DNA from: Candidatus Krumholzibacteriota bacterium
Lineage (GTDB): Bacteria > Krumholzibacteriota > Krumholzibacteriia > JAJRXK01
Length of the DNA stretch: 64,000 nucleotides
Assembly: GCA_963727455.1 (NCBI GenBank)
Contig: CAVSGG010000009.1
Coordinates: forward strand, 384,001 to 448,000
Reading direction: 5' to 3'
Shown: one piece after another, positions 1 through 64,000 of the stretch
How the letters are laid out: each line of letters starts with the position of its first letter
Numbering within the stretch: the first letter of the stretch is position 1
The notes under the pieces: generated by a model
Told to the model about the DNA's origin: nothing
What the model saw: only the letters and a program-made list of their open reading frames with translations
Databases searched by the model: none
Made by a program: the position numbers and the translations under genes

Positions 1-392
1 GCGTCGACCGCGATGCTGGTGGTGAACGCAGGATAGGAAATACTCAGATAGCCGGGATAACCGTTGACGATGCTCTCAAGATCGTTATCGGGTTGGATGG
101 AAAAGTGGTAGAAGTACGGCGGTGCGGGCAGTCCGGCGGGATCGTCATCGTAGGTGCGGATGCCTCCGTTCCCCACGTCGCTTTCTAGAAATGTCATCAC
201 CTCTTCGAGCAGCTGACCGTGAGGCTTGAGGGGCGCCGGAGCCGCTGTTGCCGTTGCGCTCGCGAGGAAGCTCACAGCGCAGACGACGAGGAACCGGCAG
301 CTCCAAATCCGTGCGCGGGTGGAAGTGAAAAAACTTGCGATGGAACTCCGCCCGCTCGCGGAGCGCGCTCTGAGGGAAGATTCCTTGTCCAT
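1..392 (-). CDS. Partial CDS (runs off window start), probable exported protein
   Basis: Manual translation from ATG 392 gives MDKESSLR...RFLVVCAVSFLASATATAAPAPLKPHGQLLEEVMTFLESD...YPAFTTSIAVDA. The frame is open to the window edge and has a signal-peptide-like segment. The true start may be further downstream. Confidence 0.55.
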   Translation of the reverse strand, partial: MDKESSLRARSASGRSSIASFFTSTRARIWSCRFLVVCAVSFLASATATAAPAPLKPHGQLLEEVMTFLESDVGNGGIRTYDDDPAGLPAPPYFYHFSIQPDNDLESIVNGYPGYLSISYPAFTTSIAVD

Positions 393-438
393 CGGGAGAC
401 TCCAAGCCGCACCGAGGAGAATGTGAATCCTCAGTATA

Positions 439-1403
439 TCAGAAGAAGGAGATGCTGAGGTAGCGTTCCGGATGCTCCTTGATCTTCTGGATGAGAGCGT
501 GGACCTCTTCCATCGTGCCCAGCATCTCCCGGTAGAGATCGTCCTCTTGGAGCAGGTGGGCCGTGGTGCCCTCCCCGAGCAATTGGCTCATCACAGTATC
601 GGCTCCCGCCACCGCTCGTCCCATCCCATCCGCCATCTCCCGGTCGGACAACAGGCGGTGCACGAGGCCATCGCCCCCCGTGGCCATGGTGGCGAGCGAA
701 TCGAAGCGCGAGATGGCAAGTTCCAGTCGCCGCGCCATACTGTCGTCCTTCACCAGGCGACCCAGACTTCCCTTGCCCTGTTTCAATCCGCGGCTGATCT
801 CGGCCAGGTTCGAGACCGCGTCGTGCAGATTCTGCGCGGTGGCTCGGATCGTTCAGCAACATGGCCAGGGTTCCCTCGCCTCGATCCAACTTGTCGACGG
901 CCTCGGAGGTCTTCTTGACGATTTCCAAAAAGTTGTCGAGCGCTCCGGCCGCCTTCTGGAAGGTCGCTGGCCAATCGGTGGGGGCCATGATCTTGATCTC
1001 GGCCCCGCGAGGAAGTGGTTTCTCACCTGGTTGTCCCGCGGAGATGTCGATGAAGCGATCTCCGAGTACGCCGACGGTTCGAATGGTCGCAACCGAACTC
1101 TCTGTGATTTGACGTTGCCGTTGCAGGGGAAGTTGTAGAACGAGTTCGATGTTATTGCCGTCTTCGCGATGCGCGAAGCGAATGTCACTGATCTTACCGA
1201 CCTCCAGTCCAGCCAGGGCGACCATGGAGCCCTTGCCGAGCTGCTGCGCGTTTGGAAGGTAACACTTCAGATGGTACTTGCGTTCGAAGAGCCGCGAGTT
1301 GGTTCCCACTACGAACAAAGCGGCGAAGAGCACGGCGGTCGTGGCCAGAAAGAAGACCCCCACCTTCAAATTGCGCCAGCCCTTGAGGTTCCCGTTCCGG
1401 CAT
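439..1403 (-). CDS. mlaD: MlaD/MCE family substrate-binding protein (frameshifted)
   Basis: N-terminal TM (KVGVFFLATTAVLFAALFVVG), MCE motifs (GSMVALAGLEVGKI; TVGVLGDRFIDISAG) and a helical tail (GKGSLGRLVKDD...HPERYLSISFF). Split over ORFs 431-1369 and 439-786. Confidence 0.85.
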
Positions 1404-1406
1404 GAA

Positions 1407-2162
1407 TCAAAGTCCTTCTTGCTGGGCGATGAACTCGCGAATGAAAGGGTCGGGAGAAGCCATCAGCTCGTTGAAGCTACCATCGAACACGATTCTACCC
1501 TCTCGCAGCACGGCCACGCTATCGGCAATCTGCTTGGCATCGTTCAATATGTGGGTGACGACGATCGAAGTCACACGAAAGTCGTCATGCAGGCGGGAGA
1601 TCAGCCGCAGCAGTCTGCGAACGCCAATGGGATCGATCCCTGTCGTGGGCTCGTCGAAGAGAATGACTTCGGGACTGCAGACCATCGCGCGCGCGATGGC
1701 GGCCCGCTTGGTCATGCCCCCCGACAACTCGGCAGGCATGAGATCGTAGGCATCAGACAATCCCACGTATTCCAGGCGCTGCCTTACCAGGGGTTCGGCC
1801 TGTTCCAGGGTGAGACCGTGGGTCTCGGTGGTGCAGAAGGCCACGTTCTCCGCCACCGTCATCGAGTCGAAGAGCGCTCCCGCCTGAAAGACCATCCCGA
1901 TGCGGTGCCGGATCGGCTTGAGAGCGGCTTCACTCATCTTGCTGATTTCTTCTCCGAAGATCTCGACGCTGCCGCTGTTGGGACGAATCAAGCCCAGGGC
2001 CAAGCGAAGAATGGTGCTCTTACCTTCGCCGCTTCCGCCCAGAACGACTTTGGTTTCCCCGCGACGCACAAAGAAATCGACTCCCGAGAGAATTTCGCGA
2101 TCCCGGGTGAAGGACAGATGGACGTCCTTCAGTGCGATCACGATCTCGTCTTCCGGCTGCAC
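1407..2162 (-). CDS. mlaF: MlaF-type ABC transporter ATP-binding protein
   Basis: Walker A GGSGEGKS, signature LSGGM, Walker B ILFDEPTTG, H-loop VTH. Lies between mlaE and mlaD. Confidence 0.9.
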   Translation of the reverse strand: MQPEDEIVIALKDVHLSFTRDREILSGVDFFVRRGETKVVLGGSGEGKSTILRLALGLIRPNSGSVEIFGEEISKMSEAALKPIRHRIGMVFQAGALFDSMTVAENVAFCTTETHGLTLEQAEPLVRQRLEYVGLSDAYDLMPAELSGGMTKRAAIARAMVCSPEVILFDEPTTGIDPIGVRRLLRLISRLHDDFRVTSIVVTHILNDAKQIADSVAVLREGRIVFDGSFNELMASPDPFIREFIAQQEGL

Positions 2163-2213
2163 TGTATGGAGTCGTTGGTCACAAGTTGCTGAGAGTCCGT
2201 CATGTCGTCCTCC

Positions 2214-2995
2214 TCAACCCCCCCAGAGGGTGAGGATGAGCTTGCCCAAAACGAAGTCCGTGGCAAGAACCGTCAGAGTCGATGCCACCACGGCTCGGGT
2301 AGCGCTCTCCCCCACTCCCGCGGCGCCGCCGCGCGTGTAGAGTCCATAATGAGCGCTGATGGATGCGATGATCCATCCGAAGAAGATGGGCTTGATGAAT
2401 CCCACCGCGAGGTCCTTGAACTGCAGAGTGTCCAGGGCCGAATCCCAGTAGAAGGTGCTCGAGGTGTTCAGCAGGGTCACTGCGATCACCCAGCCTCCGA
2501 TCACGCCCATGAGATCGCAAAAGAGAGTCAAGGGCAAGAGGGTGAGGACACTGGCGACCTGGCGTGGCATCACCAGATATTCGATGGGATCGGCTCCGAG
2601 AGCGCGCAGCGCGTCGATCTGATCGGTGACCTTCATCGAACCCAATTCAGCCGCCACCATGGATCCGGTCCGCGCCGCGATCATGATTCCGGCGAGCACG
2701 GGACCGATCTCACGAATGACCCCGATGGCCACGATGCGGCCCATGAGAAGCTTCGCGCCGAACTGCTCCAGCTTGGTTCCCCACTCCATGGCCAAGACGA
2801 GTCCGATGAAGAGTCCGGCCAAGAGCATCACCCAACCGGCGGAACTCCCCAGCGAAAGACCTGCTCCTCGATCCGTTCCCGGTGCTGCCAGGCGTTCCGC
2901 ATGCTCCGCAGCCCGCCGAAGAGAATCTGAGACATGTGCTCAGACTCCTCCACGAAGGAGCGAAACGCGAAGTCGAGAGCTTGCAGGGTATTCAT
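2214..2995 (-). CDS. mlaE: MlaE family ABC permease (frameshift near 2835)
   Basis: REIGPVLAGIMIAARTGSMVAAELGSMKVTDQIDALRALG and GGAAGVGESATRAVV motifs. The N-terminal part (MNTLQALDF...) starts at ATG 2995 in another frame. Confidence 0.88.
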
Positions 2996-3042
2996 GCGGG
3001 TCGGTCTCCGGCGGACTTCGGTGGGGACTTCGGAGAAAAGGA

Positions 3043-3996
3043 TCAGCGTAGGCGGTACTCTACACCCGCGAGCGCCTTGAACCCAAGCTCATCTGGCCGG
3101 ACAAAGCGCGTGGCGCAAGCGCCTCCTCCAGGGTGGCATGGGTGAAAGCTGAATCCCTCGTTTTCGGCGCGAAACGGTAGCGCGCGTGCGCTGGCGAAGC
3201 AGGAGTTCCTCCGCCATCTCACCAAGATGAGTTTCAGGGCGAAACCGGGAATCGGCAGGAACGCCGGACGGTGCAATACCCGGCCCAGGGTCCGCGCGAA
3301 ATCTCGCGAACGCATGGGTTCGGGTGCCACCGCGTTGACCGGTCCTGACTCGCACTCGTGCTGAAGATAGTGGACGATGAGCTTCACCAGGTCCGGCAGA
3401 GCGATCCAGCTCCAGTACTGATCGCCGCCGGCGAGCGGGCCCCCGAGTCCAAAGCGAAAAAAAGGCAGCATGCGGGCGAGGGCCCCACCGTCCGGTGACA
3501 GCACCATGCCGATACGAAGATGGAGGGTGGTGATCCGGGCCCGGCGAGCCGCTTCGGCCGCGGCCTCCCAGGCCGCGCAAGTCTCCGCCAGAGAATCCCC
3601 GGCCGGGCGGGTCCGACTCGGCGCAGAGCTCCTCGCCCCGATCCCCGTAATACCCCACGGCCGAAGCGCAGATGAGGATCCTGGGCTTGACGGGAGAGCC
3701 CAGCCAGCCCCTCCGCCAGGAGCTGCGTGCCCTTCACCCTGCTGTCGCGGATGCGCGCCTTCTTGGCAGGGGTCCAGCGATCGGAGGAGATCGGCTCCCC
3801 CGCGAGATGGATGACGGCATCCTGCCCTTCCAGGGCCTCCGCGTCGATTTCCCCCCTCCGGGGATTCCAGTGGGCACGGCCCGGGACTCGTGCCTCTGTT
3901 CCTCTTGAGCGCCAGGATCTCGTGGCCGAGCGCCGTCAGGCGCTCCGTCAGCGCCTGGCCCAAAAGCCCCGAGGATCCGGTGATTGCGATACGCAC
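3043..3996 (-). CDS. TIGR01777/YfcH-family NAD-dependent epimerase (internal frameshifts)
   Basis: [13 protein letters not shown] Rossmann start; [30 protein letters not shown] and [10 protein letters not shown] motifs. Confidence 0.8.
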
Positions 3997-4202
3997 GGTC
4001 GAGTCCTCCCCATTGGAAGTGTGGATCCTCCCCGCGAGGGTAAGAGGGGATCCGGCCGCTGGCCAGTTTGGACATGGCCCGGCGGCCCCCTAGTATTGGG
4101 GGGCAAATTCAACGGATCTGGGAGCGTGAAGCGTTCACGCCGAGGGGAACTCTCAGAGTGTCTTCTCCCGCTCGGCAGAACCCGATTGTGAAAGGTCGGA
4201 CC

Positions 4203-5520
4203 ATGGCGAAGAAAGTGTTGATCATGGGCGCGGCGGGGAAAGATTTCCACGTCTTCAATACACTTTACCGGAACAACGACTCCGTCGAGGTCGTTGCGTT
4301 CACTGCGACCCAGATTCCCGGCATCGAGGATCGGCGCTATCCGGCCGTACTCGCGGGGCCAGGCTATCCCGAGGGTATTCCCATCGAAGCCGAGGAAGAT
4401 CTGGAAAAGCTGATCGCCCAGCACAAGGTCGAGCACGTGGTTTTCGCCTATAGCGACGTGAGTTACGAATACGTCGACGGCAAGCGCAAGATCGTCGAGG
4501 CGGCCGGCGCGAGTTTCGAAACCGCCCCCGCCAAGAAGGTCATGATCGAGAGCACGAAGCCGGTGGTTGCGGTCTGTGCAGTACGGACCGGCTGCGGAAA
4601 GAGTCAAACTACCCGCTACATCGCCAATGCCCTGCAGGAGCTGGGGCTCAAAGTGGCGGCCATTCGGCACCCCATGCCCTACGGCGATCTCGCCAAGCAG
4701 GCGGTGCAGCGCTTCGCGAGCATCGATGACCTCAAGAAGCACGAGTGCACCATCGAGGAGATGGAAGAGTACGAACCGCACATCGCCAACGGCATTCTCG
4801 TGTTCGCCGGCGTGGACTACGAAGCCATCCTGCGCGAGGCGGAAAAGGAAGCCGATGTCATCCTGTGGGATGGCGGCAACAACGATACCCCCTTCTACAA
4901 GCCCGACCTCCACATCACCATCGTCGATCCTCATCGTCCGGGTCATGAACTCAGCTACTATCCGGGACGCGAGAACATGGAGATGGCCGACCTCATCATC
5001 TTCAACAAGATGGATTCGGCGGATCCCGCCAACGTGGCCAAGGTCGAAGCCAGCGTGAAGGAGCACAACCCCAGGGCGAAAGTCGTCTACGCGGAGAGTC
5101 CGGTGACCGTGGCCGATCCTTCGGTCATCAAGAACAAGCGCGTGCTCGTCGTCGAGGATGGACCCACCTTGACTCACGGCGGCATGAAGTACGGCGCCGG
5201 CGTGATCGCCGCGAAAGCGGTGGGCGTGAGCGAGATGGTGGACCCAAGGCCTTTTACCGTGGGGACCCTCAGCGCGACTTTCGAAAAATATCCGGAGATC
5301 GGAGTGCTTCTTCCCGCCATGGGATACAGCGGACAGCAAGTGCGCGATCTGCAGACCACGATCAACGCCACCGATTGTGACGCGGTGATCGTGGGAACTC
5401 CCATCGATCTGAGCCGGATCGTGAAGATCGACAAACCCTATACGCGGGTCACCTACGACCTGAAGCCGATCAAGGGCCCCAATCTGAAGGAGCTTGGTGG
5501 CAGCCGCCGTCAAGCGCTAG
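4203..5520 (+). CDS. COG2403 P-loop NTPase, cyclic 2,3-diphosphoglycerate synthetase-like / arginine synthetase (ArcE)-like
   Basis: MGAAGKDFHVFN, P-loop AVRTGCGKSQT, RHPMPYG, TIEEMEEYEPH, WDGGNND, VEDGPTLTHGGM. An extra G near 5496 hides the natural end (VAAAVKR*, TAG 5518-5520). Confidence 0.8.
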
Positions 5521-6869
5521 CGCGCGGACTCAGGCCGTGTCTTGAGCTCGTAAGCCATGAGCATGGCCATTTCCAGCGCTTGTTCATAATTGAGGCGGGG
5601 ATCGACCGTGCTCTGGTAGGCGCGTTCGAGATCCGCCTCATTCAAGCCCCTGGCTCCCCCCACGCACTCGGTGACGTCTTCGCCCGTCAGCTCCAGGTGA
5701 ACACCCGCCAGGAGCGTGCCCATTTTTTCGTGGATGGCGAAGGCTCGCTTGGTTTCGCCCATGATCTTCTCGAAGCGGCGGGTCTTGTGCCCGTTCGGCG
5801 TGCGTTCGGTGTTGCCGTGCATCGGATCACAGCACCACACCACGGTCTTTCCGCTGCGGCGCACAGCTTCGATGATCCGGGGAAGATGTTCGTCGATGAA
5901 ATCCACGCCCAGGCGGTGGATGAGAGTGAGACGTCCGGGCTCGTCCTGCGGATGGAGAATCTCCAGAAGCTCCGCGATCCACTCGTCGCTGGTTTCCACT
6001 CCCACCTTGACCGCGATGGGATTGCGGATGCCCCGGAAGTACTCCACGTGCGCGCCTTCGGGATCGGAGGTGCGCAATCCAATCCATGGAAAGTGCGTGG
6101 CCAGGTTGTAGTAGCCGCTGCGACGCGGGACGGTTCTCGTCTGTGCCTGCTCGTAGTACAGCGCGAGTCCCTCGTGACTCGTGTAAATTTCCGCCCGGCG
6201 CATGTTGTTGACTCGCGTCTCGAGCACGTTTTCCATGAATTCCACGGAATCTCGAATGGACTGGACGATGGCCTCGTACTTTTCCTTCGAGCTCGAGTGC
6301 TTCACGAAATCTAGTTTCCAGTATTCGGGATGGTGGAGATCGGCGAATCCGCCTTCCGCCAGCGCCCGCATGAAATTGAGGGTGAGCGCGGCGTGCTCAT
6401 AGCCCCGGAGCAACAGATTGGGGTCGGGAGTGCGATCCTCGGCCGTGAAGCCGTTGCGATTGACCAGGTCACCACGATAGGCGGGCAGGCTCAGCTCCCC
6501 GCGGCGCTCTTGATCCCTGCTGCGCGGCTTGGCGTATTGACCGGCGATCCTTCCCACGCGCACCAGTTTCTTCTTGGTGCCGTGCACGAGAACCAAACTC
6601 ATCTGCAGGAGGATCTTGAGCTGCGCGGTGATGGCATCCGCGGCGCAGGAATCGAAACTCTCCGCGCAATCCCCCCCCTGTAGCAAGAACACCTCACCCC
6701 GAGCCGCGGCGGCGAGTTTCTGCTTCAGGGTCTCGACCTCCCAGGAGGTGACGAGCGGCGGCAATTTCGCCAGCTGCTGAACCACACTCGAGAGCGCCTC
6801 CGTGTCGGGATAACTCGGTTGCTGGATGGCGCGCTTGGCTTGCCAGGAATTTGGAGTCCACTCTCGCAT
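5517..6869 (-). CDS. Class II 3-deoxy-7-phosphoheptulonate (DAHP) synthase
   Basis: LLQGGDCAESF, GRIAGQYAKPRS, TSHEGL, CDPMHGNT, GVHLELTGEDVTECVGG and DPRLN motifs. Confidence 0.93.
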   Translation of the reverse strand: MREWTPNSWQAKRAIQQPSYPDTEALSSVVQQLAKLPPLVTSWEVETLKQKLAAAARGEVFLLQGGDCAESFDSCAADAITAQLKILLQMSLVLVHGTKKKLVRVGRIAGQYAKPRSRDQERRGELSLPAYRGDLVNRNGFTAEDRTPDPNLLLRGYEHAALTLNFMRALAEGGFADLHHPEYWKLDFVKHSSSKEKYEAIVQSIRDSVEFMENVLETRVNNMRRAEIYTSHEGLALYYEQAQTRTVPRRSGYYNLATHFPWIGLRTSDPEGAHVEYFRGIRNPIAVKVGVETSDEWIAELLEILHPQDEPGRLTLIHRLGVDFIDEHLPRIIEAVRRSGKTVVWCCDPMHGNTERTPNGHKTRRFEKIMGETKRAFAIHEKMGTLLAGVHLELTGEDVTECVGGARGLNEADLERAYQSTVDPRLNYEQALEMAMLMAYELKTRPESAR

Positions 6870-6969
6870 GATCGAACCGGTCGCTAGGTCGAAATTCTGC
6901 ATCTTCAGGTGAAGCTGAGGATCAGCATACACGTTCCGCGCGGCTTCTTGCGAACCCGGGGATACCCTA

Positions 6970-9078
6970 TCAATCGCCAAATTCAGCGTTGATGCCCACT
7001 CGCAGCGTTCTTCCGGGCTCGGGCAGCCCGAGCTGCGAGTAGAGAAGCGTATCGAAGACGTTGTCCACGCGCAGATAGAGCTCTGTCGAATCGAGCCAGC
7101 TCGAGGTCGAAACGAACTCCCAACTCGCGCGGAGGTTCCATTGAATCTGCGCGGGAAGCTCTCGCAGCTCACCCGCGTCCAGATCCTGGCTGAAACGGCC
7201 GCCGGTGGCGATAGCTTCCGCCGCCAGGCGCGCGCCGAAGCGCCAGCGTTGACTGAGCTCGAGATAGCTCAAAAACGAGGGGCGGTCCTCGACATGGGCG
7301 CTGAAGGAGCCGTTCTCCTTGGCTCTGGAATGCAGGAAGGAGTGGTGCGCCTGCACCCGCGCGCCGGGATAGGGCCGCCAGGTGGCGCCCAATTCCAAGC
7401 CGAGCACGCGCACTTCATCCGCGTTGACGCGCATGAACTTTCCGCCGGGGAGGCTCTGCTTTTCGATTCCGTCGAATGTGAAGTTGCAGAAGGTTGAACT
7501 GGACAGAGACCAGCGCCGGCCCTGCAAGGTACCTCCGAGTTCGAGAGAGTTCTGGTCCTCAGGTTTCAGATCCAGGTTGGGCTCGAAGCGGCCCAGAGCT
7601 CCCGAATAGAGCTCGCGCAGGGAGGGAAAACGGCTGCGCGCGCGCAGCCTGCAGGTAAAGGCTGCCGCGAGCGGAGAGGGCCTTGCTCGCGCGGACGCTC
7701 AAGGCAGGAGCGGCCTGCGGCGCGCGCGCGGGTTTGTCGCCAGTCTGCGGCGTGCTTGCGGCGTCCACGCCAGCGCCCAGTCGCAAGGCCACACCCTGCT
7801 TCGGCCGAAGCTCGTATTGCAGTCGCGGCCTGTGAAAGCCACTCGCTGAAGCGCTGCTCCGGTCCCTCGTAGACGAGACTCTCGGCGTGACGCGTGTAGC
7901 GCGAGCTTCCCACGAGGCTGAGGTGATCGGACTCGCCGAGACGGCGATCGAGTCTGCAAGCGGAGAAACCCGGTGGCATCGTCGTCCGTCTCGTAGTCCA
8001 CTCCGGGGGTCAAAGCGGGCGAATCGTAGCCGGCGTCGTCAAAGGCGCGAATTTCCTGATGGAAAGCGATCCAGCGAGGCATTCAGATCGGCCTTCCAGC
8101 GATCTCCTTCCGAGGGTCGCAGCTTCACCGCGAGCCCGAGCAGCCCGCGCTGGATCTTCGGGTACCTCCAGAATCGGGCGTCCTGGATGTGGTCCTCGGG
8201 AGGCACCGAACGCGAAGCATCATAGCCCTGCAAGTACAATGCGACGCGGCTGCCGTTTTGCCAGTTGCGTCCGAGCTTCACGAGAGCACTGCTGCGTTCG
8301 AACGCGCTGTTGGTGCGGGTCCGCCTTCCCACTTCCTGGTGGAATCCGGGCTGATAGTCTTTGGGCAAAAGGAAGCCATCACGCGTTTCGCGCGCGATGG
8401 AGGCCGCGCCCTCCCAGCGAGCGAGGCCCAGGTGACGAGCACCCTCGCCCCGATGGAGATTGGCTTCGCCGAGACTCGCGCGCAGACTCTGCTCCGAGCC
8501 GGGGGATCTCTGCTCGCGGGTCTTCAGCTCCACCATTCCCGCGACGGAATTGGGCGGAGAGAGCACGCTCCCCGTCCCGCGGGTGACCGCAACCTCGTCG
8601 ATGGCCAGGGAGGGCAAAAGGGAGAGATCGGCGCGCTCGTCCCAGGGCAGAGTGAGCGGGATTCCATCCTGCTGAATCACGATCTGTCGCTCGGGGGCGC
8701 CGCGCAGCATCAGGACCGTCTCACCGCGCGAATTGGTCGCCGCGCGCGCGTCTGGCACCAGAGGAACGAAGTCGGCCACGGTGAGCGCGTCGCGCTCCTT
8801 GCAGGCGCGTCGGACTGAGCTCCTGTTTCTCCGGTTCTTTCTGCGGCGAGATGATCGTCGCCGCGGACTTCACGCACCGGCAAAAGCACGCGGCCGCCGC
8901 GCGCGTCAGGGATGACGATACTGGAATCGGCGGGAGCCAGGAGCGAATCCGGCTGGGCAAGGGTCGAATCTGCGAAAATCGGAAGGGGAGTCGAGTCGGC
9001 GCTGGTGCCCTGCGCGTGGGCGCTCGAAGCAGCGAGAAGAATGGCGATGAAAGCGAGCGAGAACGTTCTCGACCACAT
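6970..9078 (-). CDS. TonB-dependent receptor (several frameshifts)
   Basis: Signal peptide, plug motif (LRG...QDGIPL...IDEVAVTRGTGSVL...AGMVELKT) and C-terminal LYLRVDNVFD...PEPGRTLRVGINAEF. Spread over 4-5 ORF fragments. Confidence 0.8.
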
Positions 9079-10254
9079 CTAGAAAGCATCCCTTCCCGTG
9101 AGCCCTCTGCCGAGAATGAGGGTGTGGACTTCGTGGGTTCCTTCGTAAGTATAAACAGATTCCAGGTTCATGGCGTGTCGGATGGAGGCGTAATCCAGAG
9201 TGATCCCGTTTGCGCCCAGGATGGACCGGCAAGTGCGCGCGGCCTCGAGCGCCATTCGCACGCAATTTCGCTTCACGAGAGAGACCATCGCGGGAGCGAG
9301 CTTGCCCTGGTCCTTCATTCGCGCATAGTGGATCACCGCGAGCTGGCTCAACGCGATGTTCTCCGCCGTGTCCACCAGTTGCTTCTGGATGAGTTGCTTT
9401 TCTGCGATCGGCTTGCCAAAGGCCTTGCGCTGCAGTGCATACTCGAGCGCCTCTTCGAAACAGGCGCGCGCGGCGCCGACGGCGCCGAAAGCGATGCCAA
9501 AACGGGCCTGGTTGAGACAACTCAGAGGACTTCCCAGTCCCTTGGACTTGGGCAGCAACGCGCTCTTGGGCACGCGCGCTTCATTCAGAACGATCTCACC
9601 CGTCTTCGATGCTCTGAGCGACATCTTGTGGTGTTGCTCGGGCGCAGAGTATCCGGGGGAATCGGCTTCCACCACGAAACCGCGGATGTCGCTGGCCGCG
9701 TCTCCGTCGAGCTTGGCCCATACGATGGCCAGATCGGCGATGGGCGAATTGGTGATCCACATCTTGTTGCCGCTCAAGACGTAGGAATTTCCATCGCTGA
9801 CGGCACGGCTGGACATGGCTCCCGGATCGCTCCCCGCATTCGGCTCGGTGAGCCCGAAGCAACCCACCAGCTCTCCACTGGCCATCTTGGGCAGGTACTT
9901 CTCCTTCTGCTCCTCGCTGCCGAAACGGTGAATGGGGTACATGCACAGAGAGCCCTGCACCGAAGCGAAGCTCCTTAATCCGCTGTCACCGTATTCGAGT
10001 TCCTGCATGGCAAGGCCGTAGGCCACGTTGTTCAGACCGGCGCAGCCGTATCCCGTCAGATTCGTTCCCAGAAGTCCCAGCTCACCCATGGTCGTGGCGA
10101 GCTCCAGTGGGAACTCCGCATTCTCGTAAAGCTCAGCTGCACGCGGCAAATAGCGATCGGCCACGAAACGGCGAGTCGACTCTCGCACGAGGCGCTCCTC
10201 GTCGCTCAGCAAATCTTCGATGACGACAAGTTCGTCCAGTGAAATGGTGTCCAT
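9079..10254 (-). CDS. gcdH: Glutaryl-CoA dehydrogenase-like acyl-CoA dehydrogenase
   Basis: ELEYGDSGLRSFASVQGSL, GCFGLTEPNAGSDP, KMWITNSPIAD and NLESVYTYEGTHEVHTLILGR. Confidence 0.85.
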   Translation of the reverse strand: MDTISLDELVVIEDLLSDEERLVRESTRRFVADRYLPRAAELYENAEFPLELATTMGELGLLGTNLTGYGCAGLNNVAYGLAMQELEYGDSGLRSFASVQGSLCMYPIHRFGSEEQKEKYLPKMASGELVGCFGLTEPNAGSDPGAMSSRAVSDGNSYVLSGNKMWITNSPIADLAIVWAKLDGDAASDIRGFVVEADSPGYSAPEQHHKMSLRASKTGEIVLNEARVPKSALLPKSKGLGSPLSCLNQARFGIAFGAVGAARACFEEALEYALQRKAFGKPIAEKQLIQKQLVDTAENIALSQLAVIHYARMKDQGKLAPAMVSLVKRNCVRMALEAARTCRSILGANGITLDYASIRHAMNLESVYTYEGTHEVHTLILGRGLTGRDAF

Positions 10255-10309
10255 GAAACTTCTCCACCTTTTGGTGTGTGGAAGGCGCCGAACTCGCGCT
10301 CCCGCTCGC

Positions 10310-12272
10310 TCAGAGTTCTACTTCGACCCCGATCTCCAAGACACGGCCGGCCGGGATCTTGAAGTACGACGCGGCAGTTTGCGCGTTGCGGGAAATCACT
10401 GCGAAGAGCCACTCGCGCCAGATCGCCATGCCGCGCCTCTTGGTGGGCAGCAGCGTCTCCCGGCCCAAGACGAAGGTCGTCTGGTCCAAAGAATACTCGA
10501 AGCCGCGTCCCTTGGCAGTCGTGAGCAGGCGAGGCACGTTCACGGTATCCATGAATCCGTAGCGGCCGATGAGCCGGTAGATCCCGTTGCCGAGGTCTTC
10601 CAGTTCGAGACGTCTCGTAGCGGGAACTCGCGGCGTATCCTCGATCACGACCGTGAGCAGGATGGCCCTCTCGTGCAGCACGTGATTGTGCCCGAGGTTG
10701 TGCATGAGGGAGTGGGGCGCGATCTCCGGCTGGCTCGTCATGTAAACCGCGGTCCCTGGAACCCGCTGCGGGGAGTCCTTCTTGATTTGCTTCAAGAAAT
10801 CCTCCACGGGAACCGTTCCCTCGTTCAGACGCGAAGCCAGAATTTCCCTTCCGCGTTTCCAGGTCGACATCAGAGTGAAGATCAGCATTCCGACGAGCAA
10901 CGGGAACCATCCCCCGTACTCGACTTTGATGATGTTGGCGCCGAAGAACGCCAAGTCCGCCACCAGGAAGGAACCCGTGAGCAACATGGAACTCCACATC
11001 GGCCAGCTGCCACCGCTCACGGCAGACGAAATAGAAGATGATCGAGGTGATGACCATGGTGGTAGTCACCGCGACTCCGTAGGCGGCTGCGAGGTTGTCG
11101 GAGGTCTTGAAGCCCAAGACCAGACCGATGGTGCAGAGCATGAGCATCCAGTTGACCGAGGGCACGTAGATCTGTCCGATCTCTTCTTCACTGGTATGCC
11201 GAATTTCGACGCGAGGACTGAAGCCGAGCTGAACCAGCTGTCCCGCCATGGAAAAGGAACCGGAGATCACGGCCTGGGAGGCGATGATCGTCGCCGCGGT
11301 AGAGAGAATGACCAGAGGAATCAAGGCCCAGCCCGGGGCGAGCAGAAAGAACGGATTGCGGACCGCGTCGGGATTGGTGAGGAGGACTCCTCCTTGACCG
11401 AAATAATTGAGGAGCAACCCGGGTAGAACCACGGTGAACCAGGCGACGCGTATGGGCCGCGGGCCGAAGTGCCCCATGTCCGCGTAGAGGGCCTCCCCTC
11501 CCGTCACCACCAGGAAGACGGTGCCCAGGGTGAGCAGCCCGGGAATCTTGTTCACGATGAAGAAGTTCACCGCATGCGTGGGATTCAAAGCAGCTAGAAC
11601 CTGAGGGGCACGGAGGATGCCGTGCACACCGAGCACCATGAGCACGAGAAACCAGCCGAACACCACGGGCCCGAAGAGCGAGCCAACCCCCGCCGTTCCC
11701 TTTCTCTGCAGGAGGAAGAGTCCCGCCAGGAGCACGATGGTCATGGGCACCACGTAAGAGGAAAACACCGGCGCCGCGATCTCGAGCCCCTCCACCGCGC
11801 TGAGCACCGAGATCGCGGGCGTGATCATGCCGTCCCCGAAGAGCAGCGCTCCGCCGAAGAGCCCCAAGAAGACGAGAAGCCAGTGGGTTCTCCTCCTCTC
11901 GTTGCCTTTTGGCAGCAGAATGGCGATGAGTGCGATGATCCCGCCCTCCCCGTCATTGTCCGCCCGCATGATGAAGATCAGGTACTTGAGCGAGATGACC
12001 CAGATGAGCGACCAGAAGATCAAAGAGAGTACGCCCAGCACGTTCTCGTTGCTGATCGGAATTCCGTACTCGCCCCGGAAACAGACGCGGATCGCGTAGA
12101 GAGGACTGGTTCCGATGTCCCCGAACACCACCCCCATGGCCAGAAGCGAAAGCACCAGGAGACGCCGGTTCGTCGGTGGCCCTTCCTCGGCGCGATCCTT
12201 GGAACCGTTCGTCTCCTTGGTAGCCGGCTTCTCCTCTTTGGACTTTGATTCCTTCGAGCGCTTCTTTGCCAT
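10310..12272 (-). CDS. kup: KUP/HAK/KT potassium transporter (frameshift near 11010)
   Basis: GVVFGDIGTSPLYA, ADNDGEGG, GDGMITPAISVLSAVEG, GGEALYADMGHFG. The C-terminal domain (HNHVLHE, RYGFMD) is in ORF 10310-11020. Confidence 0.92.
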
Positions 12273-12322
12273 CTCCATCCTTCACCCAGGTTCGAAGCCG
12301 GTCCGCTGCAGCAAGGAGCGTT

Positions 12323-12985
12323 CTATCCCTGGCGCTCCTTGGCCGCCTTCTTGAGCTTGTCGTTCGCCATGATGGCGATTTCCACTCTGCGATTCGCCTG
12401 TCGACCTTCGACGGTGCTGTTGTCCGCAATCGGCTGGGATTCCCCATAGCCCATGATCGTAAAGCGAGTCGGGTCGACGTCGAGTCCCGTGATGTAGTTT
12501 GCGGTGGCCTGCGCCCGGGCAACCGAGAGGCTCAAATTGTGTTCCTCGGTACCGGTGGCGTCGGTGTGACCTTCCACCAGAATGTTGGTGTCGGGATATT
12601 TCTTCAGGATGACGGCGAGCTCGCGCAAATTGTCCTTGGCCACGGGCCGCAACTCCGCCTTGTCGGTATCGAAGAGAATTCCCGAGTTGAAGGTGATCTT
12701 GATCCCCTCCCCCACTCGCTCGACCTTGGCGTTCTGCAGGTCCTGCTGCATCTCCTTGGCCTGCTCATCCATGTAGTGCCCGATGTAGGCACCGGCCGCG
12801 CCCCCGACTGCACCACCGATGATGGCGCCCAGAAGGGTGTTGCCGGCCGCGTGTCCCACCACTGCTCCGGCGGCAGCACCGGAGGCGGTGCCCACGGCGG
12901 CGCCTTTCTGCGTCCGGCTCATGCTGGCGCAAGCTACTGCGTTGACCAGGAGAAGTACGATCAGCGCGTATCGAATGGTCTTCAT
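12323..12985 (-). CDS. OmpA-family lipoprotein with glycine zipper (YiaD-like)
   Basis: Lipobox-like AVAC, Gly-zipper, OmpA_C motifs EGHTDATG, NLSLSVARA and GRQANRRVEI. Confidence 0.9.
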   Translation of the reverse strand: MKTIRYALIVLLLVNAVACASMSRTQKGAAVGTASGAAAGAVVGHAAGNTLLGAIIGGAVGGAAGAYIGHYMDEQAKEMQQDLQNAKVERVGEGIKITFNSGILFDTDKAELRPVAKDNLRELAVILKKYPDTNILVEGHTDATGTEEHNLSLSVARAQATANYITGLDVDPTRFTIMGYGESQPIADNSTVEGRQANRRVEIAIMANDKLKKAAKERQG

Positions 12986-13278
12986 GGCTCTACTCCCTGA
13001 CCGAAGTGTCTTTGGGGAACGAAATGCTCTCGCCGAGAGACTGAGAGTCTGGACGAGTAAGGCTAAAGGGACGAATGTGCAACCAGGGGATACTACCCCG
13101 AGATGCGTCCGCTAGGCGAGTAGATCTTGCGGGATGGCGCGATTGCGCGCCGATTTCCAATTCCGGACCGGCTGGTGCGCTCCGAAACAAAGTGGGAAGA
13201 TTAGCGAGAATTGCCTACTTTTGACAACGCAGTTCGACGAGTCAGATCGATGACTGAGCGTGATGGAGGTAAGACCCG

Positions 13279-13695
13279 GTGGAAATTCAGATGGATTGGG
13301 CGGGCGGCATCGCCTTCGAGGGAAAGAGCGAATTCGGCCACACCGTTCGCACCGACTCCGCTCGCAGAGTAGGCGGAGAGGAGAGCGGCCCCATGCCCAC
13401 CGAATTGGTGCTCTTCGGTATCGCCGGCTGCACAGGCGTGGACGTGGTTCGCATCATGGAAAAGGCGCGTCAACCCCTGGAGAGTCTCAGCATCGTAGTG
13501 CAGGCCGATCAGAATGACGAATATCCCAAGCCCTTCCATACCGTCCGTATCCACTTCAAGGCCAAGGGCAAGGGAATCAGCGAGAAACGCCTCGCCAAAG
13601 CCATCGAGCTCTCCGAGGAGAAGTACTGCGTAGTGAGCCAGACGATCGCCCGGCCCGCAAAGGTGAGTACGAGCTACGAGATCGTCGAAGGCTGA
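13279..13695 (+). CDS. OsmC/YhfA family protein
   Basis: GPMPTELVLFGIAGCTGVDV and LSEEKYCVVS Cys pair; GGAGG RBS before the GTG start. Confidence 0.85.
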   Translation: MEIQMDWAGGIAFEGKSEFGHTVRTDSARRVGGEESGPMPTELVLFGIAGCTGVDVVRIMEKARQPLESLSIVVQADQNDEYPKPFHTVRIHFKAKGKGISEKRLAKAIELSEEKYCVVSQTIARPAKVSTSYEIVEG

Positions 13696-13806
13696 AACAA
13701 GATGGAGCCGCCCCCAAGGGAGCGGCCCCAACCCATCTTCGCACACTTCTGTACGACAGACGAGGCTCTTGTAGTTCGCGGCACCTCGACATTGCCGACT
13801 TTGCGG

Positions 13807-13831
13807 CTCATCGTGCAAATCGCACGATGAG
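13807..13831. terminator. Perfect 10-bp inverted repeat between convergent genes, possible bidirectional terminator
   Basis: CTCATCGTGC-aaatc-GCACGATGAG; no clear U tract. Confidence 0.35.
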
Positions 13832-13894
13832 AACCCCATTTTCCAGCCTCAAATCCTCGTTCTAGTTTGTGCAGGAAGGACCGTGCCAAGGCGA

Positions 13895-14782
13895 CTACGC
13901 GAAGGTCACGAGCGCGACGCCAGCCAAGCCACCCAAAAGTCCGATCAGGCGGCCTCGAGTAATGGGTTCGTGCAGGAGCAAAACTGCCAGTACGAAAGTC
14001 CACAGGGTCGCGGTCTGATTGAGGGCGGCAGCGGTCGAGGCGAGGGTGTATTTCATGCCACCCAGCCAGAACAGCAGTGAGACGTAGGTTCCCATCACGG
14101 TACCGGGAATCATTGCAGGCCAGATTTTGACATTCCTCAGAGTGCGCAAGCCGGCACGCAGGCCGGGCAGGAATCCGAACAGAAGAATCGAAGTCAGAAG
14201 CCCGCCCGCCAGTCTCCAGAAATTGGCCCACAGCAGCGGCAACTGCGCGAGCTGGGGTTTCACCATCACGATGGAGACCGCCTGTGTGAAAGTAGTGCCC
14301 AAACCAAGCAAAATTCCAATGAGCACCGTGCGACGCGGGAGAGGCTCGATCCCCTTCGTGGGCCACGCGAGAGAGAGCACCGCGCCGAGAATGAAGCCCA
14401 CTCCCAGGAGCTGAAGCGGCCGCAAACGCTCGTGAAGGAAGAGAAAGCTGAGCAGAATGATCGACGGGCTATAGCTGGTGTTGATGATCGCCTGCATTCC
14501 CGCGCCCACGCGGTTCAAAGTCATGAAGAAGAGCGTATCGGAGATGCCAATGCCAATGACTCCGCTCACCGCAAGTAACAGATAGAGCGAGGCCGGATGA
14601 GAGCGCAGAATGGGCTCGCCCACGATTGCCATGGTCAGGATGAATAAGGCCAGCGCGACCGAATTCTTGAAGAAATTCAGGGCGAGGGGCGGAACGACCC
14701 TTCCTGTGCTGTGGAAGAGGATGACCGCGATGGACCAGCTCAAAGGAGCTGCGAGGGCAAAAATCTCACCGAGGTAGTTCAT
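13895..14782 (-). CDS. DMT/EamA family transporter
   Basis: About 10 hydrophobic helices in two EamA halves ([10 protein letters not shown]; [10 protein letters not shown]). ATGA overlap with the upstream gene. Confidence 0.85.
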
Positions 14783-15288
14783 GCTCTCGACTTGAGCCCA
14801 CAGCACTTCTTGTACTTCTTGCCGCTTCCACAGGGGCAGGGATCATTACGCCCAATCTTCGGCGACTCTCTGCGGATGGGTTCCTGACGACCCGGCTTGC
14901 CGTCGACGAAGTACCAGCGGCCCTCCTCCCGGCGGAAGAGACTGCGCTCGTGATGGACCACCTCCTGCCCGTCCGCGTCGAGGTAGTATGCCTTGAACTC
15001 CACGATTTGCTCGTTGCGGTTGGAGTCGGCCTCGGGGTCTTCGAGGATCTCGAGATCCTGCCAAGTGGAGTTCTTCGACCATTCCCTGATGTGATCCAAA
15101 TCGAGCTCGTCGCGCTTGGCCGGCCATGTGGAGTCGACGATGAAGTCGATCTTGCCTTCTACGTAGGCAGAGTAACGAGCGCGCATGAGGTCCTCCGCCT
15201 TCGCCGGATTCTCCTCGCCGCGCAGGACCGGGCCGCAGCACTCCTCGTAGTCCCACCCCGAATGACAAAGACACTCCTTTTTCATCAA
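14779..15288 (-). CDS. ychJ: YchJ family protein with SEC-C motif
   Basis: [25 protein letters not shown] and C-terminal [18 protein letters not shown]. Confidence 0.9.
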
Positions 15289-15302
15289 TACTCCTTGGCG
15301 CT

Positions 15303-16028
15303 TTAGGACAAGCTTTCCAGCTGCTCTTCAGGGATCTTTCTCAATTCTGCGGCATTGGCAGCGCGCAGAATAGCACCTCTTGGGAAACTCTTCGCGCCCA
15401 AGATGCGCACACAGGCGGATCCTACTGCCCGGCTGTCCATCCACTCCAGATTTCCATCCACGAGCTTGCGCGAACGTACCGGCCCTTCCAGCAGGAGCGT
15501 CGCGCTGTTCAGACTCCTCTCCTCCACGCTCAGCACTCGGGCGAGCATGAGTTGGGCTGCGGAAGCGATGTTGATCAGACCGGCCCGCGCCTGCGGATTC
15601 ACGGCCGTTCCCCCGTTGATCCAGAGACAGCGAGCTTTCTCGTTTTCGACCAGTACCGGTACGAATTCGTGGGCCAGGAGCAGCTGGGGTACGATCGTGC
15701 TTGCCGCCACCTTCTCCCATTCCTGAAGGACGGGGACCTCCCGCAAGAGACCCTCCTCCCACCACGATCCCAGGCAGGATACGAGGCCGTCCAGTCCCTT
15801 TGCCGGCAAAAGGACCTCGCGGGCCATCTTCGCGACTCCTCCGGGGGAGGAGAGTTCGCAAGCTACGGTGCTCAGTCTTTGTGGCGCTGCGTCGGAGAGT
15901 TCGTGTTTGAGACGCCTGAGTCCAGTTTCGTCCCGGTCGACCGCAATGACGCGCGCCCCGGCCTCCAGCAGCTCGGCTGCGATGCCGCTCCCGATGGCAC
16001 CGGCCGCGCCGGCCACCAGGATACGCAT
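15303..16028 (-). CDS. SDR family oxidoreductase (atypical, no canonical YxxxK)
   Basis: [17 protein letters not shown] Rossmann motif. Confidence 0.7.
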
Positions 16029-16209
16029 GGATGAAGTTGGCGAACGCATCCTTGTCCTCGTCGGCAGGGGGAGAAACCTCGAGCTAGCCGCATCATTACA
16101 CGAAAGCCCCCTTACCAACCAGATTGGACTGGCTGAGTTGGGGCAAGCCTTCTACACTTTTTTCGGTTGGAGTCCCTTTCTTTGGCACTTCCCCTTTTTG
16201 AGTATCCAC

Positions 16210-16920
16210 ATGGACGCACCTTACGCCCACACTCGAGGTCGCGCGGTCTGGTCTGAGGAACTGCTCCAGGTCGTCGCCCGCTGGCAGAGCATCGATGATC
16301 CCCCGATGCCGGAGAATCGGCGCCGCAAGCAGGGAATCAGAATCTTCCGTCACGACCCGGTCGAGCGGTTCTTGAGCAAAGCGCACCCCGCCACGCCACT
16401 CCTCTACACTCTTCCCTTCGTCCTTTTGGGTTTCTATCGTGGAATCGTGCTCGGCCATTCCACCTTGTTCGAAACCCTGGGGTTGATGGGACTCGGAATT
16501 CTGCTCTGGACCTTTCTGGAGTATATCCTGCACCGCTGGGTCTTCCACTATCAGCCGCCGGGATGGGGCGGCAAAATGTGGATGTTCATGGTCCACGGAT
16601 ATCACCACGAGTTTCCCGACGACAAGATGCGGCTTGTCGCTCCGCCGCTCATGATTGGGCTCTTGGGAACGGTTACGGGCTTCGTGTACTACCTGATCTT
16701 CGGATCCGGCCTGTGGGCTCAGGTCTTCGCCGGGACCTTCCTCGGCTACCTCGCTTACGACTGGATCCACTACTATACCCACCACTTCCATCCCCGCAGG
16801 GGATGGGGCAAGTGGCTCAGGCAGTATCACCTGCAGCATCATTTCGATCCACGCCATGACCGCTTCGGGATCTCCACTCCGCTGTGGGATTTCGTCTTCC
16901 GCACCTACCGCCCCCTTTGA
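16210..16920 (+). CDS. Fatty acid hydroxylase / sterol desaturase family (FA2H/Scs7-like)
   Basis: EYILHRWVFH, HGYHHEFPDDKMRLVAPP, YDWIHYYTHH, YHLQHHF and FGISTPLWD His boxes. Confidence 0.88.
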   Translation: MDAPYAHTRGRAVWSEELLQVVARWQSIDDPPMPENRRRKQGIRIFRHDPVERFLSKAHPATPLLYTLPFVLLGFYRGIVLGHSTLFETLGLMGLGILLWTFLEYILHRWVFHYQPPGWGGKMWMFMVHGYHHEFPDDKMRLVAPPLMIGLLGTVTGFVYYLIFGSGLWAQVFAGTFLGYLAYDWIHYYTHHFHPRRGWGKWLRQYHLQHHFDPRHDRFGISTPLWDFVFRTYRPL

Positions 16921-17043
16921 GACGGTCCTGCCCGCTTTGCGCTGGACAAGCCGGCGCAGATCTTTCACATTTTTTACGATGACCTGCCCGTGAGTGGGCT
17001 CCCAGCTCATTCAGTCAAGTTTCCTGATGCACTGGAGGTTGAG

Positions 17044-17499
17044 ATGCTCAAGGAATTCAAGGAATTCGCAGTCAAAGGCAATGCGGTGGACATGGCCGTT
17101 GGTATCATCATCGGGGCCGCCTTCTCGACCATCGTCAAGTCCCTGGTGGCCGACATCATCATGCCGCCCATTGGTCTTCTGCTCGGTGGAGTCGATTTCA
17201 GCAATCTCTTCGTGGTTCTCAAACACGGGGCGGAAGCCGCCGGTCCCTACGAGACCCTGGTCGCGGCCCAAGAGGCAGGAGCGGTGACCCTCAACCTCGG
17301 CGTCTTCATCAACACCATCATCAGCTTCCTCATCGTGGCCTTCGCGGTCTTCTTCGTCGTCCGCTCGATCAATCGACTCAAGAAAGAAGAGCCTGCTCCC
17401 GAGCCAGCCGAGCCCACGACCAAAGAATGCTCCCAGTGCCTGTCGACCATTCCCATCAAGGCCACTCGGTGCGCCTTCTGTACTTCAGTGCAGAGCTGA
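17044..17499 (+). CDS. mscL: Large-conductance mechanosensitive channel with C-terminal Cys4 zinc ribbon
   Basis: [27 protein letters not shown]; tail [22 protein letters not shown]. Confidence 0.93.
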
Positions 17500-17509
17500 A
17501 AAGTGGGAA

Positions 17510-18166
17510 TTAGATCGAGCCACCGTGCCGCACGACATCGCCGTCAACGAGAAAGATCACGTCCTCGGCGATGTTGGTGGCCAGATCACCGATGCGCTCG
17601 AAACATCGCGAGACGGAAAGGTGTTGCGTCGCCTCGCTGACCGCCGACGAGTCGGAGGCCATCAGAGTCATCAGTTCGGAAAACGTGCGCCGGTGCAGTT
17701 CATCGAGCCGGTTGTCCTCTTCCAGTACCTCGCGAGCAGAGGCAGTATCGCGATCTACGAGCGCCTTGAGGCTCTTTCTGACCATCTCCAGGGAGATGCG
17801 GCTCATCACAGAGAGCGTGGTTGGAGCGTGCATCTCGCCCAGGGAGGCCAGGCTTACGGTGCGGTGCCCGATATTGGCCGAGAGATCCCCTATGCGCTCC
17901 AGATCGTTGTTGACCTTCAGGGCGGTAACGACGTAGCGCAGATCGGCAGCTACCGGTTGGTGTAGGGCCAGGATCTTCAGACACTCCTCTTCGACTTCCA
18001 CTTCCAGGGCGTCAACTTCCTTGTCGCCTTCGATGACGGCGCGCGCCGTCACCATGTCCTGCCCGAGATAAGCTTGTGCCGCGGAGCTTAGCGCTTCCTC
18101 GACCCTGTCACCAACGGCGAGAATGTCGATGCTGAGCTGACCCAAGGCCCGATCGAGGTGCTGCAT
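17510..18166 (-). CDS. phoU: Phosphate signalling protein PhoU
   Basis: LALHQPVAADLR, DLERIGDL and ERIGDLATNIAEDVIF. Confidence 0.93.
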   Translation of the reverse strand: MQHLDRALGQLSIDILAVGDRVEEALSSAAQAYLGQDMVTARAVIEGDKEVDALEVEVEEECLKILALHQPVAADLRYVVTALKVNNDLERIGDLSANIGHRTVSLASLGEMHAPTTLSVMSRISLEMVRKSLKALVDRDTASAREVLEEDNRLDELHRRTFSELMTLMASDSSAVSEATQHLSVSRCFERIGDLATNIAEDVIFLVDGDVVRHGGSI

Positions 18167-18249
18167 CCGGTCCTCCTGCTGGATCTGAAAGGTCGAGAGA
18201 GGAGTCGAGCCGCCGCGCAGGACCTCGTTCCGCGGCGGCCCAAAAACCA

Positions 18250-19446
18250 CTAGAAATATACCATGAAGCGGGTCTGCAGCCCGCTGAATTGCCCATATTC
18301 ATTCGCGTCCGAGTAGACGTAGTTCAGCATCACCCGCGCGTTGTTGTTTGCGTACCAGTTGATCCCCGCTGTGTAGTCGTCCAGTTGACCGCCGTTGGCG
18401 TCACTCAGATCAACGTGTGCGGCTCGCACCGCGAATTCCCACGCGCCGGGGCCAGTTCCGAGCGGTCTGTTCGGCTTGAGGTGACCGAAGGCTCCTTCGG
18501 AGTGCTTGTAAGGTCGGCTCTCGCCGGTCAGAAACCAACTCCCCGAAACATAGAATCCACTGAGATTGGGATTGTCTCCGCTGATCAGGTTGACATTGGT
18601 CAGCCGGTACTCGGCATCCAGCGAAAAGGAACCCATGACCGCCGAGGCCTCGAAACCGGCCAGAGAATACTCGTTCGCCATCAGCACCTCGCTGTGGAGA
18701 ATTTTGTTCGTCAGATGAGAGGAAGGCCGGATCGACATCTGGTACATGCCGTCCGGGGTTTTGCGCAAACTGCCGGCCACTCCGAGGTGGAGGAGGCGGT
18801 GGTTTTCTGTGTCTTCGTAAGGAAGACCGCTTAGGCGGACCGAGTAGTTGTACTTGGCGTCGCCGCTTCCCGCTCCTGTTTCGTTGGTGTCGCGGAAGAT
18901 TCCTGCCGAAGCGAGCACGCGTTCCTTCGACCAGGAGTTCTGAACCATGATGCCCGTATTCCGCTCCGCGTCGAAGGCCGCCGCGGGAGAACGCTCCATG
19001 AAAGTGATGTAGTTGCTGCTGGTGAGCTCTTCGAGACTGAAAGGCTCCTTCATCTGACCCACTCTCAGCTCCCCTACCACCGGCAGGTCTTCGATGCCCA
19101 TGTACATGTCCTTGAAGGCAACCTCACCACTGGAAAAGTCGATTTGGCTCTTGAAGATGAGACCGCCGCCGAGTTTCCCGGCAAGGTAGATGCGCGCGCG
19201 GCGAAACTCCGTAGCATCGGAAGTGGAGACCGAAGCATCGCTTCTCTCGGGAAACCAGGCCCAGTCGTTGAGAATTCGTCCCCCCAGTTTGATGGAGACG
19301 TCGCTTTCCGGGCTCTCGAAGCGCAGCCCGTCCTTCCACTGCACGGACATCTCTTTGGACTGCGCCGAACCGCTGCTCGCGGCGCTCAGGGCCAAAAACA
19401 TCAAAAAGCCGGATAAGACTCCGAAGGAGCGAGTGCTAGGCGACAT
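18250..19446 (-). CDS. OprO/OprP-family phosphate-selective porin
   Basis: Signal peptide; EFRRARI, GQMKEPFSLEELTSSNYITFMER, SWFLTGESRPY, GAWEFAVR and GINWYAN; C-terminal F. Confidence 0.88.
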   Translation of the reverse strand: MSPSTRSFGVLSGFLMFLALSAASSGSAQSKEMSVQWKDGLRFESPESDVSIKLGGRILNDWAWFPERSDASVSTSDATEFRRARIYLAGKLGGGLIFKSQIDFSSGEVAFKDMYMGIEDLPVVGELRVGQMKEPFSLEELTSSNYITFMERSPAAAFDAERNTGIMVQNSWSKERVLASAGIFRDTNETGAGSGDAKYNYSVRLSGLPYEDTENHRLLHLGVAGSLRKTPDGMYQMSIRPSSHLTNKILHSEVLMANEYSLAGFEASAVMGSFSLDAEYRLTNVNLISGDNPNLSGFYVSGSWFLTGESRPYKHSEGAFGHLKPNRPLGTGPGAWEFAVRAAHVDLSDANGGQLDDYTAGINWYANNNARVMLNYVYSDANEYGQFSGLQTRFMVYF

Positions 19447-19505
19447 GTTCCACTTCCTTGGGAAATGAGGGTTCAAAGAAGTCGCGGTCAAAGTAAATGC
19501 AGAAG

Positions 19506-19532
19506 ATGAAGAGAGCGTTAAGGCCCCGTAAA
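19506..19532 (-). promoter_or_regulatory. Putative Pho box (three direct repeats with 11-bp period)
   Basis: Minus strand reads TTTAC-ggggcc-TTAAC-gctctc-TTCAT, about 60 bp upstream of the porin-phoU unit. Confidence 0.55.
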
Positions 19533-19562
19533 TTCTCGTGGACCTCAGCCTCGCAATCAGTT

Positions 19563-20657
19563 TCAAGAGGGTTTCGAGCGGGCAGCATATACCCGCAGCA
19601 TCCACGCGACGGTGGCCAATCCCATCAGCAGAAGTACCACGAACAGCACGAGCACCCCGGTCTGGGACTGTACTTTGAGGCTGTGCAAGTCGAGAACCGG
19701 CGCGAGCATGCGGTCGCGCACGATGTCCCGCACGAAGACCATGGCCACGATGGTGCCCAGGAGGTGCGCCGCCGCGACGTTCATCAGTCTCTGCGGCTGG
19801 GGATGGCGAATTGCCATCGCCGCGGTCATGAGCGCTCCGAGAGGCAGAATGATCGAGGCAATGAAGGCCACGGTGGCTCCCACGCTCTTGCCCATGAAGA
19901 AGAGAATGACTTCGCGCGGCAAGGACAAAAGGAACCAGGTTCCCACGAGATACTGTAAGCCGGTGGGGATGAGAAACCACATGCTGCCGAAGTGGAGCAT
20001 ACCGCGTCCGTCCGCCTCGTCCCTCTTTACGCGTTGTGCTCCCACCCAGGCGATCATCATTCCGCAGACCGCCACCGCGGCCAGAAGGAAATGCAAGTAA
20101 CGCGGCCAGAGACTCGGGTCCCCGTAATTCCCATTCAATCCGGACGGATCGCCGTGGTAGATGGCGGCCCAGCTCGAAGGTCGCAGCATCAGACTCATGT
20201 TGTGGACGAAGACGTGCGAGATGGCCAGGAGTCCCAGAAGAATGACCCAGCCCAGCACATGGTAGACCCCGCTGTAGCGCTCGCCCTTGAATGCCTGCGC
20301 GTAGGCCGCGTAGTAGGCCACGATCAACACCGGAATGACCAGCCACCAGGGCCAGGCGATCAAGATACTCGAGGTGTAGAGCAGATTCCCGTAGAGAACC
20401 TGCACGAAGAGCAGCGGGGCGACGCCGAACACCACGGTCATGGCCACCGCGGTGGGCAACTTCGTCTCGATCCAGCGCGCGAGACGTCGCCCCTCGTCGT
20501 TGCGTCGCAAGCGCGACGCCACCGCGAGAATGGCCCCGCCCAGAGTGAAGTTCATGAAGAGGAGGTGGATCACGAACGTGAGCTGGAGCAGGGTCTTGAA
20601 CAACCACACCGGTCCGGGTAGCGGCAGAACGTCGGGCAGTGGCACTACTGAGTTCAT
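19563..20657 (-). CDS. CydA-related polytopic membrane protein, partner of the cytochrome c-fused subunit
   Basis: About 9 TM helices; TFVIHLLFMNFTLGG, GVAPLLFVQVLYG and PRYLHFLLAA. ATGA-coupled to the upstream gene. Confidence 0.65.
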   Translation of the reverse strand: MNSVVPLPDVLPLPGPVWLFKTLLQLTFVIHLLFMNFTLGGAILAVASRLRRNDEGRRLARWIETKLPTAVAMTVVFGVAPLLFVQVLYGNLLYTSSILIAWPWWLVIPVLIVAYYAAYAQAFKGERYSGVYHVLGWVILLGLLAISHVFVHNMSLMLRPSSWAAIYHGDPSGLNGNYGDPSLWPRYLHFLLAAVAVCGMMIAWVGAQRVKRDEADGRGMLHFGSMWFLIPTGLQYLVGTWFLLSLPREVILFFMGKSVGATVAFIASIILPLGALMTAAMAIRHPQPQRLMNVAAAHLLGTIVAMVFVRDIVRDRMLAPVLDLHSLKVQSQTGVLVLFVVLLLMGLATVAWMLRVYAARSKPS

Positions 20658-22202
20658 CGTGTACTCCCTTCGTTCTGAGCTTGCTCTTTTGCGCTGTTCT
20701 TTTCTTCGATGGCCTTTGCCAGAAATTCGGACAATACGCGTCGTTGGGCTTCCCCGGCGGTGAAGGCCGGCATCTCGTCCGAGCCCACGTCTTGGAGAAA
20801 TTCGTCGATGTCCTGCGCGCTCATTCCATCGAGGCGCTCCGCGAGAGAACGTTCTCCGTAAAGAGTGTGACAGGAGGAGCAGCGTCTCTCGAAAACCACC
20901 ATCCCGTCGGGGTTCTTGGGGGTACTCTCCTTTGCTCCCGGCAGACTCAAGAGATACTGTGCGAGTTCGTCTGCCTCGCGTGGCGTGCCTACCCAGGGTG
21001 GCATGGGGCGCAGGCTGTATTCCAAGCGCTGAATGAAGCTCGCGGTGAACTGCTCGTCCCAACCGCGCACCCGAAAGGCGAGCCCATTGTAGCCATCGCG
21101 CGAGTGACAATTCTTGCACGCGGCGCGGAAGATCTCCTCGCCCATGGCCACGGGATCGTTCGCTTTCGATGTATCGACCCACGGATCGGACGCCACGATT
21201 CCCGCGGTCTTGAGAGTCTTGACCTCATCCGCACGATAACCGTTGCTGTAGAGATAGTTCTGGATCACCCACGGCTTGCGTACCGCTTCGCGCAACCACT
21301 CGCCCGAGCCGAGCACTGCCAGCCCGCAGAGCAAAATCAGGATGGTGGTCGCCGGATTGGCCCAGCGCGGGAACACGATCGCGAGCACGACGACCAACAG
21401 AATCAACCCCCGGAGAGTCCACACGATCGCCTTGAACGCGTCCAGTGCGATGGGCATGTTTCCCGCCGCCAACTGGTGCACTGCCGCCGGCAGTCCATCC
21501 CACCACCAAATCGCGCTCAGGAAGGTGCCGACGAGTCCGAGTACGGCCCAGGCCCCCGCGTAACGCGTGAGCCAGCGCCGCAGGGGGCCCCAGTCGAGAC
21601 GTGTCGCGGTCCACAGGCAGAAAAGGCCCGCAAGGGTGATTGCAAAGGCGCTGCGACCGACGAGACTGGAGAGATAGCTCGGATTGAGAATTCCGTCCCA
21701 GAAGCCGTGGCTTACGATCCATTTCCCCGGCGTGAGTTGGAAGCTCAAAATTCCGTTGATGACGGCCAGGGAGAGCCAAGCGGCAGCGAAGTAAATCCAA
21801 CCCACGATCAGATGATCGCGGGGCCGCATGGTGGTAAAGCCGTAGTAGTAAACGAGGGCCGCGATGATCTCGACCAAAAAGAAGACCCATTCGATGGCCC
21901 AACCCCACACGAAAGCGTGAATGAGGGCGGAGGTCCCCGCCGGATTGATGAGCCCGATCGTGAACCAAATGCCCACGCCAGTGATCGCCCCGAATACCAG
22001 AGTCAAGCAAAATGAAGAAACGGGAATGCGTATGCAGGTAGCTCAGAAGTCCATCGTCTCCGCGGCGCCGCGCCAAGTGCTCGGTGACGACCAGAAAGAG
22101 CCCGCCCCCGATGGCGAAGTGGCTGACGTAGACGTGAAGGATCGCGACGACCGCAATGAGAAGTCCATGGGCAAAAGCTGGGTCCCAGACCGGATACTGC
22201 AA
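20654..22202 (-). CDS. Cytochrome bd subunit I (CydA)-like protein fused to two c-type heme domains (frameshift near 22005)
   Basis: ILHVYVSHFAIGGG, GAITGVGIWF, WAIEWVFFLVE, GEWLREAVRKPW; CxxCH motifs CKNCH and CSSCH. TTG start with GGAGG RBS. Confidence 0.8.
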
Positions 22203-22462
22203 TGTGGCCCCTCCATTCGGGTGCGCCGAATTCACTAGTACGGTAACTCACCAATCGGCCCAGTGTTACTCCCGCCCGAAGCTCCTTTCCAGGGCAAAAT
22301 GAAGTCGTGTCGCACTGCGCCCTTGGCAGTAGAGCACAGATTCTGGTATCCTGTGGAGTAGTAACTCCGATTATCTATCATTAAAGTTCTTTTGAGCTTT
22401 TTGTTAGCTTTGGTCCGCGCTGCGCGCGGAACAAGCCCGCCTTCCTCTCGAGGAGGGGAACT

Positions 22463-22939
22463 ATGAAGCCATCAATTCAAGCCATGAGCCAAACCGACCA
22501 AGTCCTCGCCGAACACCGCGAGTTGCGCACTCTCTTGACCCATCTCCAGGGATTTACCCTTCAGCCGCGTCCGGAAATTGGAAACGAAGGCTTTCACCGT
22601 TGGGCCGCCGATCTCTCGAAGAACCTGGTCGAACTTCACGACAAGCTGTTTCGCCATTTTCGATTCGAAATCTCCAGCGGGGTCTTCGACGAGCTAGTGA
22701 AGATCCATCCTCGCGGGGCAAAGCCATTGCAAGAACTCCAGGGGCAGCACCCCCAGCTGCTGCGGGAAGTGCGGGAGCTGGTCCACTCCAGCCTGAGTTA
22801 TTCTCAAGGTGAGGAACCTGCGAATCCGCGTCTGCGTCGCCGTCTCGGGGAAATTTTGACCCACCTGCGCAATCACGAGGACTGTGAATCGGAGCTTCTG
22901 ACGCGCCTCTTGGGGCGTGACATCGGCGCGCTGGACTGA
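22463..22939 (+). CDS. Hemerythrin-like (HHE) domain protein
   Basis: His/Glu pattern EH...HFRFE...QH...HEDCESELL in a four-helix context; GGAGG RBS. Confidence 0.7.
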   Translation: MKPSIQAMSQTDQVLAEHRELRTLLTHLQGFTLQPRPEIGNEGFHRWAADLSKNLVELHDKLFRHFRFEISSGVFDELVKIHPRGAKPLQELQGQHPQLLREVRELVHSSLSYSQGEEPANPRLRRRLGEILTHLRNHEDCESELLTRLLGRDIGALD

Positions 22940-23074
22940 GCCGCACCCGGCCCGGAATGATCGTCTCCGCCGGGGGATTCGTTTTCTTGGATCCGCCGGA
23001 CGAAAAAGCCATATTGAGGGCGGGACGCGAGCAGTCTTTTCCCATTCCCCCGATTTCGCTCTCCCGCCTCATTC

Positions 23075-24139
23075 GTGAATATTCTGTCACTCCAGAAAAG
23101 TCTGAGCGCGGCGTGGCGCTGGCTCGGCGGCGTTGCCGGCAAGAAGACGCAGCGCAGCTTTCGCGCGCGCTGGATCATCCAGGCCGCGATGGCGGCGTCC
23201 TGCGTGTGGATTGGCATTGCCTTCGCGCGCTTCTACGGCGCGGCGCGCGCGGGAAATCTCCCCCTGCCGGAACGCCCGCCCGGAGTCGAAGGATTTCTTC
23301 CCATCGGTGGCGTGATCGGACTCTTCGATTGGGTCGCCGGGGGTACGCTCAACCGCATTCATCCCGCCGCGACCATTCTGGTGCTCATCGCCCTGGTGAC
23401 GGCCTTCCTGCTGCGCAAGAGTTTCTGCTCCTGGATCTGCCCGGTCGGATTTCTCAGCGAGCTTTTGGCCCACACGGGGCGGCGCATCTTCGGTCGTAAT
23501 TTCTGGCCGTGGCTCTGGGCAGACCGGCTCCTCAGGGGAGTGAAATACCTCCTCATGCTCTTCTTCCTGCAGAGTATCGTGGCGATGGGCTCCTTTGGGC
23601 TACGCGCATTCCTCGAAGGCCCGTACAACCGCATGGCCGACGTGCACATGGGGCTATTTTTCTCCCGGCTCTCGCTCACCGCGGGCGTGGTTCTTTTGGT
23701 GCTTGTCGTGGGATCGACTTTGGTGAAGGGCTTCTGGTGCCGGTACTTCTGTCCCTACGGCGCCCTGCTGGGCTTGATATCCTGGTTGTCACCCACGCGG
23801 GTGGTTCGCGATCCGAAGAGCTGCATCGACTGCGGACTGTGCGATCGCGCGTGCATGGCCCGCTTGCCCGTTTCGACCAGAGGGCAGGTGCTGGATCCCG
23901 AATGTACGGGGTGCATGGACTGTGTCGCGGTCTGTCCGGTCGGTGAGGCGCTGCAGATGAGGACGGGAAGGAAGCGCCTGAGCGGCAGGACCCTGGCGAT
24001 CGCGGTGCTTTTCGTCTTCCTCCTGGGCTATTTCGGGGCGCGCAGCGCGGGCATGTGGAAGAACAGCCTGAGCGACCTCGAGTACCTGCGGGGCGTCGAA
24101 CAGATCGATAGCGGCGCCTATTCCCATCCCGGACGCTGA
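23075..24139 (+). CDS. Membrane 4Fe-4S protein (YccM/NapH-like)
   Basis: FCSWICPVG, WCRYFCPYG, CIDCGLCDRAC and CTGCMDCVAVCP plus TM helices. Confidence 0.85.
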   Translation: MNILSLQKSLSAAWRWLGGVAGKKTQRSFRARWIIQAAMAASCVWIGIAFARFYGAARAGNLPLPERPPGVEGFLPIGGVIGLFDWVAGGTLNRIHPAATILVLIALVTAFLLRKSFCSWICPVGFLSELLAHTGRRIFGRNFWPWLWADRLLRGVKYLLMLFFLQSIVAMGSFGLRAFLEGPYNRMADVHMGLFFSRLSLTAGVVLLVLVVGSTLVKGFWCRYFCPYGALLGLISWLSPTRVVRDPKSCIDCGLCDRACMARLPVSTRGQVLDPECTGCMDCVAVCPVGEALQMRTGRKRLSGRTLAIAVLFVFLLGYFGARSAGMWKNSLSDLEYLRGVEQIDSGAYSHPGR

Positions 24140-24253
24140 AGATTCCTGCCATTGAAGGCTCCAGCTTGTCTTGCGTGGCGGTTTACGGCAAGATATTGGG
24201 CCTCTTTATCGATCGCTTGCGGTCCCATTTCAAAATGAACGCGGGAGAGAAGT

Positions 24254-25564
24254 ATGAGCCACCGGATTGGCCTGCGCAAAGAAGACAAGAATGAATGGGA
24301 ACGCCGCGTCGTCCTCACCCCCGAGGATGTGAAGCAACTTCTCAAAGAGAATATGAAAATCGAGGTCGAGTCGTTTCCGCGCCGCGCATTCTCCGATCAA
24401 AGCTACCGTGAGGCTGGGGCGCGCGTGGTCGATTCGGTCCGAGACTGCGAGATCGTGCTCGGCGTCAAAGAAATGCCGCTGGATTACTTCCGCGAAGGCG
24501 GCGCCTACATGTTCTTTTCGCACACCATCAAGGGGCAGTCCTACAATATGCCGCTCCTGAGGCGGCTCAAAGAGCTTCACTGCACGCTCCTCGATTACGA
24601 ACTGGTGACCAACGAAAAGGGACAGCGCCTGATCTTCTTCTCCCATCATGCGGGCCTGGTGGGAATGGCCGACAGTCTGTGGATGCTGGGCAGACGTCTT
24701 CAAGTCCTGGGACTGCAAACACCATTCCTGCAGCTCGAACCTGCCCACGCCTATCGCAATCTCTCCGCGTTGAAAGCAGCAGTGAGCGAAGTGGGGGACA
24801 AGATCGCGCGCGATGGCCTTCCTGCTGCTCTCTGTCCCTTCACGGTGGGAATTCTGGGCTACGGTCGCGTCTCCAAAGGAGCCCAGGAAATCCTCGATCT
24901 TCTTCCCTGCGCGGAGATTGTTCCCGAGAAGCTCGCGGCATGGACGAGCTCGAATTCACGGACTCGCGATCGCCTTGGCAAGGTCGTATTCAAGGAAGAG
25001 CATTTGGTCGAGCCAATCGTCCCCGAACGCAAATTCGAACTTCAGGATTACTACCAGCACCCTGAAGCCTACCGCGCCGTCTTCGCCCCCTACTTGCAGA
25101 ACTTGTCATTGCTGGTGAATGCGATCTACTGGGAAGAGCGCTATCCTCGCTTCGCCGATGCCGAAGTACTGCGCGCACTGTTCTCAGGTGAGTCGGCGCC
25201 CAAGTTGCTGGCGGTCGGCGACATCACCTGTGACATCGACGGCTCCTTGGCCTGCACGGTACGTGAGACCGAGCCGGGAGACCCGGTCTACGTCTACAAG
25301 CCTGACAGCCGTGAGGCGGCTTCAGGATTTCAGGGCGCGGGTTTGCAGGTCTTGGCGGTGGGAAATCTTCCCAGCGAGTTACCGGTCGAAGCTTCGACGA
25401 GTTTTGGACACTCCCTCAGGCCGTATCTTCCCGCCCTGGCGAGGGCCGATCTGCAGGCAAGCTTGAAGGACGCGCAGCTGCCGGGACCCCTGCAGCGCGC
25501 GGTCATTCTGTGGAGGGGCCAGTTCAGCCCGCGCTGCCGCTACATGGAGGAGTTCTTGAAGTAG
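24254..25564 (+). CDS. Lysine-ketoglutarate reductase / saccharopine dehydrogenase family (AlaDH/PNT fold)
   Basis: GLRKEDKNEWERRVVLTP, FFSHTIKGQSYNMPLL, LLDYELV, GYGRVSKGAQEI, GDITCDIDGS and NLPSELPVEAS. Confidence 0.82.
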   Translation: MSHRIGLRKEDKNEWERRVVLTPEDVKQLLKENMKIEVESFPRRAFSDQSYREAGARVVDSVRDCEIVLGVKEMPLDYFREGGAYMFFSHTIKGQSYNMPLLRRLKELHCTLLDYELVTNEKGQRLIFFSHHAGLVGMADSLWMLGRRLQVLGLQTPFLQLEPAHAYRNLSALKAAVSEVGDKIARDGLPAALCPFTVGILGYGRVSKGAQEILDLLPCAEIVPEKLAAWTSSNSRTRDRLGKVVFKEEHLVEPIVPERKFELQDYYQHPEAYRAVFAPYLQNLSLLVNAIYWEERYPRFADAEVLRALFSGESAPKLLAVGDITCDIDGSLACTVRETEPGDPVYVYKPDSREAASGFQGAGLQVLAVGNLPSELPVEASTSFGHSLRPYLPALARADLQASLKDAQLPGPLQRAVILWRGQFSPRCRYMEEFLK

Positions 25565-25779
25565 CGGCGAGCGGTGAAACCAGCCACGGCCTTCCACGCG
25601 GCCAAAGCGATCGCGAAGGAGAGCCACGCAAGAGCAAGTCTCAAGAGCGCGCTCTGCATGAAACGCCTGAGGCGAGTGGATTGCATGCGCTTGCTGCGCG
25701 AGATGCCCTTGTGAAGTAATGGCCAGGTCGTGGCCGCGGGCGTGGACTGGGAAGCCAGAGCTTCGACGTCGGCGGTCAT
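25540..25779 (-). CDS. Small hypothetical membrane protein
   Basis: AGGAG RBS just before the ATG and one hydrophobic helix. The 3' end overlaps the convergent gene by 25 bp. Confidence 0.3.
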   Translation of the reverse strand: MTADVEALASQSTPAATTWPLLHKGISRSKRMQSTRLRRFMQSALLRLALAWLSFAIALAAWKAVAGFTARRYFKNSSM

Positions 25780-25849
25780 GGCGGACTCCTGATTCTAGGG
25801 TCCGTCCCCCCTGTCCATCGATTCTATCAGATCACAAGCGGCCCGTGCT

Positions 25850-26689
25850 TCACTTTTGCCGCGCGGGTACCCACGCCGAGGTTCTTCCGCCGATTTGTAG
25901 GAACTCCACTCTGTTCCCCTCGAGGGTGCGTGCGTTCTCGTTCTTTCCCCAACGAACGTGAAACAACCAGTCGGCGGGAAATCGAGATTTGTCGGCATCC
26001 ACTCTCACCGCAAAGTTCACGACGGCTCTGAGCCGGCGCCGAACTCTCTCGAGTTCCTGCGAAGTGAGTCCGCTCGCGCTTCGGCGCGGGTCGATCTGCG
26101 CCTGGTAGAGGACTTCGTCGGCAATCCAGTTCCCCACTCCCGCGCAGAAGCTCTGATCCATCAGCAGGTTCTTGATGGCGGTCCGACGTACTCCTGCGCG
26201 CTCTCGGAACTGCGCCGGGGAGATCATAGCGAGTAGAGGATCGAATCCCAGTCGGGTTATGGGAGCCTCGTGCAGTGGATCATCCCGCAGGAGAATTCTC
26301 CCCAGCCGCCGCGCATTGGTCATCACCAACTCGCTCCCCTCTTCGAAGAAGAGATGAATCTTGGTGAAACGAGGCGGCCAGGCTTCGTGCGGATCGGGGG
26401 AAGGTCGTGAGGCGAGAGGAAGGTCGAGCCGGTCTGGCACCCTGAAGGCACCTGTCATCCCGAAATGAAAGAGGGGATGGGGTGGCGAATCCAGTTCGAA
26501 CCAGATCTGCTTGCCGATCCGGTGAACCTCGCGGACCGTCTTTTTGGTGAGAGCCTTCCTCCAGCGGTTCGGGGAGACTCCATCAAACACGATCTTATCT
26601 CGCCGGCAGATGACACGAAAGATTCTCTTCCCCTCCGCAGCCGCCGCGGCAATCCTCCGTCCACGTTCCACTTCGGGGAGCTCGGGCAC
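25850..26689 (-). CDS. mutM: Fpg/Nei DNA glycosylase, zincless type
   Basis: N-terminal MPELPEVE, HFGMTG, H2TH LLMDQSFCAGVGNWIADEVLY; C-terminal GGRTSAWVPARQK with no Cys4 finger. Confidence 0.85.
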   Translation of the reverse strand: MPELPEVERGRRIAAAAAEGKRIFRVICRRDKIVFDGVSPNRWRKALTKKTVREVHRIGKQIWFELDSPPHPLFHFGMTGAFRVPDRLDLPLASRPSPDPHEAWPPRFTKIHLFFEEGSELVMTNARRLGRILLRDDPLHEAPITRLGFDPLLAMISPAQFRERAGVRRTAIKNLLMDQSFCAGVGNWIADEVLYQAQIDPRRSASGLTSQELERVRRRLRAVVNFAVRVDADKSRFPADWLFHVRWGKNENARTLEGNRVEFLQIGGRTSAWVPARQK

Positions 26690-26694
26690 GGCAC

Positions 26695-28461
26695 TCAGTC
26701 CACCGGAGTTTTCGTCGCCGCCGGGAGACGAAAGTACTGAAGTTCTCCCGCCTCTCCCTCCAGCTTCATTTCACCCGCGTCGTCCTGCAGGCGTTCGGCC
26801 AATTCTCCGGCGAAGCGCAGATACTCCTGATAGCGCCTCTTGCGATCGTCCGGATTCAACGCAGTGGGGCCGCTCGCGGCCGAACAGAGGGCGGCCTGAA
26901 GACTGAAGGCCTTCCCCGTTGCTTTCTCCTCGCGGTGCACCCACGCGCCATTCCCGAGATCGAATTCGTAGAGGGAGAGGAAGCGGTGCGCGTAATCCGC
27001 CAAAAACAGCACGGCATCGATTACGTAGTCCGCCTCGTCATCGTCCATGATGTAGTGAAATCCGATTCTGCACCATCCGGGTTTCAAGCCGTGGTAGCCC
27101 TTTTGGATCCACGCCCGGTAGTGTTCGCTGGTTTGCGCATCGATCTTCAGCAGGCGGTGGCCGTAGGGACCTGCGCAGGAACAGCCCGCGCGCGACTGGA
27201 TGCCGAAGAGGTCGTTCGCAATGCGCGTGACGAACTTGGGATGCAAGTAGCTACCCGAGGGATCCTTCAGATTGAATGAGACGATGGCGACCCGTTTGGA
27301 AGGGTCCGGGTTGCCCAAAATCTCGATCGAGGGATGTTCTCCCCAGCGAAGCATGGCCCGCCCCAAAAGCGCGCGCTCGCGTTTCTCGATGCTCTCCGTT
27401 CCGACCGCTTCTTTGACCAGAAACGCGAGCCCTGCCTTCAGAGTCTGCAGCACTCCTGGGGTCCCGGCCTTCTCACGCATCTCGATGCGGGGGGTGTAAT
27501 CGTGACTGCTGAGCCCGACGTAATCCACCGTACCTCCACCACTCACCGTGGGAGGTAACTCTCGGTGGTAAATGCGTTCGTTGAAAACGAGGATGCCCGA
27601 CGAGCCCGGCCCCCCCAGGAATTTGTGCGGCGAGACGAAAATTGCGTCGAGTGAGGGATCGCCTCCCTCTTGTTCCGATTCGGGATTCATGTCGATCTTT
27701 ACATAAGGCGCACTGGCCGCGTAGTCAAAGCACGCGATTGCGTCGTGCTCGTGCAGAAGGCGCGCGATCGCGTGCACCGGGGTCAAATGACCGGTCACGT
27801 TCGATGCCGCGCTGAAGGTCCCGATGCGCAGGCGCCCCTGAAAGCGTGGGTCCTTCAGCAGCTCCTCCAGGTGTTTCAGATCCACACCCCCGTCCGCAGT
27901 CAGCTTGACCTCCTGAACGCAAGCGAGTCCCTCCCGCCAGGAAATCTCGTTCGAATGATGCTCGTAGGGCCCCACGAAAACCACCGGCTCCCGTTTGCGT
28001 AGAAATCGCGCGTACGATTCGTGAGGGATCTCTCCCAGATGCTCCTTCATCAGCTGGGTGAGCAGCAATCTCGTGGCCGGTGGCAGCGCAACCCCGACGA
28101 TTTGCTGAAGTTTGTCGATGGCGGCGGTGGCGCCCGTTCCCACCGCAATGAGTCGGCCATTGGGGCCAGCGTGCACCGCGTTTTTGATTGCGGATTCCGC
28201 CTCGTGAAGAAGTTGCGTCATGCTGCGGCCGGTGACGTCGTCCTCGGTGTGCGTATTCGCGTAGTGTCGCTGCAGACCCATGAGATATTGCTCGACGAAA
28301 CGAAGGCAGCGGCCGCTGGCAGTGTAGTCGCAGTAGACGAGCATTCTTTGTCCGAAGGGGGTATCGAAGGAACTGTCGACGCCGACGATCTGTTCGCGCA
28401 GATAACTGAACTGTAGGCGTGGCAAATCCATGGCCGCTGGCTGAAAAGGGAGATCGTCCAA
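26695..28461 (-). CDS. Class V PLP-dependent aminotransferase / cysteine desulfurase-like protein
   Basis: YCDYTASGR, GPYEHHSNE, FSAASNVTG, SPHKFLGGPG (PLP Lys) and SRAGCSCAGPYG. Confidence 0.85.
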   Translation of the reverse strand: MDDLPFQPAAMDLPRLQFSYLREQIVGVDSSFDTPFGQRMLVYCDYTASGRCLRFVEQYLMGLQRHYANTHTEDDVTGRSMTQLLHEAESAIKNAVHAGPNGRLIAVGTGATAAIDKLQQIVGVALPPATRLLLTQLMKEHLGEIPHESYARFLRKREPVVFVGPYEHHSNEISWREGLACVQEVKLTADGGVDLKHLEELLKDPRFQGRLRIGTFSAASNVTGHLTPVHAIARLLHEHDAIACFDYAASAPYVKIDMNPESEQEGGDPSLDAIFVSPHKFLGGPGSSGILVFNERIYHRELPPTVSGGGTVDYVGLSSHDYTPRIEMREKAGTPGVLQTLKAGLAFLVKEAVGTESIEKRERALLGRAMLRWGEHPSIEILGNPDPSKRVAIVSFNLKDPSGSYLHPKFVTRIANDLFGIQSRAGCSCAGPYGHRLLKIDAQTSEHYRAWIQKGYHGLKPGWCRIGFHYIMDDDEADYVIDAVLFLADYAHRFLSLYEFDLGNGAWVHREEKATGKAFSLQAALCSAASGPTALNPDDRKRRYQEYLRFAGELAERLQDDAGEMKLEGEAGELQYFRLPAATKTPVD

Positions 28462-28580
28462 GTGATCGAGTCGGAGGGGACGGCTCTGAACAGAAGGCTA
28501 ACCCGGCGGCGCTTGCAAATCAAGGTGACCGAAGCTGCGCTGCGAAGATCGTGGTGGGACGAAGCTGCTTGCGGCGGATT

Positions 28581-29201
28581 TCAGGAGAAGGGAGCTGGAT
28601 CGCCGCAACCCTCGCGAATCAGCTCGGGAAAGTCCGAAGTGAAATCGATCACGGTGGTTGGGGTGAGCCCCCCGAAGCCGCCGTCGATGATCAGATCTAC
28701 CTGGCTCTCGAGCCTCGCGCGGATGTCCTGTGGGTCGGTGAGGGGGGCCTTCTCCCCGGCCAGAATGAGCGAGGTCGTCATCAGGGGAGCGCCGAGCTCC
28801 TCCAGCAGGGCCTGGGTCACGGGATGGTCGGGCACCCGCAGGCCAATCGTCTTGCGCTTGGGGTGCATGAGCCGGCGGGGCACCTCGCGGCTCGCTCGCA
28901 AAATGAAGGTGTAGGCGCCCGGCGTGTTCGCCTTCAGCAGACGATAGACGGGCGTACTGAAGACGGCATAGGTCCCGGATTCGGAGAGATCACGGCAACA
29001 GAGAGTGAAATTGTGCCGCTGATCGATACGGCGAATGCGGCAGATCCTCTCCAACGCCGACTTGTCGCCGATGCCACAGCCGAAGGCATAGGTGGAATCG
29101 GTGGGATAGACGATGATTCCGCCCTGCTGCAGGATGGAAACAGCCTGACGCAAGAGGCGCAGTTGGGGTGTCTCGGGATGGATGCGAAAATATTGACTCA
29201 A
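28581..29201 (-). CDS. yciO: YciO-type Sua5/YrdC family protein
   Basis: MSQYFRIHPETPQ, YPTDSTYAFGC, HNFTLCCRDLSE and RKTIGLRVPDHP. TTG start overlaps the ctaA stop. Confidence 0.88.
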   Translation of the reverse strand: MSQYFRIHPETPQLRLLRQAVSILQQGGIIVYPTDSTYAFGCGIGDKSALERICRIRRIDQRHNFTLCCRDLSESGTYAVFSTPVYRLLKANTPGAYTFILRASREVPRRLMHPKRKTIGLRVPDHPVTQALLEELGAPLMTTSLILAGEKAPLTDPQDIRARLESQVDLIIDGGFGGLTPTTVIDFTSDFPELIREGCGDPAPFS

Positions 29202-30289
29202 GCCGGAGAGGAACTCCCATTCAAGCGCAAGAGAATCTGCAGCTGAAAGCCGAAGATGATCGCGGCCAGACCAAGATGCAACGGTTGAACCATCGCGGGC
29301 AGCGCGAAGTAGGCCAGGACGGCTCCGGCCGCCACCTCGAAGAGAGTAATGAAGAAGAGCGCGCGGCACCAACCGACCAGAGGATGCCCTCCGCTTGCGC
29401 GCCTGCGAGCAAGCCAGAACAGCGCAGCGCTCAAGACCACCAGGAGTATCGAGAAGCTGCGGTGTACGTAGAAGATCAGGCCCAGGTTTTGAATCCAGGT
29501 GTCCCGCAGGGTGTTGTCCATCATGCGCGCGACGGTGTCCACGTTCTCTCGGACCTGCGTCCCCATCGCGACCTGGAGAACCATGCACACGACCGCGGCG
29601 GACAGTAGGACTTTCAGAGGTCCTAGATCCAGGGACTGCAGCCGCCATCTCTCGCTCTTGGGCCGGGTGAGTTGGAGAAGAAGCACTAGCAGAGCCACCA
29701 GAAGCAGGGCCAGGAGCATGTGCACCGTGACCATCCAGGGCAGCAGATTCGTGGAAACCACGAGCGATCCAGCCCATCCATTGAACCCCACCGTCAACAG
29801 GGCCAGGGCGGCCAGCCAGATCACCAGTGGACGCGTTCGACGGTAGGAAAAGGAGAAGATGAAGGTGGCGATGAAGAGGAATCCCACGCTCACCCCCGCG
29901 AGCCGATTCAAGTACTCGGTCCAGGTCTTGGCGGGGTTGAACTCGTTTTCCTCGCTGAGGGTCTGCTCGTGCCGCAGATCGTTGGCGAGATGGACGAAGC
30001 CCAAACCGCTGAGCATTCGCGCCAGCTTCTCGTTCTTGGCCTGTCGCTTGGCCAGGTAGATCTCCTTGTAATTCCCGGGCAGCTGGGACTCGGAGACCGG
30101 CGGTACCAGGCGCCCGAAGCAGGTGGGCCAGTCCGGACAGCCCATCCCGGCGCCCGTGCTGCGCACCACTCCCCCGATGACGATGAGACAATAGACGGCG
30201 ACCAGGGTGGCCCGGCAGCTCCGCCGGAAGCTGCGGTGCTTCCTTTCGTCCACATCCGGGGAGTCGTCGTGCTTAGAATTCTGTGGCAT
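29198..30289 (-). CDS. ctaA: Heme A synthase (COX15/CtaA)
   Basis: GGVVRSTGAGMGCPDWPTCFG, WTEYLNRL, VTVHMLLA, QVAMGTQVRE, YVHRSFS and QPLHL. Confidence 0.88.
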   Translation of the reverse strand: MPQNSKHDDSPDVDERKHRSFRRSCRATLVAVYCLIVIGGVVRSTGAGMGCPDWPTCFGRLVPPVSESQLPGNYKEIYLAKRQAKNEKLARMLSGLGFVHLANDLRHEQTLSEENEFNPAKTWTEYLNRLAGVSVGFLFIATFIFSFSYRRTRPLVIWLAALALLTVGFNGWAGSLVVSTNLLPWMVTVHMLLALLLVALLVLLLQLTRPKSERWRLQSLDLGPLKVLLSAAVVCMVLQVAMGTQVRENVDTVARMMDNTLRDTWIQNLGLIFYVHRSFSILLVVLSAALFWLARRRASGGHPLVGWCRALFFITLFEVAAGAVLAYFALPAMVQPLHLGLAAIIFGFQLQILLRLNGSSSPA

Positions 30290-30424
30290 GGCGGATTGGC
30301 TGGAATGAAGCGACTGAGTCCTGGCTCGAGCCCCGACACGGTAGACGGCTCTTGAAGTGGAGCGCAAGCCCTTATTGACCAGTTCCTCAGCCGGCTCTAG
30401 CGTACAAGCACTCAGGAGGAAGCC

Positions 30425-32827
30425 ATGCCCACACCCAGAGCCCTTGCCATGAAGAAACTGCGCTGGCACTGTCCATTGAATCGACTCGATTTCAAGTCGA
30501 CCGCCAGCCTTCACCCCCTGCAGAAGGTCATCGGCCAGGGAAGCGCTCTCGATGCGCTGCAGTTCGGCCTGAGCAGCAAGATCCAGGAGCACCACGTCTT
30601 CGTGCGCGGCCTCAGCGGCACCGGGCGTTCGACCCTGGTCAAGAAGCTCTTGCGAGAGCTGCGCATGGAGTGTCCTCCGCTCCACGATCGTTGCTACGTG
30701 CACAATTTCAGCCAGCCCGATCAACCTCGGCTGCTCACGCTGGCAGCCGGTCAGGGAGGTGTCTTTCGCCTGCACATGAAGCGCCTGGCCGCTTTCGTTC
30801 AGACCGGGCTGCGGGAGATCCTGACTTCGGATACGGTCACTGCGCGCAGAAAGGCCCTGGAGAAGACGGCCGAGCAGAAAATGCAGGCGCTGGTTCAACC
30901 CTTCGAGAAATCGCTCGCGGCGGACGGTTTGAGTCTGGTCACGGTTCGCACCGAGACCATGGCGGAAAAGGCGATCTTCCCGCTGGTCAAGGGCGAAGCG
31001 GTGGTCCCCGAAGAGTTCGATCGCCTCCACGCCGAGGGAACGATCAGCGATGCCCAATACAAACGCGTGAACGCAAAACGGCTTCGCTACGAGAAAGAGT
31101 TGGAGCATCTCCACGAGAAAGCGGGGGAAATCCGGGAAGCGTTTTCGGAGCAGGTGGAGGCCCTCTTCCGCGGCACGGTGCAGCAGGCTCTGCACCGCCG
31201 CCTGCACCTCGTGCGGCGCGCATTCCCCGAGAAGGCGATACAGGAGTGGCTGGACGAACTGCTCAACGACCTCATGGAACTGCGCTTGCCCCAGCTGGGA
31301 AGTGACACTTCCTTCACCAGCTTGTATCGGGTGAACGTGGTGGTCGATCGCTCCGGCGCGAGTGCTTGCCCCGTCGTAGTGGAGAGTACGCCCACTCTCT
31401 CCAATCTGGTGGGAAGCATCAATCTGGAGTTCACGGCAAATCAAGAGCCACGCGCCAGCCACATGGGGATCTGCGCCGGATCACTCCTTCAGGCGGACGG
31501 CGGTTATCTCATCCTGGAAGCCCGCGATCTCCTCTCCGATCCCGAGGCCTGGAAATACCTGGTGCGGACCCTGCGCACCGGCAGCCTCGAGGTCCACCCA
31601 CCGGATAGCATGGGGCCCTGGCCGGGTCCTGGTCTCAAACCACAGTCCGTCGACATCGAGGTGAAGGTAGTGCTACTGGGAGACACCCAGATCTACTACT
31701 TCCTGGACGAGTTCGATCCGAATTTCCGTGATCTCTTCAAAGTGCTGGCCGATTTCGAAGAGACGATTCCCAACGACCGTGCCGGCGCCCGCGACTACGC
31801 GCGTTGGGTCTCGCGTTTCGTGCGCGAGGAGAACTTGCCTCATTTCTCGCGCAAGGGTGTCGCGGCCCTCATCGAGCATGGAGTCCGAGTGGCGGCGGAC
31901 GGAGGACGCATCACGGCGCGCTTCGGCCGCATGGCGGACCTGGTGCGGGAAGCGGGATGGCTCGCCTCCCGCGAGAACGCAAATCTGGTGCGAGACACCC
32001 ACGTGAAGGAAGCAATCCGGCGCCGCAAGTCGCGCGCCGATCACCCCTCGCGTCGCTTTCGCCGCCAGATTGCGGAGGGAACGATTCGCATCTCCACCAC
32101 CGGCAAGCAGGTGGGGCAAGTCAACGGGCTTGCGGTGATTTCGGCCGGCAACATGACTTACGGATTCCCCGCCCGCATCACCGCGACCATCGGCCCGGGA
32201 ACGGCGGGCATGATCAACATCGATCGTGAGTCCGCCCTCTCCGGCGCGATCCACACCAAGGGTTTCTACATTCTGGGTGGATTGCTGCGGCACCTCTTGC
32301 GCACCGAGCATCCGCTGGCCTTCGATGCGAGCGTGGCCTTCGAACAGAGCTATGGAGGAATCGACGGCGATTCCGCATCCGGTGCGGAGACCTGCTGCCT
32401 TCTGAGCGCCCTGACCGACATTCCCCTGCGTCAGGAAGTCGCCATGACCGGCGCCATCGACCAGATGGGGAACATCATGGCCATCGGGGCGGTGAACGAG
32501 AAGATCGAGGGCTTCTTCGACACCTGCGCCGACCAGGGACTCAACGGTTCGCAAGGGGTGATCATTCCCCAGGCCAATGCAGACGACCTTCAGCTACGCG
32601 AGGATGTCGTGAAGGCCTGCGCCGAGGGACGCTTCGCGGTTTGGGCGGTAAAGACCGTCCACGAGGCCTTGCAAGTCTTCACCGGAATGCCCGCCGGCAA
32701 GCGCAATGCGAAGGGACGCTATCCGCAAGGAACCGTCCTCTACGAGGCCATGCAAAAGGCGCTCGAATTCTGGGAGAAGGCAGTCGGCGCCCCGAGCGCG
32801 GCAGGCTCCTCGAAGGCGAAGAGCTGA
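30425..32827 (+). CDS. Lon-like protease (LonC/YcbZ type, AAA plus S16 domain)
   Basis: VIGQ...GLSGTGRST (Walker A with K->R), GSLLQADGGYLIL, FEQSYGGIDGDSAS (Ser) and GAVNEKIEGFF (Lys). Confidence 0.85.
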   Translation: MPTPRALAMKKLRWHCPLNRLDFKSTASLHPLQKVIGQGSALDALQFGLSSKIQEHHVFVRGLSGTGRSTLVKKLLRELRMECPPLHDRCYVHNFSQPDQPRLLTLAAGQGGVFRLHMKRLAAFVQTGLREILTSDTVTARRKALEKTAEQKMQALVQPFEKSLAADGLSLVTVRTETMAEKAIFPLVKGEAVVPEEFDRLHAEGTISDAQYKRVNAKRLRYEKELEHLHEKAGEIREAFSEQVEALFRGTVQQALHRRLHLVRRAFPEKAIQEWLDELLNDLMELRLPQLGSDTSFTSLYRVNVVVDRSGASACPVVVESTPTLSNLVGSINLEFTANQEPRASHMGICAGSLLQADGGYLILEARDLLSDPEAWKYLVRTLRTGSLEVHPPDSMGPWPGPGLKPQSVDIEVKVVLLGDTQIYYFLDEFDPNFRDLFKVLADFEETIPNDRAGARDYARWVSRFVREENLPHFSRKGVAALIEHGVRVAADGGRITARFGRMADLVREAGWLASRENANLVRDTHVKEAIRRRKSRADHPSRRFRRQIAEGTIRISTTGKQVGQVNGLAVISAGNMTYGFPARITATIGPGTAGMINIDRESALSGAIHTKGFYILGGLLRHLLRTEHPLAFDASVAFEQSYGGIDGDSASGAETCCLLSALTDIPLRQEVAMTGAIDQMGNIMAIGAVNEKIEGFFDTCADQGLNGSQGVIIPQANADDLQLREDVVKACAEGRFAVWAVKTVHEALQVFTGMPAGKRNAKGRYPQGTVLYEAMQKALEFWEKAVGAPSAAGSSKAKS

Positions 32828-32834
32828 TCGGCTC

Positions 32835-35800
32835 TCACTTCACCAGAGTCATCTTGCGGTGCTCGACCAACTCGCCGGCCTTCAGCTGGTACAGATACAC
32901 TCCGCTAGACACTCTCATGCCGTCCTCGCTCCGTCCGTCCCAGACCACGGTCCGCTCTCCCGCCTCCTCCGCACCGTCCACCAGGGTGCGCACGAGTCGA
33001 CCCCTCTGGTCGTAAATCCTCAGACTCACCTTGCCGCTGCGAGGCAAGACGTAGCGGATCGAAGTCGAAGGATTGAAGGGATTGGGATAGTTCTGATCGA
33101 GCACGAAGCGCCGCCCGGGCGCGTCGTTCACTCCGGTGGGGCTCCCCACCTGAATGGATAGGTTGTCAACTGCCCAACCCCATCCGTGAACGCCCGCGTC
33201 GGCAAAGAGTCGGAAGCGCACCAATATGGTGTCGCCCCAGTCGAAGGTGTTCAGAAGATCGAGACTGCGATGGCGGAAGAGCGAGGAGTTGCCGCTCTGG
33301 GACGAATTCCAGGCGTTGAGCCAATCCGGATCGCTGCGGCTGTCGTAGCCATCCACCAGGGGTAGCCAGGTGCTGCCGTCCTTGGAGCCCTCCACGATCA
33401 CGTAATCCCAGAACGCCAGGTCACCGAACACCGTTCCCGGATCGCCCGGCTCCACCAGCACCACTTCATCGAATTCCATGATCGCGTCGGACTGAGCCAC
33501 CCGAATGGGTATGGTGAGAGTGGAAGTCGAGGTGGTGTTGTCCGCGTAGGGGTGGGCCGATTGGATCGCCTCGTCGCTAAACCCGGACGCCAGGCTCACG
33601 TTCAGTCCACTCCCTTCGAAATCAGGATTGCCGCCGTTGAAATCGGTGGCATAACTGAAAACGGGCGGGTTCAACGCATAGACATAGAGCGACTTGACCG
33701 GGGAAGAGTAGCTCGAGGCCCCCAGGTGGGAGACCAGCTGGATGTTGGCCATTTCCGAGTTCATGACGGACAGTTCCACCAGGGGACGGTCCCCCGCCGC
33801 ATTGGCGGGCAGGACGGTGGCCACCGCACCGTTCATCATGACCTCGGTGGAATCGTACGCGGAGCGCAGGGTCGTCTCCACGTCCAACTCTCCGGAGGGA
33901 ATCTGGTAGAGCTTCTCGATGAGGGGGGTGAAGGTTTTCCCCGCCACCATGCTGGGCCGCTTGACCGACCAGATGCCCAGTCCATGGGTGGCCACCACCA
34001 CTTCGTCTTCGACGGCGGTCAATTGCCAGATGCCCACGTTGGGCAGGCCGTTGTCGGCCAGATGCCAGGATGCTCCGTCGTCGGTCGACTCGAAGAGACC
34101 GATCTCGGTCCCCGCCCACAACGTGGTCGGCTGGTCGGGCAGTACGAGAAGGTCGTAGACCGCCACGTCGGGGAAGCCGTTGCTGCTCGGTGCGCCGGAT
34201 GCGAAGCCGGTGATGTCCTGCCAGCTCTGTCCCTGATCCTGGGTGCGGAGAATCTTGGGCCGGCCCGCGAAGGAGAAGAGGACGTAGGCCGTTTGATCGT
34301 CGCTCGGATGCGTGGCCAGGCCGGAAATTTGTCCCATGGTCACGCCAAGGAAGTCCGGAACCGGCGCGAAACTCAGGCCGCCGTTGGTCGAAAGGTAAAT
34401 TGAGCCGCCCACGTCCATGTGCGAGCCTGCCCACACCACGTCCGGATTGGCCTGCGAGACTCTCACGTCCAGGAAACTGGAGAACACCCAATCGGAGGTG
34501 TTCATGCTGGCGAGGCTCCAGTTCGCCGCAAAATCGTCGCTACGCCACACCCCAGATTTCCCCACTGCAAAGAGCAAGTCCGGCGCGTCGTTGGACTTTC
34601 CGAGCTTGGTGATGAAGGGTGCCGAACCACTTCCCGTGTCGCTCAGACCGCTGGTCGCCGCGTTCCAGGTGGTTCCGCCGTCAATCGAGCGCAAAATCCC
34701 GTTGTATTGATATCCTCCCGCCAGTTTGAGCGGATCGACGAAGTTCCACGAGGTCTCGTAGCCGTCGCCACCGATCTGAAACACCCAGGGGGTCAGGGCG
34801 TCGGGATTTTCAGGAGATCGCCAGGTGGAGTTGTCCTGCATGCCGCCAATATAGGCGCTGGCGCCCGGCTTCTTGTCCACTCCGTAGAATTGGGTCGTAT
34901 TCAAACCGAGGATGGGCATGCTCCAACCGGTGTCCATGTCGGAGGAAACGGCGATGCCACCGTCGTTCGCGTCGAGAAGCCGCCACGGGGTATTCAGGTT
35001 TCCAGGCAAGAGCACGAGATTGTGATGATCAACGTGCACTCCCGTCTGGGCGAGAAGCGTACTCTGCCGATGGCTCGCATCGAGCATGGTGATCTTCCAC
35101 AACTGGATCCCCCCCACGTAGACCACGTCGGGGTCGGTGGGATGACACAGTATGGTGTTGTCGTACCAGCCCTGCGCTCCCAGCCAATTCGGCTCGGTCC
35201 CCATCTCCGTAGTCTGAGCCCAGGTGGCTCCCGCGTCCGAGGAGATCCAGAGCTGGCTGGTTCCGGAAGCGCCCTGAGCCGCAGCGAAGATGCGGCTGGT
35301 ATTCACGGGAGAGATGGCCAACTCGAAGCGACCAGCGAAATCCGTAATTCCGCTGTTGGTGTAGGACCAGCTGTCCCCGCTATCGATAGACTTCAGGATT
35401 CCTCCCTGCCGTACTGTCGCGTAGAGCACGGTGAAATCCCCCGGGGTCGCTTTCAGGTCCTGCACGTCGTTCCCCGCGTCGGGTTGCGTGAAAACCGTGG
35501 TCCAGGTGGCGCCGCCATCGGTGGACTTGAAGATGTTCGAACTGATGTTGTAGTCCTGCTTGTAGCGACCGGTCGTGGCCGCGACGATCAGCACATCGGG
35601 GTCATTGGGATCGACCAGGATGCGCGAGATGTTGTTGAACTCGGGATCATCGAGGGTGCTCGCCAGCGGAGCCCAGCTTGCGCCATGGTCCACGGACTTC
35701 AGCATGCCGTTACCGTTCATTGCATCGATGTTGAAGAAGCTCTCCCCCGTCCCTGCATAAATGATGTCGGGCTGACTCTCGCACTGGGCCAGCGTAGAAG

Positions 35801-36335
35801 TGGCGAAGCTCTGCGGATCGGGCGTCACCAGCAGCCAGTTCGCCCCCGCGTCGGAGGTCTTCCACACGCCTCCGCCGACCGATCCCACGAACCAGGTGTT
35901 CCCCGTGGCGTCCGAGGGATCGACCAGCAGACCACGAGCTCGCCCCGCCACATTGCCCGGCCCCCGCTCCACCCAGGATAGAGGCGTGCTCGCGGCCTTG
36001 GCGCTCGACTTGGCCTTCTCGAGCTCGAGGATGCGGTATCCCTTTTGGTACCCGTCCTCGATCCGGTCGGCAGGAACTTTCATGTCGTGGAGAATCTTCA
36101 GGAAGAGGTCGGGGCGGTCGGTTTCCGGTTCCCCGCGCTCCTCGTTCCGGGCGTCCTCGATCTTGGAATCGAGGTGGAAGGCGGTGGGCGAGCCACTCCC
36201 GAAATGCTGCCGCAGATGAATCAAGCGCGCCAATTGCTCACGATAGTGGCTGGAATCCTCCCGGGGAAGGAAGACAAAGAGAAGTCCAGTGGCCGCGAGA
36301 AGGAGAAGCACCTGAAGTCGTCGAGTCGGTCGCAT
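32835..36335 (-). CDS. Secreted BNR/Asp-box (VPS10/GH74-like) beta-propeller protein with C-terminal FlgD-Ig domain
   Basis: N-terminal hydrophobic signal; many SxDxGxTW Asp-boxes; C-terminal LDQNYPNPFNPSTSI...WDGRSEDG...SSGVYLYQL. Confidence 0.82.
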   Translation of the reverse strand: MRPTRRLQVLLLLAATGLLFVFLPREDSSHYREQLARLIHLRQHFGSGSPTAFHLDSKIEDARNEERGEPETDRPDLFLKILHDMKVPADRIEDGYQKGYRILELEKAKSSAKAASTPLSWVERGPGNVAGRARGLLVDPSDATGNTWFVGSVGGGVWKTSDAGANWLLVTPDPQSFATSTLAQCESQPDIIYAGTGESFFNIDAMNGNGMLKSVDHGASWAPLASTLDDPEFNNISRILVDPNDPDVLIVAATTGRYKQDYNISSNIFKSTDGGATWTTVFTQPDAGNDVQDLKATPGDFTVLYATVRQGGILKSIDSGDSWSYTNSGITDFAGRFELAISPVNTSRIFAAAQGASGTSQLWISSDAGATWAQTTEMGTEPNWLGAQGWYDNTILCHPTDPDVVYVGGIQLWKITMLDASHRQSTLLAQTGVHVDHHNLVLLPGNLNTPWRLLDANDGGIAVSSDMDTGWSMPILGLNTTQFYGVDKKPGASAYIGGMQDNSTWRSPENPDALTPWVFQIGGDGYETSWNFVDPLKLAGGYQYNGILRSIDGGTTWNAATSGLSDTGSGSAPFITKLGKSNDAPDLLFAVGKSGVWRSDDFAANWSLASMNTSDWVFSSFLDVRVSQANPDVVWAGSHMDVGGSIYLSTNGGLSFAPVPDFLGVTMGQISGLATHPSDDQTAYVLFSFAGRPKILRTQDQGQSWQDITGFASGAPSSNGFPDVAVYDLLVLPDQPTTLWAGTEIGLFESTDDGASWHLADNGLPNVGIWQLTAVEDEVVVATHGLGIWSVKRPSMVAGKTFTPLIEKLYQIPSGELDVETTLRSAYDSTEVMMNGAVATVLPANAAGDRPLVELSVMNSEMANIQLVSHLGASSYSSPVKSLYVYALNPPVFSYATDFNGGNPDFEGSGLNVSLASGFSDEAIQSAHPYADNTTSTSTLTIPIRVAQSDAIMEFDEVVLVEPGDPGTVFGDLAFWDYVIVEGSKDGSTWLPLVDGYDSRSDPDWLNAWNSSQSGNSSLFRHRSLDLLNTFDWGDTILVRFRLFADAGVHGWGWAVDNLSIQVGSPTGVNDAPGRRFVLDQNYPNPFNPSTSIRYVLPRSGKVSLRIYDQRGRLVRTLVDGAEEAGERTVVWDGRSEDGMRVSSGVYLYQLKAGELVEHRKMTLVK

Positions 36336-36455
36336 TGTCGCGCTTTCTGCGGGATTCTAGTAAGAAGGAGCCAAGACACGATGCCCCCATAGGTGATATT
36401 TACCCGCAACGAAGCGATACTGACAATCCCCCTGCCCGAAAGGCCGAACAGAACG

Positions 36456-37445
36456 ATGCAATATCGCAGATTGGGCAATAGTGGCCTGAAAGTCTCAGCT
36501 CTCTCCTTTGGTTCCTGGGTGACCTTCGACCTCCAGCTCGGCGACGAGTCGGCACAAGAATGCATGGAGGTGGCGTACGAGGCCGGGGTCAATTACTTCG
36601 ACAACGCCGAAGCCTACGCCGCGGGCCATTCCGAAGAGATCATGGGACGAGTTCTGAAGAAGCTGGGATGGGGCCGCGATACTTACTGCGTCTCTTCGAA
36701 GGTCTTCTGGGGCGGCGAGAAGCCGACGCAACGCGGACTCTCCGCGAAGCACGTGCACGACGCCTGCCACGCCGCCCTGCGCCGTTTCCAACTGGATTAT
36801 CTCGACCTATTTTTCTGTCACCGTCCCGACGCGGAGACTCCCATCGTGGAAACGGTCCGCGCCATGGACACCCTCATTCGGCAGGGCAAGGTGCTCTACT
36901 GGGGAACCAGCGAGTGGAGTGCAGTGGAGATCATGGAGGCGCACAAGGTCGCGCGCGAGTGGGGACTCATTCCTCCGGTGATGGAGCAACCGCAGTACAA
37001 CATGTACTCGCGCCAACGGGTGGAGGCCGAGTATCGCCATCTTTACGAAACGGTGGGATTGGGAACGACGATTTGGTCGCCCCTGGCCTCGGGAATTTTG
37101 ACTGGAAAGTACAAGGACGGCGCTCCCGAAGGCTCACGGGTGAATCTGCCCGGTTACGACTGGCTCAAGGAGATCATCTTTTCCGAGGAGGGGAAGGAGA
37201 AGATCCGCAAGACGGTCCATCTGGAACCTGTGGCCCAAGAACTCGGGATGAGCCTGGCTCAGCTCGCTATCGCCTGGTGTCTGAAGAACGAACGGGTAAG
37301 CACGGTCATCCTCGGCGCCTCGAATGTGGATCAGTTGCGGGAGAATCTGAAAACTATGGCTCTCGTGTCCAAGCTGGACGAGACGGTGATGGAACGCATC
37401 GAGAAGATCCTGGATAACAAGCCGCCGGCTCCGCCGCGCTACTGA
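36456..37445 (+). CDS. Aldo/keto reductase (Kv-beta-like)
   Basis: MQYRRLGNSGLKVS, FDNAEAYAAG, YWGTSEWS and WSPLASGILTGKY. Confidence 0.9.
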   Translation: MQYRRLGNSGLKVSALSFGSWVTFDLQLGDESAQECMEVAYEAGVNYFDNAEAYAAGHSEEIMGRVLKKLGWGRDTYCVSSKVFWGGEKPTQRGLSAKHVHDACHAALRRFQLDYLDLFFCHRPDAETPIVETVRAMDTLIRQGKVLYWGTSEWSAVEIMEAHKVAREWGLIPPVMEQPQYNMYSRQRVEAEYRHLYETVGLGTTIWSPLASGILTGKYKDGAPEGSRVNLPGYDWLKEIIFSEEGKEKIRKTVHLEPVAQELGMSLAQLAIAWCLKNERVSTVILGASNVDQLRENLKTMALVSKLDETVMERIEKILDNKPPAPPRY

Positions 37446-38329
37446 ACCGCAGCCTGTGACCAGCGCCAGAATTCCTCCTGCAGCCTCTCGTCCCGGCTGA
37501 GCGGGGAAGACTCCACGCGCTCCTTCAGGTAGAAGTAGGCGCCGCTGACTCCTGCGAGCTGGGGCGCGGTGGCCAAGTGCACCACCGCGTCGCTTCCCTC
37601 GCTGACTTTCTTGAAGAAGGGGGCTCCAGCGCGCCACAGCCAGCCCGCAAGCCTGGAGTGGCCAGTCGCGATTCCCGTAGGAAGCGTGCCCGGATGCAGA
37701 CAATTCACGTCGACACGACGTTCTGCGAGCCGCCGCGCCAAGGAATAGGTGAAGAGGATGTTGGCCAGCTTGGACCGGGCGTAAGCTTCCCAGAAGGAAT
37801 AGTGCCTGGACAGGGTCATGTCGTCGAAGTCGATGCGGCCGCGGGTATGCGCAACGGAGGCCACGTTCACGACGCGCGCGCCGGGAGGTAGAAGGCCCAA
37901 GAGCTGGTTCGTGAGCAAGAAGGGGCCGAGGTGGTTGACGGCCAGAGTCCACTCGTGGCCCTGTGGACTGAGCCGGTGGGTGCGCGAGATGAGGCCGGCG
38001 TTGTTCACGAGAACATCGAGGACCTCATGCATCTCCTCCACGACCGCAACCGCGCGTCGAACTTGCTCGAGGTCACCCAGATCGCAGAGGAGGAGTTCCG
38101 TCTTGTCGCTCTCGGCGGTGTTGCGAATCCACTCCTGCGCGCGGCGACCGCGATTCTCATCGCGTACCAGAAGTACGACCCAAAAATTTTGCAGGGCCAA
38201 ATCGCGCGCCACCAGACGTCCGATTCCCGAACTCGCGCCGGTAACGAGCGCCACTCTCTGGCGCCGCGCATCTCCCTTCCGCTCGACCTGAGGCCGAGTC
38301 ACAGTTTTCAGATCAACGGCCTTGGACAT
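37439..38329 (-). CDS. SDR family (retinol dehydrogenase-like) oxidoreductase
   Basis: TGASSGIG, NNAG, VNHLGPFLLT and YARSK. Confidence 0.88.
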   Translation of the reverse strand: MSKAVDLKTVTRPQVERKGDARRQRVALVTGASSGIGRLVARDLALQNFWVVLLVRDENRGRRAQEWIRNTAESDKTELLLCDLGDLEQVRRAVAVVEEMHEVLDVLVNNAGLISRTHRLSPQGHEWTLAVNHLGPFLLTNQLLGLLPPGARVVNVASVAHTRGRIDFDDMTLSRHYSFWEAYARSKLANILFTYSLARRLAERRVDVNCLHPGTLPTGIATGHSRLAGWLWRAGAPFFKKVSEGSDAVVHLATAPQLAGVSGAYFYLKERVESSPLSRDERLQEEFWRWSQAAVQ

Positions 38330-38334
38330 CTCTC

Positions 38335-40982
38335 TTATCGGGCGGCCGACCGGTGCATCAACCGCTCCATCTCCGCGGGGACGTTCATCATCAGGTGAAA
38401 CGCTCTCTGCCCTTGGGTATCTCGATTGTACACGATAGCCAAACGCTCACCGCCGGGGTACACGTCATAGTCCTCGACGTAGCCACCGAGTTCTTCGTGC
38501 GAGAGGATTTTCTCTGGTCGGCCCACTCGAAACCGAGGACTGAGGCTCAGCTCGACCCGATACAAAGCCTCACCTTGAGGCCCTGAATAGAAGAGGGCTT
38601 TCCCGTCACTTGCCCAGCGAGCTCCGATCCCCCCGTCGACAGAGACCTGAGTGCGGCCCCCGCCCTCCATTCGTGAGACATAGACCTCGCTCCGGTTGGA
38701 ACTCACGGCACCATACGCCAACCAACGCCCATCCGGAGAGACCTTGGCCCCCGTCTCGTTGAAGGGGGACTGGACGAGCGGGACTCACCTTCTGATCCTC
38801 CAGAGAGAACTTCATGATGTCCATTCCCGTTCCCTTGTCGAAACTTCCGAACAGGAGAGCCTCCCCATCCGGAGTCCAGTCAAAGGCATTCAGGTCCCTC
38901 GCGCTGGGAAAGAGGAGCCGCGGAGTCGCCCCTCCCTGGGCGGCAATCGAATAGAGCTCGAAGGGGCCTCGTCGCATGCTCGCGAAGGTAATGGTCCGTC
39001 CATCCGGCGAGTAAATCGCGCTCTGGTTGGTGCCATCGACGGTGAGCTGCGTTAGAGATTGGCGTACCGAATCCAGTACCCAAACATCGCTCTTACCCGC
39101 CTCCTCGATACAGAGGACCATGTGCCTTCCGTCTGGCGCAATCGAGACCCGATCATAGTCGCGCTCTTCGGGGACGATCGGCTCGACCTTGCCCTCCAGA
39201 TCCGCCCACACCAGGCGCCCATGCGACGCAAAATCGGGCAGGTAGCAGAGATTGGTGCCCCCTACCGTGACGTTCGAAGAACCATCGGTGATACTCACCC
39301 GCACCGGATCGATCAGTGGAACGGGATCCCCCGTGACTTTGGCCCGATCGGGATCGAAGGGCGCGCACATGAGCGTGGCGCCCTGCACATAGAGGAGATA
39401 GCCGGGCTCCATGTACATGGGAGAAACTCCGTTCTCCACCACAACGTGAGCTTCTTTGCTCTTGCGGCTCACCACCTTGATGCGCGCATCGTCCAAGCGC
39501 GTACTCCAGGCCGTGAACAAGACATGGTCGTCGTCGGGAAGAACCCAAGGTTGCCAATGACCCAGCTCCCCCGCGCTGCTGTCGGGATGTGTGAGCGCAA
39601 CGGGAGAACCACCCACGGCCGGGATGGATACGAGTCCCGAGCTGAGGCTCGTGGGGCAGATGATCTGGCCGTCCTTGGTCCACGCGACTCCCGCAGGACC
39701 TCCCACGTCTTTCGAGATGAGCAAGGGCGTGCCACCCTCGACGGAAACGCGCATCAGACGACCATTTTCGCCTTGGCTTCGGAAAGCGACCCAACGGCCA
39801 TCTGGGGAGAAGCAGGGGCTGGTTGCGCCCATTTCGGTGAGTTTGCGCGAGTCCCAAGAATCAAGATTGCGCAGGAAGAGACGCGGTCCCTCCGGAGTTC
39901 TTGCGCTAAAGGCCAGCATCCGCCCATCGCGCGATAGGGCCGGGGCAAGCGAGAGGGGAACGGTATCCACGTTGGGTTTGAGGGCGACCCTCGTCTGCCG
40001 CAAAGACTCCGGTTCTTGATGACCGCTGACCCGGAGCACTGCAAAGCTCAGCAGGGCCCCCACGACGAGACCCAGGCCCAGCCACAGGAGCCGGGACTGA
40101 CGACGGGGACTGGCGATCTGGGGGGCTACCATCATTCTCGAATCGGCAATCACGTCCTCGAGCTCGATGCGCGCATCGCCGATATCGCGCAGACGCCGCT
40201 TCAGGTCCTTTTCCAGACACCGTTCGAGCAGCCGCTTTACGCTCGGTGGTGACATTGGCGGGCAGAAGCTCCCAGGCAGGTGCACGCTCGAGGATCTTCG
40301 CGATGGTGTCCGATACCGTCTCGGCCTGAAACAGTTGGTGCGCCGTCAACATCTCGAAGAGCACGCAACCGAAGGCCCAGATGTCGGCCCGCTTGTCCAC
40401 CATCTTGCCCCTGGCCTGCTCGGGGCTCATGTAGGCCGCGGTGCCCAGGATCACTCCGGCGGTGCTCACGTCGACGATGGTGGGCGAGTGGTCGATGTCG
40501 CTGTCAGTGCTTTCGATCGCCTTGGCCAGACCGAAGTCCAGCACCTTGACCTTGCCGTCGGCCGCGAAGCGGATGTTGGCGGGCTTGAGGTCACGGTGCA
40601 CTACGCCATTCTCGTGCGCTACTTCGAGCGCCTCGGCCACCTGGGCGGCCACGCGCGCTGCCTCGTCGACCGGCATGGGTCCGCGCGCGAGCCGGGTGGA
40701 GAGGTCCTCTCCCTCGACCAATTCCATGGCCAAAAAGTACACGCCTTCGTGCTGGGAAAAATCGTAGAGCGTGGCGATGTGGGGATGATTGAGCGAGGCA
40801 AGGAGGCGCGCCTCTCGTTCGAAACGTGCCACGCGCTCCCGGTCGGCAGCGAACTGCTCGGGGAGGATTTTGACGGCGACAGTGCGTCCCAGGCGTATGT
40901 CGCGCGCGCGATACACCTCGCCCATGCCGCCGACGCCGACCCGCGCTTCGATTTCGTAGTGGCCGAGAGTCTTCCCGATCAT
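38335..40982 (-). CDS. Ser/Thr protein kinase with TM helix and TolB/PD40 beta-propeller (frameshifted)
   Basis: [29 protein letters not shown]; TM LLWLGLGLVVGALL; repeated SPDGR motifs across ORFs 39906-40982, 38606-40285 and 38335-38721. Confidence 0.85.
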
Positions 40983-41013
40983 CGTGGATTCCAGTACTTG
41001 TTGCGCATGCGGA

Positions 41014-41040
41014 GACGTCCCGGCTTTGTGCCGGGACGTC
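41014..41040. terminator. 11-bp inverted repeat at the end of the TonB/PorV operon
   Basis: GACGTCCCGGC-tttgt-GCCGGGACGTC; no U tract. Confidence 0.35.
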
Positions 41041-41100
41041 GCTGGGAGAATGACTTGGATGATACCCGGATTCTCTCCGGGGCCAAAGACAAACCCTGGT

Positions 41101-42112
41101 TCAGCTCTTGACCGCGATGGTCACCGCTCCCTCCTTCGGGGCTTCGCTGCGTGCCTGCGTCATGATCTTGAGCCTGATGGGCGAGCCGGCCAAATGCCGC
41201 GCCAGCTGCTCCTGGACCACAGCACCCATGGCCTCGGCAATCTCGTGGCTGCGCGCGAAGACATGGATCTCGATCGGCTCCTTCGCGTTCGCGTACTGGT
41301 TCAACCAGGAGGCGGCCTCCACCAGCCAGGGATCGTCCACCCCCGCCGGCCGCTGCGCCACCTCGGGCCCCATGAGCGACTTCCCCGAGAAGACCAGGCG
41401 GAATGCGTGGTCGGTCGCGAGACGATAGGGAGACACCTGAAATCCCTCACCCACGAAATTGCGCCGATTTCCCGCCTTGTCCTTGGCCGTAAGCACGTAC
41501 GAGTAGACGAGTCCGGGCAGAGCCAGCTCTCCCGAATCGTAGACTCCATTCCAGACGATCTCCTTGGGGAGCGATCCCTTTCCATTGAAGACACGCACCG
41601 TGTCGCCTTTGGAGTCGGCGATGATGAGCTGCCAGCTGGCCACGTCATCGAGCTCGGGGTGAAAGCGTGCCACCGAACCCTCGCGGAATTGCCGCAACCA
41701 GGGATGGCCCAGCGATTGGGCTCGATCCGCAGTGGAGGTGTTCACCAGGGGCGAGAGTAGGTCCACCTCCCGTCGCTGTACGACGTCCAGCGCGCTGCCC
41801 CAGCTCAGACCCTCGATGGCGTAACCGTCGATCTTCAGGTCGAGCTTGCGGACGATCGAATTCGATCTGGATCTTGTCCTCGCCTTCCACGGTGAGGGAA
41901 CGCAAGACCGTGGTCTTCTCGTCTCCCTTCAAAGTCATCGAGTCCGGCGCGGCATTGATCGCGTTCTGCTTCGCGGGATCCGAAGAGGGATCGGAAGTGG
42001 AATTCGCCGCGCTGCGTGCCGTCGCGGAGAGGGGCAAAAGCACGAGCGCCAGGATTCCGCTGGCAGCGGCGATCGCGATTCTTCGCGTCTTGCGGAAGCT
42101 TCGGGGTTTCAT
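41101..42112 (-). CDS. Exported hypothetical protein with FlgD-like domain (frameshift near 41845)
   Basis: Signal peptide MKPRSFRK...LLPLSATA; WQLIIADSKGDTVRVFNGKGSLPKEIVWNG...YSYVLTAKDKAGN. Confidence 0.65.
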
Positions 42113-42129
42113 GATCGGCGACCCTTTCA

Positions 42130-43077
42130 CTAGCTGGTCAATCTGAAGTGGATGGTGATGCTGCCCCATTGCTCCTGGTTCGAGCCGGCGGGGAGCGCCT
42201 CGAAACGCCACAGCCGTAGGGCCTGCTGCGCTCTGAGATCGAAGTCTTGATAACCTGAAGTGCGGTGCACCATGACGTTCTTCTTCACGCTGCCGTCGGG
42301 CAACACCACGAAACTCAGCATCACGGTGCCCTCCACGCCCTCCTTCTTCGCCCACTCGGGATAGGCCGGCATGATGTACTTACGGATCGGCCGGTCCGCC
42401 GCCGGTCCGGCCAGGGACGCACCCGAGAGAGTGCGCCGCACCGTGAGGTCGGCGTTTTTGGGGATGATGGCGCTGGGCGCGGTGGCGACCTCGGTCGGCT
42501 TCACGTTTGCGAGCGACGGGGTGCGACTCAAAGTTCGTTCCCTTCGCAACTCGGAAGGAGCCGCGGTCGGCACGCCAGATTCGCGAATGAGTTTCTTCTC
42601 GTCCACGGCGCCCGTCTTGGCAAGCTCGGTTGCGGGGGCCTTGAGCAGCGCGGAACTGTGGGGTGTCTCCACCGCCAGCGTGGGTTTGCTGTCGCGGAGC
42701 GCGGCCAACCGTTCGCTGAGCCGATCGTCGCGCGCGGTGAGGCTCTGCGGCTTCGGTTCGACCTCGGCCTTTTCGTTCTCCACCCGCTCGAAACGAGCCT
42801 GGGTGGTCGGCTGCGGTGAGGGTTTCTCCTTCAGCTTCGGCTTTTCGGTCGCCGCCTGCACCGGCGGCGCCGCCACCTCGACGGGATTCTTGGTTGTTCC
42901 CGAATCTTCCAGCCAGGTGAACTCCGTCAGCGCGGCCGGTGGTGGCGCGATCTTCGGTGCCATGAGCAGAAGCATGATGAGCAGCGCGTGGACGATCAGA
43001 CTGCTGATCCATCCTTTCTGCTTCAGCTCGTGCTCTTCACGAAGCTCCAGAGTTTGCGCGTAGGCGATGGCATTCAT
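42130..43077 (-). CDS. tonB: Energy transducer TonB
   Basis: TM with SxxxH (SLIVH), Pro/Lys/Glu-rich linker and TonB_C YPEWAKKEGVEGTVMLSFVVLPDGSV. Confidence 0.85.
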   Translation of the reverse strand: MNAIAYAQTLELREEHELKQKGWISSLIVHALLIMLLLMAPKIAPPPAALTEFTWLEDSGTTKNPVEVAAPPVQAATEKPKLKEKPSPQPTTQARFERVENEKAEVEPKPQSLTARDDRLSERLAALRDSKPTLAVETPHSSALLKAPATELAKTGAVDEKKLIRESGVPTAAPSELRRERTLSRTPSLANVKPTEVATAPSAIIPKNADLTVRRTLSGASLAGPAADRPIRKYIMPAYPEWAKKEGVEGTVMLSFVVLPDGSVKKNVMVHRTSGYQDFDLRAQQALRLWRFEALPAGSNQEQWGSITIHFRLTS

Positions 43078-43501
43078 GGCTTCTCGCTCCCGCTTTGATT
43101 GGTGGCCACCGCGACGCGACGCGCGCCGGACTTCTTCGACAGCCTTCCATGATGGCCCGAACCTCTCCGTGGGTGGCCCTGGCATCCGCGCGCACGACCA
43201 CGAGCGTCTTGTCCCCATTCGCCGTCATCAGTCGCCTTTGGATGGCTTGCGCGAGTGAGGGGAGGGTCACCATCTGCTCATCGACCGCGAGCTGCCCCTC
43301 GGAGCTGTAGCTCACGCTGATCCGATGTTCGTCCTCGGCTCCGCGCGTGTGGGCCGTGGGCAGTTTGATGTCCAGATCGGCCACCGTGATCATCGGAGCG
43401 GTGACCAAAAGGATGATCACCAACACCAGCGCCACGTCGATGATCGGCGTCACGTTGATCTTGACGAAGCAAGGAAGCTCCTCGAACAGCGGCTTCTTCA
43501 T
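43074..43501 (-). CDS. exbD: ExbD/TolR family protein (3' frameshift)
   Basis: INVTPIIDVALVLVIILL and VVRADARATHG. The corrected frame ends at the ATGA overlap with tonB. Confidence 0.85.
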
Positions 43502-43504
43502 GAT

Positions 43505-43912
43505 CTACTCCTTCACCGCGATCTTCCGAGCTCCACACAACTTCGCCCGGTCCAGAACGTTGACGAAACGACCGTGGCTGACGGCGTCAGCGCACTCCAC
43601 GACCACTTCGCTCTCTCCGGCGTTCGCCAGGAGCGGGGTCAAGATCTCCTCCAGCTGCTGCTGGTCGATGCGCTCGCGATTCACCGTGAGTGCCTCGTCG
43701 CTGAGAATCTTGATCTCCACCCTCTCCTGCTTGGTCTTCTCGGTGGCTTTCCTGCCGCTGGCGGCGGCCTGTCTGAGCGCGATGCTCGACTCGAAGGCCA
43801 GTGGGGTCGCCAGCAGCAGGATCACCACCAGAACCAAGGAGACGTCGATGAGCGGGGTCACGTTGATTTCGTGACTTCCGCCGCCGCCAGGTGAGTATTC
43901 TGACTTGCGCAT
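43505..43912 (-). CDS. exbD: ExbD/TolR family protein
   Basis: EINVTPLIDVSLVLVVILL and VSHGRFVNVLDRAKLCGARKI. Confidence 0.88.
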   Translation of the reverse strand: MRKSEYSPGGGGSHEINVTPLIDVSLVLVVILLLATPLAFESSIALRQAAASGRKATEKTKQERVEIKILSDEALTVNRERIDQQQLEEILTPLLANAGESEVVVECADAVSHGRFVNVLDRAKLCGARKIAVKE

Positions 43913-43924
43913 GGATATCCTCGC

Positions 43925-44639
43925 TTAGGGATGCGTGCTCGCGACCGGTTCTCCGCTAGGCTCGCCGATCACCGAACGAATGCGATCCACCGTCGGATTC
44001 AGGTCCTCAGCCGGCGCTTGATCCTCTGCACCGAGGGAGGCTCTGAGCGAGCGCGTGTGATTCTCCGCGATCGTCAGCATCACCGACATCCGCCGCGAGA
44101 AGTGGTTGTAGAGCAAGACCGCGGGCACCGCGATGATCAGACCGGCAGCGGTCGTCAGCAGTGCCTCGGCCACTCCCGCCGCCACCACCGACGGCGCGGC
44201 CGATCCCACCTGCGCCATGTCGTGGAAGGCCCGCATGATGCCCCAGACCGTTCCGAAGAGACCGATCAGAGGCGCCACCGCGGCCATGCTGCCCAGGACG
44301 GAGAGGTTCTTCTCCAGAGAGGAGCTTCTGGCGGCTCAGAGCGACTTGCAGCCGCTCTTCGAACTCGGCCGGAAGTTCCCTGGACCTCGACAGAACCTGG
44401 GCGGCCACTCTGCCCATGGGGTGATTGCAGTGCTCACACTGCAAGAGAGCTTCCGAGGTCTTCCCCCGACGCAAGCACTCGAGGGCCTTGTGCAGTGTCT
44501 GCTCGGGATCTCCGGAGCGTCGCCGGTAGTAGAGAAACCGTTCTATGGTCACGGCCAGGGTGACGATGCTCAAGACGAGCAGGAGGAGCATGATTGGGCT
44601 TGAGCGTGTGGCTCCCACCCAGTCGAATTCGGCAAACAT
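43925..44639 (-). CDS. exbB: ExbB/TolQ/MotA proton channel (frameshift near 44320)
   Basis: APLIGLFGTVWGIM and GVAEALLTTAAGL; the N-terminal TM is in another frame. Confidence 0.88.
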
Positions 44640-44676
44640 CGAGCGTTCTCCTTTGCTTTCGGGAAATCCCCGTGAA

Positions 44677-47600
44677 CTAGTGAATGACGGACTTGAGCTC
44701 TTCGACGCGGTTCTGCGCCACCGCGACCAGCTCCGGGTCATCAGCGTTCTGAATCAGGTCTCGATAGGCGGCCACGGCGTTGGTGTAATCCTCGCGGTCC
44801 TCGTAGATGGCGGCACAGCGCGCGATCGCCGACAGACGATAGGAATCCTTGGCATCGCCGGATTTCATCGAGCGCCTGTAAGCGGCGAGAGCCTTGTCCG
44901 TTTCCGTCAGCTTCTCGCGGCATTGCCCGAGTCGGTACAACACCTCGCAAATCGCGTCCTTGCTCACTCCCGCATTCAGCGCGCTCTCGTACTCGCCGGC
45001 CGCCGCGTCCCACTCACCCTGGGACTCGTCGATCTTTCCCAGCTGCAGGGAGACTTCGACGCTGCGCTCGTCCTGCGGGTACAGGCTGCGATAGCGCTGA
45101 AGGCTGGTCTTCGCGTCCGCCAGCTGACCCAGGAGCTGTTGGGCCATGGCCAGATTGAACAACCCGGCTCTCTGCAGTTCCTTGTCGTCGCTCTGATCCA
45201 CCACCGCGGTGAATTTCACGGCGGCTTCCATGTAGTCTTTCTTTTGGAAGAGCTGGAGCCCGAGACGGAACTGGACGGTCGGTCTGAGCTCGCTCTCGGG
45301 GAAGAAGAGCAAGAACTGCTGGTAGGCCTGAATCGAGCGCTCGGTCTCGTTTGCCTTCGCCCAGGCCTCCCCACTCAGGAACTGAGCGCGGTCGACCTCG
45401 TCGTAGCTGGGGAAGCGGCTGACCACTCTGCGGAAGGCCTCGGCTGCTTCTGCGTACTGCTCCTTCTTGTAGAGTCCGCTGGCAATCTGGAATTGCGCAT
45501 CGGCGGCAAAGCTGCTCTCGGGGTACTTCTCGATCAGCTCGGACAAGACCTCGCTGCCCGAATCCTCTTGGCCCAGGCGGTAGAGCGCCAGCTCCATGCC
45601 CCTCTTGGCCTCCTTGGCGCTCATCGTGTGCGGATACTGCGCGATGACGGTGGAATAGCCCTGTAGAGCATCCGCGTCGCGCCCGCGTTGAAGTCGCACT
45701 GGGCCATGCGCAGGAGCCCGGTAGCCCCCGCGCTACTGCTCTCGAAGTTCTCCAGGAGACCCTGGTAACAGCGCTTGGCATCCTCGTAGTGGCCGCTCTG
45801 GAAGTACAGATCGCCCGCGCGGGCCCAGGCCTTCTCCGCGATGGGAGCGCTGGGCTCGCGAGCCACCAGCTCCTCCCATCGATCCACGGCGTCTCCGCTG
45901 CGCCCCAAGCGCTGGTAACAGACACCAGCCTGATAGGTCGCCAGGGCGAACTGCGGAGAATCACCAAAGCGGTGCCGGTAATCCTCGTAGATTTCGGCTG
46001 CTTTCTCGTAGTGCTTCTGGTTGAAGTGTACGTGCGCCATGCGCAGGTAGGCCGAGCGGACCGAGTCGCTGGACTCATCGGGCGAGAAGCGTTGCAGCAT
46101 CTTCTTCTCGGTGGCGATGGCCAGATCGTCCATGCCCTGCTGCGCGAAGGTCCAGGCCAAAAGCTGCGTGGCGGGCAGCGCGATGTCGTGCTCCTTGAAG
46201 ACACCCAGGAGCTTCTGCAGCGAAGCTTGCGCATCCTGGTAGCGGCCCTGTGAAGCCAGAGCATCCGCATCGATGAGAAGTGCATAGCCGCGCCAGCTCG
46301 TTTGGCTTGGAGGCATGGCTTGCAACATCAAATGCGGCGCGCCACTGAGCTGACCCAGATCGCCGGCCTGATGATAGGAGAGCAACAGCAGACACAGCGC
46401 AGCCTCGACCACTTCTTTCTGCTTATCGTCCTTGAAGATGAGGAAACCACCACTCCCTTTTTGTCCCGCATAGCGGTCCAGCACCAATTGGAAGTAGGGC
46501 GCGGCCGCGAGCGGACGATCCATCTCTAAGAGCCCGACACCGGCCAGGTACGCCGCCGGCGGAGCCTCGGCCTCCAGCGGATAACCGCGCACCACGGTTT
46601 CGTAGGCCCCCACCGCTTCGGCCCGGCGCCCCAGAGTCTCGTAGCATCGGCCAATGCGGTACTGCGCGCTGGCCGCCACTTGATGTTCGAAATAATTGCG
46701 CAGGACCAGGTTGTACTGGACGATCGCGCCCTGGGGATCGTCTTGCGCGACACTGATCTCACCCAGGAGGAACTGACCGCGCGCGGCGGCGTCCGCTTTG
46801 GGGAAACGACTGACGAGACCTTTGAGGACCGGAGTCGCCTCCTCGAGACTACCTTCCGCGAATAGCGCGGCCCCCTGCCTCAGGAGCGCTTCCGCCTGCA
46901 ACTCGGGATTCTTGCTCTCCTTGGCGACCGTGGCGAAACCCTCGGCCGCACTGCGATACGCCTTGCCGTTCAGGAAAGAGTTCGCCTTGGCGTACAGACC
47001 CAGGTAACGCAGCGGAGAATCCGGATAGCGCTCATAGACTTCCTGATAGGCTGCCGCGGCGTGCAGCACTTCAGCTTGCTCATCGTAGCAGAGAGCATTC
47101 AAGTAACTCACCGCGGCCGAGTGGGCGGGGGCATTTGCCAGCTCGCTCAGGCATGCCGCGGGATCACCCTGCGCATATTCAATCGTTGCGTGAGCCACGA
47201 CCACCCTCTGCATCCCGCTGGTCCAGGGCGCGATCGACTTCAGCTGGTTCAGCGTCTTCTCCGCCTTGTCCCACTTGGACTGCCTCAACTCGTTCCACGC
47301 TCGAGCGATCCAGGCTTGCGCCAGGAGCGGACTGTGGGGATGCTCCTCTTCCCACTTCTTCCACTGCTTCAAGGCCTCTTCGTTCTGGCCCTCGGCTTCG
47401 AGCGCACGGATGGCGGCGAACTCTGCGTCGTCCACGAAGGGGCCCTTCTTGTCCTCTTTCGCGGCCTTCTCAAAAAGCTCGCGCGCTTTGGCGGGCCGAT
47501 TCAACTCGCCTTCCATTTCCGCAAAGAGGAAAGTGGCAGCCGCCTTTTCAGCGTCATCCAGATCGGATTGGAGAACGCTCTGCAGCGGCTGCTCCAGCGA

Positions 47601-47816
47601 GTTGATCGCTCCTTTGCGGGCGACGCCGGTCAAGGCGCTCGCAAACTCGAACTGAATCCCGAGTCCGGTGAGCGTCTTCGGAGTTTGCGCACTCGCATCC
47701 TTGCTTTGGCTGGAATCGCTGGGATCGTCCTCCGCTCTCGATGTTCCCGGAAGGAGAAACACCAGAAGGACGGCTACGAGCAACTCCGATATGCGCCTTC
47801 GCGCTCTGATCTTCAT
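44677..47816 (-). CDS. Large exported TPR protein (~1045 aa, YbgF/BamD-like repeats; frameshift near 45690)
   Basis: Signal peptide; many repeats of the type Y..V..RYP.S....A.Y..G. Confidence 0.8.
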
Positions 47817-47839
47817 GCGAACTCTGCTCCTGATTCGCG

Positions 47840-49096
47840 TCAATTGACTTCCACCGGAATTTTGCCCGAAGGACCGGATGTGGAGATCTCCACTGTTTGC
47901 TCCTTGGCGGAGATTTCTACGCCCTCGTCGTCGGTGACCGAGAAGCGATAGCGGTAGCTGCCGTCGGGCAGCGGCATACCGGATTCGTCGGTTCCATCCC
48001 ACAGCACCAGAGCCGGAGGATTACCCTTGCCGCCGAAACGGCGAACCAGTTGATCATCCTTGTCGATGATGTCGAGCGACCACTCGACGGCCTCGCCGCG
48101 GGTGCGGGTCTTAAGGTGGAAGGTAGTGACCGAGTTCTCACCACTGGGCGAGAAGATCTCGGGTCTGGCTTGCGAGGTGGCGTGGAATCCGCCGAAGTCG
48201 TAGACGATACCCACGCGATGCAGGACGTCCAATTCGTTGTCCTGCGCACTGTAATCCAGGCGCATGTTGTGGGACACGCGCACGCTGAGCCCGCCTGCAA
48301 CGCGTTGATCGCGGTACCCGGCTCTCAACGCGAGCACGCGGTGCACCCAGAATTCGGCGCCCGTGGAAACAATCGCCCCCGGTCCCTTTTGCGCTTCAAC
48401 TTGTGCGGTGACTAACGCGCGGCCCTTCATTCCGTTCCACGCCAGACCACCCCGAAAATTCACGGGATAGCTTTCATCGGCTTCCCGGTAGGTTACATTC
48501 GGTCCACCGATGTTGAGAACGCTGGCACCGGCCTTCCACTCTCGGGTGATATCGGCAATGAGTCCCAAGTCCAACCCCACGCCACCACCGTTGAAATCTT
48601 CCAGCGACTCGCGGACCATCTTGAAGTTCGCACCCATGGAGACCTTCTCCGAGACTCTCTTGGCGGCAGTCAGATAGACTCCGAGATTTCCCGCACTGAA
48701 GGTCCCGAGGTGGTCGTTCAGTTCGTTGGTGCGTTCGAAGTCGCCCGAATTGAGGGTCACGAAGCTGATGCCGACGCTCGGGAAGGTTTGACCCGGTAGG
48801 GCGAAACTGAACGCGTTCATGCGCGACTCGCCGAAGAGGGAAACGGTTTCGAATTGCGTCTGGTTTTGCAGCAAGTGACTCAGTCCCGCAGGATTCCACA
48901 AGCTGCCAAGGGCGCCGTCTGCGTTAGCCACGAAGGACCCGCCCATGCCGGCAGTTCGCGCGGTCTGATAGCTGGTGAGCCAGTCCCCGGGTTGCCCGTA
49001 GACCGGATCCTGTGCCCGGACGGCGGAAGTTCCACCCAGAGCGATGAACAGGACACTGATACAGAAAATAGCGGTCGTTGATTTCATGAATTTCAT
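47840..49096 (-). CDS. PorV/PorQ (UPF0164, FadL-like) family outer-membrane barrel fused to a C-terminal FlgD-like domain
   Basis: ARTAGMGGSFVANADGALGSLWNPAGL, GVGLDLG, NIGG and LALRAGY, then PEIFSPSGE...WSLDI...LWDGTDESGMPLPDGSYRY. Confidence 0.75.
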   Translation of the reverse strand: MKFMKSTTAIFCISVLFIALGGTSAVRAQDPVYGQPGDWLTSYQTARTAGMGGSFVANADGALGSLWNPAGLSHLLQNQTQFETVSLFGESRMNAFSFALPGQTFPSVGISFVTLNSGDFERTNELNDHLGTFSAGNLGVYLTAAKRVSEKVSMGANFKMVRESLEDFNGGGVGLDLGLIADITREWKAGASVLNIGGPNVTYREADESYPVNFRGGLAWNGMKGRALVTAQVEAQKGPGAIVSTGAEFWVHRVLALRAGYRDQRVAGGLSVRVSHNMRLDYSAQDNELDVLHRVGIVYDFGGFHATSQARPEIFSPSGENSVTTFHLKTRTRGEAVEWSLDIIDKDDQLVRRFGGKGNPPALVLWDGTDESGMPLPDGSYRYRFSVTDDEGVEISAKEQTVEISTSGPSGKIPVEVN

Positions 49097-49109
49097 CCTG
49101 CTTCCTCCC

Positions 49110-52100
49110 CTATCGGACCACGCCGACTTTGCGGCGCATCACGTGGAGAGTCTGACCGTTGCCTTCCGCCCGTACTTCGACGATGTATCCACCGCTGGCC
49201 ACGATCTCGCCGTCCCCATTGCGGCCGTCCCACACGACCTCGTTCAGACCGACCGTCCCCCCTTCCCCAGCGGGAAGGAAGTTTTTCTCGAGCACGAGGT
49301 TTCCGCTCAGGGTGTAGATCCGCATGCGCACCGAGGCGTTGTCGGCCAGCTTGTAGGCGATCGTGGTCGGACTCTCGTTGGGGTGGAAGGGATTGGGATA
49401 GTTGGCGATGGTCCCACCAGGCGCGTCGGGATCGACGAGCGCCGTCTCGACCTGCAGATCCTGGCTCAAAGAACCGGAGCTGGCTTGGATGGTGTCCATC
49501 TCGGGTTCACGCGGACTCAGGAAGTCGGCCCTCGCGATGCCAGCGTCATCGGTTTCTGCGTCCAGGGGTGTGAGCGTTCCCATCCCTTGCGTGAGGGTGA
49601 AGACCACTCCTTGCATGGGAACGCCGTTCTCGTATTGGTCGAGGACCCGGGCATATACGGTTGAGTGTTTGTTCCCCTTCAACCATGTGGGATCCGAAAC
49701 CAAGTCGATGTGATCGGGGGTGCCCGGCACCACGCTGATCACATCGGTCGTTGCGGGTTCGTGGCCCAGGTCGTCGGTAGCGGTGATCTGAATGTCCTCC
49801 GCGTAGGTGTAATACATGTCCACCGTTGTCGAACCCTGGAGGATCTGGAACTGCGTGGTACGAAGCTCACCCGCTCCGGGGTCGCCGGAAGAGGCATTTC
49901 GTACGCTGAGGTTCACGCCGGTATTGATCTCCTGAATGACGCTTCCCGCGTCGTTGGTGACCTTGACCGTCAGATGGAAGTTCCCGCCTGCCATCACGTG
50001 CGTGCTGTCGACCTCCGCCTCGAGATGGAAACCGCTCGAGATCGCGCGCACTTGGGTGGTGCTCGTGGGCATGCTGGGTTGCGTCACGTTTGCGACGGTG
50101 ATCTGCTGATAACCGCCCGTGGAAAGACGCATGGAGAGTTCCGCGACGCCATCCTGCATTGCGGTGTCGCCAGGAAGCTCAGCCATGGCGTCCGAAGAAC
50201 TCAGACGAACCACATCGTTCACGCCTTGAACCGGATTCCACCATTGGTCCGTCGCATACACGGTGACGGTGAAGGCGTAGTTGATGGATTGATCAGTCGC
50301 CAAGCCGGTGCGGCCATTCTCGGTTCCCGGTGCCGGAAATTCGCCAGGCGCTAGAATGAGTACTCGAGAGTAGGTTCCCGGCAGCACAAGAACCTGGCTG
50401 GAGGTGTGGGAGGCGATCTGAGAAGAATCGGCGTCACTCGCGCTCACCGTTTGATAGCCCGCCTTGAAGAGAGTCGCGGGCACGGTGGCCTCTCCATTGA
50501 GCAGCGCGACGTTTGCCGGGAAGCTGGCGAAGGGGTCGCTCGAACTCAGAGTCACCGTATCGCTGATCCCCGGAACCCGGTTCCAGTAGGCGTCGACGGC
50601 GCGCACTGTAAGATTGAAGCTGCTCCCCGCGTTTTGATCCTGCGGTGCGCCACTCACCCCGGTTTCGGTTCCGCCCTGTGCAATTTCGCCGGGCAGCCGG
50701 ACCTGGAGTTTCTCGAAGGGACCCGGAAGCACCACGAAGTTCGCGCTCGTTCCCGTGTGGGGCGGCGCAGCATAGTCGGAGCAGGTGAAAGAGACCGCGC
50801 CACCGGCTCCACGGAAGACCATCTTGCCGTTCCACACACCGGCGGTGAAGGTGATGCGATCCGGCGAGATGCTTCCCGGTCCGGTATTCGCGGCCAGATT
50901 GGCTTCACCGAAATAGCCAGGCACCGTGTTGCCAGAACCATCTACCGCGCGGATGTTCACGGTGACCGAGTCCCCTGCCTGCACCGGAGTGGGAAAGGAG
51001 TCCACTGCAAAGCCGGCAATCGCGTTGGGAATCACCGGAATCCCCACCGTGGTCATCCCCGCGATACTGCCGTTGGTCTGGTCCGAAACGCTGAGATTCT
51101 GCGAACCGACCGTTCCCAAAGAGAGAGTGAACTGACGGAAGCCATTGCTCAACGCGCCGCTCACTGGCGTGCTCGCCAGTGGGTCGTTGGAGATAATTCG
51201 TACGGTGTCCCCGCTGGGCAGGGGATTCCAGTAGTCGTCCGTGGCATAGACCTCGACGGTGAAGTCCTGCCCTGCGCCCTGGGTCGCGGCCTCTCCACTG
51301 AGCCCGCTCACGCTTCCCGGCTCCGCGGACTGGCCGGGAACTACGATTTGAACACGCGAGAAATTTCCGGGGTGGACCGAGAACGGATCGCTCGTGCCAT
51401 TGCGGGACGGATCACTGTCCAGAAGAGCGTAGATGTTCACGTTTCCGCGGTTGATGGCCGTCTCATCCGCGCGATACATCGTCACCTGACCCGACCACTG
51501 GCCGTTCACCAGGTCGACCGTGGCCGGCTCGATGCGGCCCTCTCCGTAGCTCGTCAATTCGCGCAAGCGCACCGGGCCGTCGTAGTTGTTCAGTTGCTGA
51601 CCGTTGGTATCCACAGCCCACAACGAGATCGACATCGCTTGTCCGGCGTACTGGTTCTTCTGGTTGATCCGCGCGAACTCGAATCCCTGCAGCAGGACCG
51701 AGCCCACCTGGCTCGAGCTGGCATCGGGAATCGTGGTGTCGGTCAAATCGCTCGCCTGGAAGTCGAATTGTCCGTCGGCGTTGAGCGTGACGGTGAATTG
51801 CAGTTCTCCGTCACTCATCACGGCGCTCGGAGGCAGCGTAGCTGTCTCGTCGCTGCTGGTGATCTGAATCTGACTCGTGATGGAAGTTTGCGTATTCCAC
51901 GAGGAATCGCAGGCCCTGACCAGGATGTTGAAAGGAACACCCACCGTCTGCGTATCGGGCTGACCGGATTTACCATTCACCGTTCCCGGTGCGGGCGTCT
52001 CCCCGGGAAGAAGAACCTGGAGCTGCGTGTAGCTCTGCGCCAAAGCAGAAGAAGTGCTCCACGGTCCGAGGGAAAGTCCTGCCACGATCGACAAGATCGC

Positions 52101-52133
52101 CAGGAGGAACCGTCTTTTGGGAAACTTCGACAC
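49110..52133 (-). CDS. Large secreted Ig-like repeat protein with C-terminal FlgD-Ig domain
   Basis: GTG start with RBS and signal peptide; internal repeats; C-terminal IANYPNPFHP...WDGRNGDGEIVASGGY. Confidence 0.8.
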   Translation of the reverse strand: MSKFPKRRFLLAILSIVAGLSLGPWSTSSALAQSYTQLQVLLPGETPAPGTVNGKSGQPDTQTVGVPFNILVRACDSSWNTQTSITSQIQITSSDETATLPPSAVMSDGELQFTVTLNADGQFDFQASDLTDTTIPDASSSQVGSVLLQGFEFARINQKNQYAGQAMSISLWAVDTNGQQLNNYDGPVRLRELTSYGEGRIEPATVDLVNGQWSGQVTMYRADETAINRGNVNIYALLDSDPSRNGTSDPFSVHPGNFSRVQIVVPGQSAEPGSVSGLSGEAATQGAGQDFTVEVYATDDYWNPLPSGDTVRIISNDPLASTPVSGALSNGFRQFTLSLGTVGSQNLSVSDQTNGSIAGMTTVGIPVIPNAIAGFAVDSFPTPVQAGDSVTVNIRAVDGSGNTVPGYFGEANLAANTGPGSISPDRITFTAGVWNGKMVFRGAGGAVSFTCSDYAAPPHTGTSANFVVLPGPFEKLQVRLPGEIAQGGTETGVSGAPQDQNAGSSFNLTVRAVDAYWNRVPGISDTVTLSSSDPFASFPANVALLNGEATVPATLFKAGYQTVSASDADSSQIASHTSSQVLVLPGTYSRVLILAPGEFPAPGTENGRTGLATDQSINYAFTVTVYATDQWWNPVQGVNDVVRLSSSDAMAELPGDTAMQDGVAELSMRLSTGGYQQITVANVTQPSMPTSTTQVRAISSGFHLEAEVDSTHVMAGGNFHLTVKVTNDAGSVIQEINTGVNLSVRNASSGDPGAGELRTTQFQILQGSTTVDMYYTYAEDIQITATDDLGHEPATTDVISVVPGTPDHIDLVSDPTWLKGNKHSTVYARVLDQYENGVPMQGVVFTLTQGMGTLTPLDAETDDAGIARADFLSPREPEMDTIQASSGSLSQDLQVETALVDPDAPGGTIANYPNPFHPNESPTTIAYKLADNASVRMRIYTLSGNLVLEKNFLPAGEGGTVGLNEVVWDGRNGDGEIVASGGYIVEVRAEGNGQTLHVMRRKVGVVR
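50040..52035 (-). repeat. Protein-level repeats (~100 aa): four 'LQVxxPGE..PG' units alternating with '(A)G...AVD..G...Y.G' units
   Basis: YTQLQVLLPGETPAPGT, FSRVQIVVPGQSAEPGS, FEKLQVRLPGEIAQGGT and YSRVLILAPGEFPAPGT, each followed by (V)RAxD/YATD..WN. Confidence 0.75.
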
Positions 52134-52635
52134 GTCAATCGCCTCTGCTCTGCGCTCTGGACAATCATCCGGAGCTGGGAACGGCCAGGCAGCAAAAGCT
52201 ACTGCAAGCTGGCCGGAGGGATTCTGGATCGCTCGGTGACTAGAAGGTTGCGTGCCATTCCCCAGAGCGTGAAGAAAGGCGGACTCCCGAAGGTGAGTTA
52301 GTGCTGATGAGGGTCGATGGCAGTGCGACTTTCCGGATGACAGTTCATCTTGATTCGTTTCGTACGAGGAGAACGTACTCGATCCCGGATGTGAATGACC
52401 GTTACTCATCGAGGCGGATACCGCGCACGATACATGCAAGCGAGTTGCAAAACGTGCCTTGATTTGCCCGATCTGAAGAACACTGCGGACATGAGGAAAC
52501 GAGGGGAGCCGAGGAATTGCGGGTGACCTGACTCTCTCGGCGTGGCAGACTTCCTACTCTCATCTAGCTTGGGCTTGTCGACGAGCTTCAGAGCTCACTG
52601 GATTTTTCGAGAAACCACGAAGGAGAGAACGGAGC

Positions 52636-53196
52636 ATGGAGGACTTGCATCCTGAGAATCCGAGAGAGAACATCGCCGTGCGTCAACGCCAAGAGCCCTT
52701 ACGCGAACGCTACAAGACGATGCCCGAGGAGGCCCGTATCACCGACCGTGCTCGGTCGGTCGCAGGAGTACAAACCGATCCCTTCCACGGGTCTTTCGCG
52801 CCAGGAAGCCAGGATTATGGCATCACCTGGCCCTTTGGGATCCATAGCGCCGTGGGCGGGTTTCACGATGGTCCCAACCCTGGAGACCTCTTGTGTGCGG
52901 CGCTCGCGACCTGTCTCGACTCCACGCTGAGAATGATTGCGGAACGACTGGGAGTGAGCTTGACTTCGCTGGAGGTCGATGTAAAAGGGGAGATCGACGT
53001 ACGCGGAACTTTGGCCGTCGACCGCGAGGTCCCGGTCGGAATGCAATCCATGCACTGCGATGTCAATCTGTCGACGGCCGAGGGCACCGACCCGCAACTC
53101 GTGAAGCGCCTCTTGGCTGCGGCTGAACGCAGTTGTGTCAATCTGCAGACATTGCGTCATGGTGTCCCAGTGGAGACGAGTTTGCATTCGCACTGA
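52636..53196 (+). CDS. OsmC family protein
   Basis: GPNPGDLLCAALATC and AAERSCVNLQTL; AGGAG RBS. Confidence 0.82.
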   Translation: MEDLHPENPRENIAVRQRQEPLRERYKTMPEEARITDRARSVAGVQTDPFHGSFAPGSQDYGITWPFGIHSAVGGFHDGPNPGDLLCAALATCLDSTLRMIAERLGVSLTSLEVDVKGEIDVRGTLAVDREVPVGMQSMHCDVNLSTAEGTDPQLVKRLLAAAERSCVNLQTLRHGVPVETSLHSH

Positions 53197-53212
53197 CCCG
53201 CAGTAGGTGCCC

Positions 53213-55098
53213 ATGACGTTTCTTGATCCGGCGCTCTTCTTCTTGGCACGGCGCTCTCGGTTGCAGTTTCCGTCCTCTGGGTGAGACGCAATCTAGCGCG
53301 CGGTCTCGCCACAGCTCTATGTTCGGGCATCGTCGGCTGGGTAGGCCTGGTCGTTTCCGCCCAGCTCCTACTCTCCTTCTTCGGCCAATTGCACCCCTTT
53401 GAAGCGCATGGCCTCGTGACGCTGGCTGCAGCCGGGATGTTCTGGAGGCTGGCGCGTTCGCAGAGTACCGCGCCCAAGGACGAGATGATCCCGCGGGAGA
53501 GCTTCTCACTGGAGAGTGGGGTCGTGGCGTTGGGCGCCATCCTCATCGCCGTTCCACTGGCCCAGGAACTGATCAAATCACTCGCAAGAGCGCCCTGGGA
53601 CGGAGACAGCCTCCTCTATCACCTCCCCCTTCTGCTGGATACCTATATAAAGGGGCACATCTTCGACCTCTCAGCACCCTTCGGACACAGTCCACCCTAT
53701 GCCGAGCTTGCGGGCGGTTGGTGGTGGAGCACGAAGTGGCACGACGCGCTGATGGCCCTTCAGAACCCCCTTGCGTATCTGCTCCTGGCCTTCGCGCTGG
53801 TCAGACTTTGTGAAGTACTCGAGATACGCAGAGGAGTAGCCTGGCTCACGGTGGGGGTGTACTTCGAAACTGCGCGCGCGATTCAGCGCCAGGCTACGAC
53901 GCAGGAGAGCGATCTGTGGGTGGCGGCTCTCCTGCTCGCGGGCTTGGCGTGGTGCCTGGGACCGCTCGACAGCCGCCGCGATCGAATCATGGCTGGGATG
54001 AGCCTGGGCCTGGCCATGGGCTGTAAGCACCTCGGTCCCTTTTTCGTAATCGTGGTGCTGGTCTCGAGCCTCCTTGCGCGCAGCCTGCGTGGTCAGGAGG
54101 CCGTTTCCCTCAAACGACTGATTCCCGTTGCCGGGATCGCGTTAGCCCTGGGGTGCATTCCCTTCGCCCGCAATTGGATCCTCACGCAGAACCCGTTCTA
54201 TCCCGGGAGAGTAGGCATTTTCGGATTCACTATCTTTCCCGCCTCGAGTCACAGCAGCATTTACGGGGTCCACGATTTCACCTCGGTGTGGCCGTATCTG
54301 CGTGACTCGGCGCAAGGACGCGCTCTGTACCTGCATGCCCTAAAGGACCATCTAGGGATCCTCCCGCTCCTCGGTCTCGTCCTTGTTCCACTGGTGCTGT
54401 TCGCCCGGCAGGAAAGAAGAACGTCTCTCGCGCTCGTCGTGAGCATCATCCTCATGGTGGCGATCCTCTTCAACATTCCGGCATTCTTGAAGGACCCGCT
54501 TGGAGAGACGCCTGATTGGCTTCGCGAGGGCTACTCGCTAGCTCGCTTCGGCCTAGCGCCCTACAGCTTGCTGGTGGTCTTCGTGGCCTTCGGCGTCGAG
54601 CTGATCGTACGGCGTTTCGGAAACAAGGAGCGCACCATCGAAAGCCGGGCTCTTCTGCGCATGGGGACAGTCCCCGCGCTGCTGGCCGGAGGGTTCGTCG
54701 CCCTGGCGTGCACGGTGATCGCATTCAGTCCCGCTCTGCAGGCCGCCAGGGAACACTCCCGCGCGGAAAGACTCCAGGAGCTTACCGGATGTACGCCCGA
54801 GGAGCTCGCGGCGTGGAGGACATGGAATCAGAACTTGTCTCACCGAGAGCTGGTCGTTCACGGAGTGTATCCATGGTTTTTTGCCGGCAGCGATTTTTCC
54901 AATTACCTGCGTCGCCCCGACGCTTCGCGAGTTCCTCTCGCTCGGATAGAACTACCGGCTGCAACGAGGGCCTTGGTCTACTTCCAGACTCCGAGAAGTG
55001 CAGCGCGCCTTCCCCGCGTACTCAGGGAACTTGGAATTCCCTCCACCTCGAAGGCCGCACTGACTCAGGGGCGCTTCAAGCTATGGAATTTTCGATAG
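53213..55098 (+). CDS. Polytopic membrane protein, probable GT-C-fold (ArnT/PMT-like) glycosyltransferase
   Basis: More than 12 TM segments; WDGDSLLYHLP, ESDLWVA, GLAMGCKH and RNWILTQNPFYP. ATG 53213 joins ORF 53281 via a frameshift. Confidence 0.55.
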
Positions 55099-55143
55099 GA
55101 ATTTGAAAGCGGGCAGGCGCAGCGCGGCGGTGGTAGCTCAAAG

Positions 55144-56181
55144 CTATTGAATGTCGTCTCCCCCATCACCGTAGAACTTCACGACCATCTTGCCGCCGGA
55201 CTTCACAAAGCCACGGTACATTCCAGGTGTATTGAAAACCATCGCGATGTTACCATTCTTGTCCAAGGCGATCAATCCGCCCTCAGCGTGCTGCTGCATG
55301 AGTTCTCCATGAACGATGCTCTTGGCGGCCTCTTTCAAACTCATCCCTCGATATTTCATCAGAGCCGCAAGGTCGTAAGCGACTACGTTTCGGATGAAGT
55401 ACTCCCCCTGCCCGGTGCAGGACACGCCACAGGTCTCGTTGCTCGCGTAAGTTCCGGCGCCGATGATGGGCGAGTCCCCGATACGCCCCCAGAGCTTTCC
55501 CGTCAGGCCTCCCGTGGAGGTACCCGCGGCGATGTTTCCATTTTTGTCCAGGGCAACGCAGCCCACGGTTCCGTGCTCCTTCACTTCACCGCCTGATTCC
55601 GTCTCACTCTTCTCTTTCATCCGCTGGAGCGCGTCCCAGCGCCTCTGCGTCCAGAAGTAGACCGGTGACACGATTTCGAGGCCGTGCTGGGCCGCGAAGG
55701 TCTCGGCTCCCCTTCCCGAAAGCATGACGTGCTTGGACTGCACCATCACGGCTCGCGCAGCCGCGATGGGGTGCTTGATCGTCGTCACGCCCGCGACCGC
55801 CCCCGCGTTGCGGTTGCTGCCATCCATGATCGAGGCATCCATCTCGTTCTTTCCCTCGGCCGTGAACACGGCGCCGCGTCCCGCGTTGAAGAGGGGAGAA
55901 TCCTCCAGCACCTCGATGACCGCCTGCACCGCGTCCAAACTCGACCCGCCGTCCTTCAAAATCCCCTCACCCGTCTTCAGGGCCTCGGTGAGTTTGTCGC
56001 GATAGGCCTTCTCCTTCGCCGCATCCATGTTCTTCTTGAGAATGGTGCCCGCACCGCCATGGAGTACCAGAGCATAGTCGGGAGCTTCGGGAGACTTTGC
56101 GCAGGCGCAGAGGCAGAGCATGGCGAGGAGCAAGAGAATGCTCCACCTGGGTACAACTCGACCGTTTGCGAGATTGGTCAT
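55144..56181 (-). CDS. iaaA: Isoaspartyl peptidase / L-asparaginase (Ntn hydrolase) with lipoprotein-like signal
   Basis: LHGGAG, LEDSPLFNAGRG, nucleophile HG|TVGCVA, TSTGG and GRIGDSPIIGAG. Confidence 0.9.
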   Translation of the reverse strand: MTNLANGRVVPRWSILLLLAMLCLCACAKSPEAPDYALVLHGGAGTILKKNMDAAKEKAYRDKLTEALKTGEGILKDGGSSLDAVQAVIEVLEDSPLFNAGRGAVFTAEGKNEMDASIMDGSNRNAGAVAGVTTIKHPIAAARAVMVQSKHVMLSGRGAETFAAQHGLEIVSPVYFWTQRRWDALQRMKEKSETESGGEVKEHGTVGCVALDKNGNIAAGTSTGGLTGKLWGRIGDSPIIGAGTYASNETCGVSCTGQGEYFIRNVVAYDLAALMKYRGMSLKEAAKSIVHGELMQQHAEGGLIALDKNGNIAMVFNTPGMYRGFVKSGGKMVVKFYGDGGDDIQ

Positions 56182-56198
56182 GGTCTCACCCTCGCCTT

Positions 56199-57578
56199 CT
56201 AGGCGTCATTTACCCAAACCGTGTGCACGTTCACGAACTCACGGATGCCGTGGATCGAGAGTTCACGCCCATAGCCCGAATCGCGCACACCACCGAATGG
56301 CATTCGCGGATCCGACTTCGACATCTCGTTCACGAAGGCAGCTCCGGTGCGCAGCTCCTCGTTCGCGATGCGTTCCCCTCGGCTCAGATCCCTGGTCCAT
56401 ACCGAGGCGCTCAGACCGAACTCGCTGTCGTTGGCGAAGTCGATGGCCTCCTGTTCGCTCTCGGCTCGGATCAGCACGGCCACCGGGCCGAAGATCTCCT
56501 CGCGCCAGGCCGGCATCTCCGGACGCACTCCACCCAAAACCGTCACCGGATAGAAGGCGCCGGGGCCTTCCGGTATCTCTCCACCCAAGATCAGCTGTGC
56601 CCCCGCCTCGACACTACGCTCGACCTGGTCATGGAGCGCGTCGCGCAAATCCAGCCGCGCCAATGGGCCGATGGCAGTGTCTTCCAGCTCGGGATCGCCC
56701 ACTTTCAAGGAGCGCGCCGCCTTCATGAACTTCTTCACGAATTCCTCGTAGACTTCCTCGACGATGATGAAGCGCTTGGCGGCGATGCAACTCTGTGCGC
56801 TGTTCTGATAGCGGCTTGCGATTCCGACCTCGACCGCCCGGTCGATGTCCGCATCGTGGAGCACGATGAAGGGATCGGAGCCACCCAGTTCGAGCACGCA
56901 TTTCTTCAGCGCTCTTCCCGCCTCGGCCGCGATGGCTCGCCCGGCTCTCACGCTGGCGGTGACGCTGACAGCGGCAATTTGGGGATCATGAACGAGAGCG
57001 TTGGTCAGGGGAATGTCCAGAATGAGCGAGCGGAAGAGATGCTCGGGAAAACCCGCATCCCGCATGAGTTTCTCGATCGCGAGTGCGCAGCCGAAGACAC
57101 TGGGAGCATGCTTCAGGAGGATCCCGTTGCCCGCCATCAAGGCCGGAGCCGCACAGCGAAACACTTGCCATAAGGGATAGTTCCAGGGCATGACGGCCAA
57201 GACGAGGCCCAGAGGCTGGTAGGAGACGAAGCTATGCCGCGCATCGGTTTCCACCTCGTCCGGTGCGAGGAAACCCTCGGCGTGCTCCGCGTAATACTCG
57301 CAGACCCAGGCGCACTTCTTAGCCTCGGCCACCGCCTGGCTGCGGGGCTTGCCCATTTCGTGGGTCATCAAGTCGGCGAGTTCATCGCTGCGGGAACGCA
57401 GTAGCTCAGCAAGCGCGCGCATGGGCTTCGCGCGCTGCGCGACCGGTGTCTCGGCCCATGAGCTCTGGGCGCGCGTACACTGTTTCAGAAGGTGCCGGAG
57501 AGTGTCTGCCGACATCTCCTCGTACTGGCCGATCATCTCACCCGTGACCGGATTGATGCTGTCGAACACCGTGCTCAA
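56199..57578 (-). CDS. sad: NAD-dependent succinate-semialdehyde dehydrogenase (Sad-like ALDH)
   Basis: MPWNYPLWQV, LELGGSDPF, QSCIAAKRF, EEIFGPV and PFGGVRDSGYGRE. Confidence 0.85.
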   Translation of the reverse strand: MSTVFDSINPVTGEMIGQYEEMSADTLRHLLKQCTRAQSSWAETPVAQRAKPMRALAELLRSRSDELADLMTHEMGKPRSQAVAEAKKCAWVCEYYAEHAEGFLAPDEVETDARHSFVSYQPLGLVLAVMPWNYPLWQVFRCAAPALMAGNGILLKHAPSVFGCALAIEKLMRDAGFPEHLFRSLILDIPLTNALVHDPQIAAVSVTASVRAGRAIAAEAGRALKKCVLELGGSDPFIVLHDADIDRAVEVGIASRYQNSAQSCIAAKRFIIVEEVYEEFVKKFMKAARSLKVGDPELEDTAIGPLARLDLRDALHDQVERSVEAGAQLILGGEIPEGPGAFYPVTVLGGVRPEMPAWREEIFGPVAVLIRAESEQEAIDFANDSEFGLSASVWTRDLSRGERIANEELRTGAAFVNEMSKSDPRMPFGGVRDSGYGRELSIHGIREFVNVHTVWVNDA

Positions 57579-57592
57579 TTACCCCACCAGCT

Positions 57593-59800
57593 TCATTCAG
57601 TGTCTGGAAACATCTCCTCGAATTCGGGTTCCCCGTGGAGCGAAGTCAGCTCCGGATCGTGCCGGGCCCACACCGGATCCTTGAACCCGGCGTCGGTTGC
57701 CTTACGCAGAGCCTGCAAGGCTTTGGGCTTGTTCTCCAGGATCGCAAAGACACAGCCGACGTTGTAGAGCACCATGGCGTCGTTGGGGCGCAAGGCCATG
57801 GCGAGGCTGGCCTCGCGCTCCGCCTCCTCGGACCTCTTCAGGTCTGCATAGTCTCCTGCGAGGAGAGTGCGAACCCGGGCATCTTCCGGCACGGTCTTCA
57901 AGTGCTTCTCGTAGATTTGTACTTCTCTCTGAACATGATTGTGCAGTCCCTCCTTCTTCCCCAACGCACCGAGAGCATTTCGGATGGGCACGTACACGTT
58001 GTAATTTTCCCCGGAGTGAGCGATCGCTGTCTCTGCCAGATCGACCAGCTCCTGGTAGCGTCCGGCTGCGAACAAGGCCCGTCCCAACAAGTAGTAGGCG
58101 CCCTCGCAATCGGGCTTGATTTCGATGGCCGCGCTCACCCGGGTCGCGGCCTCGGCGTAATTGTTCTCGACATAGGCTACCCAGGCCTGCGCCACGAGGA
58201 TCTCCGGAAGATCCTTGCCCTGCGCGCTGGCTTTCTCGGTGGCCGTGATGGCCCTCTGCAGCCAGGACTGGGCCCGATCAAAGTGATAGTGGTACTGCGC
58301 ACAGACGTTGGCGATGGCAGCGTGAGCCAGTGCGAACTGGGGATCCAGCGCGACCGCGTTCTCGTACATCTGCAACGCGAATTCCAGGTCCTGTCGCGAG
58401 AGACGGCGGGCGAAGTTCCGGCCCCGCAGGTAAAGGTCGTAGGCCTGCAGGTCGTCGGTGGGCTTGGCAGCCAGCGCCTTCTGCTCCTGGGGTGACAGCG
58501 TCACGCGCAAAGCCTCGGCGATCTTGCGCGCGATCTCGTCCTGAACTTCGAAGACGTCCTTCATCTCGCGATCGTAGCGCTCGGACCAAAGCGGAAAGTC
58601 GGTTTGGGTATCCACCAGCTGGGTGTTGATGCGCAAGCGCGTCCCGGCACGACGGACGCTGCCCATCAAGACGTACGCCGCGCTGAGCTGCTGCCCGATT
58701 TGCGCCGGCGTCACTTGCTTGTCGCGGAAGGCGAGCACCGTTGCCCGTGAAAAGATCTTCAGGCCCTTGATCTTGGAGAGTTCGGTTACGATGTCCTCGG
58801 TGATGCCGTCGCGGAAGTACTCGTCCTCCTTGATCCCGCTCAGATTTTCGAAGTACAGCACAGCAACCGATTTTTCAGCCAATCCAGACGTAGTACCCGC
58901 ATGGGAATCGCTCAGAGAGGGCACGCTCCGCGTTCCCGATTCGAAATCGCGCTTGAGCCGGCGCAGGTCCGTCTTGAGATCGGTGGCGGTCTGGTAGCGC
59001 AGGTTGCGGTCCTTCTCCAGAGCCTTGCCGATGATACGGCTCAGCTCGGGGGGAAGGCCCGGATTGATCTGATCCAGATCCTCGGGCTCGCGATTCAAAA
59101 TGGCGTCGAAAACGACCGCCGAGGTGTCTCCCTGGAAGGGCAACTTGCCGGAGGCCATCTCGTACATGACCGCGCCCAGAGAAAACAGATCCGTGCGCGC
59201 ATCGGTGAGCTGTCCGCGCGCCTGCTCGGGGGACATGTAGGAGACCGTGCCCAAAGTCGAACCGGCCATCGTGAGCTCGTCGGAACGCACCACGGTCGCT
59301 GCCGCCGAACCTTCCGGCGTATTGCGTAGTTGGTCGATCTTGGCCAGCCCGAAGTCGAGGATCTTGGCCTGGCCGCGCGAGCTGATGAAGATGTTGGCCG
59401 GTTTGAGGTCGCGATGCACGATGCCCTTGGCATGCGCCGATTCGAGGGCGTCGGTGATTTCGATCGAGATCTGCAGGAGCCTCTCGAGCGGAAATCTCTC
59501 TTTGCGGATGCGATCGGCGAGGGTCTCTCCCTCCAAGAGTTCCATCACGATGAATTGCTCGCCATCGTGCTGTTCGATGGCGAAGACAGTGCAGATGCCG
59601 GGATGATTGAGGGCCGAGGCGGCGCGCGCTTCGCGCTGGAAGCGCTGCAGGGTGGAATCATCCTTCGCCAATTCGCTCGGGAGGAACTTGAGCGCTACCT
59701 GGCGCCCTAACTGTTCGTCCTTCGCCTCGTATACGATCCCCATCCCACCACTCCCCAACTTGGCGGTGATGAGGTAATGCGAAACCCGCTGACCGATCAT
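57593..59800 (-). CDS. Ser/Thr protein kinase with TolB-N-like domain and TPRs
   Basis: [29 protein letters not shown]; [11 protein letters not shown]...[10 protein letters not shown]; C-terminal TPRs and YNVGC. Confidence 0.9.
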
Positions 59801-59985
59801 CGAGTGTCCCTTTTTCAAAGAGTGAATCGGACTCGCGAGTCGTTTGCCTCGCAGGATAAAAAGACAATCAAAGGGTGCGCGTACTCGGGCGCCATACTCC
59901 CGATCGAAGAGATTAGGTCAAATTTCGTCCCGAGGGAAGCGCTCGCCTCCTAGGCTGCGGAGAGTCGGAGGCGAAACGCCGCTGA

Positions 59986-60558
59986 TCAGCCGATCGGACT
60001 GGAGCGCTCCTCGAGGTCCGCCCTCAGTGCCGCCCTTTGCTCCGGGCTGAGTGCGGCCTCCACCTTCAGCGCATCGTAGTCCGATCCGATGGCCACCGGG
60101 GGGCGACCCTTCAGATCGAATTTCAGATACTGCACCGCACTCAGCCGATCCTCGCCCACCTGTGAGGGGTCGAATTCAGCGTAGACTTTGCTTCCATCCT
60201 CGAGCTTTAGATAGATGTGGCCGGGAAGCTCCAGCCACTGCTCCAGCTTTTTCCGGCGCTCAACGGGATCGTCGATCGTGACGAGGAGCGCGCAAGCCAG
60301 TTGTCCCTCGTCGCCGAGCAGGGCGTTGTAGGTCTCCATCTCCTCGAGAATGGCCGACTCCTTGACGATCTGCTCGGCACGCATCATCTCCTGGATCTGG
60401 TAACGAATGGTATCGGCATTCTCGAAGAGGAAGACGAGGTTCTCTCCCACCGCGATTCGGCGCGGCTTCTTGACCGGTAGAATCTTCTCCCGCATTTCAT
60501 CACGCACATCGGTGTAGCTCTGGTAATCGAGTAATTCCTCACGCTTCACTTTTCGCAT
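59986..60558 (-). CDS. DUF3501 family protein
   Basis: FLFENADTIRYQIQEMMRAE and SAVQYLKF; rubrerythrin operon context. Confidence 0.85.
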   Translation of the reverse strand: MRKVKREELLDYQSYTDVRDEMREKILPVKKPRRIAVGENLVFLFENADTIRYQIQEMMRAEQIVKESAILEEMETYNALLGDEGQLACALLVTIDDPVERRKKLEQWLELPGHIYLKLEDGSKVYAEFDPSQVGEDRLSAVQYLKFDLKGRPPVAIGSDYDALKVEAALSPEQRAALRADLEERSSPIG

Positions 60559-60607
60559 TTCGTCCGCACCTCTTCTCTTGCTTCACGATCAATCGCAGGA
60601 TCCACCG

Positions 60608-61969
60608 TCATTCTGCTTCCTTTTTGTCGTCAATCGGCTGCGAAAATCCATCCTCCTCGTAGGCGCGCGCCAGAATCGTCATGGGATGCATCGGTTTGCG
60701 GCCAGCGTGCTGCGCGAATTGGATCGCGGCCAAGGGGCAGTCGGTGCTCCAGACCTCCGCCGATTCCTGTTGGACTCCGTCGAACGCACGCTGCCCGATC
60801 CGCTTCGACGGCTCGAATCCATGGGTCGTCATCGCGAACGTCCCGTCGTGCCCGCAGCACTCCATGGTGGTCGTGGGTTTGACGCCGGGAATCTTGCGCA
60901 AGAGGTCGCGCCCCTTGAAACCGATGCCCTGAGCTCGTAGATGGCAAGGTGCGTGGTAGGCCACGGTCTCGCCCGGGCTGGACTTGAAGTCGCTGTTGAA
61001 GCGCTCCTCGTCGCGAAGGCTCCACAGATACTCGCTCGGATCCATGACCACTTCGGCCAGCTTCTTGGCCCGCTCGCGATCCTCGCCCTCGAGCAGTTCC
61101 GGATACTCGCGGCGCATCATCATGGAACAGGTGGGATTGATCGCGAGGACTTTTGCGCCCTTCTCCACGTAGGGCATGAGAAGGTCCAGGTTCACGTGCG
61201 CTTGCTTTCGCACCGATTCCAGATCACCGCGCTCCCAGGCCGGCATGCCGCAGCATTGCAGCCCTTCCACACAGCGCAGATCGACCTGGTTGCGCTGGAA
61301 AACCGCGACGGTGTCCTGTCCGATTTCCGGTTCGTTGTTTTGCACGTAGCAGGTTTGGAAGAGTACTGCCTCTCCCCCCGGCCCCTTCGAGCTGAGCCCT
61401 CTCGACTTCGCCCAGGCCTCGAAGGTGCGCGAGGCGAAGTCGGGAAGCAGTTTGCGGCGATCGACACCCAGCACCTTCTCCATGAACCAGCGATGGAGCC
61501 CCACCCGGTTCATGATGTTGGCCAGTCCGAAACTGGCTCTGGCCATGCTGCCGGCCCGATCCGGTTGAGAAAGAAGCTTGTCGCTGAGCGAAAGTCCCCT
61601 GCGCCGCGCCCGCTGCGCCTTGTAGCGGTGGACGAGCTTGGGAAAGTCGAGTTGGTATTCGTGGCCGTCACGCACCGTGTAGGGGCACTGAACCTCGCAG
61701 AGCTTACACTGGAAACAGTCGTCCATGACCGCTTCGGTATCGCTCTCGCTCAGACCGCGCACATCACCGTCGTAATTTTTGTCGATGAGTTCGAACAAAC
61801 GCGGGAAAGCATCGCAGTACTTGAAGCAGAGTCGGCAGCCATGACAGATCTCGAAGGTGCGCGTGACCTCACCCTTCAGGCCGTCTTCATCCCAGTAGCG
61901 GGGATCGGAGGGGTCGTAACAGAGTCCTTCGGTGGGTTGATAAGAGATCGGAGTGGCTGCATCGCCCAT
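60608..61969 (-). CDS. Fe-S oxidoreductase (GlpC/HdrD-like, CCG domains), rubrerythrin-associated
   Basis: CHGCRLCFKYC, CFQCKLCEVQCP, CCGMP, HAPCH, CCGHDG and DCPLA. Confidence 0.88.
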   Translation of the reverse strand: MGDAATPISYQPTEGLCYDPSDPRYWDEDGLKGEVTRTFEICHGCRLCFKYCDAFPRLFELIDKNYDGDVRGLSESDTEAVMDDCFQCKLCEVQCPYTVRDGHEYQLDFPKLVHRYKAQRARRRGLSLSDKLLSQPDRAGSMARASFGLANIMNRVGLHRWFMEKVLGVDRRKLLPDFASRTFEAWAKSRGLSSKGPGGEAVLFQTCYVQNNEPEIGQDTVAVFQRNQVDLRCVEGLQCCGMPAWERGDLESVRKQAHVNLDLLMPYVEKGAKVLAINPTCSMMMRREYPELLEGEDRERAKKLAEVVMDPSEYLWSLRDEERFNSDFKSSPGETVAYHAPCHLRAQGIGFKGRDLLRKIPGVKPTTTMECCGHDGTFAMTTHGFEPSKRIGQRAFDGVQQESAEVWSTDCPLAAIQFAQHAGRKPMHPMTILARAYEEDGFSQPIDDKKEAE

Positions 61970-61992
61970 CGACTCGCTCCCTTGCTCAGACG

Positions 61993-62025
61993 AGCGGAGC
62001 CGAAATGCATAATTCCGGCTCCGCT
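61993..62025. other. Intergenic hairpin between rbr and the Fe-S gene (possible mRNA stabiliser or attenuator)
   Basis: AGCGGAGCCG-N13-CGGCTCCGCT. Confidence 0.4.
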
Positions 62026-62046
62026 ACACAACGATCGGTTTGAACT

Positions 62047-62466
62047 TCAGCTGATGCTCTTGAGCATCTTCTCGAAACGTCCCGCGTGAGACTTCTCCGC
62101 CTTGGCCAGGGTCTCGAACCAGTCCGCGATCTCGTTGAAGCCCTCTTCGTGAGCGGTCTTCGCCATGCTCGGATACATCTCGGTGTACTCGTGAGTCTCG
62201 CCCGCGATCGCCGACTTCAGATTGTCCATCGTATCGCCGATCGGAGCATCGGTGGCCGGGTCGCCGGCGGGCTTGAGATAGTCGAGGTGGCCGTGCGCGT
62301 GACCCGTCTCACCCTCGGCGGTGTCACGGAAATTCCCCGCGACCTCGGGATAGCCCTCGACGTCGGCAACCTTGGCCATCCAAAGGTAACGCCGATTGGC
62401 CTGGGACTCGCCCGCGAACGCGGCTTTCAGATTTTCATGGGTCTTGCTCCCCTTGAGCTGTGCCAT
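62047..62466 (-). CDS. rbr: Rubrerythrin, short form without rubredoxin domain
   Basis: NLKAAFAGESQANRRY, ETGHAHGH, GETHEYTEMYP and AEKSH; no C-terminal CxxC. Confidence 0.92.
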   Translation of the reverse strand: MAQLKGSKTHENLKAAFAGESQANRRYLWMAKVADVEGYPEVAGNFRDTAEGETGHAHGHLDYLKPAGDPATDAPIGDTMDNLKSAIAGETHEYTEMYPSMAKTAHEEGFNEIADWFETLAKAEKSHAGRFEKMLKSIS

Positions 62467-62547
62467 GGAACACTCTCCTTCATGATTATGGATGCGCTTG
62501 CATCCGAACCTCGTTGTGAGTGCAGCAGCACCCGCGAACAACACTCT

Positions 62548-63006
62548 CTACTTTCGGGAAACGATCCCATCCCCGCGTTCACGACACGAGGAGCATATCA
62601 CTTCGTACTCGATGTGCAGATCCACGAACTCGAATTCCTCACTCTCAAACGGCGAGGCCACCGGCCGCGGCATGAGGGTCTGCGGGATGTCGAAGACCTC
62701 GCCGCAGACCTTGCAGATGGCGTGATCGTGGTCCTGTAGGGTGCCATCAACCCTCAGCTTCTCGCGCGCTCCGCGAATGCGCCGGATCATGCCGGCCTGG
62801 AGGAAAGCCTCCAGGTTGGCGTAGACCGTGGAGAGGGAGAGCGATGGCATTCTGGGTGCGAGTGCATCCAGCACCATCTCCGCAGTGGGATGACGCCGGT
62901 CCTCCTCGAGAACTTCCAAGATCGCCACGCGCGACGCGGTGGGCTTGAGGCCCGCGGCGCGTAGTCGTGTAGCGCGATCAGGGCTTTGGGGCTGGTGGTG
63001 TTTCAT
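62548..63006 (-). CDS. perR: Fur family regulator, PerR-like
   Basis: HPTAE, SLSTVY, HDHAICKVCG and CSSC; first gene of the rbr operon. Confidence 0.8.
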   Translation of the reverse strand: MKHHQPQSPDRATRLRAAGLKPTASRVAILEVLEEDRRHPTAEMVLDALAPRMPSLSLSTVYANLEAFLQAGMIRRIRGAREKLRVDGTLQDHDHAICKVCGEVFDIPQTLMPRPVASPFESEEFEFVDLHIEYEVICSSCRERGDGIVSRK

Positions 63007-63037
63007 AGGAATACTTCCGACTTAGGAATCATTCCTA
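63006..63037. promoter_or_regulatory. Two 7-1-7 Fur/PerR-type operator boxes
   Basis: Perfect TAGGAAT-C-ATTCCTA (63023-63037) and degenerate TAGGAAT-A-CTTCCGA (63006-63020) at the regulator start. Confidence 0.7.
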
Positions 63038-63512
63038 TAAATAATCGCAGCTCCCCTTTCCGTCAAGGGCCCGCGAGGGCCCCGGGCGCGCTTTCGTGCC
63101 TCGCAGCCTAGGACAGGATGCAAAGAAAATAAAGGAGTTACGGATATTATTGGGGAATTGCAGAAAAAATCCTCAAGTTCTTGATCAAACGGTCGATCTC
63201 TCTTCATGAAGGACAATTGGCTTCCAGCACCGAGCACCCTCCAAGGCGGGGAGTGGGTTCGCGATGCTGGTATTGCCCCATGCGCTGCAGACACTTGGCA
63301 GCTACCGGCGGGCCCTCGGGGCATCGCGAATCCCCCTTCCCAGTGGTTTTGATCTCCGATGTGCCCTGGCTTGGATCCTGGGGGCATTCTGCTTGCTTTC
63401 TTTTCTCGAGGAATTTTCGGGAACCTCCTGGGCGTCTGAAACGCCCACTCGCGGAACCACTCTCGCGCGGGCCCGTGTCCTTCCCCTGCCTTCCGCGCAA
63501 GGGAACAAAGCG

Positions 63513-63725
63513 GTGGAGGACGATTGGGAAGAGCTCGCGCTCAGGCTGCGCACGGAGGTTCTGCGAGGAGGGATCACGAGCCTCGGTTTGCAAGGCCAGC
63601 TCGAGAACTTCGTGGAACGCTGCAACGAGGAACGGATGAGAAACGGTGACTGCGCTCGCTTCGAGCTGGTCACGCCACCGGGGGAGACGACCCCCATCCT
63701 TCAGCTAGAATGGACAGGCAATTGA
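63513..63725 (+). CDS. Small hypothetical protein
   Basis: VEDDWEELALRLR...ILQLEWTGN*, with the stop overlapping the next TTG start. Start uncertain. Confidence 0.4.
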   Translation: MEDDWEELALRLRTEVLRGGITSLGLQGQLENFVERCNEERMRNGDCARFELVTPPGETTPILQLEWTGN

Positions 63726-64000
63726 ATACTCCACACGAACACGATCCGAAGCAGTTCGAGGATAATTACTTCGATCGCCAATTCTGGAGGCTCTGGTTCC
63801 TCATGGTCGGAGTCTCGGTATTCACCACCGGTGCCTTGGCCATGACCATGCGAAGCCTGCGAGGCATCATCCACCGGCAGTGGCCCTGGGGTGGGACCGA
63901 GGTGGTCCTACTGGTGGGGCTCTTCCTCATGGTCGCGCTCCTCGCCAGCTACCTCACCTACCAGCAGAAGCGGATCCTCGCCCTGCGTTCCTCCCTCGAG
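63722..64000 (+). CDS. Partial membrane protein (two TM helices then a coiled-coil-like segment; possibly a sensor)
   Basis: Manual translation after a frameshift near 63780: FWRLWFLMVGVSVFTTGALAM...VVLLVGLFLMVALLASYLTYQQKRILALRSSLE. Runs off the window end. Confidence 0.5.
   Translation, partial: MNTPHEHDPKQFEDNYFDRQFWRLWFLMVGVSVFTTGALAMTMRSLRGIIHRQWPWGGTEVVLLVGLFLMVALLASYLTYQQKRILALRSSLE

Follow-up and report, generated by a model that had tools for sequence, protein, structure and literature searches.

Eight always-linked genes in a metagenome-assembled genome (MAG) of an uncultured Krumholzibacteriota bacterium appear to encode a cell-envelope machine that is seemingly undescribed (we found no published account of the operon). 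We show below which families the eight genes belong to, that their order is conserved, that the barrel protein has a PorV-like fold and that the motor is a separate evolutionary line. More tentatively, and with a little less than even confidence, we propose that the operon specifies a dedicated, proton-driven envelope machine of Ton/Tol type, at the core of which a surface protein is paired, in type IX style, with a barrel of its own.

Organization and conservation of the operon

The window analysed here is a stretch of DNA of 64,000 nucleotides, and the existence of eight co-oriented genes on its minus strand at positions 41101–52133 was confirmed; all coordinates below refer to this strand of the window. 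In order of transcription the genes encode a CTD-tagged Ig-repeat protein (A), a PorV/PorQ-family barrel with an Ig tail (B), a TPR protein (C), ExbB (D), two ExbDs (E and F), TonB (G) and an exported Ig-domain protein (H). The original prediction of eight tightly packed genes of these families is borne out, with intergenic spacing that runs from a 4-base overlap (F/G, ATGA) to 37 bases. It was also right that the operon is without a TonB-dependent receptor (TBDR), tolB or pal; a domain profile search found no Plug, TolB or Pal domain within it.

The order A to H, whose conservation had been set beforehand as a test that could refute the prediction, is kept in all 19 Krumholzibacteriota loci that have enough flank, at 22–93% identity, and in eight loci labelled WOR-3 (a ninth WOR-3 locus stops after A-B-C); in one Elusimicrobia-labelled locus the order is permuted to C-D-E-F-G-H-A-B. 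The flanks of the operon are conserved in a same-genus genome only. Full-length B is present in about 134 of 208 Krumholzibacteriota species genomes and in all nine families (counted by hand; 72 genomes are without B and 2 are borderline), and the operon is absent from about one third of the phylum, including three genomes of the same genus. A TGGCAC element upstream of A (52243–52257), conserved with the 83%-identical relative G001, could by its sequence be a −24 box, though without the canonical −12 GC; good sigma-54 −24/−12 boxes are found upstream of A in 10 of 20 relatives' loci, with a background of 0.072 per 700 bases.

The surface protein and its barrel

Gene A (49110–52133) has an intact ORF for an exported Ig-repeat surface protein of about 1007 amino acids, with a Big_1 match of 45.3 bits and a C-terminal FlgD_ig/T9SS-type sorting domain (CTD; 49113–49412). 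Against FlgD_ig this domain scores 36.8 bits (cut-off 27), against TIGR04183, the type A CTD model, 20.3 (cut-off 23), and the best local matches of the C-terminal residues of A are the CTDs of the PorZ and PorU models. The genome has 69 FlgD_ig matches in all, this domain among them, and the 38 CTD-class matches among those listed all lie at the C-terminal ends of their ORFs. Since the tag of A is a generic, genome-wide one, its sequence holds no tie to B beyond adjacency.

Gene B (47840–49096) encodes an outer-membrane barrel of the PorV/PorQ family, 418 amino acids long. It meets the family profile NF033709 (114 bits, cut-off 90) but falls short of the equivalog models for PorQ (91 bits, cut-off 220), PorV (35, cut-off 250) and PorV2 (51, cut-off 325), so that it was rejected as PorV or PorQ proper, the scores placing it nearer PorQ than PorV. 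The predicted structure of B (pLDDT 84.6) has PorV chains (8gl6_F and 6h3i_F) as its top PDB matches, followed by FadL/TodX, which agrees with the earlier expectation that the protein at 47.8 kb would be a PorV/FadL-type barrel. Its Ig-like (FlgD_ig) tail (47843–48169, residues ~310–418; 27.1 bits) is predicted to be periplasmic because it comes after the last barrel strand. The best non-self match of a profile of this tail in the genome is H, with 45.4 bits; every CTD scores 34.6 bits or less, and the CTD of A itself is outside the best 40 matches. The Ig domain of H and the tail of B are mutual nearest paralogues. There are four pairs in the genome in which a CTD protein is followed by a PorV-family barrel, one of them PorU-PorV.

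The motor, the TPR protein and protein H

Gene D (43925–44639) encodes an ExbB/TolQ-type proton channel (MotA_ExbB 90.5 bits on the C-terminal piece), E (43505–43912) and F (43074–43501; in relatives its stop overlaps the tonB start as ATGA) encode ExbD/TolR paralogues 1 and 2, and G (42130–43077) encodes a TonB-family transducer of 315 amino acids, with an N-terminal TM helix carrying SxxxH, a Pro/Lys/Glu-rich linker and a C-terminal TonB_C domain with YP. The motor residues are intact, as had been read from the sequence at the outset: both ExbD paralogues have a protonatable TM Asp, in the window as in 12 of 12 type 1 relatives; the GT and TT motifs (TM Thr) of D are the same in 19 of 19 relatives; and S26, H30 and Y239 of G, which scores 58.9–65.4 bits against TonB_C, are invariant (20/20).

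The 28 operon-linked ExbBs form one clade, for which the support is good, not decisive (ultrafast bootstrap 91, SH-aLRT 91). The clade is distinct from four others that paralogues of these genomes form, including those of the Tol-Pal and TBDR-linked motors, so the grouping with uptake motors that would have spoken against the original prediction was not found; the outside references in this tree are E. coli TolQ and ExbB only, and the E. coli and Elusimicrobia rows are on long branches. Other motors in the genome are a canonical TolQ-TolR-TolB-Pal-YbgF cluster (contig C5), a TBDR-linked ExbB-ExbD-TonB cluster and two further motor clusters. Six Plug matches lie outside the operon, one of them beside another motor.

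Gene C (44677–47816) encodes an exported protein of about 1046 amino acids with TPR matches only. Its strongest repeats are of the YbgF/CpoB-type TPR_6 (TIGR02795, 141 bits), but CpoB is only about a quarter as long, and other TPR models match C too. In relatives C is one ORF of 992–1162 amino acids (lengths follow the ORF calls, of which one, over-long at 1435 amino acids, is left out).

Gene H (41101–42112) encodes an exported protein of about 336 amino acids, made up in order of a signal peptide, a TonB-box-like strand, an Ig-like domain (19 bits against FlgD_ig, under the cut-off) and an alpha/beta C-terminal domain of about 100 amino acids. The motif LTVEGEDKIQIEFDRP (41849–41896) is conserved in all 19 aligned H orthologues and recognisable in the H proteins of WOR-3 and Elusimicrobia. 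It resembles stretches directly before the Plug domains of the genome's own TBDRs, for example DEFVVEGQAVMVEV and DEVVVRAERP, and it is by the likeness of this one short strand that we call it TonB-box-like. A sequence search of the PDB gave no significant relative of the C-terminal domain, which also has no detectable likeness to the Pal of this genome (hhalign probability 1.65%); in two of five H orthologues it has OmpA matches, weak and below threshold. The TonB-box-like strand at the start of H, together with the closest-paralogue relation between its Ig domain and the tail of B, suggests a path of force from the motor through TonB, an adaptor and the barrel to the surface protein.

Frameshifts in the assembled window

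In the assembly, shifts of one or two bases break the reading frames of four genes, C, D, F and H, a point on which the original prediction was silent. Relative to G001, C is missing one base at ~45681, D has one base too many at ~44318, F has a net surplus of two bases at ~43141–43147 (the frame is gone near 43134–43147) and H has one surplus base at ~41849. The four are single ORFs in 19 of 19 relatives that have these genes, and in four public metagenome runs every contig that crosses a break site carries a compensating indel there (for H in contigs of X1, X2 and X4; for F in X1, as two 1-base omissions; for D in X1 and X4; for C in X1, X3 and X4). Because the relatives and the contigs of the four runs are in frame at the same sites, the frameshifts are probably assembly errors. 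With four genes out of frame in the assembly, there could also have been real decay of C, D, F and H in this one strain, where the machine would then be dead. The next downstream gene (kinase-PD40) is in one piece in G001 but split in the window.

Relationship to type IX secretion

The genome has SprA (SprA_N on an ORF of 2222 amino acids), PorU (449 bits, cut-off 420) and a PorV adjacent to PorU, so the operon is probably not a general secretion motor. Among the type IX genes named with the original prediction (sprA/sov, gldL/porL, gldM/porM and porN), SprA was thus found; the GldL and GldN models have no match in G000, G001, G023 and G031, nor has the GldM model in G000, G023 and G031, G000 being 88.85% complete, and a Bacteroidetes control genome matches each of the three. 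SprA is present in 41 of 41 sampled genomes and the operon in about two thirds, and about 60 other CTD proteins in the genome have no such adjoining motor. It had been suggested originally that a motor-energised barrel exports, displays or moves its cargo. The export part is weakened by the genome's own SprA/PorU/PorV, by its many FlgD_ig tags and by the wider occurrence of SprA; display or movement fits better.

A review describes PorQ as keeping hold of the PorZ CTD, cognate PorP/SprF barrels as encoded beside their cargo, which they are thought to anchor, and GldLM as needed for SprB movement and, in Bacteroidota, for secretion as well (PMC10202324). Like the PorZ-PorQ, PorU-PorV and SprB-SprF/PorP pairs of Bacteroidota, A with its beta-sandwich tag adjoins a PorV-like barrel. 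The pair differs from these in that B has an extra C-terminal Ig domain, in that it is joined in an operon to ExbB-ExbD-ExbD-TonB, a giant TPR protein and H, and in that its host is outside the Bacteroidota and gave no GldL, GldM or GldN match in the genomes named above.

Comparison with other proton-driven systems

The Agl-Glt core complex of Myxococcus and relatives (Luciano et al. 2011, PMC3169522) consists of aglR, aglQ and aglS with gltD, gltE, gltC (TPR) and the TonB-like gltG; it is conserved as one cluster with a function known in gliders only, and in Myxococcus barrels of the outer membrane and an adhesin on the surface work together with the machine. The likeness of our operon to it is one of arrangement only: one TolQ-like and two TolR-like genes, a TonB_C transducer and an exported TPR protein of about 1000 amino acids (GltD has 1191). 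The operon has one TPR gene, not three, and its barrel is PorV-like. G was rejected as a GltG-type transducer, having no FHA match and scoring 24.1 bits (cut-off 40) against the AgmX/PglI tail model NF033768, below generic TonB_C.

In the PVC group, TPR-tolQ-tolR-tolR-vWA 'force transducer' clusters have been taken as a sign of undiscovered 5:2-motor machines (Mol Biol Evol 2025, PMC12204202). They share with the operon the module order of a TPR gene, one TolQ-like gene, two unlike TolR-like genes and a transducer, but theirs ends in a vWA domain and ours in TonB_C; the word PorV has 0 occurrences in that paper.

As in the Ton system, ExbB, ExbD and TonB of the operon carry all the hallmark residues and a TonB-box-like strand is the presumed handle. 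The operon differs in being without a Plug or a 22-strand barrel, in having the presumed handle on a soluble periplasmic protein, H, and in the placing of its ExbB in a clade separate from TBDR-linked ExbB. With Tol-Pal (TolQ-TolR-TolA-TolB-Pal-CpoB) it shares the presence of a motor and a transducer, along with a presumed N-terminal handle on a soluble partner in the periplasm and a TPR protein, here with CpoB-like repeats; it has no TolB propeller or Pal, however, and the canonical Tol-Pal cluster is elsewhere in the genome.

Possible functions of the operon

An export role specific to one cargo, in which the motor would energise the passage of A across the outer membrane or its entry into B and replace the seemingly missing GldLM/PorLM for this cargo, is unlikely, though the strongest of the alternatives. 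GldLM is required for secretion in Bacteroidota (PMC10202324), and since SprA and PorU are present here but GldL, GldM and GldN were not found, type IX export must be energised in another way. Divergent GldLM-like proteins could have escaped the models, however, and export in general does not need the operon motor, since SprA is more widespread than the operon (which even three same-genus genomes lack) and some 60 CTD proteins have no motor beside them.

Rather less probable is an unusual TonB-dependent uptake system, with B as a FadL-like channel, H as a plug in trans pulled by TonB and A capturing the substrate. The fold matches of B after PorV are indeed the substrate channels FadL and TodX, H carries a TonB-box-like strand resembling the ones in transporter plugs, the motor consists of ordinary Ton components, and another cluster in the genome combines ExbB-ExbD-TonB with a PorV-like barrel, a CTD protein and a TBDR. 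Yet the operon is without substrate-processing enzymes, binding proteins or inner-membrane permeases and its flanks vary, B is PorQ/PorV-like and not FadL-like by profile, and nothing known from uptake systems corresponds to the giant TPR protein or the doubled Ig module.

Still more doubtful is a Tol-Pal-like tether, by which the motor would tie the outer membrane to the wall or remodel it locally, acting through the TPR protein, taken as CpoB-like, and through H as an adaptor of the TolB/Pal kind. TolA pulls on TolB, a soluble protein of the periplasm, by the latter's N-terminal strand, and this logic, the YbgF/CpoB score of the repeats of C and the weak OmpA matches of H speak for it. A complete Tol-Pal cluster is already present, however, neither a beta-propeller nor a clear peptidoglycan-binding domain is seen in the operon, and a tether would not account for the conserved association with A and B. 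A chance neighbourhood, with an ordinary Ton motor for the cell's TBDRs (the six Plug-domain matches do need one) beside unrelated type IX genes, is close to refuted, as the order is kept over three labelled phyla at 22–30% identity while the flanks change, the genes are tightly packed or overlapping, the motor forms its own clade and a separate ExbB-ExbD-TonB set adjoins a TBDR.

We therefore return to the dedicated envelope machine proposed at the outset, which might work as follows. By means of its C-terminal tag, A would take the general SprA/PorU/PorV route across the outer membrane, and it would stay at the surface with the tag held in B, much as PorQ holds PorZ and SprF holds SprB. In the inner membrane, ExbB and a heterodimer of the two ExbDs would turn proton flow into force on G, whose C-terminal domain may grip the TonB-box-like strand at the mature N-terminus of periplasmic H. 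The Ig domain of H would pair in the periplasm with the homologous Ig tail of B, and the TPR protein would scaffold the assembly. A pull on H would then act on B from below, and the surface protein could be moved, tensioned, exposed or released. If this is true, the operon would encode an adhesin under motor control, not a transporter.

Gene content and integrity of the operon

An ORF listing and a three-frame reading of the window, followed by Pfam and NCBIfam scans, confirm the eight genes of the original prediction and their order, and place them on the minus strand; we call them A through H in order of transcription. Gene A (49110-52133, minus strand) encodes an exported Ig-repeat protein in which Big_1 is matched and the C-terminal end is a FlgD_ig domain (36.8 bits), which the PorZ and PorU models also match with their own C-terminal domains. 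Gene B (47840-49096, minus) encodes a member of the PorV/PorQ family (114 bits against a cut-off of 90) with a further FlgD_ig domain at its end. Protein C (44677-47816, minus) has TPR repeats only, D is an ExbB/TolQ protein, the paralogues E and F are both of the ExbD/TolR type, and G is a TonB-family protein whose transmembrane helix carries the SxxxH motif and is followed by a charged proline-rich linker and a TonB_C domain with the YP motif. In protein H (41101-42112, minus), a signal peptide precedes a domain that weakly resembles FlgD_ig. The intergenic distances range from a 4-base overlap to a gap of 37 bases. The operon had been said to contain no TonB-dependent receptor and no tolB or pal, and indeed these scans gave no Plug, TolB or Pal match within it.

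Four of the genes (C, D, F and H) are divided between two frames in the window assembly. Relative to a genome of the same genus (G001, 76-83% DNA identity to the window), the window lacks one base in C near 45681 and has one extra base in D near 44318, a net two extra bases in F at about 43141-43147 and one extra base in H near 41849; A, B and E align to G001 without gaps, and G is in frame. Each of the four divided genes is a single ORF in every one of the 19 relatives' loci in which they are present, and contigs from four public metagenome runs, matching the window at 95-100%, have a compensating indel at every break that they cross (three runs for H, one for F, two for D and three for C). 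We read these breaks as consensus errors of the assembly; true decay of the genes in this one strain could also give rise to them.

Similar features are seen elsewhere in this assembly. A base at 44667, after the stop codon of C and ahead of the D start, is omitted in contigs of two of the metagenome runs (X1 and X2) and is likely a further assembly indel, outside any gene. The gene directly downstream of the operon (38606-40982, minus), which encodes a Ser/Thr kinase fused to a PD40 β-propeller and adjoins the operon conservedly within the genus only, is split by a frameshift in the window and is in one frame in G001. The SprA gene of the window's genome seems to go out of frame near its end, and a Plug-domain match at 8537-8806 (minus; C9:392537-392806) is in an open frame no longer than 276 amino acids, which is probably what a further frame break has left of a TonB-dependent receptor.

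Gene order and distribution

We fetched 20 loci from relatives, of which one is a 7.4-kb contig ending after B; the A-B-C-D-E-F-G-H order is kept in each of the other 19, whose flanks are long enough, with identities between 22% and 93%, so that the synteny on which the original prediction depended holds among these Krumholzibacteriota. Since the flanking genes are common only to the window and G001, the unit is these eight genes. It exists in two forms: type 1, that of the window, in which A has about 1000-1150 amino acids, and type 2, in which A has about 2240-2460 and TonB is longer. G001 has a second copy of the operon, of type 2, with B in two pieces (L160, G001:C4:54384-57746; G001:C4:51445-52337); no type 2 copy is present among the five motors of the window's own genome (G000).

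The closest public record to the window carries the label Candidatus Krumholzibacteriota, and this DNA is present in wetland and soil samples. Full-length B is present in 22 of 40 relatives and, by B profile matches of E 1e-100 or better, in about 134 of 208 species genomes of the phylum (72 are without it and 2 are borderline; the totals are a hand count of the table). Carriers occur in every one of the phylum's nine families, and B is absent from three of the four remaining genomes in the genus of the window. In a library-wide profile search, full-length B-like proteins were found outside the phylum in clusters labelled Elusimicrobia, WOR-3 and Stahlbacteria. Eight of nine WOR-3-labelled loci have the same eight-gene order (the ninth ends after A-B-C), and one Elusimicrobia-labelled locus has the order C-D-E-F-G-H-A-B. 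The operon is thus found in three labelled phyla, Krumholzibacteriota, WOR-3 and Elusimicrobia, and the combination is ancient enough to be common to these three candidate phyla. A search with a subset alignment of B gave 67 full-length matches whose depositor labels include Eisenbacteria, Latescibacteria and Zixibacteria; such labels are not counted here as separate phyla, and two of the records so labelled (CP070763.1 and OY970173.1) are genomes placed in the window's own class. A homologous-protein search with the B profile returned close relatives only and did not widen this range.

Upstream of A, sigma-54 -24/-12 boxes (TGGCAT-N5-TTGC and close variants, with at least 9 of 11 consensus positions) are present in 10 of the 20 relatives' loci (L014, L018, L020-L022, L027 and L029-L032). 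Given a background of 0.072 per 700 bases, about 1.4 loci would be expected, so the boxes occur at about seven times the background rate. There is no canonical box upstream of A in the window or in G001; both have only a conserved TGGCAC (52243-52257 in the window), without the -12 GC. A consensus search of the window gave 64 matches against 58.9 expected, and a sigma-54 promoter there was rejected.

The motor forms its own lineage

The window's genome has five MotA/ExbB-family genes. By Pfam annotation of the four motor loci other than the operon, one is a canonical TolQ-TolR-TolB-Pal-YbgF cluster, and there are two further motor clusters with TPR genes. Locus L041 (G000:C15:54700-74600) encodes a TonB-dependent receptor-like protein (1116 amino acids), a 927-amino-acid protein with a weak match to a C-terminal sorting domain (CTD), a PorV-family barrel, a GWxTD protein, ExbB, ExbD, TonB, a TolC-like protein and another GWxTD protein. 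The content of these clusters accounts for the Tol-Pal and receptor-linked Ton functions of the genome outside the operon.

A tree of 55 ExbB-family proteins was built from 27 operon-linked rows (19 from Krumholzibacteriota, seven from WOR-3 and one from Elusimicrobia), 26 further matches from seven Krumholzibacteriota genomes, and E. coli TolQ and ExbB; the window's broken ExbB was left out, and its G001 counterpart stands in for it. The operon-linked proteins group together on the same side of one branch (ultrafast bootstrap 91; SH-aLRT 91), and a Tol clade, a clade linked to TonB-dependent receptors and two other clades lie outside it; the E. coli and Elusimicrobia rows are on long branches. 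One row, from G001 contig C4 and first labelled "other", falls inside the operon clade. Its neighbours are a type 2 C-D-E-F-G set with B-like pieces upstream, and it was therefore relabelled as operon-linked after the tree was made (28 operon rows). The operon motors thus stand apart from those of the Tol and receptor-linked systems, in agreement with the original prediction. In the second ExbD of type 2 operons an Asn replaces the protonatable transmembrane Asp (PIINV; 4 of 4 seen, L025, L027, L029 and L031) and the first ExbD keeps it (PLADV); type 1 operons, including that of the window, keep the Asp in both paralogues.

Type IX secretion parts and the barrel B

The search for sprA called for by the original prediction found SprA on a 2222-amino-acid ORF of the window's genome. 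PorU scores 449 bits against a curated cut-off of 420, a PorV-family gene directly follows it, and there are 14 PorV-family matches in all. The genome has 69 FlgD_ig matches, and the 38 listed as CTD-class are all at the C-terminal ends of their ORFs, so FlgD_ig is this organism's general sorting tag. There are about 60 CTD proteins, and in four cases the gene after that of a CTD protein encodes a PorV-family barrel. Within the window, a 1166-amino-acid Sortilin/BNR-repeat protein with a C-terminal FlgD_ig tag (32835-36335, minus) is likely another type IX cargo.

An AlphaFold model of B made with an alignment of 19 orthologues (mean pLDDT 84.6) is a β-barrel followed by a β-sandwich. Its best PDB fold matches are the PorV chains of SprA translocon complexes (8gl6_F and 6h3i_F), then FadL and TodX, so the predicted PorV/FadL-type barrel stands. 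B scores higher with the PorQ profile (91 bits) than with that of PorV (35 bits), both below the equivalog cut-offs; it has the family profile and fold, but is neither a PorV nor a PorQ equivalog. Giant proteins of the public library (800-4000 amino acids; P0121, P0123-P0124, P0126 and many others) also have the Ig domain of the B tail, tandemly repeated 7 to 34 times.

Protein H

Aligned orthologues of H have a conserved strand at the mature N-terminus, an Ig-like domain and an α/β domain of about 100 amino acids. The strand is LTVEGEDRVRIEFERP in type 1 and EMVVEAQNQVRQ in type 2, and it is recognisable in the WOR-3 (IGEEVIKGEVEFKIQDRKI) and Elusimicrobia (PVLIEGVSRIQMKGDKP) copies. TonB boxes of TonB-dependent transporters sit just before the Plug domain, and the H strand is like the pre-Plug stretches of the genome's own receptors (DEFVVEGQAVMVEV, DEVVVRAERP and YEVLAQRK); from this resemblance, it is possibly a handle for TonB.

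When ORFs in all six frames of the genome were searched with a profile of the B tail, the best non-self match was H at 45.4 bits, compared with 34.6 or less for the CTDs, and A's own CTD was outside the best 40 matches. The B tail and the Ig domain of H are thus paralogous and belong together as a pair that differs from the sorting tags. H has no significant match among PDB sequences (the best, a designed protein, has an E-value of 0.011). An OmpA/Pal-like nature of its C-terminal domain was considered and rejected: hhalign against the genome's own Pal gave a probability of 1.65%, and Pfam OmpA was matched below threshold in only two of five orthologues and not in the G001 copy, which stands in for the window's H; the domain is therefore not called OmpA-like.

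A candidate force path and its alternatives

From these parts we infer, tentatively and somewhat short of calling it probable, a path of force from the motor through TonB, H and B to a surface-held A, which is our best explanation of the operon's gene content. A would leave the cell through SprA and be retained at the surface, its C-terminal domain gripped by B; a review describes retention of PorZ by PorQ and proposes the like for the cargo of PorP/SprF barrels (PMC10202324). ExbB and the ExbD1-ExbD2 pair would power TonB, which would grip the N-terminal strand of H; the Ig domain of H would bind the periplasmic tail of B, and C would be the scaffold of the assembly. Force on B could then move, tension, expose or release A.

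That the motor instead energises A's own export seems unlikely to us: the lack of GldL, GldM and GldN matches favours such an energiser, but SprA is universal and the operon is not, SprA being present in 41 of 41 sampled genomes, operon-less ones included (37 by Pfam and four with the window genome's SprA as query). The gldL/gldM search proposed originally gave a negative answer, with no match to the GldL, GldM and GldN models in G000, G001 (GldL and GldN models only) and the single-contig genomes of two further relatives (G023 and G031); each of these models does match a control genome from the Bacteroidetes. An uptake channel of the FadL type, gated by TonB, is quite unlikely, and a Tol-like tether is more improbable still. 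Chance adjacency of eight genes kept in order in 19 of 19 loci hardly needs to be entertained.

If the path from motor to surface-held A is accepted, one may ask whether it represents a further class of proton-driven trans-envelope machine, in which a TonB-type transducer would act through the TonB box of H and the Ig pair on a PorQ-like barrel and giant adhesin. We regard this larger claim as doubtful. The pulled partner would be a soluble periplasmic adaptor, H, rather than a transporter plug, and the class would be added to Ton, Tol-Pal, Agl-Glt and the type IX/gliding apparatus driven by GldLM.

Relationship to known systems

The closest known systems are type IX cargo-carrier pairs, the Ton system, Tol-Pal, the Agl-Glt core complex and the TPR-tolQ-tolR-tolR-vWA clusters described in the PVC group (PMC12204202). 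The operon has the defining features of a Ton motor but no transporter, and it has neither TolB nor Pal. The Agl-Glt core complex (PMC3169522) consists of aglRQS with gltD, gltE, gltC and gltG in one conserved cluster whose function outside gliders is unknown; unlike GltG, the operon's G has neither an FHA domain nor that type of tail. Judged by title and abstract, outside subscription journals and supplementary files, no published description of such an operon was found, nor any literature linking Krumholzibacteriota, or WOR-3 (with TonB), to type IX secretion. The operon is real and conserved and appears to be undescribed in print, and it is a new variant among the Ton/Tol-type envelope machines. 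Its parts are each familiar, from the 5:2 proton motor, TonB-type transducer and TPR scaffold to the PorV-like carrier barrel and the surface protein with its CTD tag; it is their combination that searchable papers do not describe, and the motor forms its own lineage.

The proposal lends itself to direct testing, since the elements concerned (the C-terminal domain of TonB, the strand at the N-terminus of H, and the Ig domains of H and B) are small and well delimited. If the force path holds, TonB-type transducers would have partners other than transporters, and Agl-Glt would be joined by a second example of a Tol/Ton-like motor that acts on a surface adhesin; the path would also have a bearing on how export and display of the type IX style work in bacteria that have SprA and PorU and in which GldL, GldM and GldN are undetected. 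The further class, if real, would provide a route for wiring type IX-style surface display to a Ton-type motor where those three are undetected, and would mean that uncultured Krumholzibacteriota, WOR-3 and Elusimicrobia have a motor-controlled adhesin, used for surface movement or force-regulated attachment.
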